Shown in pieces: positions 1 to 64,000 of a stretch of DNA of 64,000 nucleotides. Origin of the DNA: Mytilus californianus (taxonomy: Eukaryota). The notes under the pieces are model-generated. The model did no database searches and was not told the origin of the DNA. It saw nothing but the letters and a program-made list of their open reading frames with translations. The stretch spans positions 62,744,001 to 62,808,000 of the forward strand of contig NW_026262712.1 of NCBI RefSeq assembly GCF_021869535.1. Direction: 5' to 3'. The first letter of the stretch is position 1, and each line of letters begins with the position of its first letter. The translations under genes were made by a program, and so were the position numbers.

Positions 1-136
1 CAGTAAACCATGAGGTCTACGTGTTTTCAAAATATGGATGAGCTAGGAAATTAACAGAAATCGAGATGAAACGAATATTGTATTGCTTTCTTAATGTTCT
101 CTGACGGATACTACTTACAATTAATCTACTGAAGCA

Positions 137-470
137 AGGATTCCTAGTCGTAAAGTCGAATTGATCACTTCGGAAGTTTTACTTGTGATTTCATGAGTTG
201 GTTGGCTATTATGGAATATCTGTGTAGATAACAACGAATATGTTTCGATTATCGTAGCCAATCTTTCGTCCTGTTTCCTCAATGATGACATCGAGTGTGC
301 TTTAACAAAATATTCGTTCTTACCATGAACAACACGACAGGTCCCACATTTTTAGAAAGAAGGAAATACCAATCCTTCGTAGGCACCTGATATCAACCTG
401 GTAAATGGAAGTGTTGATCAGTCGTATGTTTTGTTTAGAATGTTGTTTGTATTTTCGTCTTTTGTTCTCT
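137..470 (+). mobile_element. Degenerate 3' end of a Penelope-like retroelement
   Basis: Diverged match to the better-preserved copy at 3817-4521 (SLRKF-like, gagttggttg...tatggaatatctg, caacacgacaggtcccaca, cacctgatatca). Boundaries approximate. Confidence 0.55.
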
Positions 471-1041
471 TTTTTTTTTCTTTTTTTTTCATACTTTAAA
501 TAAGCTCAACATAGAAACCAAGAATAAAATTGTGTATGCCAGATGCGCGTTTCGTCTACAAAAACTCATCATTGACGCTCGAACCAAAAAGTCAACAAAA
601 AAAAAAGATCAAATAAAGTAAGCAGTTGAAGATCATTGAAAACTTAAAATTTCAAAACTTTGAGTTTTAATGTTCGCCGTTGTATATCTTCCGCTTCTTA
701 TTTTATAATAATTTAGACACAATTCTATTATTGCTTTTTATCTTACTTTTAATTATGCAGTAGAAACATTATTTAATTGATTGATTGTTATGAAATGCAG
801 GATATATGGGGGTATACGTCAAACGACTTTATAACCAAATGAAATCAAACAGTCTTCAACAATAGACAGTTGTTAATACAATATGTCAACTTTTTAATCG
901 TCAGGAGAGTACTAAAGTTGTGAATAAAAGTGTTGCCTTAACGTTCTGTAGAATAAATCAAATCGAACTGTTTTTATTTTCAAGTCAAGGTTGCTATATT
1001 ACGACCTAATGTTTATAACAAACAAGTAACTATATTTTCAG

Positions 1042-1188
1042 CCCTTCCAGTGCTTACAATTGGTCTTCGGTTTTTATCAACCAGACAGTGTTTAATGATA
1101 GCTGGTGTTTTGTCCAGTGCGGCTTTTATTGGTGGGAGCTTTGCAACCAACACAACAACATTACTTTTTACAAATGGGTTTTTATCAG
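1042..1188 (+). CDS. SLC16A: SLC16/monocarboxylate transporter (MFS), internal coding exon (TM3-TM4); upstream exons lie outside the window
   Basis: ttttcag acceptor and GTATAC donor; 147 nt, phase 1-1. Reads LPVLTIGLRFLSTRQCLMIAGVLSSAAFIGGSFATNTTTLLFTNGFLSG and joins in frame to the exon at 2256. Absent from the ORF track. Confidence 0.85.
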
Positions 1189-2255
1189 GTATACATGTAC
1201 TATATTGTAGGTTTTGTCAGTATTTTTAATAAAGTCAAGAATAGTGTAAGGAGAAAATGATAGGGGAACCGAACAAAACAATAGATCGGAGATCTACGGA
1301 CAAACCAGAGGATAAGAACAAAACTGGTACCATAATATTCAGTGTTTTGAAAAAAAAATATTTGCGTGCGAAAGGTTAATGCTCAGGAACCGAATTAAAA
1401 ACAGGACAACAATAGTAGAAAAAAAAACCAACTAAGCAAAGCAACAACAAAAAATGTATAACCGATGTTTGCTTCCAGACAAAAGAAATATGAATTATCA
1501 GCATAATGAGCTATGTTCCCTCTGTTTAATAGTCGGGAGAACATCAACAATTAATATCAACAATATAAATCCAATGTAAAACACGCTTTACTTCGTGAGT
1601 CAAATGTAGACGAAAAACGCATCTGCCGTTCATTTTTACCAAACTATACCGTGGTATCTTCGATGAGTTTTCACAAACATCAGGAGTAACAGAATAGGTT
1701 TCAGACTACCACATGCAATGAACAGATCAAAAGAAAATTCCCAATTACTGTTTTCAATCTTGTTGTAATGGTTTATGATCTAAACAAAAACATATAAGGA
1801 TATTTTTTTTTAAATTGATTTTTTAGTAGCTTTATAAGAAAATCATGATTTGAACTCACTTTCTGTGTCAAATCATTTTAATCTTACAGGGAAACATACT
1901 ATCTTGCATTGTAAATTTAGTGAAGTATTGTAACAGCACTGGAATTTATTAATTTGTGAATAGTAATGCTGCTTCGTTCAACAGATATTTCTTTTAAAAA
2001 TAACAGACACCTACTAGAAAAATATGACACACACACATACACATTTATTCCCAACACAAATTCTAACAAAAAACAAACAAAACAGAAATAGCATAAAAGG
2101 AGGAAAGAAGAAAGGGTGGTATCGAAGAAAAGCTTCTTTTTTAACAAAAATAAAATCGGTCAATTAAAAAGAAAATGATTCAACTCAATATATTTCACGT
2201 ACTGAACTGTTTTTTTTTTCTTTTTTGTTTTTACATATCGATTTATAATTTGTAG

Positions 2256-3344
2256 GTCTAGCGTTTTCATTTTTACATGGACCACTAGCTTATTTGATCG
2301 GCATCTACTTTATCAAACGACGAAATTTAGCCCAGGCAATAACTATATCCGGTGGTCAGCTAGGAGGTCTACTTTTCCCTCCACTTTATGGATATTTAAT
2401 CAGAGAGTATGGATTACAGGGTGGAATGCTTCTTACTGGAGGAATTCATCTAAATATAATTGCTTTGGCAATTCTGTTAAGGCCAAAAAGAATCAACATT
2501 ATGACGACAATTCAAGAGACACGAAACAGTCAGCATTTTAGAACATCAAATATAGCAGAAAGAAAACAGATGATTCTAAACGATGAAGATGAAATGATGG
2601 CTTCAAATGGAATGCTCAATGAAATGAAACGAAGTTTTAGTGAAAGTCTTTTAAAAAAAGTCGTAAAACACGAGCCAGTGGCAAATCATATACTGTGTAA
2701 TTCAGATCTGCATATGACCAAACATACCAGAGATCGAATAATAACTGAAAAATATGTCGATAGTTTGTCACGTTCCAACATACTTAGTATTGTAAGCAAT
2801 TCATTGCCAGTTTTGAGAGTTAGTAATAGATCGCAAATTCTGATAAAAAGGGAAGCGAAACAAAGTTGCTGTCAATTTGTAGATAAAAGTGTGATGGAAG
2901 CGCCATTCATGTGGATTTATGCGTTGGTTTATTGCTTCGGGAGAGTGCCTAATGCATACAACAGTATTTATATTGCGCCGCTTGCACACGAATCAGGCAT
3001 TAGCGATAGCAGAATTGCAGATCTTGTTTCGCTAATTAATGCATGCGATTTTATTGGAATGATTTTATGTGGTTTCGTAGCAGATAGAAAACTTTTGGAA
3101 AACTATGTCATTGTCATATTATATTTGTGTTTCACTGGTGTGTGTTTGTCTCTCTCATCATTATGTTCAGCATATTGGCATTTTATACTATTTTCTATTG
3201 CGACTGGTATTAGTGCTGGGGGAATATTTGCATTGACGCCAACAGTGGTGGCAGATTTTATGGGAATAGAAAATTTTAGATCTGCTATGGGTATTCTAGT
3301 TCTATTTCAAGGAGTAAGTTTGGCAGCTTCTGCACCATTCCTTG
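2256..3344 (+). CDS. SLC16A: SLC16/monocarboxylate transporter, large internal exon (TM5-TM11 with the long cytoplasmic loop)
   Basis: tgtag acceptor and GTATGT donor; 1089 nt. Contains the MCT signature GIYFIKRRNLA...GGQLGGLLFPP and the later motifs GFVADRK and LTPTVVADFMG..NFRSAMG. Overlaps track ORF 2294-3358. Confidence 0.92.
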
Positions 3345-3816
3345 GTATGTTTATTTAGGATTAAATGTATTCATTTTCAAGATAAAACAAAACAATTGTT
3401 TGTCAGTTATATCATCGATCGTTAATTCAAATTTAAAAAAAAAAAATTCTTCCCAAATATATATCGTCATCGGGTTTCACTTGGACAATGTCACATTTAA
3501 TTATTTAAATACATTATTTTTTTATGTTATATAAGGAAATGAAATAGGTTCTTTATTCAGCACCCCTTTATTCTTTACTGATTTTTTACCTTTTTTTCTC
3601 TTCTTTATTAGTTTTTGTATATTTTTTTCTATTTTTTTTTTTTCTTTTTGTTAACCATACGTTCTACACTTTTTGCCCAGTATTCTGTTTTCTCATTTCT
3701 GTAAAACCTATTCAGACCATCATTGGATATGTATATATCAAATCGTTGACAAAAAGAAAAAACCTCACTTCAATTAAAAAAAAGGATTACCAATGCATTA
3801 TATGTTTAATGCAAAG

Positions 3817-4521
3817 GAAGAAAGATAAGAAGTTAGCAATATCCTTTAACTTTACGTTCCGCTATATAGACGATGTTCTCTCACAGTTGTGACAATGAGG
3901 GTCGGTGGAAAACAAAACGACAAAAGAGATGATTTCAGCTTCCCAATTGTGAACTTTCAATTTCTATGTAGCAACATTCCAGCAGCGCCAGCATACGGAG
4001 TATATATCTCCCAATTGATACGATATTCCCGGGCTTGTATTTCCTATCATGATTTCCTTGATAGAGGATTGCTGCTCACAAGGAAGCTATTAAACCAAGA
4101 GTTCCAAATGGTGAAGTTGAAATCATCCCTTCGTAAATTTTACGGACGCCATCACGAGTTGGTTGACCGTTATGGAATAACCGTTTCACAGATGATATCG
4201 GATATGTTCCTTACGTCGTAACTACAATACCCTACCCTTTTTACGAATATGACCTACCGAATTAGACTATTTACCGGACTTGTAATAACATAAGCAACAC
4301 GACGGGTGCCACATGTGGAGCAGGATCTGCTTACCCTTCCGGAGCACCTGAGATCACTCCCAGTGTTTGGTGGGGTTCGTGTTGCCTAGTTTTTAGTGTT
4401 CTATGTAGTGTCATCTTTACTATTATTTGTCTGTTTGTCTTTTTATTTTTGGCCATTGCGTTGTCAGTTTGTTTTCGATCTATGAGTTTGACTGTCCCTC
4501 TGGTATCTTTCGTCCCTCTTT
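3817..4521 (+). mobile_element. Internally deleted Penelope-like (Naiad/Chlamys-like) retroelement fragment in an SLC16 intron
   Basis: KKLAISFNFTFRYIDDVLS (YIDD at 3863-3874), then a deletion, then the RT thumb DKRDDFSFPIVNF.FLCSNIPAAPAYGVYISQLIRYSRAC...LRKFYGRH. Followed by a 3' tail that recurs elsewhere in the window. Confidence 0.8.
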
Positions 4522-4640
4522 CAGATACTTATGTAGAGTATGAGTTACAATGTATGTCTTGATTAGAGAACCGGACATTGTTTGATGTTGTTGACAAATC
4601 CAGTTGCATCTTATAACTGTTTGTTGTTTTTTTTTTGCAG

Positions 4641-4777
4641 GATATTTAAAAGATAGGAGTGGAACATACGTTACATCATTCTATTTTTTGGGTGGATGTG
4701 ATATACTTTCTGCCTTTATTTTTACTCTTGGTCTTGTATACATTAGGAAACTCAAAAAGAAAAGTGTTAGTGAATAA
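4641..4777 (+). CDS. SLC16A: SLC16 terminal coding exon, copy A (TM12 and stop)
   Basis: T-rich gcag acceptor; phase-1 continuation PFL-G-YLKDRSGTYVTSFYFLGGCDILSAFIFTLGLVYIRKLKKKSVSE*; AATAAA motifs downstream. Confidence 0.9.
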
Positions 4778-5060
4778 ACTTTGAAATTTTTTTTTGTACA
4801 AAAGCAATGTCGAACAACGTATGGCATCAGTGAATTGTTACGATTTTTTACAATCGCAAACAGATGAGATCGGAAATTGATTTTCATTGCAAAATAGTAT
4901 AGTCATTTGAATTATGAATAAAGATACAGTAATAACGTTCATGAAAAAATTAAGATCTATGATACAAGATTTCGGGCGGGAGTTTTCAAATAAAATGAAA
5001 CAAGCACTGTAACACAATTTACCTCCAATGTTTTGTTAGACACAATAATCATATATAAAG

Positions 5061-5157
5061 ATAAGAAGATGTGGTATGATTGCCAATGAGATAACTATTC
5101 ACCAAAGTTCAAATGAAGTGAATGTGAGCAATTATAGGCAACCGTACGGTCTTCAAA
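5061..5157 (+). repeat. Partial copy of the abundant dispersed non-autonomous repeat (ataagaagatgtggtatgattgccaatgag family)
   Basis: Matches copies at 13939, 17974, 39760, 52725, 56720 and 58070. Present in the copy-A 3' UTR but absent from the homologous copy-B UTR near 7465. Confidence 0.75.
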
Positions 5158-6867
5158 AGTAACAATATATCGGTTTCAGAACACTGCAAACAAGATACAT
5201 ATACTTACTATCAATTAAACAATGTCTGTTGTCTGCATTGACCAAATTCATAAAAGAACACATAGTATATCTTGAAAATGACTTATAAATACTGATTTTA
5301 TCAAACCTATTGAAGACTATAGGGTTTTTTCTTGATGTCTTTGATCATAACACCACACATCGGCCTCCCTTTATCTATACGAATTTTATGCGAAACTCGT
5401 TCCCAGTGTTAGGACCTAAGTTTTGACCATTTTCCTAAAATCTAATCTTTACATGTTACAAGTAAAATTATGCTTTTTTCCTTTGGTTTCTTGGTAGCAA
5501 CAGATGCATTGTTAGTCATATTTGCTTTGCGTGGAAGTCAAAAAAATATGGGTCACTAAAACTATCTCTAAACTATAGTTAAAATTTAGCGACGGGTTAA
5601 GATATCCTAACGCTATCGGTAGCTAATGCTACCGTTAAATCAAGTTGGTCAACATCTTTTTAACCTTGCGTTACGTAACGCTAGGTTAAACCTTTTAACG
5701 ACACATTGAGGGTAACACTAGCGTTGAGTTAACGACAAGTTGAAAAACCGGCCCCTATAGTTTAGCACTTAAAACGGTGTTGATTTCATTATTAGTGTTA
5801 AACACGAGATCGGCTTACTGGTATATTTTAGTTAGGGGTTTCTGCTGGTCACATAACAGAAATATAGAAATATTTAGCAGCTTTATATGCGTTAATCATC
5901 ATTTTAGGCGGAAAAAAGCTTATACTGATACAAGAATAAGATAATTTGTAATTCTTGAGTCTGCATTGCATAGTCTACGTATTTGTGATTATACGATTAC
6001 CAAGATTAGGTTGCTGGATTCCGGGTTATTTAGGTTGTGAGATTGACATAATAGCAAAGAAGAAAGATGGGTGTATAACTATGTATAACTATAGAGTATT
6101 TACTTGTATCAAGGGAATAATCATGAAAGAAATACTTTAAAACCATTTTAATTATCTGTTATTGAACTACTGATTGATTGATTGTTGTTTGTTTTACGCA
6201 GCCTCAGCACAAAAGAAAACAAACCATATAGGTAACTAATTTTGAATCATTTGATAGAGCCTTGAATACTAAATATTGTACTTATAAAAACAACTGGTGT
6301 GAGATAAACTTTTAAGTGGAATAGATGACTTGGTGTCTTGTGTCTTTAGTTGTTTCCTCATAGTTATTGTATAAATCTGTTGTTTATCAAATATGCAGTT
6401 TGGTCTTGAAAATGATTATGAGATGCTGATAAGTGTAAAACAGATTGCCCACAATTAGAGACGCTCGGACGATGGCAAATTTAAAAGTTGTTAGTTCATT
6501 ATTCCTTTTATTTGAATAGGGAGATGGAAGAGGGTCCTTTCCCTTGAGTCTTAATTCTTTATTGTTGAGACCATTTTTCTTCATATTTATATTTCAGTTC
6601 CCCATTTTTCTCTATTCCTTTTTCTTTGGCCTCTTTTTCTTTACTCTTTGTTTTTTGTTATTGATTAATTCTACACGTTTTGCTCATTGACTCTATTCTG
6701 TAAACCCTCATCTAGACCCTCATAGAACATGTATATATGGATTATCTCTCGTTTAACGAAAGGAAATACACCACTTAGAAAATTATTAACCGAACAAGAT
6801 TACCATTACATGATATGTATAATGCATTGGTCGAGTAATTATGTAGAGAAAAACAAAGGGTATGGGG

Positions 6868-7090
6868 TATCCATCCATGACACAAAGTCAGTTCATGCAC
6901 AGCAAATAACACATAAAAAGCAAAGGAACAGCGCTTTGATTGCTGTTTTTCATCTCAAATTCACAGTGAGGCCTTCAACACGGAACAAAAAAACTCACCT
7001 CACTGCAGGTTTAAGACGGCCCCAAGCACTGGTTTGAGCGGAATTATTTGCAAAATAATTCGGGTAAACTTTGTAAGCTGTACCTCACCA
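6868..7090. repeat. Dispersed repeat of unknown class
   Basis: caaaggaacagcgcttt...ctcacctcactgca.gtttaagacggcccc recurs at 45061-45250; its left part (ccatgacacaaa.tcagttcatgcac) recurs near 40460-40500. Confidence 0.7.
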
Positions 7091-7193
7091 AAACATGAGT
7101 TATGTTCTCTCCGAGGCGTAAAGACGATGTATTGGTTTGATTAGTTATTTGTAGGTGTAATTACATTTCATTATATTCTCTTATTTTCTGCAG

Positions 7194-7330
7194 GATACTT
7201 AAGAGAAATGAATGGAACATACGTTACATCGTTCTATTACTTGGGTGGCTGTGATCGTCTTTCTGCCTTTAGTTTTACTATTGGTCTCGTATACATGAGG
7301 AAACTCAAAGAAAAAAGTGTTAATAAATAA
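7194..7330 (+). CDS. SLC16A: SLC16 duplicated terminal coding exon, copy B (possible alternative last exon)
   Basis: ttattttctgcag acceptor; same phase and same 137-nt length as copy A. Reads GYLREMNGTYVTSFYYLGGCDRLSAFSFTIGLVYMRKLKEKSVNK*. The 3' UTR is also homologous to that of copy A. Confidence 0.7.
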
Positions 7331-9384
7331 ACTTTGAACTGACTTTCTGTACAAAAGACGGATGTTGTAAAGATATAAGAATTCGGGCGGCAGCTTTCCA
7401 ATAAAATGAATAAAGAACTATGACACAATTTACCCTCAATGTTTTGCTAGACACAATAATCATATCAATCATATCGGTTTGAGAAAACAGCAAACATGTA
7501 CTTGTACTTACAATTAAAAAAGCAAGATACCGGTATGTTTCCTACCTTGGCATAATACATTAAATAACGCAAAGTGAATCTTGAAAATCACTCATAAAGT
7601 CTAAAAATTGAGATTTTTTTTTTTTTTTTTTTTGTATAGTTAGATTGTTGTCTCATCTACACATTACCTACATACGCCATCTTTTATATAAGCATCGTTC
7701 TAAATGTAGGGTCACATCTTAGTAATGGCCTGTTTACTACTATCTAGTCTTCACATGTTTCACTTTACAAGTTATCATTTCATTGATTAAATGTAGATTA
7801 CTAATGTGATGTTCGCGTGTAAGTTACATTATATAGAATTACAAAGACTAAAAATATGAACAATGTAAAATAAAAAAACAAACAAATAAGCGCAGGGACT
7901 TGCACTTCTGAATATACGACACGGGGTTTGTTTTCTATTCTTTTTTTAATTCATAAAAGACCAAACACGTAGTTTTGACGTCCGTCTGCCCATCCGTTCC
8001 TTGAGCACGACTCAAAATGATTTGTGTTTTTAAACGATTATTTCTAATATGTTTGTAAATTTTCGGAATGCCACGTTTAATAAAAAAAAAAAGAACTTTC
8101 CACCTTTCTCTTGTGACAACAATTAGACCAAGCGTTTTCGAGCTACGTGACTTAAACATGTTTAATCGTAAAAAAACTACTCATTTATTCAAATATATGC
8201 CTGGTGATAATTACAGCCTATTTTCGACAAATAACATAAATATTTTGGGTATAACTTAATTAATAAAATTAATCTCACTTTTGATTTAGACGATTTGCTG
8301 ATAAGTCGTCCCAATAGTTATTTGACTTTCATTGTCCAAATTCGGCATTTTACATTCGATTCACAAAAAAATGCGTTTTCTTTCTTTAATCATCATGCAT
8401 GTTTGCTCACTGCAAGGTTTCGAAGAGTAAAGGTACTTTTCGATTTGGAAAATTTAAAGTTAAGCCTCATTCAGTGATGGACCTTTAAGTACTTAACTTT
8501 TCATATCTCTGGTGAGAGCGCATTTATGCTTTTATCAAATCACGTGATTTATTTTGCGTCCTACAAAGAAGTTTTCTTCCAATTTGATGTTTTTCATAGT
8601 AAAGTTATCTTAAAAATCTCACTTTTCATAGATATAACTACTTACTGTATTATGATTCAACGAATCGTTATTTTCATTTTCTTGAAAACTATTTAAAACT
8701 AGCCGTTTTCCTTTAATTGCACATCGGTGAACCCCTCAGAGTATATACAGGGATTGTTAAAGCACTAGTCATTCAACCTGCTATGCAAAAAAATATTTCA
8801 CGAATAAACATTTGCATCCAGACACATTATGCACATTTCATCCATCGAAAGACGTGCACCTATTTAACCAATTATGGTGCAAGAAGAATGGTGACAAGCA
8901 TTACCGAATTTGCACTTACGATGGGCAACTTGTGGAGATGGATCTTCTTACACTTACGGAGATCATGGGATCCCCCCATGTTTCTCAGTCTTTGGTTTTC
9001 TTTGTAGCGTTTTATGTACCTACTTGTTTTTTCTTTGTCTTTAATTTTTTGTTTGCCATGCCATCTCAATTTGTGAGCTTTGAATATCTTCTTGGTACTG
9101 TCCGCCTTTTTTTGCGAATGTGTAATGAAAATTGAGATGAGCTTTTACCACAAAAACAAAGCATGTCAGAATTCGTCAGTGGTTCTTTTGTGTCAAAATT
9201 TGGAAGACTTTGGTGGTCATAGCAGTTTATATACAGTATCTGCTCTACTCATTTACATCTTACAGTACACTAGGGCCGATTTAAGCTTAAATATTACCTT
9301 TCTACTGTAACAGTGGAATATTTTATATGTTAATATAGTAAGGGTCGTTGGATTGCTGTCTCATTGACGTATAAAACCCCTAAG

Positions 9385-9745
9385 GGTGACTAGGGAATAG
9401 AAGTATGGCCACTCTTGGTCTTTTTCGACCAGCAGTAAAACTCTTGCCAAAGAGGGAAATCCGTTTGGCTGTGCGGGATGTATAAATACGCGTCAACGTC
9501 CGGTCAGAATGGGGAGTGCTGCCACGCTCCCTGCACGTTAAGAATCCTTGCAACAACCCTTTGATGGGTCCTTATGTGACCCGTTCCAAGTCTAAACGTC
9601 TGTCCCTGTCCAATTTACTGTCAAAAAGAGGACATCCTCATTTTCCAGAGGCAGTCCAAATTTCCCGACATTAAAGGACCAACCTATAGTATTTGTCGTT
9701 AATTTTGTTCTTGTCCTGAACATAAATTAAATATTTGACACTTTT
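9385..9745 (+). mobile_element. SINE, MetaSINE-like (bivalve type), degenerate
   Basis: Core gtccggtcagaatgggg...gccacgctccctgcacgttaagaatccttg and 3' tail ttgtcctgaa...aaatatttgacact; second copy at 48595-48870. Family assignment from recalled Meta-domain consensus. Confidence 0.55.
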
Positions 9746-10639
9746 AATTTAATGATCTTTTTGCTTTTTTATATTGCCAAATGTTTGATGTACCTTTTAC
9801 TTCTAATTACTCTTTTCTTGAGAGTATTTATAAATTTATTGTGTTCATGTATATTCTGTATTGTGTGTCTGTTTTTGGTTTTTCAATAAAACAAAAATCT
9901 CCTATACGATACAGTTTCGTCCAAAATTGCAGCTTTCAATCATATTTTAGGGTAGAGTCTACAACTCCATTCTAAATAAAATAAATTGGCCTTTATTTTT
10001 AGAAATATATCCGGATGAGTTTTCCTTTTATACAAAATAAGAATGTGTTTACAATATACATTGTATTTGTTTTCCTTTAAGTTGTAGATATCTATTCCAG
10101 GCATTAATTTGTTTGACTGTTGTCACAGTTATATTGATTTAAAAAAGATGTTAGGTACATCATGTAAACCTCTATACATAAATACGGAGAAACAGTAGGT
10201 TACTAATGATTTGAACTCGTAAATCTGTTTTGAATATACAAACAGAGGAAAACATCTTTCATTTTATAAGTGGTAATTTCAATTTGTGTGATGTAATGCA
10301 GAGGAAAACAGCAACCAAAATCATCCATGCTAAAATAAAAAAAAAAACAAAACCATTCGGAAAACTCATGGGCAATGACCATTGCCAGCGAAAACTGTTT
10401 ATACAAAAAGTGCAGCATGTTCTTCTCTTTGACTTGTGTATAATATATAATATTTATTTTTAAAGGGTGACTGAGATTGTCAGTGACTATGCAATATCTT
10501 TTCACTATATCTCACCAGAACAAATGCGTGTATTAGATTTTTGTTTACCATTTAAGACCTTTTATCTCAGATGGTGCCATAAAAACAAAATACATATATG
10601 GTTTGGCGATATCTGACCACAGCTTTTATTCATCATATA

Positions 10640-10760
10640 GATTCATATGATATATATATATATATATAGATAGATAGATGTATATGTATATGTAGATAGA
10701 TATATGGTTGGTTACCTGAAGATAATATGGCAACCTTGCAGATAGATAGATAGATATATA
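10640..10760. repeat. Compound (TA)n/(GATA)n microsatellite
   Basis: Directly visible; it generates the spurious ORFs 10626-10829 and 10633-10827. Confidence 0.9.
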
Positions 10761-12479
10761 TGAAAATGTAAAGATGCACCGTGGGATACACTGGTGCTTT
10801 AAATTTAGAAAACACCGTGGGATACACAAGTGTAGTCTGTATTATCCAAAAACCTTAAATTTCATAGTTAACATTAAGATTCTATGCAGCGAATTCTGCC
10901 ACATTGACGGAGGAAAACAGAGACTCTGTCAACCGCCATAAAAAGGGCGGTTCGCTGCAAAGCTGTGAACCAGATAACTATAGACAGATAGATAGATATA
11001 TTATTTAAAGTACAACTTGGTACATAAATATGTTAAATAATCAATATGGTGTTTTGTGAACAACTGTTCAAAAACATATTTACCTACACAGATAAAAATA
11101 CTAACCAAAACTACACAAAACCATAAGATAGTTGATTGTATTTGTATATCATAAAATATAGTATATTATAGTATATCATCAAATAAATATTCAAGATGTT
11201 TAACAATTCATTTCATAAGCATGTTGGTTAAGGGTGACAAGTGAGAACCATCAAGTTGAAAAATTTCTGATCTGATCGAAAATCATGATATCGTAAGTAG
11301 CAACCCTGACAGCTAATTATAAAGGCAATAATATAGTAGTATATTCTAGATCTATAGCAACACAAGTCCATGCTTTGCAATAACCTAATCAAATTTGAAA
11401 CCATACTACTTAAGAATTGATGAACCGCATAATCCATCTGATCACGTTCTTTATCTCATTGAGCAAAAATCCCACTCTAGAACTACCTGTGTCATTACCT
11501 GCTACATGTTTTATTAAGAAATATGGTGGATCCTCATAGTTTCATTGTTCTGAGTTAACTTTTAACATGCTTGACAATCATGCCATCACAAAGATTCATT
11601 TCAATGCCTAGACCTAAGTCAACCCCATCTAGAGGATGTCGGTCTGCTACAAAAACATACTTACTATTGAGGATTCTACTATCCAAACATTATAGCTATA
11701 TAGGATCTCCTACAATTCTTATACGGCAATTAGCTACATGGAAGTATATGTACATATGTAAAACAAATACAATTTAAAGCATAATTAATCGAGAAAAATA
11801 ATGATTCTTCTGTAACCCCTGTATTAAGTTGTCAGCATTGGATCTCCGACCCTTTAATAATCCTCAAAAACAATAGAAAAGACAGCTTCAAACAAACTGC
11901 ATTCATACCAAGTTTAACCAACACAAGATAAGGAAATATTTGCTAGACTTCAGCATGACTCTGGTTAAGGTAAATGTAAATCATTGTCCTTAGGCCTGGA
12001 GTGTTTAATACCTCCTTAAAAACTGTCAAACCTCAAATTTTTTTTGACACATCTGTTAAATTTTCCTAAAAAATATCCAAATCTAGTAAATAAGTAATGT
12101 CACAATTATATTGAGAGAGATACAAAATGTACAAGTAAGCAATACCTCAACAATTCATAGAGAGAGAAAGGAAATGTATTCATTAAAACAATTAGAGATC
12201 TGAACTCATGAAAAAAATAAATCTATATGTACTAGGTGCTATGGAACTTACAATTAAACGGTTACTAAAGGCCTGAAATAACAGTAATAAATTCCCGTGG
12301 GGTTATAGCAGGAAAAACATCTGCAGTTGGGACCAAGCATCTGAAGCGATCCACCTAAAAACCAGAAATGGCTTCAGCCATAAGAAAAATTTGTACCAGA
12401 TCAGTGATAATGAATGTCATACTAAACTCCGAAATATATGAACTAAAATAAAAACTCATACAAGGTTAACAAAGGCCAG

Positions 12480-13130
12480 AGGCTCCAGACTTGGAACAGG
12501 CACTAAAATGCAGAGGGGTTAAATTAAACAAGCTTTTTAAAATCTCAACCCAATGAAGAAGAAACAAAGACACAGCAATACGCACAGTAAAAATCACACA
12601 GAAGTCCGAGTCCAATAACAGAATAGGTAACAAAACAAACAAAACAAAAATTGAAAATGACAATATTACATAAACAACAAAGGACTACAAACAGTTACTG
12701 ACATGCCAGCTCCAGACCTTATTTTAACTGTTCGAAAGATTATGTCTTCATTATATTAAATATCTAGCACCATCCTTCCATTGGGAGTTTAGTATCATAC
12801 CATCATAAAATATATTAGAGGAACATTAACCGTATCATACCAGCAACTGGTTTAAGAATAAATGAGTTTATGTCCGATGCAAAGACTGTGCAAGTGAATC
12901 AATATTAAAGTCAAAAATGCTTTTTTTTTTTGTTTTTTTTTTTTTTTTTTTTGTTTTTTTTGCAGGCAACAGTTTTCCTTCTTCATAAGTTTGCTTTAAT
13001 GTTTTGTTAGCTTTTGAGGTAAACCTGGCATTTTGTGCTTTGTAAAGAATATTACCATAAAAGATTATAGATGGGAAATACCTGAATGTGTAAGATGTCT
13101 ATGTTGAAGTGAATTTCTTATAATGTAATA
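12480..13130 (-). mobile_element. Degenerate 3' fragment of a second Penelope-like family
   Basis: Minus strand retains HSGISH and FYGNILYKAQ, which I recall as the post-thumb C-terminus of Naiad-like RTs; many stops and frameshifts. Boundaries approximate. Confidence 0.5.
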
Positions 13131-13938
13131 AACTGCCCATAAAACAAGACAAGAATAACTGGATCAACTCAGGCAAATGCAATTTTTAAAGAATGACTAT
13201 GAGGACCTGTATACTAGAGTCTAAATCCATGTAAGAAGAAACAAACATTTAGTATAACAGCAGCAACCACTCTCTGTCTCGTCTTGGGTTTGAACTAGGT
13301 TGCCCAAATGAAAACTTATTTCCATTTGAGGTCTAGGTGACCTGAAACTTGGTTTATCATAAGAAGGCCTAGATTATGCAAAGTAAACATGGTAAATGCT
13401 CCTGTTATGACAACCGACAAGTTATAATAGGATGACCTGCATCACACAAAAAAAACAAAAAAAACAAAAAAACAACAACAAAACAACAACAAAAAACAAA
13501 CAAGCTGCTTAACAACATCTAGGTACCCACGAAATTAAAAGCATAACATTTTAAATTAGTCCCAGTGTTCATGTTAGCTGAAGTTCAACCTGTACTATAA
13601 TTTTCATTAATAAATTTCAACCATAATTTGGAATCAACTGTAGCCTAGGAACCAGTAGGGCCAATGGTTTTTTGTAAATGAAATTGCTCGTCATAATGCT
13701 TCAAGCTTAAATTAACAAAGCTTGGCACCTAAACGTACAGCGTACGATACTCATATGCTTGAACAACTCTTAGAATCTTCCAGGATGAAGATTACAATAA
13801 ATTCTAGTATATATATTGATTAAAGCTGTTGTCGACACCTAAATACTAAAGATTTTTAACTGGTTTGGAGCAGACTGCAAGACAAGCTGTAAATAATTAC
13901 TTAATTTGTACTAGTTTTGCTAATATTACATGTACATA

Positions 13939-14110
13939 GATATAGGAAGATGTGGTATGAGTGCCAATGAGACAACTCTCCATCCAAATAACAATTTATA
14001 AAAGTAAACCATTATAGGTCAAGGTACAGCCTTTAACGCGGAGCCTTGGCTCACACCGAACAACAAACTATATAGGGCCCCAAAATTACTAGTGTAAAAC
14101 CATTCAAACC
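13939..14110 (+). repeat. Dispersed non-autonomous repeat (gatgtggtatgagtgccaatgagacaactctcc family)
   Basis: Near-identical to the reverse complement of 18030-18231 and 52725-52880. Confidence 0.85.
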
Positions 14111-16588
14111 ATACATACATGTATATATCCTCGCTTACTGCAGCTGACACAATTTACACAAAACTCTCTAATAGTCTCATTTTAAAAGTTGTTTTCAAGA
14201 TAAAACCATTTTGGCCCCTATTTTCCCTTAAATATATAAAAAAAATAAATATAAAAAATAATAAAAATTTCCCACACAGCTGAAACTGGTTGATAGGGTT
14301 TGGGCAAACAGAAATATTTGCAGTCTGTCCTAAAATAGTGATCAATAAGTATTCACTTCTATAAATTTGTCCTTTTTATTTGTGGTACTTTATTGCAATA
14401 TCTGTATTCATACAGTACATGCATATCTGATTTGGAATATTCAGATTATTATCAAGATAAATAATATTATATTAGTAAATAGTGTTCTGCATTACAAATC
14501 ATATGTTACAAATCATATGATAATATACAAAACAATAAAAGTTTCACATGTAATATATTTATATATATATAATTATAATAATAATATATAATTGTAACCT
14601 TATAATTAAGAATTGTTTCTTCTTTCTAACGAATGATGCGGCATCCCATATAAAAATAACACATTCAGGAATATTTTGTGGATTTAAGTTTAGAAACTGA
14701 GAAATAATCATTACACAAATCTACATCTTAACCATAAGATTGGAAAAAAGTTGCCTTATATCTTTATACATATGTTTGTTATTTGTTAGAATCACATGTA
14801 CACGTAGGGGTTTAACTTAAAAGTAATATACTGTTTTGGTAAATCTGACGATTTCCTGGTAAATTATCAAATGGAACATACTGATGCAGAGCTCTGGGGG
14901 TTTGCATAAATGACGTCTGATGATGATCCGATGTACAAATGTATGTGACCTAAAGGAGTTGAGTTAGTGGCGTGATGAGTCATGAATCCCGTCCAGTCTG
15001 GTGACCCATCTGTAAAAATTGTGCACGTCATTGTCTGATTGTTGTCTATGTCTCTGGTCCAATTGTTACTACCCTTGTGGTGTTCTGTAGCCAAGCAAGG
15101 TCGCACTTTTCGCTTTCTAACTGATCTTCCCAACATGTGCTACAACTCAACAAAAGGTAAATTATCCGGATAAAGAAAAGACAACGGATCGGACATATAT
15201 TTTAACAGTTAAGTTGACATATCAATTTGTATAATTTTTCTTGTAAACTTGTGTATAATAAATCTTGTTAAATTTTATTATTGATTTGTGTCTTTTGTTG
15301 GCTACAATTTAAAGGTTATTTCTTGCCGTAACAATGTTTTTATACCAAAGTTTATGACAAAAGGGATGATCTTTTCTTCTCTATTCGATTATGATGTTTC
15401 GTTTATTCCCTGTTATGAAATTTCATTATATAATTTGTACACGTTTGCAGTGAAGTCTCGGATTTCCACAGAACCTAAATTTTCATCATTAAAATTTATG
15501 TTTGATCTAAAAATTATCATTTGTTCAAAGCCATACTTTTCATTTTGCATTTTTGTTAATTTTCACTGATACAGTTCGTTTCATGTGAAAACCTATGCAA
15601 TGAGATGTTTCCCACATATACGGCGATATTTACTTTCAGACTGATTTTCTACTTTATATACCACCAATATATGATGTCAGTTTCAATGTATTTTTGTGAC
15701 ATTTAAAGTTATTTATAAGAATTGAGACTTTCTTTATCTACTTTTATTATGTGTACAAACTTTATCGAATTACATTATGTATGAATCGGTTCATGCCATA
15801 AATGTGCACACAGTCAGCCAATAAAACTACGAAAAACAAGGCATTCAATTAATATAATAATTGTTTATGTTAATGCTAAAAATTCATTAAAGGTGGTGGG
15901 TTTATAATTTAGTACGACAAACGCGCGTTTTGCTCTCCTAAGACACGTCTGCGGCTCTTGAATCAAAACAGTTGAGAATCAAATAAGAAATTGAAAAGCA
16001 GATAATACACATTTTTGGAACGTTATCGTGGAGAGAAACCAAACACGCATGTGTGTAATACTATGTAGTAAAAAAAAAACTGGACGAAAATGGTGTGATC
16101 AGTCTGTATATGTGGACTTGACCAATCAATTGGAATTTTATTATGTTTATTGGATCTCAAAAGTACAATTCATAGCAGTAACGAACAATAAGAATGCCAA
16201 AATTATATGAAATTTACACTTTGTGTTTATAGCCAGTTGAAAAACTAATTGAGTATCTATGTTAGGATCTTGAATACTAACAGAGACACTCTAAGACTTG
16301 TGTTCTCCAGAAATGTTATGTTTACAAAAATAGTAGAAGGTTTGCAATCAAAAACCATATATTTCGTTTTAAAATTGCATTCAGCTTATGTTCAACTACA
16401 CATGTCAGTTTTTCTGAATTTCTCTCGTACAACTGTTAACGGACTCGTTATGAAATATTGTAACAAACATTATTTTAGTATCGATATTAATGTCTAACTC
16501 TTTAGAACTCTTGAATACGCTCGAATGTCTCGCTTGACGTTTATGATTTCTCTAAACTGTATACTATACCACCATAAAAACTTCTTAA

Positions 16589-17278
16589 AGGGACATTAGC
16601 TGTCAAATTAATGTCACCGATTCGACTCAAAATCTAATATTTTATACTTAAACATCTATCCAAATAACAAAATATCATAAAGAAACAATTTACCATACAT
16701 GATCTAGTTAAATAATGTACAAACATTTCGTGTGTATTTTAGAATAGACGCCATCCAATTAACCATCGAATTGATCTCCGAAGAATTCCATCAGTCACAT
16801 GAACTGATGTTAACATAATTATAAATATAAATATACAGGCAAGCACGTGCAATCGTAAAATGACGATTTTTCCAGGTCTGTTTGATTTCATGTCATAGAT
16901 TAAAAAATAAGTAAATAATCGTTTTATCTGTATTTGAATGATTTTTTGTGGGCAAAATCAGTCAACGAAAGGGATCTTCCTGGTTGCTGCCTTGTTTTAC
17001 TTTTCAATGTTGACATTCTTGTCCTTTTTTTTAACTAAACATGCTTACCCCATGCGTAGCTCTTTCCAATTAAGGGTTTAATTGAAGTTCGCATGAATGA
17101 GATGAACTATTGACTTGCAAGCCATTAATACATCAGCGATATGTTTTAGCTTATTTTGACAAAATTAAACTTAACTGACTGCTAATAGCGATTTTTTTTT
17201 CACAATGACACTTAATAAATTTTTGAAACCAAATAATTATATTTTGATTATTTTGTCAACTTCGTATTTAATGTCCCC
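16589..17278 (-). mobile_element. TTAA-flanked MITE (Kolobok-like termini)
   Basis: TTAA at 16585-16588 and 17279-17282; termini agggacatta...taatgtcccc; internally homologous, in opposite orientation, to 38371-39070. Confidence 0.7.
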
Positions 17279-17973
17279 TTAAACAAAAAATTGTCTTTTC
17301 ATAAATCTGGCTGAAACTATATCTAATAAAGTCTTTACAGTTCATTTTTCAATTATATACAAATCATTAAATCATTAACATTTTGCTTGATAATATATAG
17401 GTTCGTTTTGGAGATAAAGTATCCCATGATGTGATTTGTATTCAGTTTGGGGCTAACTGTGCCCTTCTTTTTACAGATTTATCTCTTAACTTTTATTTAT
17501 AACAGTTTAGGATAAAACTACATGACGGATAGTTTTAACCATGCAGGTGTTTAAACGATATATTCTCCTCTGTTAAAAATATGCGGAAGATACCATGAGG
17601 AAATTCAAAACTCATTTGTCAAATATCAACAATTCAACACAAATGAAATTCATCAACCTAAACTCCCTCCAACTAAATTAAATATAGAGAGCAGTGTCAT
17701 TTTAGACATTGATAACAGAATTTCCAAATTCATTATATGTAAGAGGAAACAGTAGTTTACCAAAGTTCAAATTTCGTAAATCCATTTAGAATATACCAAT
17801 TGTTAAACACTAAACGGAACGATACCGGTTGCGTCAACGGGATAAGCATCTCTTTTTATGCATGCATAATCCACAATGCGAATCCACACTTAGTCAAAAT
17901 TTCACAAAAGGGAACACGATACAATCGGTAAATGTACAGATAAATGACTGTTCTGGTATCTAAAGATCTAAAC

Positions 17974-18231
17974 TAGACTTGTCAATGGTTGTCATTTGTT
18001 GGTGTGGTTCATAAGTGTTTCTCGTTTTTTATATAGATTAGACCGTTGGTTTTCCTGTTTGAATGGTTTTACACTGGTCATTTTTGGGACCCTTTATAGC
18101 TTGCTGTTCAGTGTGAGCCAAGGCTCCGTGTTGAAAGCCGTACTTTGACCTATAATGGTTTACTTTTATAAATTGTGACTTGGATGGAGAGTTGTCTCAT
18201 TGGCACCCATACCACATCTTCTTATATCTAT
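17974..18231 (-). repeat. Dispersed non-autonomous repeat (same family as 13939)
   Basis: Reverse complement of the 13939-14110 copy, ending ataccacatcttcttatatctat. Confidence 0.85.
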
Positions 18232-18604
18232 TGTCCTTCTCAACTTTTAACCTTCCTTTCATTGATGGTGATGGTCTGTTGGCTCTTTCTTGTGTAGTGT
18301 ACATTTCTCAGTTGGTTCCTATAAACGCATGTTTGCAATGACGTACCAGATTTCAATCAATATAATATTTTCTAAAACGTTTTACATCAGATATAGATAT
18401 CATAGGAAATGTATTGTGGAAGTATCATGATTCAACACACGAATTTGCTACTACAACATATGCGGAATATTTTTTTATTCTAGATTAAAAGGTTTTAGAT
18501 CCTTAGATTTTACCACCTTGGCCTTCTTACAAATCCAGTTGGTTAAATTGATTTTCAACCGATCTAAAGAATCCATATAAACTCATAATGATACAAATAA
18601 TAAC

Positions 18605-18714
18605 CTGATAATTCACTAGTCCGTAGCATGAGACTAGTTTATTCCAAGCATTGAGCGGTACCAGCTGATAATCTACTTCATCGATTAGGAGCTCCTTCAA
18701 TCTTCCAGTGCTAT
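18605..18714 (-). pseudogene. USP15: USP15/USP4/USP11-like pseudogene, exon 3 (end of DUSP domain)
   Basis: ttttgcag acceptor, phase 1. Reads DSTGRLKELLIDEVDYQLVPLNAWNKLVSCYGLVNYQ, matching USP15 [26 protein letters not shown]. Homology ends before EPIARK, so the 3' boundary is uncertain. Confidence 0.85.
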
Positions 18715-19507
18715 CTGCAAAACGACGAAACACTGTAAAATAAACTGGTGAGCCAGGAGCAATGATGCACCCGTCGTCGGCATGTTGAAACTGAGATTAG
18801 AATAAAACAGAATCTTGTGGGAAGCATCCAATCAGAAGTTAGTTTAAGGTCCTGCAGACATGATTACTGCAGGATATCCTCGTGCATATAAAAATGCCTA
18901 AAGATTAGAAGATTAAATTTCCATAATACTTGTAAAGCAAATCCCATTTTCAAAATAAAAAAGAAGCATATTTTCGTCAACAACAGTGAACCGTTTGAAG
19001 CAAACTGATCCAATCATACTTAGCTAGTGCATGACATGTGAACAATTGGGAATGAGTTTCTAAAATATTCTATATCAAATATGTTCAAAATGAACACTTT
19101 TGGAAGACCGGTAGAAAAGATACTTAAATCATCAAAACAAAGAAGGGTATATTAAATGTTAGTCATATATTTTAACATAAAATAAAAGCTTATACTATAC
19201 TTTGAGAACCTAATATAAGTCTACCAAAAATAAATTGATGCAGATGATATATTGTAAAAAGAATTTCCGCTGAATGTTGCCGAAGTGAGTTTAACACGCA
19301 AGAACAGTTTCAACTTGTACAGATTGCTACCATTTCAGTGTATAAATGATAAAAAACACTATGAGGCCGACTTATACTTACAAAGTTATTCTGTGAATAG
19401 ATATGTATTAGCTTATAAGAGAGTATTCGGCTACTATAACATATGGTTTGACTGGCAGTTTATTTACCATTGATGACTGTTGTCCTTTCGAATTTATTAA
19501 GTATCGG

Positions 19508-19899
19508 GTACACAGGGATATTTCACTCAGATGAATTTCACGTGAATTTGAATTCGTGTGAATTTCACGTTAAATTCCACCTCAAACGAGCTTATACGTG
19601 AGGTGCACCCGAAATCAGTTCATGTAAGTTTCACATGTATTCAAATAACATTTAATTTTCGAAATTTAATTTAGATCATGAAAAATACCAATTTTTTTGT
19701 TTGTAAAGTTCACGTGAAAATCATGTGAAAAATTTCACGTGAGATTCAAGTGAATTCCAATTCACGTGAAATTCACATGAAATTTTTCATGTGAGTATCA
19801 TGTATAAGCTCGTTTGAGGTGAATTTCACGTGAAAATTTTCACGTGAATTTCATGTGAGATTCATATGAAATTCACGTGAGTAAAATTTGCCTGTGTAC
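19508..19899. mobile_element. Palindromic MITE/foldback element rich in TCACGTGA
   Basis: Perfect 9-bp terminal inverted repeat gtacacagg...cctgtgtac; internal inverted segment cacctcaaacgagcttatac/gtataagctcgtttgaggtg; 7 CACGTG sites. Confidence 0.75.
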
Positions 19900-20834
19900 A
19901 TCTAATTTACAATGATTTTAATTTTTTGAATTTTGTCAAATCAATGTCCGGGTTCATTTTAAATAAGAACAACTGAATTAAGACATTTTAAGACCACATT
20001 GAGCTATTTGCATTTCCTTAATACAATTTGCTAAGTTTATGTCTAAGTTTAATGATCAGTTTATGCTTTATTGACTTAGAATAGGGTTTAACAATATTGC
20101 AGTTCTCTTTATCAATGTGACATGCATTCTTGTTTCATGGTACGATAAAATATTTTGGAAATCAGAATGCCCCTGATAGGTTTCTATATAATATTTTTGC
20201 ATACAATTACTTTGATAAAGTTACGTTTTCTATTTTTGATTCCAAAGTGCTAGTTGACCTATAAGATAAAATAAGATATTTTTATTCCAATTAAAGAGCC
20301 CATGAAGAGCAAAGTAATTTATTACACTGATTCTAATAATTGACACAATAATTTTGATAATCATATATAAGTATGAATATAATCATTTCCAATTTTTTAT
20401 ATCTTAAACCACAGCCAGACCAAAGACATAAGCATACAAGTAAAAAAAGCATAACAGTTATAAAAAGGCATAAAAGTTATGCATATATGTGTAACTTAAT
20501 AAAAGATTATCGACTGCTTTCCGCCAAAACAATGGAAATGACATACAGTTTAAGCTACTTTAATATTACAAACGTATAACAAGTTGGCGTGTTTATTTCC
20601 CTGCGATTTGATACTTCAAATGGACGCGAACACCTAATGTTAAAAATCAAGACTCATCTTCTGTACCGTTAAAATAATTACGCTCCTTTCAAAAAATTTT
20701 TGCATTAAAAATATTCGTGACGAAATTGTGTACATATTTATCCATACGTTATGATAAAATGAACTTCGTAGATGTACAAATGAAAAATAATTCTCCATAA
20801 TTATCGAATTATCGTAAATAAAGAGCATACAAAC

Positions 20835-20957
20835 CGTCTATCAATGGTAAGTTATCAATAGGTCCTGGGTGTGCTCCTTGCTGACCAACATTGAATGCAT
20901 TCCAAGGTTCGTAACCAACGTATTATCTCCATTGCTTGAACCGTATCCAAAAGATAC
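20835..20957 (-). pseudogene. USP15: USP15-like pseudogene, exon 2 (DUSP), frameshifted with a premature stop
   Basis: ataacag acceptor and GTTTGT donor. Reads (W)YLLDT[frameshift]FKQWR*YVGYEPWNAFNVGQQGAHPGPIDNLPLID. The exon is 123 nt, but the flanking phases require a length of 2 mod 3. Confidence 0.88.
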
Positions 20958-23849
20958 CTGTTATAAAAATATAGTTCATGAGAAAAGCATACATGTAAAA
21001 AACAATCAAATTGTCGAAAGTCATGCGTATACGAAGATGAGAGCAATCATCACGTTCACATCAAGTCAGCTTAAAAAGTATAATGTATTAAAAAATATCT
21101 GTTCAGTTTTCTGAACGGCAATCTGAACGGCAAATACGAGTAATGTTAGCTTGGAGAAGAGACTTGGTTGTAGACTGGTCATACCTATTGAATTGTATGC
21201 AATAAATTCTTGTTTTGATGGTTTGCTTTGGTTTGTATAGTTTCAGAAGTATACTAAATTCGCATAAAAACTTGAGAATTTTTACGGTTGACATAACAAG
21301 TATCCAGATAACAATTTAACAAATAGATTAAACTGCTTTTTATGATTCATTTTTATACACTCGAGTCAATACTAGATTTTACTACTTGTAAGCAATCCAG
21401 GCTTACAATCCTCAGGCACTAGTCTCAGTAAAAAATTATATGTATACCTTTATTTAACACAACCTTCTATAAAGTTTCTTGAAACTAATATCAATTCTTC
21501 CAATGACAAAAATAGGCGTGTGATAAACCCCGTTTTGCAAATTATTTAATGTTGATTTAGAACATAACAAGTTTCAGTGGGATAGACATCCTCTGAATCA
21601 AAATATAACGGGAGTAGCGACCGAGTGTCATTTTTCAAAAATAAGAGTTGTGCACCTTGTGTTATATTAGGTTATATATGTAAAAAAAAATCTTTTGCAT
21701 TGTTAATCATTAAAATATATATATATTTTGCACTGTTTGTTCATTGCTCCACACTCGAAATTATAAATTATAGAAACATACAGGATACAGTGTGTGTTGG
21801 AGAGGAGTTAATTATTTCATATCTAAGAAAAAACGTTCGAAAATTTCAATAATGAAGATATAATGAATATAAGCAATTACGAACATTTAAATGTATAGTG
21901 AGAAGCAAAGACTAACTTGGCATCAAGGAACTAGCCAAGTTTATTCATTCTTGATTTCAGCTAAAGGCAAAGCTGTGCAGAAAAAAAATATGTATTACAA
22001 TATACAAATTTTATTTTCCCTAAAAAGCTTTAAAGGTGCTTTGCAGTATCATAAAGTATGCCAGTTTTGTTACTTTGTTTATTTGTGGGATTCTGCGGAT
22101 TAGGTGGAGTTTTTTGTTCATTTTAAACCTTTAATTAATTTCTTATACTGTCATTACTAAAAGTTCCAGTTATATAATTACTACTAATATGACACAAGTA
22201 CAACTAAACCGGCTCGTGAACCATAATGACAGTCTGTAATGTCGGTATTGGAAATCTTTCAAATGCAGAGAATAGCGTCAAACACCTCTCAATTTTTTTA
22301 ATAAGTTAAAAATGTTAAATTTATCCATCACATTTTTTATTATCAGGCCATCGGGTCGATGTATAATTGAATATGTTATACCGGTCTATAGTGTGCAGAC
22401 CATAACTATGTTGAACTCTAGATGGTTTTGTTTTGTGTGTCATAGTGTTGCTGCTTGATTGAAATATACCCTTTTATTCATATCCATGCTTTTATTTGTC
22501 ATGAAATTTTCAACATTATTTAGAAAATCTTTGATTTTTAAAATTTCCTCTGTTCACATTTTAATGCTGATGGTTCTAAATATGAAAAAAAGTATAAAAA
22601 AAATTCTCAACTCCAAGGCAAATTCAAAGAGGGGAGGTCCATAAATTCTAACAAAATTAAACGCTTTGAAACAACGGAACAAGTGAAAAACTACTGCCAT
22701 ATTCCCGACTTGGTACAGGCATTTCCTAAGAAAACGGTTGGTTAAACCTGGTTTTATAGCTAGCTAAACCTCCCGCGTGTATGACAGTTGTTTATAGTTC
22801 CGTTATATTGACAAATTTGGGTAAGCACCCCAAACAGACATAATAGGTTAATGTGACAATAATTGGGATCCAGCAGTCAACAATGTATAAACATGTTTCA
22901 CAGACATACAACACCACTAACTAAAAAATCCAAACAAACATACAAATTAATCTAACAAAAAAGGTGTAGTAAATAGTAATAACTCATCATAGATGCCAAG
23001 ACCAAAACTTTATACGCCAGACGCCAGACTTGCGTTTCATCTACAAAAGACTCATCAGTGACGTAAATTAGACAATGACGTCACCACCAACAAAAACGTT
23101 TTTGTCGTTGATGTTACATACCGTATATAATACTAGTATAAATTTTCTCGATAAAGGGAAAATTAATTAAATAAAAACACAAGGGTAAACAAAATAGACA
23201 CACCACTATAACAACCTTATGTGTCCAAATCCACTCTAAGACATAAGCCCGGATTTACTAATATATTTCTACAAATTTATCTCAGCATGTTATCATTAAT
23301 CTGTTATAGATAAATTATGTGGTCACACTTTCTTTAGGATTCACTAATTATAACCAGATGTCAGTAAACCACAAAATGTACAAGAACTTTATCAGAAAAT
23401 GTTTTTGTATAAATCAAATATTATTCTGTTTTTTCTGTCCAGGTTTCATCGTGGTATTTTCAAGTCTTTCTGAAAAAAAATATGAAATTTGAAAAAAAAA
23501 GTTATTATTAAAAATGAAAATTAATAATACTAAGATAAAAGTATGAAAAATTTAGTTTATTTCAATATTATGGACAGCCTTCCCCCATTCATATGCAATA
23601 ATTTTGTTCATCAACTGTAGATATTTATTCCTAATATTTATTAAACTTAAAAAAACATACAATATAAAATGTATAAAATTAATGGTACCTTTAATCTAAA
23701 TTAACTTTGTATTGACTTATTAATAAATATTTTTTTCTCATTTTTGATATAAACTACATTTATTCAAACTGTTGTTAAAGTGATTTCTGAGAAAAAAAAA
23801 TAATGCTATATACGATTAGCCAAACCTTGACAAAGTATTTGATCTATAT

Positions 23850-24106
23850 CATAGGTACTTAGGGACAGGACAACTTTTAAACCCTCCCTCTTTTTTCCAA
23901 ATTATTTTATTTTGCATTAATTTAAAATATTTTCATATTTTTCTGTATTATGCAGACATAAATGTGTTAGAAATAACTTTTATTTGCTATTTGCTATCAA
24001 TTCCAACCTTTCTATCCACAGCGTGAAATTAATAGAAAACAAAACAAACGGATGTTTGCAAAAAAGGGGGAGGGCAAAAAGATTGTTCTGTCCCCAAGTA
24101 CCTATG
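23850..24106. mobile_element. Small MITE nested in the 3' region of the Academ-like element
   Basis: TIRs CATAGGTACTTAGGGACAGGACAA and reverse complement CATAGGTACTTGGGGACAGAACAA (22/24), flanked by AT on both sides. Confidence 0.7.
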
Positions 24107-24188
24107 ATCTACGCATGATGGAGCTATATTTCTAAATTCAAAATGATTTCTAAAATTCAAGAACAATGTATAATAATTAAATTTAAAC

Positions 24189-27100
24189 TTACTTTGGAGA
24201 AGATGCTTGAGGTTTTAGCTTCCATTTCTTTGGCGTTGTGGAGTCCTAGGGATTTTTCTCTTTGGCAATTTCTTTTTGGCTAAATTCATCTTCTGCAGTA
24301 GTTCATTTTCAGGGAACAAAAGTTTTCCCTTTATGTCTTTAGCAAAAGATTCAGGTCCAAAGTTGTATTCAATTTCCCCAGACTGCAATTTTAGTAGATA
24401 TCCCTCAACAAGAAACTCCGGCATTGGTTCAAATTGAAGACCTGCTGACAGGTAATACTGTATGAGACAATCTACATTTTTTGCAAGTGTTTAAACAACA
24501 CATTTAGGTGGCATCCACAGTTGAGCATTTTGCTGGACTCCTTTACTCCTCAAGGTTGGCATTTTTATAGACATCTGACGTACTTCTTCGTATGTAAGTT
24601 TTGATGCGTCATACAGCTTTGGACAGTAAAGATATTTGATGAACTCTGTATAATGATCTGCATCAAAATTTACAGAAACAACTTTCCCTTCCTTAGTATG
24701 AATGGTAACTAAACCTTCTCTGAATGTTGTCTTCCTCATAAAAAGGTCAACTGTTGAAGAATGAGAAATCTGGTAGAACTCTGGCAAAAAGTCATTCCCT
24801 CCTAAACTTAATATAATGGCATTCTTCATTCCAATAAACTTTTCTGATGTGAAATTTTCTATCATTAAAATTATTTTAGTTACGTTGTAAATGTCATAGA
24901 CCTGATTTGGTTTTCTAAGGATGACGTAAACTTCATTTTTGAATGTCCCATTTTCTGTTCCCGGCCAAAGATGTGATACTGCAAACAAATGAACTACAAC
25001 GGCATCAATATCTCCTGATAAAACAATACTAACACATGATTCTTTAGGTTTGAGACTGTTGCAATATTCCATTAGCCAGTCAATCTGTGACATCTCAGCT
25101 TCTCCTTTATTTTGACGGATACTGTCCAATAAATCATGCTCTTGATATCCACCTACTTCTTTGAATACAGCACGAACTGGTGTACAGAAACAATGGCAGG
25201 TACATTTCCTTTTTTTCACAATTACACGGTGTCATTTGCAGCTCACTGTCTATGTCCAAAGTGATGGTTTGCTTTAGTCTAACTGCGTTATGTTCTTTGC
25301 TAGATAAGTGCTTGTAATAACCTTTCCTTCTGTTGTTGATATAAGGGATGTTTTATCAACTTTTTCAGCACTAAGTACTTCTTCTGCGGTCTTAAGGTGT
25401 GATTGTTTTTGGTTTGTTTTCCTCTGAGCTTTAAAGTCATCAGGGGTGAAATTGTACTTTTCTTCACAGATCGCAAGATGCTTTAGAAGGGGAAGTTGAT
25501 GTTTAATCTTTTCTACAACATCTTTTCCAATATAATTCAGATATTCATTTCCTGTATGTGCAAAAGATGAAAATTTGATTCCTGCAAATTCTAATGTAGC
25601 ATATGTTGTAGAGCTGGCTAAAGATGGAAGAATAACTTTGCTACCTAGAATGACTGTTCCGTCACTTTCTAGCTTTCCCTTTCCATTGTCTTCGTCAAGG
25701 TGTTGTTGTTCCTGGTTGGTATAAGTTTGGATTATGATACTTAAAAGGGCCTTTTGAATGCTCTGTGATTTCTGTACTTTGGGTTTTGAGCAATCTGGCT
25801 TTACTATAGATTGACAAAGATTCATCTGTGATGATATATGATTGATTTGTTTGGACTGTTTTGCAACTTCTTTATTTCTTTTATCTTCTTTAATTTCTCT
25901 TTCTGTTTTTGCTGTCTGTTGTCTCTTTAATGGGATGTGGCGAATTGTAACTCCTTTTGATTGCTTAAGATTTTGTACCAAAGTTTTTGGACCTGTTATG
26001 TTGCTTAAATCAGGAATGTCTGTTTTGTCAAAGGCAAATAAATTATTGTTGGCAACATACTTTTTAATTAAAAATTCACCAGCTTCTTTTGAATGTTGAT
26101 CAAGAATTGATTCTGGAAGATTATCAGGTTTAGGTTCGTACATGTTATATAAATTCTTGTTTGGTATAGTTGATATTCCTCCTCGTCTTAATATCAGACC
26201 TGTAATTCGCAGAATGTATACCATATCAGTTCAATTTAAAGTTATGCCTAGTATGTCTGGTAGAGACTTTTCTTTTTCTTTATGTTCATTATCTTTTTCT
26301 GTAATACTTCTGTGAACATCATTTAAGAGTCAATCAATGACATTCGTGGTACAACCGATTCCATTGTAGCGCCGGACCTAAATGCTTTTATAACATCTTG
26401 ATGATCCATCTCTCTCTGTGCATCAAGGGCAAAATTTGTACCGGTACCTTTGTGGGGAATAGTAAACAATGCCATTTTCATATTCTTGTAGAAAGGACCA
26501 CACTTGAGATGTGCATGTAGCAGTTTAGTGCAGTAGGCTGCATATGATGATGCACCATTCAGAAAAGAAATGGTAATGATGACTTCACAGCTGCCAGCAA
26601 TAAGTGGTAACCATTCCTCCCTCCTAGTCTCTCTGACAATGCAATGGCACTTATTTCGTCATAATGTTCCATCATATCAGCATGTAAGGCAAACGTTCCA
26701 TTTCTTGATTTTCCTTTCTCCATAAACTCTTGCAATTGAAGTTCCCACTTAGATCCTACAGTATTATTAGCCAGAATATCTTTTTGAAAGGCTTCTGCTT
26801 CTTGTAAGGAAAGAGTTTGCATGAAGGAACAAATGAATGCCAAGTGAAGTGACAAAGAAAGGCGACGAATGTACTTTGTTGCTTTATCAATGTGGTCAGA
26901 GTTGATCAGTTTCTTCCAGTCTTTAACATCATCATCACGCATATATTTAAGTATATGAATGAGACCTGCATGTTGGTATGCACTGCAAAGGTTGTTTATT
27001 TTGGATTTTCTAAGAAGCAGTAAAGGGAACTCTGGCAGAAAGTTTTCGTACTGTTTGTTCTGTTCTCTAAGTTTTATCAAATTACTTCCTATTTTGTTGT

Positions 27101-27473
27101 CAGGGCAACAGAGGATCTTTTCATGATTATGAAGGTTACTTGCATGATCAGTCTTGACAAGAATGTCATCAAGTGTCTGCCTCAACTTTCCAATGTCGTC
27201 ATCCCTTCCAGTAGCTGGTGGCGGATGAAGTGTCAACATCACAGGTGGTGTAAATTGCTCAAAACCTAAAGTTCTTAGAATATGGTCCTGTTTGTCATCT
27301 TCTTCGTCATATAAAATGGGTGTGATATCAAATGAATCATCTAGTGACATGTTCTGGAAATCAGGAATGTCTGTTCTGTCGATCTCAAGGTCTGTATCAA
27401 GAGCTTCAAGTTCTATATCTATTCCATCAAAAATTTCTTCCAACTCATTCTCTCTTTCTTCTTCATCATCAAC
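24189..27473 (-). pseudogene. Academ-like transposase gene, exon 3, duplicated copy
   Basis: Paralogous to 28320-31608 and preceded by a partial exon 2 (27827-27966). Private lesions near 26570, 26325, 26230, 25215, 24491 and 24235. Confidence 0.8.
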
Positions 27474-27979
27474 CTGTAAAGACATATCATATCCCTTTAA
27501 AGGATTGAAATAGTTGCCACTTGATTACAATCATATGTGTGTTCCAAAAAAATATACATTGCAATTTTTCAGTTAATGAGTAATTCAAATATGCTAATTC
27601 TTATCAATTAAGAAAAGGGATGGATGATAACGGTTCATATATGTACCTAATGCTATTTTTTAGATAATAATTCTCCATGGTTTATAGACAGGTACTGAAA
27701 GTAATCATAAGAGTTTCCTTAAAAATTAAAAAGTTCTGAAATGACACGTGTCGGACTTATCATTACATATTAAATAGTCTTTATCGAATATGAATTTGTA
27801 ATTCAGTCAGTTTATTATGACTATACCTGGTTATAGTAGTCGATGGTCTTATTGACATCTTCCTCTGGTGTGCAGGGAGTTAAAGCAGGTGAGCCTGGAG
27901 CGTCCACAACAACAAGATGTGAAAAAGATACTTCAAGCTCTTGTTCAGGTTCAGAAGCAGGGTCGTATTTGATCTATAT

Positions 27980-28236
27980 CATAGGTACTTAGGGACTTTT
28001 AAACTTTTAAACCCTCCCTCTTTTTTCCAAAATATTTTATTTTCCATTAATTTAAAATATTCATACTTTTCTGTATTATGCAGACATCAATGTGTTAGAA
28101 ATAACTTTTTTTTTGCTATTTGCTATCAATTCCAACCATTCTATCCACAGCGTGAAATTAACAGAAAACAAAACAAACGGATGTTTGTAAAAAAGGGGGA
28201 GGGCAAAAAAAATTATTCTGTCCCCAAGTACCTATG
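27980..28236. mobile_element. Duplicated copy of the nested MITE
   Basis: Same as 23850-24106, with the left TIR partly eroded. Confidence 0.7.
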
Positions 28237-28319
28237 ATCTACGCATGATGGAGCTATATTTCTAAATTCAAAATTGATTTCTAAAATTCAATAACAATGT
28301 ATAATAATTAAATTTAAAA

Positions 28320-31300
28320 TTACTTTGGAGTAGATGCTTGAGGTTTTGACTTCCATTTCTTTGGCTTTTGTGGAGTCCTAGGGGTTTTTCTATTTGGCAA
28401 TTTCTTTTTGGCTAAATTCATCTTCTGCAGTAGTTCATTTTCAGGGAACAAAAGTTCTCCCTTTATGTCTTTAGCAAAAGATTCAGGTCCAAAGTTGTAT
28501 TCAATTTCCCCAGACTGCAATTTTAGTAGACATCCCTCAACAAGAAACTCCGGCATTGGTGCAAAATGAAGACCTGCTGACAGGTAATACTGTATGAGGC
28601 AATCTACATTTTTTGCAAGTGTTTGAACAACACATTTAGGTGGCATCCACAGTTGAGCATTTTGCTGGACTCCTTTACTCCTCAAGGTTGGCATTTTTAT
28701 AGACATCTGACGTACTTCTTCGTATGTAAATTTTGATGCGTCATACAGTTTTGGACAGTAAAGATATTTGATGAACTCTGTATAATGATCTGCATCAAAA
28801 TTTACAGAAACAACTTTCCCTTCCTCAATATGAATGGTAACCAAACCTTCTCTGAGTTTTGTCTCCCTCATAAAAAGGTCAACTGTTGAAGAATGAGAAA
28901 TCTAGTAGAACTTCGGCAAAAAGTCATTCCCTCCTAAACTTAATATAATGGCAATCTGCATTCCAATAAACTTTTCTGATGTGAAATTTTCTATCATTAA
29001 AATTATTTTAGTTATGTTGTAAATGTCATAGACCTGATTTGGTTTTCTAAGGATGACGTAAACTTCATTTTTGAATGTCCCATTTTCTGTTCTCGGCCAA
29101 AGATGTGATACTGCAAACACATGAACTACAACGGCATCAATATCTCCTGATGAAACAATACTAACACATGATTCTTTAGGTTTGAGACTGTTGCAATATT
29201 CCATTAGCCAGTCAATCTGTGACATCTCAGCTTCTCCTTTATTTTGACGGATACTGTCCAATAACTCATGCCCTTGATATCCACCTACTTCTTTGAATAC
29301 AGCACGAACTGGTGTACAGAACCAATGGCAGGTACATTTCCTTTTTTCACAATCACACGGTGTCATTTGCAGCTCACTGTCTATGTCCAAAGTGATGGTT
29401 TGCTTTAGTCTAACTGCGTTATGTTCTTTGCTAGATAAGTGCTTGCAATTACCTTTCCTTCTGTTGTTGATATTAGGGATGTTTTATCAAATTTTTCAGC
29501 ACTAAGTACTTCTTCTGCGGTCTTAAAGTGTGAAATTGATTGTTTTTGGTTTGTTTTCCTCTGAGCTTTAAAGTCATCTACAGGGGTGAAATTGTACTTT
29601 TCTTCACAGATCGCAAGATGCTTTAGAAGGGGAAGTTAATGTTTGATCTTGCCTACAACATCTTTTCCAATATAATTCAGATATTCATTTCCTGTATGTG
29701 CAAAAGATGAAAATTTGATTCCTGCAAATTCTAATGTAGCATATGTTGTAGAGCTGGTTAAAGATGGAAGAATAGCTTTGCTACCTAGAATGACTGTTCC
29801 GTCACTTCTAACTTTCCCTTTCCATTGTCTTCGTCAAGGTGTTGTTGTTCCTGGTTGGTATAAGTTTGGATTAAGATACTTAAAAGGGCTTTTTGAATGC
29901 TCTGTGATTTCTGTACTTTGGGTTTTGAGCAATCTGGCTTTACTATAGATTGACAAAGATTCATTTGTGATGATATATGATTGATTTGTTTGGACTGTTT
30001 TGCAACTTCTTTATTTCTTTTATCTTCTTTAATTTCTCTTTCTGTTTTTGCTGTCTGATGTCTCTTGAATGGGATGCGGCGAATTGTAACTCCTTTTGAT
30101 TGCTTATGATTTTGTACCAAAGTTTTTGGACCTGTTATGTTGCTTAAATCAGGAATGTCTGTTTTGTCAAAGGCAAATAAATTATTGTTGGCAACATACT
30201 TTTTAATTAAAAATTCACCAGCTTCTTTTGAATGTTGATCAAGAATTGATTCTGGAAGATTATCAGGTTTAGGTTCGTACATGTTATATACATTCTTGTT
30301 TGGTATAGTTGATATTCCTCCTCGTCTTAATATCAGACCTGTAATTCGCAGAATGTATACCATATAAGTTGAATTTAAAGTTATGCCTAGTATGTCTGGT
30401 AGAGACTTTTCTTTTTCTTTATGTTCATTATCTTTTTCTGTAATACTTCTGTGAACAGCATTTAAAGAGTCAATCAATGACATTCGTGGTATTATCGATT
30501 CCATTGTAGCGCCGGACCTAAATGCTTTTATAACATCTTGAAGATCCATCTCTCTCTCTGCATCAAGGGCAAAATTTGTACTGCTACCTTTGTGGGGAGT
30601 AGTAAACAATGACATTTTCATATTCTTGTAGAAAGAACCACACTTGAGATGTGCATGTAGCAGTTTAGTGCAGTAGGCTGTATATGATGATGCACCATTC
30701 AGAAAAGAAAATGGTAATGATGACTTCACAGCTGCCAGCAATAAGTGGTAACCATTCTTTCCTCCAAGTCTCTCTGACAATGAAATGGCACTTATTTCGT
30801 CACATTGTTCCATCATATCAGCATGTAAGGCAAACGTTCCATTTCTTGATTTTCCTCTCTCCATAAACTCTTGCAATTGAAGTTCCCATTTAGATCCTAC
30901 AGTATTATTAGCCAGAATATCATTTTGAAAGGCTTCTTGTAAGGAACGAGTTTGCATGAAGGAACAAATGAATGCCAAGTGAAGTGACAAAGAAAGGCGA
31001 CGAATGTACTTTTTTGCTTTATCTATGTGGTCAGAGTTGATCAGTTTCTTCCAGTCTTTAACATCATCATCACGCATATATTTAAGTATATGAATGAGAC
31101 CTGCATGTTGGTATGCACTGCAAAGGTTGTTTATTTTGGATTTTCTAAGAAGCAGTAAAGGGAACTCTGGCAAAAAGTGTTCGTACTGTCTGTTCTGTTC
31201 TCTAAGTTTTATCAAATTACTTCCTATTTTGTTGTCAGGGCCACAGAGGATCTTTTCATGATTATGAAGGTTACTTGCATGATCAGTCTTGACAAGAATG

Positions 31301-31608
31301 TCATCAAGTGTCTGCCTCAACTTTCCAATGTCGTCATCCCTTCCAGTAGCTGGTGGCGGATGAAGTGTCAACATCACAGGTGGTGTAAATTGCTCAAAAC
31401 CTAAAGTTCTTAGAATATGGTCCTGTTTGTCATCTTCTTCGTTATATACAATGGGTGTGATATCAAATGAATCATCTAGTGACATGTTCTGGAAATCAGG
31501 AATGTCTGTTCTGTCGATCTCAAGGTCTGTATCAAGAGCTTCAAGTTCTATATCTATTCCATCAAAAATTTCTTCCAACTCATTCTCTCTTTCTTCTTCA
31601 TCATCAAC
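28320..31608 (-). pseudogene. Academ-like transposase gene, exon 3, copy contiguous with the 5' exons (transposase core and PIN/XRN-like nuclease)
   Basis: cttttcag acceptor. Motifs LCGPDNK, EFPLLLLRK, FALDAERE, EFAGIKF, ICEEKY, KGEAEM, SSGDIDA, LGGNDFLP, WMPP. Frameshifts near 29806 and 29410; stops at 29636-29638 and 28902-28904. Confidence 0.8.
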
Positions 31609-31961
31609 CTGAAAAGACATATCATATCCCTTTAAATGATTGAAATAGTTGCCACTGGATTACAATCATATGTGTGTTCCAAAAAATTATACATTGCAAT
31701 GTTTCAGTTAATGAGTAATTCAAATATGCTAATTCTTATCAATTAAGAAAAGGGATGGATGATAACGGGACATATATGTACCTAATGCTATTTTTTAGAT
31801 AATAATTCTCCATGGTTTATAGACAGGTACTGAAAGTTATCATAAGAGTTTCCTTAAAAATTAAAAAGTTCTGAAATGACACGTGTCGGACTTATAATGA
31901 CATATTAAATAGTCTTTATCGAATATGTATTTGTAATTCAGTCAGTTTATTATGACTATAC

Positions 31962-32197
31962 CTGGTTATAGTGGTCGATGGTCTTATTGACATCTTCCTC
32001 TGATGTGCAGGGAGTTACAGCAGGTGAGCCTGGAGCGTCCACAACAACAAGATGTGAAAAAGATACTTCAAGCTCTTGTTCAGGTTCAGAAGCAGGGTCG
32101 TTCACTCTAAAGCTTGAAAATGATTCTTCTAAATTCTGATTTTCTGGCTCCTCAATTTCCCTTTGCATTTGAACTTTGATGGTATTCTAAATTCCTT
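31962..32197 (-). pseudogene. Academ-like transposase gene, coding exon 2 (acidic linker)
   Basis: tttcag acceptor and GTATAG donor; 236 nt, phase 1 to 0; premature TAG at 32187-32189. Confidence 0.7.
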
Positions 32198-32643
32198 CTG
32201 AAATTAAAAATTGATTGGTTTTTAGTTTTATGAATGAGCTTTTTTTATATTATAATATGACCTTCTTATTGTTAGCTAAAAGAAAATGGTCTTTCTTTTG
32301 CTTAAATATTTAGTTTTTCCATTCTTATTTTATGAAATCAAGATGAAACTATTACCGTGAAATGATAACTTGCAAAGATGGAAAATAATCTTTTAAACAC
32401 AAAAATGAAAAAAAAAATATCTGATTTAATTCATTAAATTCTGATTCATGACATAATCTTAACAATGGTTTAACTTCATTTCGGAAGAGTAAGAGAAATG
32501 CCAGTTCAGTTTATGCATGCATTTTGCTCTCAAACAAAGCAAAAAATGATAATGTTTTTGTCATGAATATGCATGAAATATTTGCTGCTGGACATTAATC
32601 ATATATTAATCTATTTAACATTTAGATGAGGTAAAGTACTTAC

Positions 32644-34531
32644 TTTCAAAGACCTCAGTCCATAAAGTTGGCAATCCCCAGGTAAACAATTGATGGCACC
32701 TTGTTAGCACTCTCTTCTCCTCAGCATTTAGACATAATACTTCGGTCTCAAAATCTGTTTTCTGCAACTCTATGTCTTCTTTACATTTGCATGTAGTTGT
32801 CCCATCGCATATAGTGTGATCATGCCAATTTTCTATTTCTTTTGCTTCTTTTGGAATTCCTTTGATTGTAATAGGTAAGGTACCTATCTGCATAGATCTA
32901 GATTCCCCTGGTTCTGGGTCCTTGTGATATTTAAGTCGTACCAAACTGTTCATCATAATAATTATTATACAATCTCGGAGGCTGACTTTGACTTTTTCTA
33001 TTCCTGCTGCAGTTTCGTACAACATTTCATATTTCCTCAGGTAGGTATTGAAGTAGCAGAAATCGCTATTTGCCTTTTCTTTCATCCTCTGCTCGCTCTC
33101 ATGTAAGCTTAATGTTGCTCCGGAAAAAGATGTTACAGAAGACACTGTGTTGATTGACTGATAGTTCATTGCAAGTTCTTGTGAGTTGGCATCTTGAAGA
33201 AGTCAAATATAATTTGTGTTTGTCAAATTTAAGAGGGAGTCAAACAAACTATATAATTTCCTAAGCTTTAAATTCAAAAGTTGGCCTACATTTTCTGATT
33301 TTCTTAAACTTTCTTTGTTGATGTAGCTCTCTAATATAATCTGACCAATAACTGGTACACCCATTGTCCATTCTTTCAATATATCAAAAGATGTCCAGTC
33401 TAATGACTCTATTGTGCTTGTTCCGTAACAGGACAGTTTGATGAAGAAACATCGTTTTCAAAATCCGTATCAGCTACTTGCTATACATGAAATATTTGTT
33501 CATTTAGTATTTTCATCATTATATTGTCCCGCAACTCAATCGTACAGTTCTGCCAAATTTGTCGGTATACAATTCAAATGCACCTTTACTGAGAAATATA
33601 ATTTCAGCACAGTTATCGTTGTGTTTTTTTCTTATATGCGCATCAAAAAGAAGACAGATATCTGAAATTTGTACTTCAGTTAAATCACCAGATTCTACAA
33701 AAAGATGAAGTGCAGGAGGATGCTTACAAGTACGTGTACAGTCAACAGAAATTACTTTGTCTATTGCGAAATTTTCTGGTATCAAATTAAGAAGTTGTGC
33801 ATCTAGAACCTCTGGAAAATGCCTCTTGTTTCCCACAATTGAAACGGCTTCTTCGCATTGACTTTTTTTCCTTCTCTGAATTCTTTCAACAGTGCTTAAT
33901 TTTGAAGATTTTAAAAGTATAGACTGAACTTCACAAGCTTCCTTCAAACTGTCTAAGAATTTTGATTTTTGTTCAACGAGTTTTTCATAATTATCTAAAT
34001 CATGGTAGTAATTGCTCTTCCCAAAATGGTGTTCAAATAAACAGATTTTCTTCCATTCCAAATTATTAAAGTCATCTTTATAGTTGTTAATTAAAGTGTC
34101 TATTTGAGATTCGTCTATTTCTAGTGTTTGCAGAATATGGTTTTCTATATTTTCACTTCGGTAAAAGGTTTTTACAACTTTGACGTAGATATCTTTTATT
34201 GTAAGTTCACTTGATATATTTTTTCCAAAGCATTTCTTTTCAATTTGGTGCACAATTTTCTTACAAATATAGAGGTGTTCAGTGTGATGGAAACAATATC
34301 TTAATATAGATGATCTTACACTTATACGGAAATGACCATCAACTTCTTTTAAACCATTAAAAACTCCTTTTGCACATTCAATTTTTTTATGTCCCTAATC
34401 TTATCTGAGGGGCGGTGTTGGTTACGCAAAAACAAAAGAAAATCTTCTAGTTAAACCCATTTGTTTTCTAAGTCATTTTCATCATGGTGAATTGTTAGTG
34501 AACTAAATGAAGGGATGCTGCAAGATTCCAT
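32644..34531 (-). pseudogene. Academ-like transposase gene, coding exon 1 (disrupted)
   Basis: ATG at 34531 just after a ttgtag acceptor; stop at 34451-34453; frameshift in an A7 run near 34385; further lesions near 33530, 33420 and 33207; GTAAGT donor at 32643. Includes track ORFs 33519-34253 and 32615-33169. Confidence 0.7.
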
Positions 34532-35479
34532 TTCTACAAAAAGCAGAGGTAAATATGTCATTTTACATGTTACATGGTTTAGCGTTTGGTGTCATTTGTA
34601 AGTCCCTTGTCCAAAAAAATCTATTTGATTATAAGAAATGACAATATTAATTATACCTCCAAATTACCATCCCTCTTATACCCCATAAATAATACATGAG
34701 TTTTCTTCTATAACACCCTTCTTATTATTGACAACCATAATTATGTCATTCATATTCTAAAAAATGTGTAATATTTGCTACTGTGCATAAAAAATTAACA
34801 TTTACTCTAGTAATTGATTTCTGGCATTACCTATAATAAATTACATTAAAAAAAATAATCCCATTTGCACAAGGATTTGTATCCTTGCATTTGCAATATT
34901 AACATTAATTATAATATAATTACCTTAATAGTTTTCTTTTTTCATGTCAACCTCTGTCTCCAGCTTTCACATCAAATTTTAAGAAGTCTTCAAATCTTTT
35001 TCTATTTCTATATTAATAATCACTACAAATCATTTATACACATTTATAACTGTACTATAAAATAAATGCTGAAGATAGTATATATTAAGTAATATGATAT
35101 GCATGTGACCAGTTATTCAGGAGATTAAGATAAACAAACCCAGCATGATACATGGTCTGGGGTAATTGGCATTTACATGATGTCTGATAAGACCACAGCT
35201 ACAAAGTAGCTGTAGATTCGGGCTTATATCTTAGAGTGAATCGCACCTCAGGACACATCTGCACCAGGAATGCGACACACAGTTAAAAAGCCAAAAGCTA
35301 GCCGATGGCGGATAAAAGCCGAGTCACGTCAAAAGACATACTACCGAAAGAAACACAATAGCACGAAGACAAATAGCGGTGAAAATAAAATCAAATAAAA
35401 AGATACACGACTTCAGTACCTAGAATCTAAAACTCAAGACCATCTTGTATTATTTGTGAAGTAGACACTGAATATTTAT

Positions 35480-35960
35480 CTGGTTCTGGTTTGTCGTCTG
35501 GTTTGTCATATATTGTGGTACTGAGATGACCTCTTGTCAAATTCGAGGTAAATGTCTAGAAATTATGTGGAGGAAGATGTATCTGTAGTGTCTTTAATCT
35601 CTAGTTCAGGAGGATATATTAAAGGGACCCAATTAGAAAATTTGGATTGTTAATTGAAAGACCATCATCAATATACTTGTATGTGAAATTAAATAATCTA
35701 GATTCTTTAATCTTCTTGTATGAAGGAACTCCGACTCAAACGAAAATTAGAAAAGGTCGGCTCGGAGAGGTGCACAGTTGGTTCCCATGGGATGCCGACA
35801 ACCTGCTGGAAAATTCTACCTACAAATTCATCAATCAAAAATGTTGTCAGTGAGAAAATCCACCATACTGATCACTTGTTCTTCGGTGTAGCATGTTTTA
35901 TTTTCGGGCTCATTTCTTACAAAATGTGTAGAATTATATCCCAAAATGATACATTTGTAG
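35480..35960 (-). mobile_element. Degenerate Penelope-like RT core fragment
   Basis: Across frameshifts the minus strand reads IFQQVVGI.MGTNCAPL.ADLF...FNFTYKYIDDGLSINNP...IYPPELEIKDTTDT...FLDIYLEFD...IYDKPDD. Confidence 0.8.
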
Positions 35961-37954
35961 CGTATTGTACCATTTTTATGAAGGAAAGCATTGTGGATTA
36001 TTTCTTTAAGACGGGTTTTTAATTTGTCATGTGGTTTAGTGGTGTAAAGGGTGGAAAAATCGAAGGTGTTTATAGAATTTATTCCAGAAAATGACCGAGA
36101 TTTAAAATTTTCCAGGAGTTCTTTTGAATTCTTAAGAAAAATTGACTCAAGTATCAGACAAATTAGGAAAAGCGTTTTAGAACAAAAGAAAATTAAAAGT
36201 GAATATTTGTTTGGGTGATGAAAATTTCAACAAAAAGCTCAGTATACTTCGTCCTTTCCTAGTTTCTTAGACTCAGACACAAAAGGTTGATATTTTTCTG
36301 ACATGGAGCGAAAAAAAGTATATTTGTATGAAACACTTTCTTGCCTGGAGTTATATTCAAATGTGAAAGTATTATCCCAAAGTCACTTTTAAAAAATATC
36401 TTATGTCCAGGTAAATTTGGCAACAATTGTTTACAGATGTTTAGCAGACAAGGACTATACAATGAAAACAATCGACAACGCATGAACTGTAAAATGAGTG
36501 AGACCAAATGCATCTACAGGGTATTTACTCCTTATATGAAAGCATCTCCCGATTCCACAGACAAATCCATTAGAAAGTGTCAAAGGCTGGAAAATGACAA
36601 ATCCGGTAATAAAGTAAATTGTGAGATCTAAGATTTAAAATGTCTCTTTTAAGCTAACACTGAATGACTTGTTTGAATGGTTTTTGAGTGACAAGTATTC
36701 CTCTGATAGTAAAATTGCTATAATGCGAAAGAGCTTTTGCATATATATATTGATTCGGGCAGGGGCGGATCCAGCCATTTTTAAGGCGGGGGGGCTCCAA
36801 CCATATGTCGCCATTCAAAAGCATTGATCGTCAAAAAAAACACCCGGTCCCCTGGATCATCTACTGTCGGGTGAGGTAGTTCAAAAAAAGCTTTAGGCTG
36901 AGGCAGGTGAAATATAACTACTCAATCATGGTAAGTTGATGATGGGAATCAGAAATCATCGTGTTATTTGAAGATTCTAGCTTTCAAGTTTTTTGTCAGA
37001 GTCATTTTAAAACGTCTGGTTGTATGAAGCTTTGAAGAACCCTTAATTTCAAGTTCACTTGGATCTCTTACTGAGATGAAAGTTATTACTGGACAATAGT
37101 GCTTTTGAATGAAATTCGATAAGACGACGTGCATCATATAGTTGAATATATCCACGACAATTTGTGACATACTCCAGATTAACGGATGCGTGATACCAAT
37201 TGTAAAACTGTTGTATTGGTTTAGACTGAGTATAGTCTTGACTTAACTGTTACTGTACCAGTAACCAGTAATATAACCCTTATTGTGCTTGTTCATGGAA
37301 GGCACTGTAGTAAGCACTAGCTCTTCAGATGCGAACCAACTGTTATACTTAACACCATTCACAGAAGATATATGAAAGGGAAATTCACTATCAGGGAACA
37401 AACGTCTTCCGGGGGGTGGGGCTGGGGGTGGTGTTAAAAACATCCAATATAATATAGTCTAAGCCTGTCACATTTTCATATACGTCTCCATAGTTTGGAA
37501 CCTCGTCAGTGAATGTCGTGTGTCGTATCTAAATGATTTTCGTTACTTGGGAAATTGGTATAAATAACAACAGGTCATTGATTGTTTCTGTTTAACCTAC
37601 TCACTTCTTTTATAGACACGGACGATTTAGAACCTGCCATAATGTATGAAAACTGTACATATGTTGTCCTTTTCTTCATAATAATGGTAGTTGTCGTTCA
37701 ATTTTGTAATTTGGTTTTATTTGTAAAATAAAAAGGGCATATAAAGTGATTTTGTAAAGTGATTTAATTATTCAGTTGTCCATTACCGAGATATAACAAC
37801 TTTTGTGTTTACTGTCCACTTTATTCGTGAAAGTTGGAAAATTAACAACCATATATAATGCTAGAAAAGTTGTTTTGTGAATTTGATCAAGCTGATGGGA
37901 ATACATTCGTTAAAAGAAATTATAGAATGCATTATAGATAAAACAACATCTTAC

Positions 37955-38045
37955 CACTTATCGCCCTTCTTCAGAGGGGTTTTTAAAAGATCTCGTATTT
38001 CAGTCTTCTGTGATGCCAAATCCGTTCCACCAGTTGCATTGCCAT
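37955..38045 (-). pseudogene. USP15: USP15-like pseudogene, exon 1 (1-bp frameshift after codon 2)
   Basis: ATGGCA, then out-of-frame ATGGTDLASQKTEIRDLLKTPLKKGDKW (compare USP15 DLDTQRSDIATLLKTSLRKGDTW); GTAAGA donor splits the Trp codon; 91 nt where 2 mod 3 is required. Confidence 0.88.
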
Positions 38046-38370
38046 TTTACTTCCGTGTTATTGTTATTAACCGAAATTCATTCTTCATGCAAATATATAT
38101 GGCCAGCCATTTTACTATCTATTCAACAATCACAATCATAGACATGATAAAAAAATGTTTACAATAATTGACAGTTGGTTGTCGAGATCGTGTCTACTGT
38201 TGAAATATTTAAATAAGGGATCATCATAACAGGCTTTTTTTTAATATAAATTTAGTTAATGACTTACTCGGCTCGACAAAAGCTTTTTAATTGTTGCTTC
38301 CAATAAACATTAAAGCATTGTTAGTGGAGTCTTTCCACTTTTCTTACATGATTATTGACAAATTCGTTAA

Positions 38371-39070
38371 AGTGGCACTAGCTACGAGATATATAAAAAA
38401 TCTAATATATATGATTTTTTTTGTTCAATCATTAATGAAAGTGAAATAGTGAAATAATTATTCGCTTTTAGCCGCCAGTATGGTTCAATTTTGTTAAAAT
38501 AAGCTAAGAAACATTAATGATGAATTATTCACTTGCAAGTGAATAATTCGACCTCATTGAATCCGTATTCATGTGAACTTCAATTTAACCCCTTAGCTAA
38601 AGATGGATAACACGTGAATTGTATGTGTAAAGTTATTTAAAGGAAAAGAATGTCAACATTGAAAGTTAAACAAAGGTAAATCATTTGATTGACTGGTCCG
38701 ATCCACAAAAAATCATTCTTATACAGGTAAAAACGACGATAAACATATATTTTTAATCTATAATATGAAATTAAATAGACCTAGAAAAATCCAATAGCAC
38801 GAGTTCGCTTAATCTATTTATATATTTATTCATGTTTACATCGCTTATATGGTCATCGGATGACTTTGGAGGTCAACTCGATAGTTAATTAGATGCATGG
38901 CGTCTAGACTAAAATACACACGAAACGAAGCTACGTGTTATCATGCCCATGTCCTGTTAACTGTTTATTTTAGACTTTTAATAGTTTGAATAATTGTTTT
39001 ACATTGTTATAAATTAAATATGAGAATTTTAGTCAAATCGGTGAACATGAATTTGACAGCTAGTGCCCCT
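38371..39070 (+). mobile_element. TTAA-flanked MITE (Kolobok-like termini)
   Basis: TTAA at 38367-38370 and 39071-39074; TIR AGTGGCACTAGCT vs AGGGGCACTAGCT (12/13); same family as 16589-17278. Confidence 0.8.
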
Positions 39071-39949
39071 TTAATTGGTTGGTTGATTTTTGCATAACAT
39101 CAAGTGACAAGTTCTCACAGAGATTAGTTGGCTTGTATGGTTGGAAGATAGGTTAATAGATTGTCCGAAATCTTTAATGTCATATTTGATCGGAAATTCA
39201 CATTTCTATATTCATTGGCTTGGTTCATTTGCTTGATTGAATGATTTATTGGTTGATTGATCGACAGTTTCATAACGTGAAGAGACGAATATTTCATATT
39301 GATTGATTTATTATTACTGTGAAATCCAGTAGCAAATATTTAACGCACATATCTAAGAAAAAATACGCGGGGTTTGAATTGGTTTCAAGGAACACGCTGG
39401 AAAAATAAAATGTAGAGCATGGATCCGTTAAATTACAGGTTTTCGGGTCAATGCAAATGTTTATTTGTATCTGAATTATGGTATTTTAGAGAACATGCAA
39501 GGATTTAACACCCTATTCCAAAAATATCCTTGCATTTTCTTTTATAAATTTCAATGGGAACATGCAAATGTTTACACCCTCCTAAAATATCATTGAATAT
39601 TCATCTATAAATTTCACTTTTCTAGGGATCCTAAGAACTTATGTTTTACTCATTTGCTGTGTTTGTAATCTTTTTTCATTGTAATCAAAATCGAAATTGG
39701 ACTTTGTTTTTGACGATTCCCTCGCGTTTTCTTTTTCGCTTGTTCCATTAGAATCACCATCTTATAGCCGACTATACGGTATGGGTTGTTCTCGTTGTTG
39801 AAGACCGTATGGTTTCCTATAATTGCTTACATCCACTTCATTTTAACTTTGGTGGATAGTTGTCTAATTGGCAATCATACTACATCTCCTTATTTTTTTA
39901 CGGATCCTTGAATGACCATATTGAAAATTTATTTTCTGATTTCTTTGCC

Positions 39950-40450
39950 CAGTTCTCGAATATGCAAACGTCATTTGGGACTCAAAATCGTAATTTGATT
40001 ACTAAACTTGAAAATATCCATCTTGATGCTGCGCGTGTCGTCACGAGGGATATTAAACTTACCAAGCATATTAATAAATTACAATGTATATGCTGAAACT
40101 CGATGGGAAAAATTATCTGATAGACAATGCAACCAAAGATTAGTTCTTTTTCATGAAATTTTGAATAATAAAACTCCAGAGTATTTAAGAGAATTGATGC
40201 CTGATTCCATGGGAACAAAACATGACCATTATACAAGACAAAGAAATAATATTACACAACACAACACATGGACTCATTTTATATTCTGAATATTTTATCC
40301 CAGCTTCAACAAGAATATGGAACACACTTAATTTAAACATCAGAAAATGTGAATCTCTACCATTATTCAAAAAACAAATTCGCACCCAAAATAGTAAGGT
40401 CCCAATGTATTGCTATGTAGGTTATCGTTTTGTACAATTTTTTCATGCCT
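39950..40450 (+). mobile_element. 3' fragment of a CR1/L2-type LINE ORF2
   Basis: EYANVIWD...ITKLENIHLDAARVVT...YAETRWEKLSDR...RLVLFHEILNNKTPEYL...YFIPASTRIWNTL, across frameshifts. Confidence 0.75.
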
Positions 40451-40969
40451 GCTTAATAGAAATCCATGACACAAAATCAGTTCATGCACACCAAAAAAAA
40501 CAAACAAATCAAAGCACTGTAACCGCTGTAGGCAGTTAACCAAAAACCAAGGCAAACATAATTATGAAAACTGTGGCAGTGTTGCTTCAATTTTTTGATT
40601 TGAAAGAACAAACATTAAGCATTCGTACATTGTACATTTATGTTCATTAAATGAATTGATTATTAAGGCAAATTAATTAATATTTCATCAAGGTTTTCAA
40701 AAGCAACTCATATATCAATGTAAATGACCCCCATCTTCACCCCCATATGCATGATGTTACTCCATACCAAGTTTGGAATAAAATGACAGGTGATTATAAT
40801 ACAGTTGGTCAAACATTCTCGGGCTTTACACTGCTTGAAAGATTTATATGTTTTCTTTAAAATGATCAATAATTGAAAATTATTATAGGCCAAGAAATAA
40901 GTTAATAAATAATTAAAGTAAATTCAATTAACCTAGACTAATTTTTTGCATCAATAACATTTTATAATA

Positions 40970-43900
40970 AACAAGAAATAATTGTAACAGGATGCCGTTA
41001 CGAAGTCTCACAAACAAAGCCCCCATAATTCGTCATTCCCATGGTCTCCTGACATTGGGCAAAGTCCAGTGGATATTGGTTTGGTCTAGTAAAGTGATAT
41101 GCATATGTGACACCTAGGAGATTGACCCTGTATGTCATTCAAATGTTTTTGAAATGATGAACAGAAATAAATATGGTTTAGGTGTGGGTATCTCGATCGT
41201 TTACAAGTTCTCAAGCAGGAGGGGTGGGGTGATCCCAGGGACTCCCCCTATAATTCATTTGATTTGTTATATTGTCCCATACATGAAAACATATGGTTTA
41301 GGGGTGGGGATCTCGACCATTTCCAAGTTCTCAAACAGGAGGGGTGGGGTGACCCTAGGGACTCCCCAAATATTTCTTTTGATTTGTTATATTGTCCCAT
41401 ACATGAATATATATAGTTTAGGGGTGGGGAACTTGACTGTTTACAAGTTCTAAAACAAGAGGGGGTGGGGTGTCCCAATGGACTCCCCCTATATTTCATT
41501 TGATTTGTTTTATTGTCCAATACATAACAAGAAATAATTGTAACAGGATGCTGTTACGAAGTCTCCCAAAACAAAGCTCCAATAATTCATCATTCCCATG
41601 GTCGCCTGACATTGGGCAAAGTCCAGTACAAATTGGTTTGTGATATGCATAAGTGACGCCTATGGATTAACCCTGTATGTCATTCAAATCTTCTTGAAAT
41701 GACGAACAGGAATATATATTGTTTAGGGGTGGTGATCTCGACCGTTTACAAGATAAAAGCACATTCTCAAATTGAAGGGGGGTGGGCTGATCCCCAGGGA
41801 CTCGCTCTTTATTTCATATTATTTGTTTTTTGTCCCATACAAGAATTTATATGGTTTAGGGGTGGGGATCTCGACCGTTTTCAAGTTCTTAAACAGGAGG
41901 GGTTTGGGGGTGACCCCAGGGGACTCGCCTTTTATTTCATTTGATTTGTTTTATTGTCCCATACAAAAATATATTTGGTTTCGGGGTGGGGATCTTGACC
42001 GTTTACAAGTTCTCAAAAAGAAGGGGGGTTGGGGTGACCCCCCTGAACTTCCCCTATATTTCATTTGATTTGTTATATTGTCCCATACATGAATATTTAT
42101 GGTTTAGGGGTGGGGATCTTAACTGTTTACAAGTTCTCAAACAAGAGGGGGTTGGGTGTCCCCATGGACTCCCCCAATATTTCATTTGATTTGTTTTATT
42201 GTCCCATACATGACAAGAAATAATTGTAACAGGATGCTGTTACGAAGTCTCCTAAAACAAAGCTCCAATAATTCGTCATTCCCATGGTCGCCTGATATTG
42301 GGCAAAGTCCAGTACACATTGGTTTGTGATATGCATTAGTGACGCCTATGGATTAACCCTGTATGTCATTCAAATGTTCTTGAAATGACGAACAGGAATA
42401 TATATTGTTTAGGGGTAGTGATCTCGACCGTTTACAAGATAAAAGCACATTCTCAAATTGAAGGGGGTGGGCTGATCCCCAGGGACTCGCCCTTTATTTC
42501 ATATTATTTGTTTTTTTTGTCCCATACAAGAATATATATGGTTTAGGGGTGGGGATCGCGACCGTTTACAAGTTCTTAAACAGGAGAGGGTAGGGGTGAC
42601 CCCAGGGGATTCGCCTTTTATTTCATTTGATTTGTTTTATTGTCCCATACAAGAATATATATGGTTTAGGGGTGGGGATCTTGACCGTTTACAAGATTTC
42701 AAAAAGAAGGGGGGTTGGGTTACCCCCGTGGACTTCCCCTATATTTCATTTGATTTGTTTTATTGTCCCATACAAGAATATATATGGTTTAGGGGTGGGG
42801 ATCTCAACCGTTTACAAGTTCTCAAACAGGAGGGGGTAGGGGGTGACCCCAGGGGACTCGCCATTTATTTCATTTGATTTGTTTAATTGTCCCATACAAA
42901 AATATATTTGGTTTCGGGGTGGGGATCTTGACCGTTTACAAGTTCTCAAAAAGAAGGGGGGTGGGGGTGACTCCCCTGAACTTCCCCTATATTTCATTTG
43001 ATTTGTTTTATTGTCCCATACAAGAATATATATGGTTTAGGGGTAGGGATCTCGACCGTTTACAAGTTTTTAAAAAGAAGGGGGTAGGGTTACCCCCATG
43101 GACTTCCCCTATATTTCATTTGATTTGTTTTATTGTCCCATACAAGAATATATATGGTTTAGGGGTGGGGATCTCGACCTTTTACAAGATAATAGCACAT
43201 TCTCAAATTGAAGGGGTTGGGGTGACCCCAGGCACTCACCCTATATTTCATCTGATTTGTTTTATTGTTCTGTGATCATTTCTGAAGACTGCGTGTGTCT
43301 ATCACTTACAATTTTCAAGTTAAAGTCATTTGAAAATCTTGAAAAATTAAATCTCATAGGTTTCTATAGTAAAACCCTCCCTTCTTTATGCCCCTTAAAT
43401 TACCCCTTAATAGACCTCAATGCACAAACGATTAGTTGATGGCTCCCCTAGACATGTTAATCTAACATTTTATGATAAGTAACTCTGACAAGGGGTTTTG
43501 GAGAACCGCTGCGGACAAGTTCATCTTTAAAGTGGCGGAAGAAGAAAAAGAAAAAGAAAAAGAAAAAGAAGAAGAAGAATAATAAAAATAATAAGAACTG
43601 AGCAAAAACAATAAGTCTCCAAACTTTGTTTGGGATACTTAAATATATATGATTTAGGGGTGGGGATCTCGACCATTTCCAAGTTCTCGAACAGGAGGGG
43701 TGACCCGAGGAACTCCCCTTATATTTTATTTGATTTGTTATATTGTCCCATACATGAATATATATGGTTTAGGGGTGGGGATCTTGACTGTTTACAAGTT
43801 CTCAAACAGGAGGGGGTGGGTGTCCCCAGGGACTCCCCCTAAATTTCATTTGATTTGTTACATTGTCCCATACATGAATATATATGGTTTAGGGGTGGGG

Positions 43901-44470
43901 ATCTCGACCGTTTACAAGTTCTCAAACAGGAGGGGGTGAGGTGACCCTAGGGACTCCCCCTATATTTCATTTGATTTGTTTTATTGTCCCATACATGAAT
44001 ATATATGGTTTAGGGGTGGCGATCTCGATCATTTTCAAGTTCTCAAACAGGAGGCGGTGGGACGACACCGGGGACTCCCCAACATTATTTTCATTTGATT
44101 TCTTTTACTGTCCCATACAAGTATATATATTGTTTAGGGATGGGGATCGCGACGGTTTACAAAATAAAAGTACATTTTCAAATTGAATGGGGTAGGGACG
44201 ACCCCAGGGACTCACCCCATATTTTGGTTGATTATTTTTATAGCCCTGTTCAAATTACTGAAGACTGCATGTGTCTATCACTGTTTTCGAGAAATAGTCA
44301 TTTGAAAATTTAAAAAAATAAAATCCCATAGGGTTCTATAGTAAACCCCTTCCTTCTTCAGGCCCCTCCAAATACCCCTAAATAGACCCCAATGCACAAA
44401 CAAAAGATTAATGGCTCCGCAAGACATGTTAGTCTAATATTTTATGAAACCCTAAGTAAATCTGACAAAC
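40970..44470 (+). mobile_element. Concatemer of Helentron-associated non-autonomous (HINE-like) units carrying a ~122-bp satellite
   Basis: Three AACAAG heads (40970, 41526, ~42213) each followed by monomers spaced 122-124 bp. A 3' module at 43270-43643 has a GAA-type microsatellite and the hairpin aagtctccaaac-ttt-gtttgggatactt. More monomers and a truncated second 3' module follow. Confidence 0.75.
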
Positions 44471-45060
44471 GGTCAAAGTTGTCTTTTTAGACGGTTTGAG
44501 TGGATTCGGTCCGACTTGTCTCGGGGACTAATTGTCCACATTACTTAAAAGATCCCATCAACGTCGATTTCCGCATCTGTTTCATGACCTCGTTTCATTT
44601 AGAAAATAACAACAACCTTATTTGGCAAGATAAGTTAAAAATTACCGCCCACTTATAACACTTTATTTCCTCTATTATAGAGATTTTTTGTACATGAACA
44701 ATATTCCTGCGCATTTTGCCATTTGGGAAATATAAACGACTTGTAATTACCGATTTTCGGCGATGAAATATTTCATACAATTGTTCTTTGACATCGTAGT
44801 CAAAAGCACAGGGAATAATAAACTACGTACGGATTTCTATTGAGCACTACTTCCTATGTGCAACTTCAAAAGTTTTGGGTAGTTCGACGATCATTTAAGG
44901 TTTTTTCTGGTCATATTTTTGTATTCCAGAAATAAAAGTATTAAAAAAATGTTCAATTAGTTATAAATAACATAATAGACAGCTAGATAATAACAATGGC
45001 ACGTATTTCAGAATTTATTGGGTAGAACAAAAATCTAGGGTGCTCGCATAAGGCAGCTTA

Positions 45061-45250
45061 ACTGCATAAAAAACCACACAAAAACAAAGGAACAGCGCTT
45101 TTACTGTAGTTCTTCATCTCAAAGTCACAGTGTGGCCTTCAACATGGAGCTCACCTCACTGCAAGTTTAAGACGGCCCCCTAGCACCGGCTTGAGCGTAA
45201 TTCTTTGCAAAAACAATTTGGATAGACTTTGTAAGATGTAACACCACCAA
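45061..45250. repeat. Second copy of the dispersed repeat at 6868-7090
   Basis: Direct sequence similarity; it terminates the reading frame of the unidentified exon on the minus strand. Confidence 0.7.
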
Positions 45251-46378
45251 ATCGGGTGGAACCGAACTTGCTTTCACTGAATTCTCACCTATTCCTTCGT
45301 ACTTTAGTAGACTACCTAAACGGTCGTTGTGGTGATTCAAAAGCAAATTCTCACTTCCTTTTATCTTGTCAAATATAAACCGATTAAAGACATGAACTAT
45401 TAGCTTCCGTTTCAGTCCTTCCTGTCAAAGTTTACACCAATATGATACATTTTGGCTTAATGGTACTCTCAAAAGAGCAGAATAGTCATGTATTATACCC
45501 CCGCTTTGAAAAAGGGGGGTATACTGTTTTACCTCTGTCTGTCCTTCCGTCAGTCCTTCCGTCAGTCCATCCGTCAGTCCGTCCGTCCCATGAATATTTT
45601 CGTCGCATTTTTCTCAGGAACTACTTGACAAGGATTTCTGAAGTTTGGTTTCAGGGTTTATATGAGCAAGTTACACCGTGTGATGCGTTTTCAGATTCAT
45701 CACTCAACAACTTCCTGTTTACCGAACACTTGTATTATTTAACACATGATAGCCAAGTTGAAAATTTGCGTCACATTTTTCTCAGGAACTACTTGACAAG
45801 GATTTCTGAAATTTGGTTTCAGGGTTGATATAAGTACGTTACACCGTGTGATGCGTTTTCAGATTAATCACTCAACAACTTCTTGTTTACCGAACACTTG
45901 TATTATTTTACACATGATAGCCAAGTTGAAAATTTTCGTCACACATTTTTCTCAGGAACTACTTGACAAGGATTTCTGAAATTTGGTTTCAGGTTTTATA
46001 TAAGTAAGTTACACCATGTATTGTGTTTTCAGATTCATCACTCAACAACTTCCTATTTACCGAACACTTGTATTATTTTACACATGATAGCCAAGTTGAA
46101 AATTCTCGTCACATTTTTTCTCAGGAACTACTTGACAAGGATTTCTGAAATTTGGTTTCAGGGTTTATATAAGTACGTTACACCGTGTGATGCGTTTTCA
46201 GATTCATCACTCAACAACTTCTTGTTTACCGAAATATTTCGGCGGGGGTATTATCAGTGAGCAGTAGCTCACAGTTTTACTTGTTTAAATTGGTGCAGAA
46301 AAACATTATCGGAAGCAAACGTTTTAACCATTGATGTTACTGCTTCATCATCCAATAAGAACCCCAAGCATTTTCCCA
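45251..46378 (-). pseudogene. Exon of an unidentified gene, interrupted by a HINE insertion and carrying a premature stop
   Basis: tatacag acceptor at 46379. Removing 45493-46285 restores one frame: VGKCLGFLLDDEAVTSMVKTFASDNVFLHQF-I-HDYSALLRVPLSQNVSYWCKL*QEGLKRKLIVHVFNRFIFDKIKGSENLLLNHHNDRLG. TGA at 45425-45427. Confidence 0.6.
45493..46285 (-). mobile_element. Complete HINE/pearl-like element with about 3.7 tandem 168-170 bp core repeats
   Basis: Minus-strand AACAAG start; subterminal inverted repeat atacccccgc/gcgggggtat; terminal hairpin ataccccc...gggggtat; (CCGT/CAGT)n microsatellite; monomer marker ctcaggaact at 45613, 45781, 45951 and 46120. Confidence 0.85.
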
Positions 46379-47982
46379 CTGTATACATTACAAAATTTCA
46401 TGTTTATTCTCTTTTTTTCTAATGCATTTTTCACATTTTTCATATTCATATATTTATCACAGAGCATGCCAATATCTATATAGTATATTTATGTTTTGCT
46501 CAATAAGTGTCGTATTTGTGTACTAAGAGACAGATTTGTAAAAGCAATTTGCTTGTTTCTGAATCCTATATATTTATTATATGTATTATATTGTTATGTG
46601 ATGATTTATTTGAATAAATATTGTTGAAATTAAGACTATTTGTTCAATATTTGTCACATGACATCACACACACAATCCATCAATGAATTAGTCAATTTGA
46701 AATCTGAGTCTCTTGCATTATACAAATTGTAAATAAAGCAATCAATAACTCATTCGATCAATCAAACAACCACTCAACTAATATATCAATTTGAAGAACT
46801 TGTGACTTGATATTTTGCACACACTTTATAAACCAACCAACAAACTATGCAAACAACCAAAATTCATGTTTTAAATTGGCTTAGAAAATATGGAATGACT
46901 TTCATTAAGAAACAAATATTGTTTGCTAAACACGAATTTGCTTCATCAATTATTTTGATTTATTTTTATTGGTAGCCATGCTATAGAGGCTATTTCAAAA
47001 TGCACCATGTAAATCAATTATGAAATTCATACTTTTGCGATGACCGCCTATTTAAATGTCTCAACTCTAGACTCTCGACTGTCTAACATGTCTAATATAA
47101 TATCGACTTTGATCATAGTCAGTATGGGCGTAAGAGCAGGGGACGAGGGCAGTTGCCAACTACCCGACACTATATGTAACTAATCATTTACTAATGTACT
47201 GTGTATATATACATTCATCCTTATAATTAAAGATATAAACCTAGGAAGATGTTGACTCACATTTAATATGCTAAATAAAAAATATTGAAAATAATGAATG
47301 AATACGAGGGAGGACACTCACTAACTACTAGACTTTTATACTATTGTAGAAGGTTTTTTTCTATTTATTTGCTTGTCACTTTCAAAAGTACAACACCCCG
47401 CTCCCCCACCCCCACCCCCACAAACTTTTTAGTTTTTTCTTATGCCTCTGCAGTAATAAATAGAACTTTCAAAGTTTGTATCCAGAAAATATTATCAATT
47501 TCCTAATCGGTTTTTTTACTGGAGCAAAGTTTATTTTTTTGTTTTTGTTTAAGAACAAATCGAATGATGCTAGTAAGAAAGACTTTTTATTATCTATTAA
47601 TCATATTTTGCAAAAGGTTGAATTCCGATAATAAACTGACCAATACGTCTAGTAAGTCTGATATATACAGTTACTGTACTGTCGGGCTACACAGTTTATT
47701 TCCATAGATATCATAGATTATGACCCCTTACCTTATCTGATATGTAGAGTGTGTATCTCTGTTATACAAAGACTGCAACATTTTGTTTTTTTATTTAAAG
47801 AAATCAATTGATAGTAAAAAACATACTTACTGCAATATAGTTTTCAAAAATAGTTTGGTTAATACTGTGACAAATTTAAAATACTGACAAACAAAGAACA
47901 CCAATATGAAACAACAGTTAGTGTACCATGGGGCTACACTATTTTTTTCCATAGATTCGATTCATAGATTATGACCCCTTAC

Positions 47983-48076
47983 CTTGGCTTGAAAGGACTA
48001 CAGTTATGTCTAAACGTTTCGTCGTACATGAAGAACTGAAATGCCTTGATATTTTACGAATGGCATATCCAAACAT
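47983..48076 (-). pseudogene. Putative first coding exon of the unidentified gene
   Basis: MFGYAIRKISRHFSSSCTTKRLDITVVLSSQ-G with a GTAAGG donor; phase 1 matches the exon starting at 46378. Linkage is inferred. Confidence 0.4.
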
Positions 48077-48594
48077 CACATCAAGTGACTTCGTTCCTGT
48101 TTGCATGTCTGCTGACCTACGCTTCTTATTTTTGCTGTCGACATTCTTTGCGGATCGATACATTTAGTAAATATAATATCAATGTAATTGATAAGTTTAT
48201 ATTAATTGTATACACATATCTATTTGTCAATTAAACTTATCTTCTGGATATCTTATTTATTTCATCCGCTGACAATGTCTGTTTTTCGGCTTTGAAGTTG
48301 AAAATGTCTAGATCTCAGCATCACTGCTGACACTCGGGTTACACTCGTCAACGCGAAGAGTAAAGAAGCAATTAAATTTGCAAAAGTTATTTTATGCCTC
48401 TATTTTTTTACTTATTTTTGCAAATTTTATGGCGAAGAACGATGAATACTTGCCGACTTACTGAATGATACTTTTAACCAGTAGCTATTGCAATTCTTCA
48501 GAATCTGCTAAACAGCTGAATGAGAAAACTGACATTTTAAAAGAGAAGTTTGTGATCGTTATAAGATCAACATTGTGCGGTGTTTATAAAAATG

Positions 48595-48870
48595 AAGCCA
48601 CGTCCGGTCGAAATGGGGACGTTAAATCTGATGCGTCGTTAAGTAAAAGTGCCAAGCTCTTTGTATGTACAAGAAACTTTGCAACATAGCAACATATCTG
48701 TTAGTCTGTAGGTTCCCTGTAGGTTTGCAAGCAAACATTTCTGGTACTATCTAAAATTTCCTACTTTTTTGGTGACAGTATATTTCTTCATCCCGGTCGC
48801 AGAATCGACCAATGGGTTTATTGTTAATTTTTTTCGTCCGGAATGTGAATGAAATATTTGCCACTGTTTG
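48595..48870 (+). mobile_element. SINE, MetaSINE-like, degenerate
   Basis: gtccggtcgaaatggggacgttaaatctgatgc...gccaagctctttgtatgtacaagaaac, ending gaaatatttgccactg; related to 9385-9745. Confidence 0.55.
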
Positions 48871-48951
48871 ATTAACACACAATGAACCTATAGAATAGTA
48901 GGATTATCAATCACTATTATCAAATATTATTTATACGTTTGGACGTCGTTA

Positions 48952-50100
48952 ATTAAGTCTCCCAAACAAAGTTTGGAAGACTTATTGTTTTTGCTCAGTT
49001 ATTCTTCCTCTTCTTCCACCTCTTTTTCAAACTTCAACTTGTCCGCAAGCATTTCTCAAAAACTTCTAGTTAGATTATTTAATACGGGCTCCACCATATA
49101 TTAGACTAATATGTATTGTCGTGCAATCAGTGTTTTGTTTGTGCATTGCGGTCTATACAAATGGGTACTATGAGGAGCCAAAAGAAGAGAGGGTTTTACT
49201 ATAGAACCTTTTGGGATTATGACTTGAGAACAGTTCGAGATAGACACATGAGGTTTTCAGTAATTTTTATGGGACCATATGGCCTATACTTCAATGACAT
49301 TGACCTTCAACCTTGAACATCATTTTTCAATTTACACAAAATAAAAAATATTTGGAAAATCTAAAGAATTGAAAATATTTATATATAATAACACAAACCA
49401 AATGAGATATAGCGCGAGTCCCCAAGGGTAAAGCCTCTCCCTGCCATTTAACAATGTTCTAATATCTTGTAAATGGTCGAGATCCCTACCCCTAAACAAC
49501 ATATATAGTTCTTTTTTTCATGTCAAAATGACTTGAATGATATATAAGGGGAGTCCCTAGTGGTCATCCCCACCTTCTGTCTTTTGAGAATGTTCAAATA
49601 TATTGTAATGATTAAGATCCCTACCCTAAACCATACTATATACCAGTTTGTCATGCCAAAAATATTTAAATGATATACAGGTCTAGTCCCTAGGGGCATT
49701 TCCCAGGCCCCTGTCATTTGAGAATGTTCAAATATCTTTGTAAATTGTCAAGATTTTCATCCTAAACCATTTATATTCCTGTTTGGAAATACCATGAAGA
49801 TTTGAGAATGATACATAGAGTGAATCCCCAGGAGTCACCTAAACTCTGTCACTTAAGAATGTTCAAATATCTTGCAGATGGGTCAAGATTCCTACTACTA
49901 AACCATATGTATTCCAGTTTTTTTTATGATTTTTTTGAAATATAGGTTTAGTCCAAAGGGGTCATTCCTAGTCCCTGTCATTTGAGATTGTTAAAATATC
50001 TTTGTATGTTGTCAAATATCCAACCCTAAACATTCCTGTTTGTTATTTTAAGTTGATTTGAATGATATATAGAGGTAGTCCAATGGGGTCATCCCAAGCG
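48952..50100 (-). mobile_element. Minus-strand HINE of the same family as 40970-44470, with diverged satellite monomers
   Basis: attaagtctcccaaacaaagtttggaagacttattgtttttgctcag is the reverse complement of the 43600-43643 terminus; reverse-complement monomers follow (accctaaaccat, gagatccctacccctaaac). Confidence 0.75.
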
Positions 50101-52471
50101 CTGTCACTTATCACCTCCACCCCTACCATTTAATAGAATATTTGAATATCAAAGTTACAAGTTCTGAGGTAGCTGTAAAGTCGTAAATATGATTTGAAAA
50201 TTCGCAAATATGAATTATGAAGTTGTAAATATAAGTTGTATTGTCGTAACTAGACGTTTAAATGAATTTGATATCGAAATTATGCAATTTAAAGTCGTAA
50301 GTAAAGTAACGAAATCACTAGGAAATTGTATGAATTTATAAATATAAGTTTTATCATCAGTAATTTATGTTAAAATGAAATTGTAAATGTTATTTGATAA
50401 GTCATAAATAAGAAATATATATATCGACTAAGTATATAAAAGTAAGTTGGAATCGTAGTTTTTCGATTACAAATGCTTGTTACAAAATCGTAAACAAATC
50501 CTTAAAGAAGTTTTAAATTTTTATAATGTGATATAAACATCTTTATTGATGTTAAAAGGGTTTCTTTTTTAATGAATTGTTTTTTAAGAAAGACATTTTT
50601 ACTTTAGTTGTCTTACGAACGAAATTGTAGGATATCTTGTTTCCGAGGAGAATTGAAAGATAGCTTGTTTTCGAGGAGAATTGCAGGACAACTTCTCACT
50701 AGTTTTTTTTATTTGTTTCAATCAGATCATAGAAGCATTATATTGATATTGCTTCCATGATCAGAGCGTCAAGATCGGAAAGTTTATTAGAAACTAATGG
50801 ATTTCGAATACGAATTTTTAAGTTCAAACATCCCAAACGCTGTCACTTATCACCTCCACCCCTACCATTTAATAGAATATTTGAATATCAAAGTTACAAG
50901 TTGTGAGGTAGCTGTAAAGTCGTTAACATGATTTGAAAATTCGCAATTATGAGTTATGAAGTTGTGAATATAAGTTGTATTGTCGAAACTAGACGTTTAA
51001 ATGAATTTAATATCGAAATTATGCAATTTAAAGTCGTAAGTATAAGTAACGAAATCACTAGGAAATTATTTGAATTTATAAATATAAGTTTTATCATCAG
51101 TATTATATGTTAAAATGAAATTGTAAATGTTAGTTAATAAGTCGTAAATATGAAATGTATATCGACTAAGTATATAAAAGTTTGTTGGAATCGTAGTTTT
51201 TCGATTATAAATGCTTGTTACAAAATCGTAAAAAAATCCTCAAAGAAGTTTTAAATTTTGTTAATGGGATATAAACATCTTTATTGATGTTAAAAGGGTT
51301 GCCTTTTTACTGAATTGTTTTTTTAGAAAGACATTATTACATAAGTTGTCTTACGAACGAAATTGCAGGATAGCTTGTTTCCGAGGAGAATTGCAAGATA
51401 GCTTGTTTTCGAGGAGAATTGCAGGACAACTTGTCACTAGTTTTCTTTATTTGTTTCAATCAGATCATAGAAGTATTATATTGATATTGCTTCTATGATC
51501 AGATCGTCAAGATCGGAAAGTTTATTAGAACTAATGGATTTCGAATACGAATTTTAAAGTTCAAACTAATTTACATACATTCATGACATCGACATGTTTC
51601 TTATCACCAGATATTGCAGATGTGGAATATTTTCACACATTGTTGTACTTTCATTTCTTTTTTACCTAGAAACCAGATATCCAGGACCAATTTAATTGAA
51701 ACGCAATATACAGCTTTTAGACAGTAAGAATTTGTTTTAATTTTGAAATTGAAACAAAATTTCCCAATGCTAAGAACATTGAAGGCCACATGGCCTACTT
51801 CAAGGTTATAAGATCAATGATCCTTAATGGCATTGACCTTCAACCTTAGACGTCATTTTTCAATTTACACAAATAAAAAATATATTGGAAAATCCGATTT
51901 GATTAAAATCCGATGTTGCGATACGCTACACTAGGGTAGAGAGTATTGTAGCGAAAACTAACAGCTCATTTTAATGAGATTGTTGGAAAATCTAAGGAAT
52001 TGAAAATATTTTTATATAATAAAACAAACCAAATGAGATATAGCGTGGGTCCCCAAGGGTCACCCCACACCCTGCCATTTGAGAATGTTCTGATATCTTG
52101 TAAATGGTCGAGATCCTTACCCCTAAACAACATATATAGTTATGTTTGTTATGTCAAAATGACTTGAATTATATATAAGGGGAGTCCCTAGTGGTCATCC
52201 CCACCTTCTGTCTTTTGAGAATGTTCAAATATATTGTAAGTGGTCAAGATCCCTACCCTAAACCATGCTATATTCCAGTTTGTCATGCCAAAGAGATTTA
52301 AATGATATGCAGGTCTAGTCCCTAGGGGCAATTCCCAGCCTCTGTAATTTGAGAATGTTCAAATATCTTTGTAAATTGTCAAGATTTTCACCCTAAACCA
52401 TTTATATTCTTGTTTGGAAATACCATGATGATTTGAGAATGATACATAGAGTGAATCCCCAGGAGTCACCC

Positions 52472-52650
52472 AAAAGAGGGACGAAAGATACCAGAGGGAC
52501 AGTCAAACTCATAGATTGAAAATAAACTGACAACGCCATGGCTAAAAATAAATAGACAAACAGACAAATAATAGTACAGAAGACACAACATAGAAAACTC
52601 AAGACTAAGCAACACGAACCCCACCAAAAACTGGGGGTGATCTCAGGTGC
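52472..52650 (-). mobile_element. Penelope-like 3' tail inserted in block A'
   Basis: Reverse complement of 4340-4521; absent from the homologous position in block A (~49840). Confidence 0.8.
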
Positions 52651-52724
52651 GTGAGAAACCCTGTCACTTCAGAATGTTCAAATATCTTGCAAGTGGCCAA
52701 GATCCCTACTACTAAACCATATTT

Positions 52725-52880
52725 CCCGTTTGAATGGTTGTACACTAGTAATTTTTGGGGCCCTTTATAGCTTGCTGTTCAGTGTGAGCCAATGCTCCGT
52801 GTTGAAGGCCGTACCTTGACCTATAATGGTTTATTTTTATAACTTGTTACTTGGATTGAGAGTTGTCTCATTGGCACTCA
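52725..52880 (-). repeat. Dispersed non-autonomous repeat (13939 family) inserted in block A'
   Basis: Matches 18050-18225; absent from the homologous position in block A (~49905). Confidence 0.8.
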
Positions 52881-54699
52881 TACCACATCTTCCTATATCT
52901 AAATATGTATTCCAGTTTGTTTTTATGATTTGATCGAAATACAGATTTAGTCCCAATGGGTCATCCCTAGTGCCTGTCATTTGAGAATGTTCAAATATCT
53001 TTGTATGTTGTCAAATATCCAACCCTAAAATTCCTGTTTGTCATTTTAAGTTGATTTGAATGATATATAGAGGCAGTCCAATGGGGCCATCCCAAGCGCT
53101 GTCACTTATCACCTCCACCCCTACCATTTAATGGAATATTTGAATATCGAAGTTACAAGTTGTGAGGTAGCTGTAAAGTCGTTAACATGATTTGAAAATT
53201 CGCAATTATGAGTTATGAAGTTGTGAATATAAGTTGTATTGTCGAAACTAGACGTTTAAATGAATTTAATATCGAAATTATGCAATTTAAAGTCGTAAGT
53301 ATAAGTAACGAAATCACTAGGAAATTATTTGAATTTATAAATATAAGTTTTATCATCAGTATTATATGTTAAAATGAAATTGTAAATGTTAGTTAATAAG
53401 TCGTAAATAAGAAATATATATCGACTAAGTATATAAAAGTTTGTTGGAATCGTAGTTTTTCGATTATAAATGCTTGTTACAAAATCGTAAAAAAATCCTC
53501 AAAGAAGTTTTAAATTTTGTTAATGGGATATAAACATCTTTATTGATGTTAAAAGGGTTGCCTTTTTACTGAATTGTTTTTTTAGAAAGACATTATTACA
53601 TAAGTTGTCTTACGAACGAAATTGCAGGATAGCTTGTTTCCAAGGAGAATTGCAAGATAGCTTGTTTCCGAGGAGAATTGCAGGACAACTTGTCACTAGT
53701 TTTCTTTATTTGTTTCAATCAGATCATAGAAGTATAATATTGGTATTGCTTCCATGATCAGATCGTCAAGATCGGAAAGTTTATTAGAACTAATGGATTT
53801 CGAAAACGAATTTTAAAAGTTCAAACAAATTTACATACTTTCATGACATCTAGATGTTTCTTATCACCAGATATTGCAGATGTGGAATATTTTCACACAT
53901 TGTTGTACTTTGTTTTTATTTTGCCTATAAACCGGATATCCAGGACCAATTCAATTGAAACGCAATATACAGCTTTCAGACAGTAAGAATTTGTTTTAAT
54001 TTTGAAATTGAAACAATATTTCTCAAAGTACACGTTAAAGAGATTTGCCGTACAGTTGTTAGAAACTTACAAAGTACACACATGAACCTTTATTGACAAA
54101 ACTCACGAACAAGTATTAAAACCTTTAATATTTACAACTAAGTGATATAGTTTTGATTACGTTAGTTCACCATTCTGTTGAATTTGGAAAAGTTGGTTTA
54201 TGATATTTGAGAATTACATATATCCGTAATACACTATTTCCCAAAATCAATCCAGAGTTATTTCAAACTGGAATTAGTTCTCATTATCAACTGAATAGTA
54301 CGACCCCATTTTGGCAAGAGGTGTACGCGTTTGTTTGGGGTATATCAATTATGCTACCCGTCCGTTTGATTGAATGGGATGTTAAATATGTTACCCCGTG
54401 TTGAGAGACTGTCACAGTATGCAATTATGTACTCGTGATTGCAACATACTGATGACCTTTCGTCCAATGAAAAATACGTAATTTCTTTACGTTTTGGGGA
54501 TAAAAATGCACAGACAGAGATCCAGGATTTTAATATAATGGCAGAAGGTGCTTGTACATATTGGCAAACATTTTGAAAATCATAGAAAAATTATATTTAC
54601 GTTGATTTATTCAAATTTAGATATTATCTGCGAATGTACTGAAGACTGTTGCTAAATTTATACTGATAACAGAACGTACGACATGTGTTTATGGAATAA

Positions 54700-54912
54700 C
54701 TTCTTATTGGATCATCTTTCCCTTTCAGAGCACCTGAGATCACCCACGGTTTTTGGTGGGGTTCGTATTGCTCACTCTTTAGTTTACTAATTTGTTATTT
54801 TTTTGTATTCTGCTGTTTGTCTTTTGGTCTTTTTTTTTTTTTTTTTTGCCATGGTTGTCAGTTTATTTTCGACTTATGAGTTTTAATGTCCTTTTGGTAT
54901 CTTTCGCCTTTC
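54700..54912 (+). mobile_element. Penelope-like 3' tail, degenerate
   Basis: gagcacctgagatcaccc...tggtggggttcgt...gccatgg.tgtcagttt...ggtatctttcgcc matches 4340-4521. Confidence 0.75.
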
Positions 54913-55319
54913 TTTCACCATTTATGCTCAGTATACAACTTTGGGAAGACAAATTCATAATACGCATGGGGTCTTTAAAAAAAAATAGGTCTCAATACAG
55001 CAACCAAATCCATCTAACGTCAACTTTCGTCGAGTGAATTTGGAACCTTACTTTCTGTGCGTTAACACTGAATTTTGAATTACGAATCACAACAAATATA
55101 TATGTAAAAACGATTAACATTAAAAAAAAGGGGGGAATTCCGTTAAATATCAGCTGTTTATCTATTCATTAATGTTTGTATTTATTTATTGCTTTCTTCT
55201 ATTGATCGATATATTACAGTAATTCTCAATTTACACTATAGAAAATTAATGTTCAAGTATGTTAAGAAAATCCTGTAAAAAATTGGAAATAAAATCATTG
55301 AGACATGTCATAGGAATAA

Positions 55320-55422
55320 TTATTCCTTCAATGCTAAATAATATTCAGCATGTTTGAATTCTGGCGCTTGTCTGACGACTCCAAAATCGGCAATATTTGC
55401 ATCATAATATTTTACAACAATT
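55320..55422 (-). CDS. MIF: MIF/D-dopachrome tautomerase-like gene, exon 3 (terminal)
   Basis: ttctttcag acceptor; (R)IVVKYYDANIADFGVVRQAPEFKHAEYYLALKE*, aligning with MIF RVYINYYDMNAANVG. Confidence 0.85.
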
Positions 55423-55479
55423 CTGAAAGAAATGAAAACCTAATTTACAATACAAACAAACTGATAATCACTCTATTTA

Positions 55480-56232
55480 CTGTGACTTGACTGTAAGTGT
55501 TGCTCTCCACCTATTGCAATAACCCAAAATTCGGACCAAATTGCAATTTTGTTTATGAAACCAAACTGTTCAACTGGCCAGAAATTTGAACAAACTGCTG
55601 TAGAAAACCAGTCAAGTCGTTAAAGTGCAAGGTGATAGAATTAAGCATACTAACAATCCTATATAGCTTTAATTCCACTTCAATAATATTATGAAAAATT
55701 AGTCTAACGTTTTTTATACTAATTTTATTGTTATTGTCATGATAAAGGTGATAGGTAGTAATTTTGAACTGCTATAAAAATGTCCAAACTAAGCTTTCAT
55801 ACAATTTTTATTTCGAAAAGTCTTCTATATTCAAACGAATCAGACATCACTTGAATTAAAATATCTTATATTTAGTAAAATAAGTTGTGTAATAAGTTTC
55901 CATGGGAGATAACCTTAAATCATTTATTATTCTTTTGAAAATAGAAGACTTTTCGAAAGAAAAATTGATAATCTCTCATGGAAACTTCCTAATAACGTAT
56001 TGAAATTTCACATATATTTTACTGAATATAAGATGATTTAATTCAAACGATATCTGATTTATGCTTTATTTTATCACCTTGCACTTTCACGACTTGTCTG
56101 CGGTTTTGTACAGCAATATGTTCAAATTTCTGACCAGTTGAACAGTTTTGTTTTATAAAACAAATTGCAATTTGGTCAGAACTTTGAATAAATTGCAATT
56201 GGTGGAGAGCAACACGTACAGTCAAGTCACAG
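55480..56232. mobile_element. Foldback MITE with ~170-bp terminal inverted repeats, in MIF-like intron 2
   Basis: TA|CTGTGACTTGACTGTA...TACAGTCAAGTCACAG|TA; arms 55480-55650 and 56060-56232 are reverse complements; further inner palindromes at 55800-55990. Confidence 0.85.
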
Positions 56233-57020
56233 TAGTTATGAACATGTCCACTGAGGGACTTGTGATAAAATGTATGACGGATAGAAATTTTAAAGCAAGG
56301 AACACATATACATGTATAAACTCAGATAGCTTCTATGACCGTACGAAACATATGTGTCTTAAGCATTTTTGAATCGGGCTCGTTATTCGGAAGCTTTAAT
56401 TTTGAGTGTAGTTTTCCAGTTTATGCTTTGATTGTCTAGATTACCTGGCATTCATTTATTATAGTGTGTTTGCACTTATTAACCTTATATGTTTTAATGA
56501 TTGAATGTTTAATCAGTTAACTTATTGCCTTATAATGTTTACCAATAATGAAAAAGAAAATCACTCCCCAATAGATGATTTTTTTTCTTTATTTATATAA
56601 ATATTTGAATAAACCATGATTTGGGGTGTATGATAAATAAACATCAGCACCACAACAAAATTATACGAATTCAATGAAATAAAACAGTTCTTTTTTTTCG
56701 TTTATGTTTTTGTACATAATCAGGCCGTTAGTTTTCTTGTTTGAATTGTTTTATATTTGTCATTTCGGGGCCTTTTTTAGCTTACTATGCAGTATTAGTT
56801 TGGCTTATTGTTGAAAGCTGTACCCTCTACGCCATTTGGTCTCTGGTGGAGAGTTGTCTCATTGACAATCATACCACATCTTCTAATTTTGATATTCACT
56901 GATTGATGCAAATAGTACTACTTTTTAGATTACATATCAATGTAACTAACTTCCGTATTTACAATATTTAGTTGTTTTTTGTACTGTACAGTTTTAAACG
57001 ATGAAATAACGAAATATTAC

Positions 57021-57193
57021 CTATTAGTTGGCATGCTCAGTAATGAAGCAAAAAATGGAATAAAGACTTTTGTGTAATCATCGTTGACTTTTTCATTAAA
57101 CCGGTTCGCTGATTCTATATCTAAAAACATCATAGGTGTTTTCCTTCCATTATTTATCATCCTGTTACCTGTTGAGACATTTATATACACCAA
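57021..57193 (-). CDS. MIF: MIF/D-dopachrome tautomerase-like gene, exon 2
   Basis: tactttcag acceptor and GTAATA donor; 173 nt, phase 0 to 2. LVYINVSTGNRMINNGRKTPMMFLDIESANRFNEKVNDDYTKVFIPFFASLLSMPTNR aligns ungapped with MIF (M47, G51, P55, S63 kept). Confidence 0.85.
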
Positions 57194-57439
57194 CTGAAAG
57201 TAAAGTACATATACGTATTTCTGCAACCAAATCATTTAAATTCAATTCAGTGTTTTAAATTTAATATCTAGTGAAATATCAAAATTAATGTACACTATAG
57301 ATATTATTTAGACAGCCATTGTGTACAGATCCATGAAGGACTTTATAATGTTACATATTTCAAAAAGGCTGGGCTTATATAAGTCCTATAAAATTAAGGT
57401 TTCAGTTGTTTATTGAATTAATTTCAGGTGAAATGGAAT

Positions 57440-57830
57440 TCCTCCCTTCGAAAGTTTTACGATCCCCATTATGAGTTGGTTGACTGTTACGGAATATCTG
57501 TGTTACAGATGTCCACGAATAAGTTCCAATTATTGTAACCATTCTCCCGGCCTCTTTTTTCTCGATGGTACATCACCAAATAAGACTTAACGTCGAATTT
57601 GCGCAACACAACGGTGCCACATGTGACCAGAATATACTTGCACCTCCGGAATATATAAGGTCAGCTCTGGTTTTTTGGTGGGGTTTGCGTTGCTCAGTGT
57701 TTGTTTCTATGAAGTGTTTTGTAAAGTTTTGTTTGTATTTACGTCGCTTTCCTTTCATGCCATGATTTTTTGGGTTTCTCTTCGACTAACAAGTTTGAAT
57801 CTCCCTTTGGTAACATCTGCCTTTTTTAAA
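57440..57830 (+). mobile_element. Degenerate Penelope-like 3' end in MIF-like intron 1
   Basis: ttcgaaagttttacgat...gagttggttgactgttacggaatatctg...caacacaacggtgccacatg matches 4130-4521. Confidence 0.7.
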
Positions 57831-58069
57831 AGAAGTTACAAAAAATTATCGCTGATATCAGTAAGCGTTTTTATTGGAAAATAACAAACGGATAAATGTA
57901 TGTATGCTTTGTCCAACATCTGACTGATGATATTAGTTGTTCTATATTATCCCTAGCATATAAATGTTTATGTCGATCACACAATACATGTACATAGACA
58001 AACAAACAGATTTTGCTTTATTTCAATGAAGTTAATGTGTTCCTTCCTTATGAAGTCATACCTGTCATA

Positions 58070-58290
58070 ATTGTTTTTTCGTAAATTGTTTTGTTATAAA
58101 TTAGGCCGTTAGTTTTCACAATTAAATAATTTCATATTTTTAATGTCGGGGCCTTTTATAACCGACTATACGATATAGGTTTTTCTCATTGTTGAAGGCC
58201 GTACGGTTTGCTATAAATGCTTACATCCACTTCATTTGAACTCGGGTGGATAGTTGTCTCATTGGCAATTATACCACATCTCCTTATTTT
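58070..58290 (-). repeat. Dispersed non-autonomous repeat (13939 family); a similar copy lies at 56720-56885
   Basis: ggccgttagtttt...ggggccttt...ttgttgaaggccgtacgg...gttgtctcattggcaattataccacatct. Confidence 0.75.
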
Positions 58291-58642
58291 TCTATTTTAG
58301 GTGTGAAATAACGACATGACCCGTTATGTGCTGATAATGTTCAATTATTGCAATATGAAGAATTTCACACTTTCTTTTTCTAATTTAATGCAACAAGGCA
58401 AAACGACATATTGTCGGATTGCTACATGGTCCGAACACGACGATTGCGTGGATCATGAAGAACTGGTCATTTCTGAGTTATGTCTCCATTCCCTATTTAC
58501 TGTGCGTGTCAAGGTTTTAAATCTGAAGTTGGCTGTATGAAGTTTAGTTGATAACTGTTTGTATTATATTTATTTCTTTACGTTATGGTGTTGTCTGACA
58601 AAAACATTTTATCTATCCTTTGGTAAATCTTAATGTTCTTAC

Positions 58643-58750
58643 CTCTAACGGATATTCAAGAACCTCACTAATTTTCTGTGCTACTTTGTCTTCAAAGTCA
58701 TCTTGTAAATCTGAATCTTTCAAGTTTGTATGAATAAATATTCTAGGCAT
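58643..58750 (-). CDS. MIF: MIF/D-dopachrome tautomerase-like gene, first coding exon
   Basis: MPRIFIHTNLKDSDLQDDFEDKVAQKISEVLEYPLE, 108 nt, GTAAGA donor. N-terminal Met-Pro and TN motif are typical of the tautomerase/MIF family. The acceptor cttcacag just before ATG implies an upstream non-coding exon. Confidence 0.88.
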
Positions 58751-59269
58751 TCTGTGAAGACAAGAACAGTTGGTTTCATAAATATTATAACTGAATTAAC
58801 AATCTAAAAGAAGAATACAATATTTTCAGCAATATTTTCTATTGTCACCGTAAGTGGTTCCGGTCTTGCTCCATTTATAGTTCATGCGATATCCACAAGA
58901 TATTTTTATCTTGATTTGATTAATTCTATTATAAAATAGACTTTACAATTATAGAGGTTGAAAAAAAGTTTCTAAATTAATTGATTGTATTTCTAAAATT
59001 TATCATCTGTTTAGGCATAATTATTAGTGAATTTAACAAATTAAAATTTATCATTTTACGTTCTACTAATTCTCGAACCATTAATTGAGAATTGCAGTTG
59101 CAAATTATATATCAACATCTCCAATCATAATTCAGTAATTGAAATGTTAAAGTTATACCTACATTTGAAAATTCTATAATATTATCCAAATGTAGGGTTG
59201 GAAATTATATTAACTTACCTTATGGGTGTTTAAATCACAATAGTTTCACCGTCTCAAAAATCAAATTAT

Positions 59270-62052
59270 CTATAACTGTAAACATATCTCAAGGTTGCGA
59301 ACTTGTTTACTATCAATGTGATAATGTTTTAGATAATTTATTTCATACTTGTCTACTTATAGGTTAGATAATACTTGGTCATGTTTTATGAATATATACG
59401 GGGAGTGCTACTGGCTATCTCAAACCAGCTTACATCTACACAAATCACAAATACGGGCACTGACCTAGACCACGATACAAATTGTGAAAATGTGTGGGAA
59501 AAATTTCATATGAAGGAAACAAATCAATACCTATGTACCTACTATCGACCACCATCCGATTAGGAGAATCCCTAGAACAGCTTGGTATCTCACTAAATAG
59601 AGTCTAATGCAAGAAAACGAACTCAAATATCTGGGTAAGTGGCGATTTCTATCTTGGCCACATAGACTGGAACACACCAGCAGTCATACCTTGTAAACCT
59701 GATGCTTCACTACACCATCAACTCCTTGACATATTAAATGACCACAACTTAACACAGGTAGTAAACAAGAACACCAGAAACGACACAACACTAGATCTGC
59801 TGTGTATGACCAATCCATCATTTGTCAATCGAGTCGAAACATTACCCCCAATTGGAGCGAGCGACCATGACATCGTTTACAGTGAAATAAACTTAGCACT
59901 CCTAAAAAAACATCAGGATCACAAAATATTAAATTACAAAAAGGCAAATTGGGACCAGATAGAAAAAGACATCACTGAAACATACAAACAGCTAAAAAAA
60001 GATCAAAATAAAATGAGCCTCGATGAACTATGGAATACTTTTAAGACAAACACCCAAAAGTCCATTGATAAGAATATTCCTAAAAAAAGCATTAGTTATA
60101 AATCAAAACTACCTTGGGTAAATAACCAACTAAAAAAGTTGATTAACAAGAAAAACAAACTTTACAAAAAGAAAAAAGGAAATCCCAAGTACAAACAACA
60201 ATACCAAGAAAGTAAAACCAAGCTCCAAAAAGAAATGAGAAACTCTTACTGGCAATATATAGAAAATATGATCTTTGATATTGAAATAAAGGAACCAGAC
60301 CAACCATGCTTCAAAAATACACAAAAAAAACTATATTCTTATATTAAAAGCCAAAAAAATGAAAATACCGGCATAGCTCCTCTAAGAAGTGAAGGTACAT
60401 TGCACTCAAATCCATCCGAGAAAGCGAACATACTGAACAAACAATTTCAGTCAGCTTTTACATCTGAAGCAAATACTGACATTCCAGATAAAGGTCCTAG
60501 TATTCATCCCAAAATGACAACCATAACAATATCTAGGGATGGTGTTTATAAACTTATCAAAAACATAAACCCTAATGAAGCTACTGGTCCTGATACCATC
60601 GCAGGCAAAGTACTCAAACAAAACATTGAGATATGTACAGACATCCTCACATTAATATTCACCAGATCATTAGAAACAGGCAAAGTACCATATGACTGGA
60701 ACCACGCTAATGTCACACCTGTATTCAAAAAAGGGGATAAACATAACCCAGGTAACTACAGACCTATATCTTTAACATACATAGCTTGCAAATTACTTGA
60801 ACATATCTTTGCAAGCAGCATGATGCAACATCTCGAAACCAATAACACATTGTATGAATTACAACATGGATTTAGGGCAAAGCGATCATGTGAGTCTCAA
60901 GATATCTCACTCATTCATGAATTATCACAAAATAAAGACAAGAACATACAAACAGATCTCATAATCATGGATTTTGCCAAAGCTTTTGACAAAGTACCAC
61001 ACAAAAGATTACCATATAAAATGAAATACTTTGGCATATCAGATCAAATCCTTTCTTTCTAACAGAACTCAAACAGTACTTTTAGAAAACACGTCATCTT
61101 AAAAAATACCAGTCACATCTGGTGTGCCACAGGGTACATTACTAGGACCTATACTTTTCCTTATTTACATAAATGACCTTCCATAATACATCAAACATAG
61201 CAAAATCAGACTCTTCGCAGATGACAGTATAAATTACAGACAAATTAAATCTCAAAACGACTGCCTCAAGCTTCAAGAAGATCTAGAAGCCGCCATACAA
61301 TGGGAGCAAGACTGGTTCGTGTCTTTCCACCCAGACAAATGCAACATCATGAACATAACAACCAAAAGAAATTCCATCCACTTCTACTACAACATGTATG
61401 GGCACATCTTAGAATCAGTAAAACATGTTAAATATTTAGGTATCACAATCTCTTCAGATCTAAAATGGAACACCCACATCCAACAAACAAGGCTAATAAT
61501 GTTCCACAAAATTATAAACGAAAATATTGCCATTCCATCGCAAAATTTATTACAAAAGAGTCAGTCCACCACAAGATCCACCAATAAAGATGCTTACCGA
61601 CAAATCCAATGTAACAAAGACAGCTACAAATTTTCTTTCTTTTGTCAAACAGTTAAAGACTGGAACAAATTATCCTCAGTCATAACAAAAAACACCACCA
61701 CAGAAACTTTCAAGGATGCAATCACTCACGATGTGCTCCTTGATACCTATCCACACCTGAAGTAATCAGGCAATCATGTTTTATCTTAAATTAAAAATAA
61801 AAATAAAAAATGAAATATTAGAAAAACTACATAAAAACGAAAAATCTAAAAACAAAGAAAAATTGTAAAAATGAATAAAAATATAACAAATATACAAAAA
61901 TATGGAATACAAACAAATTGACAATCTATGTTTAACTGCATTTATATAAAATACATAAATTTTTAAAAAATTTACCAGGTATGCGCCGGAAAGTAAACAT
62001 CAGTATGTTGATGGTTTTCTGAAACTGAAGAAGAGGAAGAAGAAGAAGAAAG
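59270..62052 (+). mobile_element. Decayed non-LTR retrotransposon ORF2 (APE endonuclease and RT), RTE-X/CR1-like group
   Basis: Endonuclease motifs YRPPS, GDF, TLDL..TN, SDHD. RT motifs GPDTI, WNHANVTPVFKKGDKHNPGNYRPISLT, QHGFR, DFAKAFDKVPH, VTSGVPQG..LGP.LFLIYINDL, RLFADD, KYLGITI. Frameshifts and deletions; GAA tail at 62025-62052. Confidence 0.9.
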
Positions 62053-62112
62053 TCCGAGGCGTATTGTCTGATCAATTTAGAACATATTCACACCTTCGAG
62101 TGACATAGTATA

Positions 62113-62201
62113 TGTAAGAGAATGATAATCCCTTTCTTCATGATTAGGTACGAGCGTTAGCTAGTACTTATCATGAAGTAAAGGATTATCATTCTCTTAC
62201 A
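62113..62201. repeat. 89-bp near-perfect hairpin (mini-MITE)
   Basis: TGTAAGAGAATGATAATCCCTTTCTTCATGATTAGGTAC, a 12-nt loop, then GTACTTATCATGAAGTAAAGGATTATCATTCTCTTACA. Confidence 0.8.
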
Positions 62202-64000
62202 AACTTATTGTAAAGTGCTCAAGGCTCAAATGATCTCTTGGTTGGTTGTATTCAAAAAATAGTTTCATTGTCAGTACAATGTTTATAATTAATTGCATGA
62301 CTTCCTTTTTAGGCATTAATGGATTAGTTTTTGTGATGTCAGGACTTTCTTATAATTTGGGAAATATTAAAAAAAAATAAGCGTTATAGACATTAGGTGA
62401 CACAACAGTACAAAGAAAAGGTAGGAATTGTATATGTTTCCTGGCTGATTGTGAGTATGAATGTAAATCATGCAATATTTTAGTGAGGAATTATCCTTTT
62501 TTTATTTGACAGTTTAAATCAATAAATACATTTGAGTTACAACTAATTTTTATATCACAGCCAATATTTTGGTCCGGCTTTTAAATCAAATACTATTTCA
62601 TTATGTCAGGGAATGTTTAAATAAAATGACTTTAAAAGTTTTAAATATATTCAAAACTTGAATTATATTCCTGTTTTATTTTATTTCATCGGAACATTGG
62701 AAATAACTATTCTTCCCAACCGCTGGTCCAGTCATCAGAGTTTTGGAAAGCTAAAGATTTAGATTATTTTGATTTTGAAACGTTTTTTTTTTCTTTTTTT
62801 TCCATTGCTTTGATATTGTTTAATTTTTTTGGTAATTTGAAATGATTTATATTTTCATAATAATATTAAAGGTACCAATTTTACTGCACAAGTAAAATTT
62901 AGTCAGTTTCAATCACTGTGTGATAAATCCTTTCAATCGGATAAATGTGATTCGGGGCAGTTGCAACTCGTTCATAGAAACTCTGTGTTTTGAAGTTGTT
63001 AGTAGGCCTAAACAATAGGATATTCCTTTAACTAAGAACATGATTTACATTCATTCTTCACAATTAAGAAACACCAAATCCTACAATTTCATTGTTCTAG
63101 ATCACTTTGCTATATTCTAAACAAAATTAGTCTCTCCCATTGAAATAATCAAACCTTAATTTGAGATCACTTTAAGTGTTCACATGGTTAGTAAAAGTGA
63201 TGTAAATCATATTTAATTGGCATTTCAAAAGATGGGATGAAATAGCAATGAGATAGTTTTGTGATAAAAAAAAGGATAAATTATTCAAAAATGGAGATTT
63301 CCCTTGCTTCAGGTACAATTTAATCTTACATACCTAAAATTCCTTCATTTTAATAAAGCATAAAATGTTATATAAATCAGCTTAAGTTTTCTAAAATTGT
63401 TTTTTTTTTATTGATGAATGTATTGTTTTTTAATTGATGAATGTATTGTTTTTATCAATAGTCATTGTTTCTTAAAACATTGAGTTTGAGGTTTGGTATA
63501 AAAATTTGATTAGATATTACATGTATTTTACCAACACCTTTGTCCCCTTTTATAATTTTTTTTCGGAAAGGGGGGGGGGGTTAAATATATACCATTCAAT
63601 AACATTTATAATGTTGAAATCTCAACTTGAAATACTTTTTTAGTTCTATTCTCCTGATTTAATTTATAATTCCGGGTAATTAAACAAACAACAGTACTCA
63701 TGATTTTTTCTTTTTCTTTTATCCCTTTGGCATTGCCTTGGGGGTTGTACACTTCGAAATTTTAAGAGTTCTTTCATAGTTAATCTACAATAAAAAGTCA
63801 TCCATGTGTAGCATTTTATAGTGCATGGAAAGCCAAATACTATGAAAAATAGAAGGGAAAATACTGATTTTCCAGTAGACGAGTATGTTCTAATTGAAAA
63901 TATAAATGTATGTATTAAAGTTGAGCATGCACGTGTTTATATTTATGCAAACAAACACTCGTGAGTGTGTGTCTTTATAGTGGTCATCTATTGGTGTTAT

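What the first reader, a model, noticed from the sequence alone, without database searches (positions are those of the whole stretch)
23232..35238. Bounded 12-kb DNA transposon of a divergent Academ-like lineage, hidden as seven ORF fragments
Seen: 27-bp TIRs (24/27) with CA...TG ends, an exact AATC 4-bp TSD, and a three-exon minus-strand gene of about 5.4 kb (about 1800 codons) once lesions are bridged. Without the internal duplication the element is about 7.9 kb. Established: AcademX transposons have short (3-4 bp) TSDs and encode a transposase fused to an XPG-type nuclease. Inferred: candidate catalytic positions are IIMMNSLVRL (~32941-32960, possibly a decayed DN motif), LCGPDNK (~31227-31247) and FALDAERE (~30549-30570). 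The His expected in the G-x-x-H position reads PLLL in both copies. The protein is divergent enough that it may be an undescribed clade.
Basis: partly seen in the sequence, partly recalled or inferred. Interest (0 to 1): 0.85.

Follow-up and report, generated by a model that had tools for sequence, protein, structure and literature searches.

The report
Dead mussel transposon with fused nuclease
This is a broken copy of a cut-and-paste jumping gene in a mussel-like genome; it belongs to a divergent branch, found in molluscs and one annelid, that joins the transposase to a nucleic-acid-trimming enzyme, always duplicates four target bases, and still has intact, recently mobile members in other species.

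Summary
Confirmed. Window 23232-35238 is a dead DNA transposon: TIRs 24/27, AATC 4-bp TSD, a 4.13-kb internal tandem duplication (7,877 bp without it) and a three-exon gene of about 5.4 kb. The same family sits at three other sites in Mytilus edulis and M. coruscus; two have identical TIRs and different 4-bp TSDs, one has a stop-free 1,813-aa ORF. Across five families (bivalves, abalone), ends are CA[C/G]TC..GA[C/G]TG and 12 of 14 two-ended copies have a 4-bp TSD; two families have >99%-identical dispersed copies. The transposase folds as an RNase H-type DDE enzyme and its nearest Atlas clusters carry DUF6589; the C-terminal domain is a 5' nuclease (FEN1/XPG/EXO1/XRN superfamily) with XRN-like motifs and no Cys-rich tail. 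The window copy has lost the first catalytic Asp and the invariant His, and decays neutrally (pN/pS 1.03 between duplicates). It works like AcademX; formal membership is likely but untested against Repbase, and DUF6589 HMM hits were absent in 90 members. No empty site found. The scan noted other Academ elements in this genome, not this lineage.

The parts
23228..23231 (.). left copy of 4-bp target site duplication AATC
23232..23258 (.). terminal inverted repeat at the 3' end of the element (27 bp, 24/27 match to the other end)
   Evidence: same TIR in L005, L006
23845..24111 (.). small MITE-like hairpin (about 58-bp arms, 84% complementary) in the 3' untranslated part; also present in L006 and L007
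23835..27964 (-). tandem duplicate (copy A): end of exon 2, intron 2, all of exon 3 and 3' UTR; several stops and frameshifts
28320..31608 (-). exon 3 (copy B): transposase core with second Asp (31236), His-to-Leu change (31152), Glu (30552), and the 5'-nuclease domain (about 28320-30010) with seven conserved acidic residues intact; broken by frameshifts near 29810 and 29420 and stops at 29638 and 28904
   Evidence: folds
31609..31961 (-). intron 2 (GT..AG)
31962..32197 (-). exon 2, acidic low-confidence linker, stop at 32189
32198..32643 (-). intron 1 (GT..AG)
32644..34531 (-). exon 1: N-terminal region and first RNase H strands; first catalytic Asp changed to Asn at 32950; three frameshifts and three stops
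35212..35238 (.). terminal inverted repeat at the 5' end of the element
35239..35242 (.). right copy of 4-bp target site duplication AATC

Best explanation
The stretch is a dead copy of an autonomous cut-and-paste DNA transposon of a divergent AcademX-like lineage of molluscs (and at least one annelid). Shown: one gene encodes an RNase H-type DDE transposase followed by a 5'-nuclease of the FEN1/XPG/EXO1/XRN superfamily; the short TIRs (CA[C/G]TC ends) bound the mobile unit; insertion makes a 4-bp duplication of variable sequence. Inferred from established DDE chemistry: the transposase binds the TIRs, cuts the element out and joins its 3' ends to target phosphates 4 bases apart, and host repair fills the gaps. 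Inferred, my best guess (about 55%): the fused nuclease acts on DNA in cis, trimming the 5' flaps or non-transferred strands left at excision or strand transfer. This copy inserted, lost its first catalytic Asp and the invariant His, then had its 3' half duplicated in tandem, and has decayed neutrally since.
Against: No member matches Pfam DUF6589 by hmmscan (0 of 24 and 0 of 90). That DUF6589 marks Academ transposases rests on my memory, not on a paper read here; the defining paper (PMC7165386) is not held. The Cys-rich tail that I recall for AcademX is absent. No empty site seen. Two two-ended copies lack a clean TSD (L008, L013). The nuclease's substrate is untested.
Confidence: 0.78

Rival explanations
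1. Same transposon, but a lineage separate from AcademX that picked up an XRN-family 5'-3' exonuclease on its own; the domain may act on 5'-phosphorylated RNA (R-loops at the element, or host silencing RNAs) rather than on DNA ends.
For: Foldseek ranks XRN1/XRN2/Rat1 in the first 26 rows (best E 3.4e-6) ahead of Rad2/FEN1/XPG (E 6e-3 or worse); giant-virus XRNs top the viral library (E 1.5e-6); XRN aligns over 327-341 residues against 236-271 for EXO1/FEN1/XPG; motifs GEAE, SGDID and GGNDFLP resemble XRN's (motif equivalence from memory); no Cys-rich tail; no DUF6589 HMM hit.
Confidence: 0.15
2. A member of the CMCT group (EnSpm/CACTA, Chapaev, Transib, Plavaka), which also has CA..TG ends and 2-5 bp TSDs.
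Against: The C(2)C signature between the second Asp and the Glu is not among the conserved residues; no Pfam EnSpm/Chapaev domain hit; RAG1/Transib score below P element, ISCth4, Tn5 and Hermes; nearest Atlas clusters are DUF6589.
Confidence: 0.04
3. A host gene or domesticated transposase with chance flanking repeats.
For: Introns present; no empty site observed at this locus.
Against: Identical TIRs at unrelated loci with different 4-bp TSDs, dispersed near-identical copies in relatives, many stops and frameshifts, lost catalytic Asp and pN/pS 1.03.
Confidence: 0.02

Closest known systems
AcademX (Academ superfamily, nuclease-encoding lineage; Kojima 2020, cited through PMC10045372)
   Same: One protein with DDE transposase plus 5'-nuclease; 4-bp TSD (AcademX: 3 or 4 bp); short TIRs; nearest Atlas clusters carry DUF6589; Academ is abundant in bivalves (PMC10294476).
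   Different: No HMM match to DUF6589 in 90 members; P-x-x-H instead of the G-x-x-H recalled for Academ; nuclease with XRN-like motifs and longer XRN-like structural overlap; no Cys-rich tail, instead a conserved basic TPQKG..STP end; strictly 4-bp TSD and CA[C/G]TC ends; elements 6.9-9.2 kb against a bivalve Academ mean of 5.6 kb.
AcademH
   Same: Probably the same transposase family (DUF6589 neighbourhood).
   Different: AcademH encodes a helicase and makes 9-10 bp TSDs; none here.
P element / hAT / IS256-Mutator transposases (solved structures)
   Same: RNase H DDE core with a large helical insertion between the second Asp and the Glu; best structural matches.
   Different: 7-9% identity; no C/DxxH signature (Pro at that place); no fused nuclease in those; 8-9 bp TSDs (from memory).
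XRN1/XRN2, EXO1, FEN1, XPG 5' nucleases
   Same: Fold and seven-acid active-site pattern.
   Different: 10-14% identity; small Cys cluster inserted after the DSE motif; fused to a transposase.

Membership tests
TIR cut-and-paste DNA transposon | terminal inverted repeats and TSD, repeated at independent loci | tested here: met
   12 of 14 two-ended copies have a 4-bp TSD
TIR cut-and-paste DNA transposon | RNase H-type DDE transposase | tested here: met
TIR cut-and-paste DNA transposon | empty site at this locus in another haplotype | tested here: inconclusive
   loose-end table swamped by a high-copy repeat next to the junction; no paralogous empty site in window or loci
AcademX | TSD of 3 or 4 bp | tested here: met
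   4 bp; criterion from PMC10045372
AcademX | transposase and XPG-superfamily nuclease in one protein, no helicase | tested here: met
   single ORFs of 1,750-1,930 aa
AcademX | sequence homology of the transposase to Academ (DUF6589 used as proxy, link from memory) | tested here: inconclusive
   no hmmscan hit in 24 and 90 members; Atlas features 0.95 and TM 0.57 to DUF6589 clusters
AcademX | phylogenetic placement among Repbase Academ transposases | not testable with these tools
   no Repbase/Dfam sequences available; defining paper not held
AcademX | C-terminal Cys-rich finger (recalled feature, may not be universal) | tested here: not met
   1-3 Cys in the last 120 residues of all 25 full-length members
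AcademH | helicase and 9-10 bp TSD | tested here: not met
CMCT (EnSpm, Chapaev, Transib, Plavaka) | CA..TG ends, 2-5 bp TSD | tested here: met
CMCT (EnSpm, Chapaev, Transib, Plavaka) | C(2)C and H(3-4)H motifs between second Asp and Glu | tested here: not met
   conserved residues there are H865, H976, H982, C1027, H1034, no CxxC (criterion)
hAT/P/MuDR/Kolobok/Dada | C/DxxH signature | tested here: not met
   P-x-x-H in 24 of 25 members (criterion)
Kolobok | TTAA-specific 4-bp TSD | tested here: not met
   11 different 4-mers among 12 TSDs, TTAA twice
XRN exoribonuclease family | nuclease closer to XRN than to FEN1/XPG/EXO1 | tested here: inconclusive
   Foldseek favours XRN; VIA-align ties or favours EXO1

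The most novel reading that the evidence does not exclude
A separate, unnamed lineage of lophotrochozoan DNA transposons that fused a DDE transposase to an XRN-family exonuclease independently of AcademX, and whose nuclease works on RNA, linking transposition to RNA removal or counter-silencing.
Probability: 0.13. Interest if true: 0.72.

Novelty: new variant of a known kind. Interest (0 to 1): 0.42.

Why it matters
Academ is one of the least studied DNA transposon groups and the job of its extra enzyme (nuclease or helicase) is only guessed from TSD length. This lineage is missed by Pfam altogether, so it is probably under-annotated in mollusc genomes, where it also corrupts host gene models (fusions with RidA and UBE2D). 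It supplies intron-free, intact, recently mobile members (the 6,863-bp family L011-L015) with defined ends, which makes the role of the fused 5' nuclease directly testable. The window copy itself is a dead relic of little importance.

Tried and rejected
Pfam scans of window ORFs, full-length relatives and two alignments gave nothing meaningful. PDB sequence searches gave only a spurious IpgC match. Foldseek on the transposase model gave no hit under E 0.001; the wide structural search was needed. Generic TIR scans on distant loci L002, L003, L004, L010, L032 found no convincing ends. My shuffle test for inverted 22-mers counts self-palindromes and the internal hairpin and is not used as evidence. 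Metagenome scan returned 13 mostly short contigs without usable ends. Searches to reach canonical Academ proteins by profile stayed inside the clade. Papers: Kojima 2020 and Yuan and Wessler 2011 are not held; no paper links Academ and XRN or explains DUF6589. Empty-site search failed. Rejected: host gene, CMCT, Kolobok, AcademH (see rivals and membership test).

Full report
Observation. The element runs from 23232 to 35238. Its ends match at 24 of 27 positions and are flanked by AATC on both sides. A tandem duplication of 4.13 kb (23835-27966 and 27965-32101, 96.6% identical) joins through a 2-bp GT microhomology; without it the element is 7,877 bp. The window has no N. Repeats and protein hits point to a Mytilus genome (closest proteins 88-97% identical, M. 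edulis, M. coruscus, M. galloprovincialis); this is inference.

Independent insertions. Two relatives fetched through their proteins carry the same TIR at both ends with unrelated flanks: L005 (M. edulis, TSD TATA) and L006 (M. coruscus, TSD CTAT, 7,819 bp, no duplication). L007 (M. coruscus) has the 5' TIR, has lost the 3' TIR, and holds a stop-free ORF of 1,813 aa, P0049. A sister family about 58% identical has different TIRs (CAGTCA..) with TSD TACA in L001 and no clean TSD in L008. A family 40% identical (P0259) occurs as five dispersed 6,863-bp copies over 99.95% identical in one sample, with ends CACTCC..GGAGTG and 4-bp TSDs in four of five. L009 has CAGTCT ends and TSD TGGA. Three Haliotis cracherodii copies of 9.2 kb, over 99.3% identical, have CAGTCC ends and TSDs CCTT, TGTG, TTAA. 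In all, 12 of 14 two-ended copies, the window included, have a 4-bp TSD of variable sequence, and all five families end in CA[C/G]TC..GA[C/G]TG. The transposon reading is therefore shown, not just inferred.

Gene. Compared exon by exon with P0049, the window gene has three coding exons on the minus strand (34531-32644, 32197-31962, 31608-28320) with GT..AG introns, about 5.41 kb. It is broken by several frameshifts and stops. Codon 32950 is Asn where all 25 full-length relatives have Asp (DNLVRL), and the invariant His of PxLH is Leu in both duplicate copies; the second Asp, the final Glu and all seven nuclease acids are intact. Copies A and B differ with pN/pS 1.03, against 0.15 between L005 and L007, so the copy is decaying neutrally. 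About 31 changes are shared by A and B and 54 and 60 are private, so the His loss came before the duplication.

Nuclease. The model of P0049 1240-1800 is confident (pLDDT 92.7) and belongs to the 5'-nuclease superfamily. Foldseek ranks XRN1/XRN2 first (E 3.4e-6) and FEN1/Rad2/XPG later, and giant-virus XRNs first among viral proteins; VIA-align gives EXO1 13.4-14.0, FEN1 12.6, XPG 12.2, XRN1 12.1-12.3, with XRN aligned over more residues. Named Atlas neighbours are TCR-carrying mollusc clusters, Pox_G5 and XPG, all under 0.9.

Range. A profile search finds 1,111 clusters at 50% identity (E up to 0.001). Named hits are bivalves (Mytilus, Mercenaria, Ruditapes, Mya, Mactra, Dreissena, Tegillarca), gastropods (Haliotis, Littorina) and the annelid Owenia; hits labelled Thiodiazotropha are most likely host-clam DNA in symbiont bins (inference).

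Reads. Four runs of the same species cover the element throughout. No empty site was listed; a very high-copy repeat at about 22,700-23,100 swamps the loose-end table. One contig of another individual crosses the left junction with 30 letters inside, one short of the tool's bridging threshold. One contig in X1 begins exactly at 23835, the first duplicated base, which is what a real duplication junction would cause, but no contig crossing 27964/27965 was listed, and at 35 of 40 listed sites the reads show copy B's letter rather than copy A's. Whether the duplicate is fixed, polymorphic, or two alleles joined in the assembly stays open; it does not affect the identity of the element.

Mechanism. 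Shown: TIR-bounded unit, 4-bp TSD, DDE fold with conserved acids, 5'-nuclease fold with conserved acids, recent mobility in relatives. From established DDE chemistry: excision at the TIRs and strand transfer to target positions 4 bases apart. Inferred: the fused nuclease trims 5' flaps or non-transferred strands in cis (about 55%); it acts on RNA (about 15%); other or accessory role (rest). PMC10045372 likewise ties the short AcademX TSD to the nuclease.

Comparison and verdict. It works like AcademX (one protein, nuclease, 4-bp TSD) and most likely belongs to Academ, but membership could not be tested against Repbase, the DUF6589 HMM does not hit, and the recalled Cys-rich tail is absent. CMCT, hAT/P/MuDR, Kolobok and AcademH signatures are not met. 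Academ is known to be abundant in bivalves, with 100 curated families (PMC10294476), so families of this clade may already be listed without being recognised as a lineage. I score it a new variant of a known kind, interest 0.42: the window copy is a dead relic, but it leads to a coherent, Pfam-invisible lineage with intact members suited to testing what the Academ nuclease does.

Noticed in passing
window 23845-24111 (and arm at 28184-28241): MITE-like hairpin with about 58-bp arms in the element's 3' UTR, shared with L006 and L007; the duplication breakpoint lies 10 bp from its edge.
   Followed up: partly
L011 3610-17341: A full 6,863-bp copy is flanked directly by two inverted partial copies (4.0 and 2.9 kb) of the same element, which looks like insertion of the element into itself.
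   Followed up: partly
L012 7446-14870: The copy sits inside a small element with 35-bp inverted ends (CCCAGATAGC..).
   Followed up: no
L007 10001-24349; protein P0257: Public gene models fuse this transposon ORF to host genes (RidA in P0049, UBE2D in P0257); probably prediction errors.
   Followed up: partly
L029, L031: Haliotis copies lie within the spans of host genes (fn3/kinase; RPN2 and a GPCR), presumably in introns.
   Followed up: no
C-terminus of all 25 full-length proteins (window about 28320-28400): Conserved basic tail with TPxK and STP motifs, possibly nuclear localisation and CDK sites.
   Followed up: no
window 34532-34550: A splice-acceptor-like sequence ends 3 nt before the start codon, suggesting a non-coding first exon nearer the 5' TIR.
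   Followed up: no
L005 2615-5569: The M. edulis copy carries an insertion of about 2.95 kb in its 5' part.
   Followed up: no
window 22700-23100: Very high-copy repeat just left of the element.
   Followed up: no
window 2294-3358 and 59806-61062: MFS transporter ORF and a reverse-transcriptase ORF.
   Followed up: no
window 41161-46233 and 49352-53713: Tandem arrays of 120-124, 168 and 133 bp units, the 124- and 133-bp units related in opposite orientation.
   Followed up: no
proteins P0002, P0016, P0310, P0341: Clade members annotated as Candidatus Thiodiazotropha; likely host-clam contamination of symbiont bins.
   Followed up: no

What the first reader, a model, noticed from the sequence alone, without database searches (positions are those of the whole stretch)
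28320..29740. Fused nuclease module looks XRN-like, has an internal Cys cluster and lacks the C-terminal Cys8 finger
Seen: five spaced acidic motifs, ATLEFAGIKF, AICEEKY, KGEAEM, SSGDIDA and LGGNDFLP, supplying seven acidic residues. Established: FEN1/XPG/XRN PIN-fold nucleases use seven acidic residues in this order. XRN1/2 read DMNGII, GEGE, GLDAD and VGNDFLP, whereas XPG-type enzymes read GCDY/GSDY. GNDFLP is an exact XRN match and EFAGI resembles DMNGI. A cluster PCDCEKRKCTCH.FC precedes GEAE, and the protein ends in a basic NLS-like tail with no terminal Cys8 finger. Inferred: a transposase carrying an XRN-like 5'-3' nuclease, perhaps independently captured or used for end processing.
Basis: partly seen in the sequence, partly recalled or inferred. 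Interest (0 to 1): 0.75.

Follow-up and report, generated by a model that had tools for sequence, protein, structure and literature searches.

The report
Transposase-fused 5′ nuclease, XRN/FEN type
The flagged stretch is the broken tail end of a 12-kb mussel DNA transposon, and that tail encodes a metal-dependent 5′ nuclease of the FEN1/XPG/XRN fold fused to a DDE transposase, which is the known AcademX layout in a diverged form that sits between XRN and XPG.

Summary
All five acidic motifs, the Cys cluster and the basic tail are at the stated coordinates on the minus strand. They lie in two reading frames and are interrupted by three stops and two frameshifts. A second decayed copy lies 4.1 kb away in a tandem duplication.

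- **Conservation:** the motifs are invariant, with fixed spacing, in 26 intact mollusc relatives. These are proteins of up to 1,901 aa with no Pfam hit.
- **Transposase:** the upstream part folds as an RNase H-type DDE transposase, closest to P element, Tn5 and Hermes.
- **Element:** it has 27-bp terminal inverted repeats and a 4-bp target-site duplication, as reported for AcademX.

Verdict: a diverged AcademX-type nuclease module. Independent capture from an XRN gene is untested. The same scan noted an AcademX element elsewhere in this genome.

The parts
23228..23231 (.). Target-site duplication AATC, left flank
   Evidence: Read directly. It is identical to 35239-35242.
23232..23258 (+). Terminal inverted repeat on the 3′ side of the gene, CACTCTAAGACATAAGCCCGGATTTAC
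   Evidence: Inverted repeat pair I6, 30 nt, 87% complementary. The 20-nt core matches only the two ends of the element, with 0 expected by chance.
23845..24111 (.). MITE-like inverted-repeat insert downstream of the ORF. It is repeated at 27975-28241 inside the duplicated unit.
   Evidence: 57-nt arms, 82% complementary, 153 nt apart (pairs I1-I3).
23835..27964 (-). Tandem duplication unit, copy A. It covers aa ~800-1900 of the protein plus the 3′ region.
   Evidence: Direct repeats 92-98% identical with a period of about 4130-4140 bp. The junction is mapped by alignment.
24227..25600 (-). Nuclease module, copy A. It reads in one frame with in-frame stops. EFAG 25571-25600, EEKY 25454-25474, GEAE 25091-25108, SGDID 25001-25021, GGNDF 24782-24805.
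27965..32098 (-). Tandem duplication unit, copy B
28320..29803 (-). Nuclease module, copy B (the finding). EFAG 29711-29740, EEKY 29594-29614, CxC..CxC 29325-29357, GEAE 29223-29240, SGDID 29133-29153, GGNDF 28914-28937, basic tail 28320-28400. Broken by three stops and two frameshifts.
29872..31494 (-). C-terminal half of the DDE core plus the all-helical insertion domain, copy B. The second D is in GPDNKIG 31222-31242 and the E in EREMD 30544-30558. The copy A equivalent is 26329-27359.
   Evidence: tblastn to P0063 aa 847-1384, 49% identity. Motif coordinates. Fold.
32660..33433 (-). N-terminal half of the RNase H-fold core (beta1-beta3). The position of the first catalytic Asp reads Asn here (MMNSLVR 32936-32956, against the family's LMLDNLVR).
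33534..34310 (-). N-terminal region of the protein (aa ~72-332 of P0063). Its function was not examined.
   Evidence: tblastn, 31% identity.
35212..35238 (-). Terminal inverted repeat on the 5′ side of the gene
35239..35242 (.). Target-site duplication AATC, right flank

Best explanation
The finding is the decayed C-terminal module of a 12,007-bp cut-and-paste DNA transposon in a mussel (Mytilus-type) genome. Intact relatives encode one protein of about 1,800-1,900 aa. It has an RNase H-fold DDE transposase core, which is split by an acidic disordered linker and carries an all-helical insertion domain. The last ~530 aa form a metal-dependent 5′ nuclease of the FEN1/XPG/EXO1/XRN (PIN-like) superfamily.

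This is the AcademX architecture: transposase plus nuclease with 3-4-bp target-site duplications. The nuclease is a deep, Pfam-invisible branch of that superfamily. It is XRN-like in size, in motif spacing and in the GNDFLP motif. It is Rad2/FEN1-like in GEAE, in a GIS hairpin after the last Asp, and in a short gateway helix followed by a low-confidence arch.

Inferred mechanism: the DDE core nicks and transfers the 3′ ends, while the fused 5′ nuclease cuts or trims the non-transferred 5′ strand, or 5′ flaps and gaps, on DNA at the transposon ends. That would be a two-nuclease division of labour like TnsB/TnsA of Tn7.

Both copies in this window are dead. They carry stops and frameshifts, a 12-nt loss in the gateway helix, and Asn in place of the first catalytic Asp of the transposase.
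For: **Family conservation**
- The motifs are invariant with fixed spacing in 26 homologues.

**Nuclease fold**
- The AlphaFold2 model has pLDDT 86 and pTM 0.86.
- The second look gives EXO1 14.3, FEN1 14.0, XRN1 12.2 and XRN2 11.9.
- Foldseek's top 22 PDB hits are XRN1/XRN2/Rat1, E 1e-6 to 7e-4. In the viral library, giant-virus XRNs rank ahead of viral FEN/XPG.
- By DSSP the acidic residues lie at the end of strand 65-71, just after strand 108-112, at the start of helix 244-254, between strand 264-269 and helix 276-287, and between helices 332-342 and 356-365.
- Spacing and motif comparison with real XRN2, XRN1 and FEN1 sequences.

**Transposase fold**

**Element structure**
- Terminal inverted repeats plus a 4-bp target-site duplication.
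- AcademX is reported to make 3-4-bp duplications and to encode a nuclease (PMC10045372).
- Academ elements are greatly expanded in bivalves (PMC10294476).
- The Academ RNase H domain has no Pfam model (PMC5751038).

**Decay of the window copies**
-.
Against: - No sequence comparison with Repbase Academ proteins was possible, so AcademX membership rests on architecture and duplication length only.
- No Pfam XPG_N, XPG_I or XRN_N hit in any of 26 members, even at E up to 10. No PDB hit to XRN or FEN with the family profile.
- Motifs 1 and 2 use Glu where cellular FEN and XRN enzymes use Asp.
- The module is internal to a long protein, whereas cellular members carry it at the extreme N-terminus.
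- The substrate and the role in transposition are inference.
Confidence: 0.7

Rival explanations
1. This bivalve lineage captured an XRN-type gene independently. On this reading the module descends from a cellular or viral XRN 5′-3′ exoribonuclease rather than from the XPG-type nuclease of canonical AcademX, and it may act on 5′-phosphate RNA or single-stranded DNA as a processive exonuclease.
For: - Foldseek puts XRNs first in two libraries.
- About 335-347 residues align with XRN against about 240-270 with the Rad2 family.
- GNDFLP is identical to XRN2.
- The motif 3 to 4 spacing is 30, as in XRN and unlike FEN1's 21. The motif 4 to 5 spacing is 71, as in C. elegans XRN2.
- 3 of 26 members read GEGE.
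- No Pfam XPG signal.
Against: - There is no Pfam XRN_N signal either.
- Most members read GEAE, and a FEN1-like GIS hairpin follows the last Asp.
- The helix after motif 2 is short (12 residues) and is followed by low-confidence segments. That looks like a FEN arch rather than the long XRN tower helix, which I recall from my own knowledge.
- Vertical divergence inside an old superfamily explains the mosaic more simply.
Confidence: 0.17
2. The module is a catalytically silent scaffold or nucleic-acid-binding domain (a pseudo-nuclease). It would be kept for end recognition or transpososome assembly, not for cutting.
For: - Glu replaces Asp at motifs 1 and 2.
- The domain is not at a free N-terminus as it is in cellular enzymes.
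- No biochemical data exist.
Against: - Eight carboxylates, the gateway Lys and Arg seven residues apart (K124, R131), and GGNDF are invariant across sequences only about 40% identical. That is the pattern expected of an active site.
Confidence: 0.06
3. It is not a transposon protein but a host gene family, or a domesticated gene, that happens to lie between inverted repeats.
For: - Many database entries are annotated as ordinary 'uncharacterized protein' genes of Mytilus, Dreissena, Mya and Mercenaria.
Against: - Hundreds of diverged and mostly fragmentary copies: 526 clusters at 50% identity.
- Intron-less ORFs of 5.5-5.7 kb on short contigs.
- Terminal inverted repeats with a 4-bp duplication exactly bounding the coding region.
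- A DDE fold.
- This copy is a pseudogene.
Confidence: 0.03

Closest known systems
AcademX DNA transposons (Academ superfamily; Kapitonov & Jurka 2010, Kojima 2020; cited through PMC10045372)
   Same: One long protein with a DDE transposase followed by a FEN/XPG-superfamily nuclease. Terminal inverted repeats. A 4-bp target-site duplication, where AcademX is reported to give 3-4 bp. No Pfam model for the transposase core. Large expansion in bivalves.
   Different: The nuclease is not recognised by Pfam XPG_N or XPG_I. It reads GNDFLP with XRN-like motif spacing. It carries an internal CxC..CxC insert and ends in a basic TPQK...STPR tail without a Cys-rich finger. Direct homology to Repbase Academ could not be tested.
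XRN1 / XRN2 (Rat1) 5′-3′ exoribonucleases
   Same: Same fold and the best Foldseek hits. About 340 residues superpose. GNDFLP is identical. The Glu pair to Asp pair spacing is 30. The Asp pair to last Asp spacing of 71 equals that of C. elegans XRN2. A gateway Lys and Arg lie seven residues apart.
   Different: About 10-13% identity and no XRN_N profile hit. Mostly GEAE rather than GEGE. Glu rather than Asp at motifs 1 and 2. The module is at the C-terminus of a transposase, not the N-terminus. No long tower helix is predicted. The likely substrate is DNA.
Rad2/XPG family (EXO1, FEN1, XPG, GEN1)
   Different: Motif spacing is longer (30 against 21, and 71 against 52). GNDF replaces GSDY or GCDY. 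There are about 200 extra residues, including a beta-hairpin with a Cys knuckle. No XPG_N or XPG_I profile hit.
Tn7 TnsB + TnsA (a DDE transposase plus a separate nuclease for the 5′ strand)
   Same: A functional analogy only: two different nuclease active sites in one transposition machine, one for each strand.
   Different: TnsA has a restriction-endonuclease fold and is a separate polypeptide. Here the second nuclease has a FEN/XRN fold and is fused. The analogy is an inference and was not shown.
P element, Hermes (hAT) and Tn5 transposases
   Different: No sequence similarity is detectable. There is an extra acidic disordered segment of about 220 aa inside the fold. None of these transposases has a fused 5′ nuclease.

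Membership tests
FEN/XRN (PIN-like) 5′-nuclease superfamily | PIN-like alpha/beta fold with a helical arch and a helix-hairpin-helix module | tested here: met
FEN/XRN (PIN-like) 5′-nuclease superfamily | Seven or so carboxylates in fixed order at strand ends and helix starts | tested here: met
   E71, E113/E114, E243/E245, D273/D275 and D346 are invariant in 26 sequences. By DSSP they sit at the expected topological positions. Their 3D distances were not measured because no coordinates were available.
FEN/XRN (PIN-like) 5′-nuclease superfamily | Gateway helix after motif 2 with Lys and Arg seven residues apart | tested here: met
   K124 and R131 are invariant and R128 nearly so. Compare XRN2 DGVAPRAKMNQQRSRR. 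The window copies have lost 12 nt here that other copies in the species retain.
FEN/XRN (PIN-like) 5′-nuclease superfamily | Recognition by curated sequence profiles (Pfam XPG_N, XPG_I, XRN_N, 5_3_exonuc) | tested here: not met
   No hit for the window pieces, for full-length homologues, or for any of the 26 modules at E up to 10. The family profile against PDB sequences finds no nuclease.
XRN family | GNDF(L/I)P motif carrying the last Asp | tested here: met
   LGGNDFLP at 28914-28937 and 24782-24805. GGNDF is invariant. Solved XRN2 structures read FFVGNDFLPHLP.
XRN family | GEGE motif, and 30 residues between the Glu pair and the Asp pair | tested here: inconclusive
   The spacing is 30, as in C. 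elegans XRN2 (E204 to D234) and unlike FEN1's 21. However, 23 of 26 members read GEAE and only 3 read GEGE.
XRN family | Closest structural neighbour | tested here: inconclusive
XRN family | Processive 5′-phosphate-dependent exoribonuclease activity | not testable with these tools
   This needs biochemistry.
Rad2/XPG family | GSDY or GCDY motif followed by a GIG hairpin, with 21 and 52-residue motif spacing | tested here: not met
   The family reads GGNDF..GIS with spacings of 30 and 71. Human FEN1 reads LLGSDYCESIRGIGPK, with E158, D179 and D233. Only the hairpin is similar.
AcademX (Academ superfamily) | Terminal inverted repeats with a 3-4-bp target-site duplication | tested here: met
   27-nt repeats at 23232-23258 and 35212-35238, flanked by AATC on both sides. 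The criterion comes from PMC10045372.
AcademX (Academ superfamily) | A single protein combining a DDE transposase and an XPG-type nuclease | tested here: met
   RNase H-fold core and a FEN-superfamily module in one ORF of 1,791-1,901 aa. 'XPG-type' holds at the level of fold only.
AcademX (Academ superfamily) | Sequence homology of the transposase core to Repbase Academ families | not testable with these tools
   No Academ reference sequences were reachable. The Kojima 2020 and Yuan & Wessler 2011 papers are not held.
   It is absent from all 26 family members. Whether it defines AcademX could not be checked.

The most novel reading that the evidence does not exclude
Academ-type transposases recruited a 5′ nuclease more than once. 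On this reading the bivalve lineage carries an XRN-derived module, possibly shared with the giant-virus XRN and alloherpesvirus Allo54 proteins that top the viral fold search. Canonical AcademX would carry an XPG-derived one. The module would work as a 5′-phosphate-dependent exonuclease on the nicked donor strand rather than as a flap endonuclease.
Probability: 0.17. Interest if true: 0.6.

Novelty: new variant of a known kind. Interest (0 to 1): 0.4.

Why it matters
How DDE transposases deal with the second DNA strand is the main mechanistic divide among cut-and-paste elements. Known solutions are a hairpin, a second subunit, or a second enzyme. Academ is one of the least studied superfamilies and has no biochemistry.

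This work shows that a very abundant bivalve lineage fuses the DDE core to a full-size, well-conserved 5′ nuclease. That nuclease is invisible to Pfam and sits between XRN and Rad2/XPG. The result gives a concrete, foldable protein, such as the natural intact relative P0063, on which a two-nuclease model can be tested.

It also flags a large family of unannotated mollusc 'uncharacterized proteins', some of them mis-binned into symbiont metagenome-assembled genomes, as transposases. The copy in this window has no function.

Tried and rejected
**Searches that found nothing**
- Pfam on every window piece, on five full-length homologues and on all 26 modules.
- phmmer and the family profile against PDB sequences. 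The only hits were IpgC and geminin, both spurious.
- Word-indexed profile search with the module alignment. All 111 hits belong to the same mollusc family, with no bridge to XRN or XPG.
- Foldseek alone on the transposase model was not significant, with Hermes at E about 0.2. The VIA search was needed.

**Papers and supplements**
- Kojima 2020 and Yuan & Wessler 2011 are not held.
- No held paper mentions both Academ and XPG.
- The curated bivalve Class II library in the supplement of PMC10294476 is stored with SINE content. PMC5751038 has no supplements held.

**Intact relatives**
- I looked for terminal repeats on the contigs of intact relatives L001 and L002. None were found, probably because the contigs stop short of the ends. 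P0063's contig returned no DNA.

An intact natural homologue was folded instead.
- Model coordinates are not exposed, so carboxylate distances could not be computed.

**Method note**
The numbers quoted are those printed for the targets.
Full report
**What is in the window**

The window is AT-rich eukaryotic DNA (GC about 32%). Its closest protein matches are from Mytilus coruscus, M. edulis and M. galloprovincialis.

- ATLEFAGIKF 29711-29740
- AICEEKY 29594-29614
- CDCEKRKCTCH 29325-29357
- KGEAEM 29223-29240
- SSGDIDA 29133-29153
- LGGNDFLP 28914-28937
- a basic tail ending at 28320

These strings do not form one ORF. The first two motifs are in a different frame from the rest. The module carries a frameshift near 29803-29872, a stop in KIKH*LPLLKH (29618-29650), a stop after NITQLD (29408-29425), a second frameshift just after that stop, and a stop at 28902-28904.

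A second copy of the module lies at about 24227-25600, with the same motifs and its own in-frame stops. The two copies are the halves of an exact tandem duplication, units 23835-27964 and 27965-32098, which are 92-98% identical.

**The element**

A tblastn of the closest full-length relative (P0063, 1,901 aa) maps the gene along 34310 to 24227 on the minus strand.
- aa 72-628 map once, at 34310-32660.
- aa 847-1900 map twice, once in each duplication unit.

The coding region is bounded by 27-nt terminal inverted repeats at 23232-23258 and 35212-35238. Their core, CACTCTAAGAYATAAGCCCG, occurs nowhere else in the window, with 0 matches expected by chance. The repeats are flanked on both sides by AATC (23228-23231 and 35239-35242).

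So this is a 12,007-bp cut-and-paste transposon with a 4-bp target-site duplication. That agrees with the earlier first-stage note s1-282012. Without the duplication it would be about 7.9 kb.

**The family**

A profile of the C-terminal ~350 aa finds 526 clusters at 50% identity (201 below 1e-30) among 1.84 billion representatives. The domain is always at the C-terminus of proteins of up to 1,791-1,901 aa.

The named sources are all molluscs: Mytilus, Dreissena, Mya, Mercenaria, Ruditapes and the limpet Patella. Two further entries are filed under the clam symbiont Candidatus Thiodiazotropha and are most likely host DNA.

None of these proteins has a Pfam domain.

In 26 intact modules with about 40% mean identity, the following are invariant (numbering of P0063:1353-1901):
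- E71-F-A-G
- E113-E114-K-Y
- T119-P120
- K124, T127, R131
- Q-x-K-G-E243-x-E245
- S-x-D273-I-D275
- G-G-N-D346-F

The spacing is fixed at 41, about 127, 29 and about 72 residues, counted from motif start to motif start.

The Cys cluster is a CxC...CxC insert in 23 of the 26 members and missing in 3. No member has a C-terminal Cys-rich finger. All end in a conserved KR..TPQKG.RRK..TSTPR tail.

**Fold of the nuclease module**

I folded the intact natural relative P0063:1353-1901 with alignment A2. The model has pLDDT 86 and pTM 0.86.

|---|---|---|
| EXO1 | 13.5 | 266 |
| FEN1 | 12.5 | 237 |
| XPG | 12.2 | 237 |
| GEN1 | 12.1 | 244 |
| XRN1 | 12.1 | 346 |
| Rat1 | 10.9 | 321 |
| T5 exonuclease | 10.6 | 243 |
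| T4 RNase H | 9.1 | 215 |
| ExoIX | 8.2 | 217 |

The eukaryotic and archaeal enzymes align from their residue 1-5 onto model residue 19-23. The bacterial and phage enzymes start at model residue 63-65. So the module has the eukaryote-type N-terminal helix.

By DSSP the invariant carboxylates sit where the superfamily's active-site residues sit (the comparison to the canonical positions is from my own knowledge of FEN1 and XRN1 structures):
- at the end of strand 65-71
- right after strand 108-112
- at the start of helix 244-254
- between strand 264-269 and helix 276-287
- in the hairpin between helices 332-342 and 356-365

The caveat is that I could not measure distances, because model coordinates are not exposed.

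**XRN-like or XPG-like?**

The evidence is genuinely mixed.

For XRN:
- Foldseek's first 22 PDB hits are XRN2, XRN1 and Rat1 (E 1.1e-6 to 6.5e-4). FEN1, Rad2, EXO1 and T5 FEN follow.
- In the viral library, about 20 giant-virus XRNs (E 1.5e-6 to 4e-4) precede viral FEN/XPG proteins (E 7e-4 and weaker). The top hit is the alloherpesvirus protein Allo54.
- About 335-347 residues superpose on XRN, against about 240-270 on Rad2-family enzymes.
- Solved XRN2 structures read FFVGNDFLPHLP, so GNDFLP is an exact match.
- The motif spacings match XRN rather than FEN1, as shown below.
- Three members read GEGE.

Motif spacing, using residue numbers printed for real PDB sequences:

| Protein | Glu pair to Asp pair | Asp pair to last Asp |
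|---|---|---|
| This family | 30 (E243 to D273) | 71 (D275 to D346) |
| C. elegans XRN2 | 30 (E204 to D234) | 71 (D236 to D307) |
| Human XRN1 | not derived | 84 (D208 to D292) |
| Human FEN1 | 21 (E158 to D179) | 52 (D181 to D233) |

For Rad2/XPG:
- 23 of 26 members read GEAE, closer to FEN1's SEAE than to GEGE.
- After GNDFLP the family reads K-F-x-G-I-S-H-x-K. This lines up with FEN1's S-I-R-G-I-G-P-K-R hairpin and not with XRN2's H-L-P-S-L-E-I-R-E.
- The helix after motif 2 is only 12 residues long and is followed by low-confidence segments. That looks more like a FEN arch than the long XRN tower helix. The description of the tower helix is from my own knowledge.

Against both:
- No Pfam XPG_N, XPG_I or XRN_N match in any member, even at E up to 10.
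- No XRN or FEN hit with the family profile against PDB sequences.
- Glu rather than Asp at motifs 1 and 2.
- The module is internal rather than at a free N-terminus.

I read it as a deep branch of the eukaryote-type FEN/XRN superfamily, XRN-like in size and spacing. It is not a member of either curated family.

**The transposase**

P0063:430-1352 was folded with 63 homologues. The model has pLDDT 73.8 and pTM 0.76, and residues 217-435 form a disordered acidic linker.

Foldseek alone is not significant, with Hermes at E about 0.2. The exhaustive VIA search gives:
- ISCth4, RAG1, Mos1, Mu and TnsB further down

So the upstream part is an RNase H-fold DDE enzyme with a large all-helical insertion at model residues 562-714.

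The conserved residues in the right places give a candidate catalytic triad. This assignment is inferred.
- D532, directly after the first core strand. It corresponds by offset to HIV-1 integrase D64.
- D930, directly after strand 496-498.
- E1162, on helix 728-740.

In the window copy the first of these reads Asn (MMNSLVR, 32936-32956).

**Comparison with the known**

The literature reachable here says the following.
- AcademX elements encode a nuclease and make 3-4-bp target-site duplications, while AcademH elements encode a helicase and make 9-10-bp ones (PMC10045372).
- The Academ RNase H domain has no Pfam counterpart (PMC5751038).
- Academ is strongly expanded in bivalves and is among the longest DNA elements there (PMC10294476).
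- That the AcademX nuclease is called 'XPG' and is fused to the transposase is from my own recollection of Kojima 2020, which is not held.

The architecture, the repeats and the duplication length here all fit AcademX. Direct homology to Repbase Academ could not be tested, so I give about 70% to membership.

Another first-stage note (s1-312245) reports an intact AcademX with an 'XPG/FEN1' nuclease elsewhere in this genome. I could not see that sequence.

**Likely mechanism (inferred)**

The DDE core exposes and transfers the 3′-OH ends. The fused 5′ nuclease handles the complementary 5′ strand or the 5′ flaps and gaps at the ends, much as Tn7 splits the two strands between TnsB and TnsA.

The invariant carboxylates and gateway residues argue for a working active site. 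Which substrate it takes, and whether it is exo- or endonucleolytic, needs biochemistry.

**State of this copy and reads**

Both modules in the window are dead.

Contigs of DNA runs of the same organism label carry related copies that differ at informative places:
- an extra G behind 29407
- 12 extra nucleotides behind 29564, which restore the ATRA segment of the FKAATRxQR gateway helix that is conserved in the family
- a 3-nt difference at 29578

So the window copy is a decayed member of a family that has more complete copies in the species.

The duplication junction 27964|27965 is not bridged by any listed contig of runs X1 or X2. Both sides run on into the unduplicated context. The duplication may therefore be private to the assembled individual or an assembly artefact.

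RNA support is negligible. Two reads laid from about 6% of one raw RNA-seq run, and low-depth contigs 95-99% alike appeared in one 'mollusc metagenome' RNA run.

**Verdict**

This is a diverged variant of a known kind (AcademX), with moderate interest.

Noticed in passing
window 23835-27964 and 27965-32098: An exact 4.13-kb tandem duplication inside the transposon. It covers the 3′ ~55% of the gene plus the 3′ region. Its left breakpoint lies 10 bp before a MITE-like inverted repeat. The junction 27964|27965 is not bridged by contigs of two other DNA runs, so it may be private to the assembled individual or an assembly artefact.
   Followed up: partly
window 23845-24111 and 27975-28241: A MITE-like insert of about 270 bp with 57-nt inverted arms (82% complementary), just downstream of the transposase stop. 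It was copied along with the duplication.
   Followed up: no
C-terminal tail, window 28320-28400; family alignment A2, last ~30 columns: The conserved tail KR..TPQKG.RRK..TSTPR has two S/T-P-x-K/R sites flanking a basic cluster. It looks like a CDK-regulated nuclear localisation signal, which could tie nuclear entry of the transposase to the cell cycle.
   Followed up: no
fold search: The best viral structural match of the nuclease module is Allo54 (E 5.9e-7). Allo54 proteins of fish herpesviruses (lake sturgeon herpesvirus, cyprinid herpesvirus 2) and uncharacterized proteins of ranid herpesviruses 3 and 4 are all hit. This suggests that these proteins are FEN/XRN-fold nucleases.
   Followed up: no
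proteins P0014 and P0028: Two family members are deposited as proteins of 'Candidatus Thiodiazotropha' metagenome-assembled genomes (clam gill symbionts). They are almost certainly host transposon DNA mis-binned into the symbiont genomes.
   Followed up: no
window 32936-32956: The position of the first catalytic Asp of the transposase reads Asn in this copy (MMNSLVR against the family's LMLDNLVR). The transposase part is therefore inactivated as well.
   Followed up: yes
P0063 aa ~646-864 (model residues 217-435); window ~31500-32660: An acidic, poorly conserved and predicted-disordered segment of about 220 aa is inserted inside the RNase H fold. It lies between the first three strands and the rest of the core, which is an unusual place for a linker.
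   Followed up: no
alignment A2 columns 1-40; window ~29875-29960: A conserved Cys-containing stretch (C..S..MN.CQA.VKPDCSKPKVQKS.GI..AL) precedes the nuclease. Its end resembles the MGIxGL N-terminus of cellular FEN and XRN enzymes. It might mark a processing site or a small metal-binding linker.
   Followed up: no
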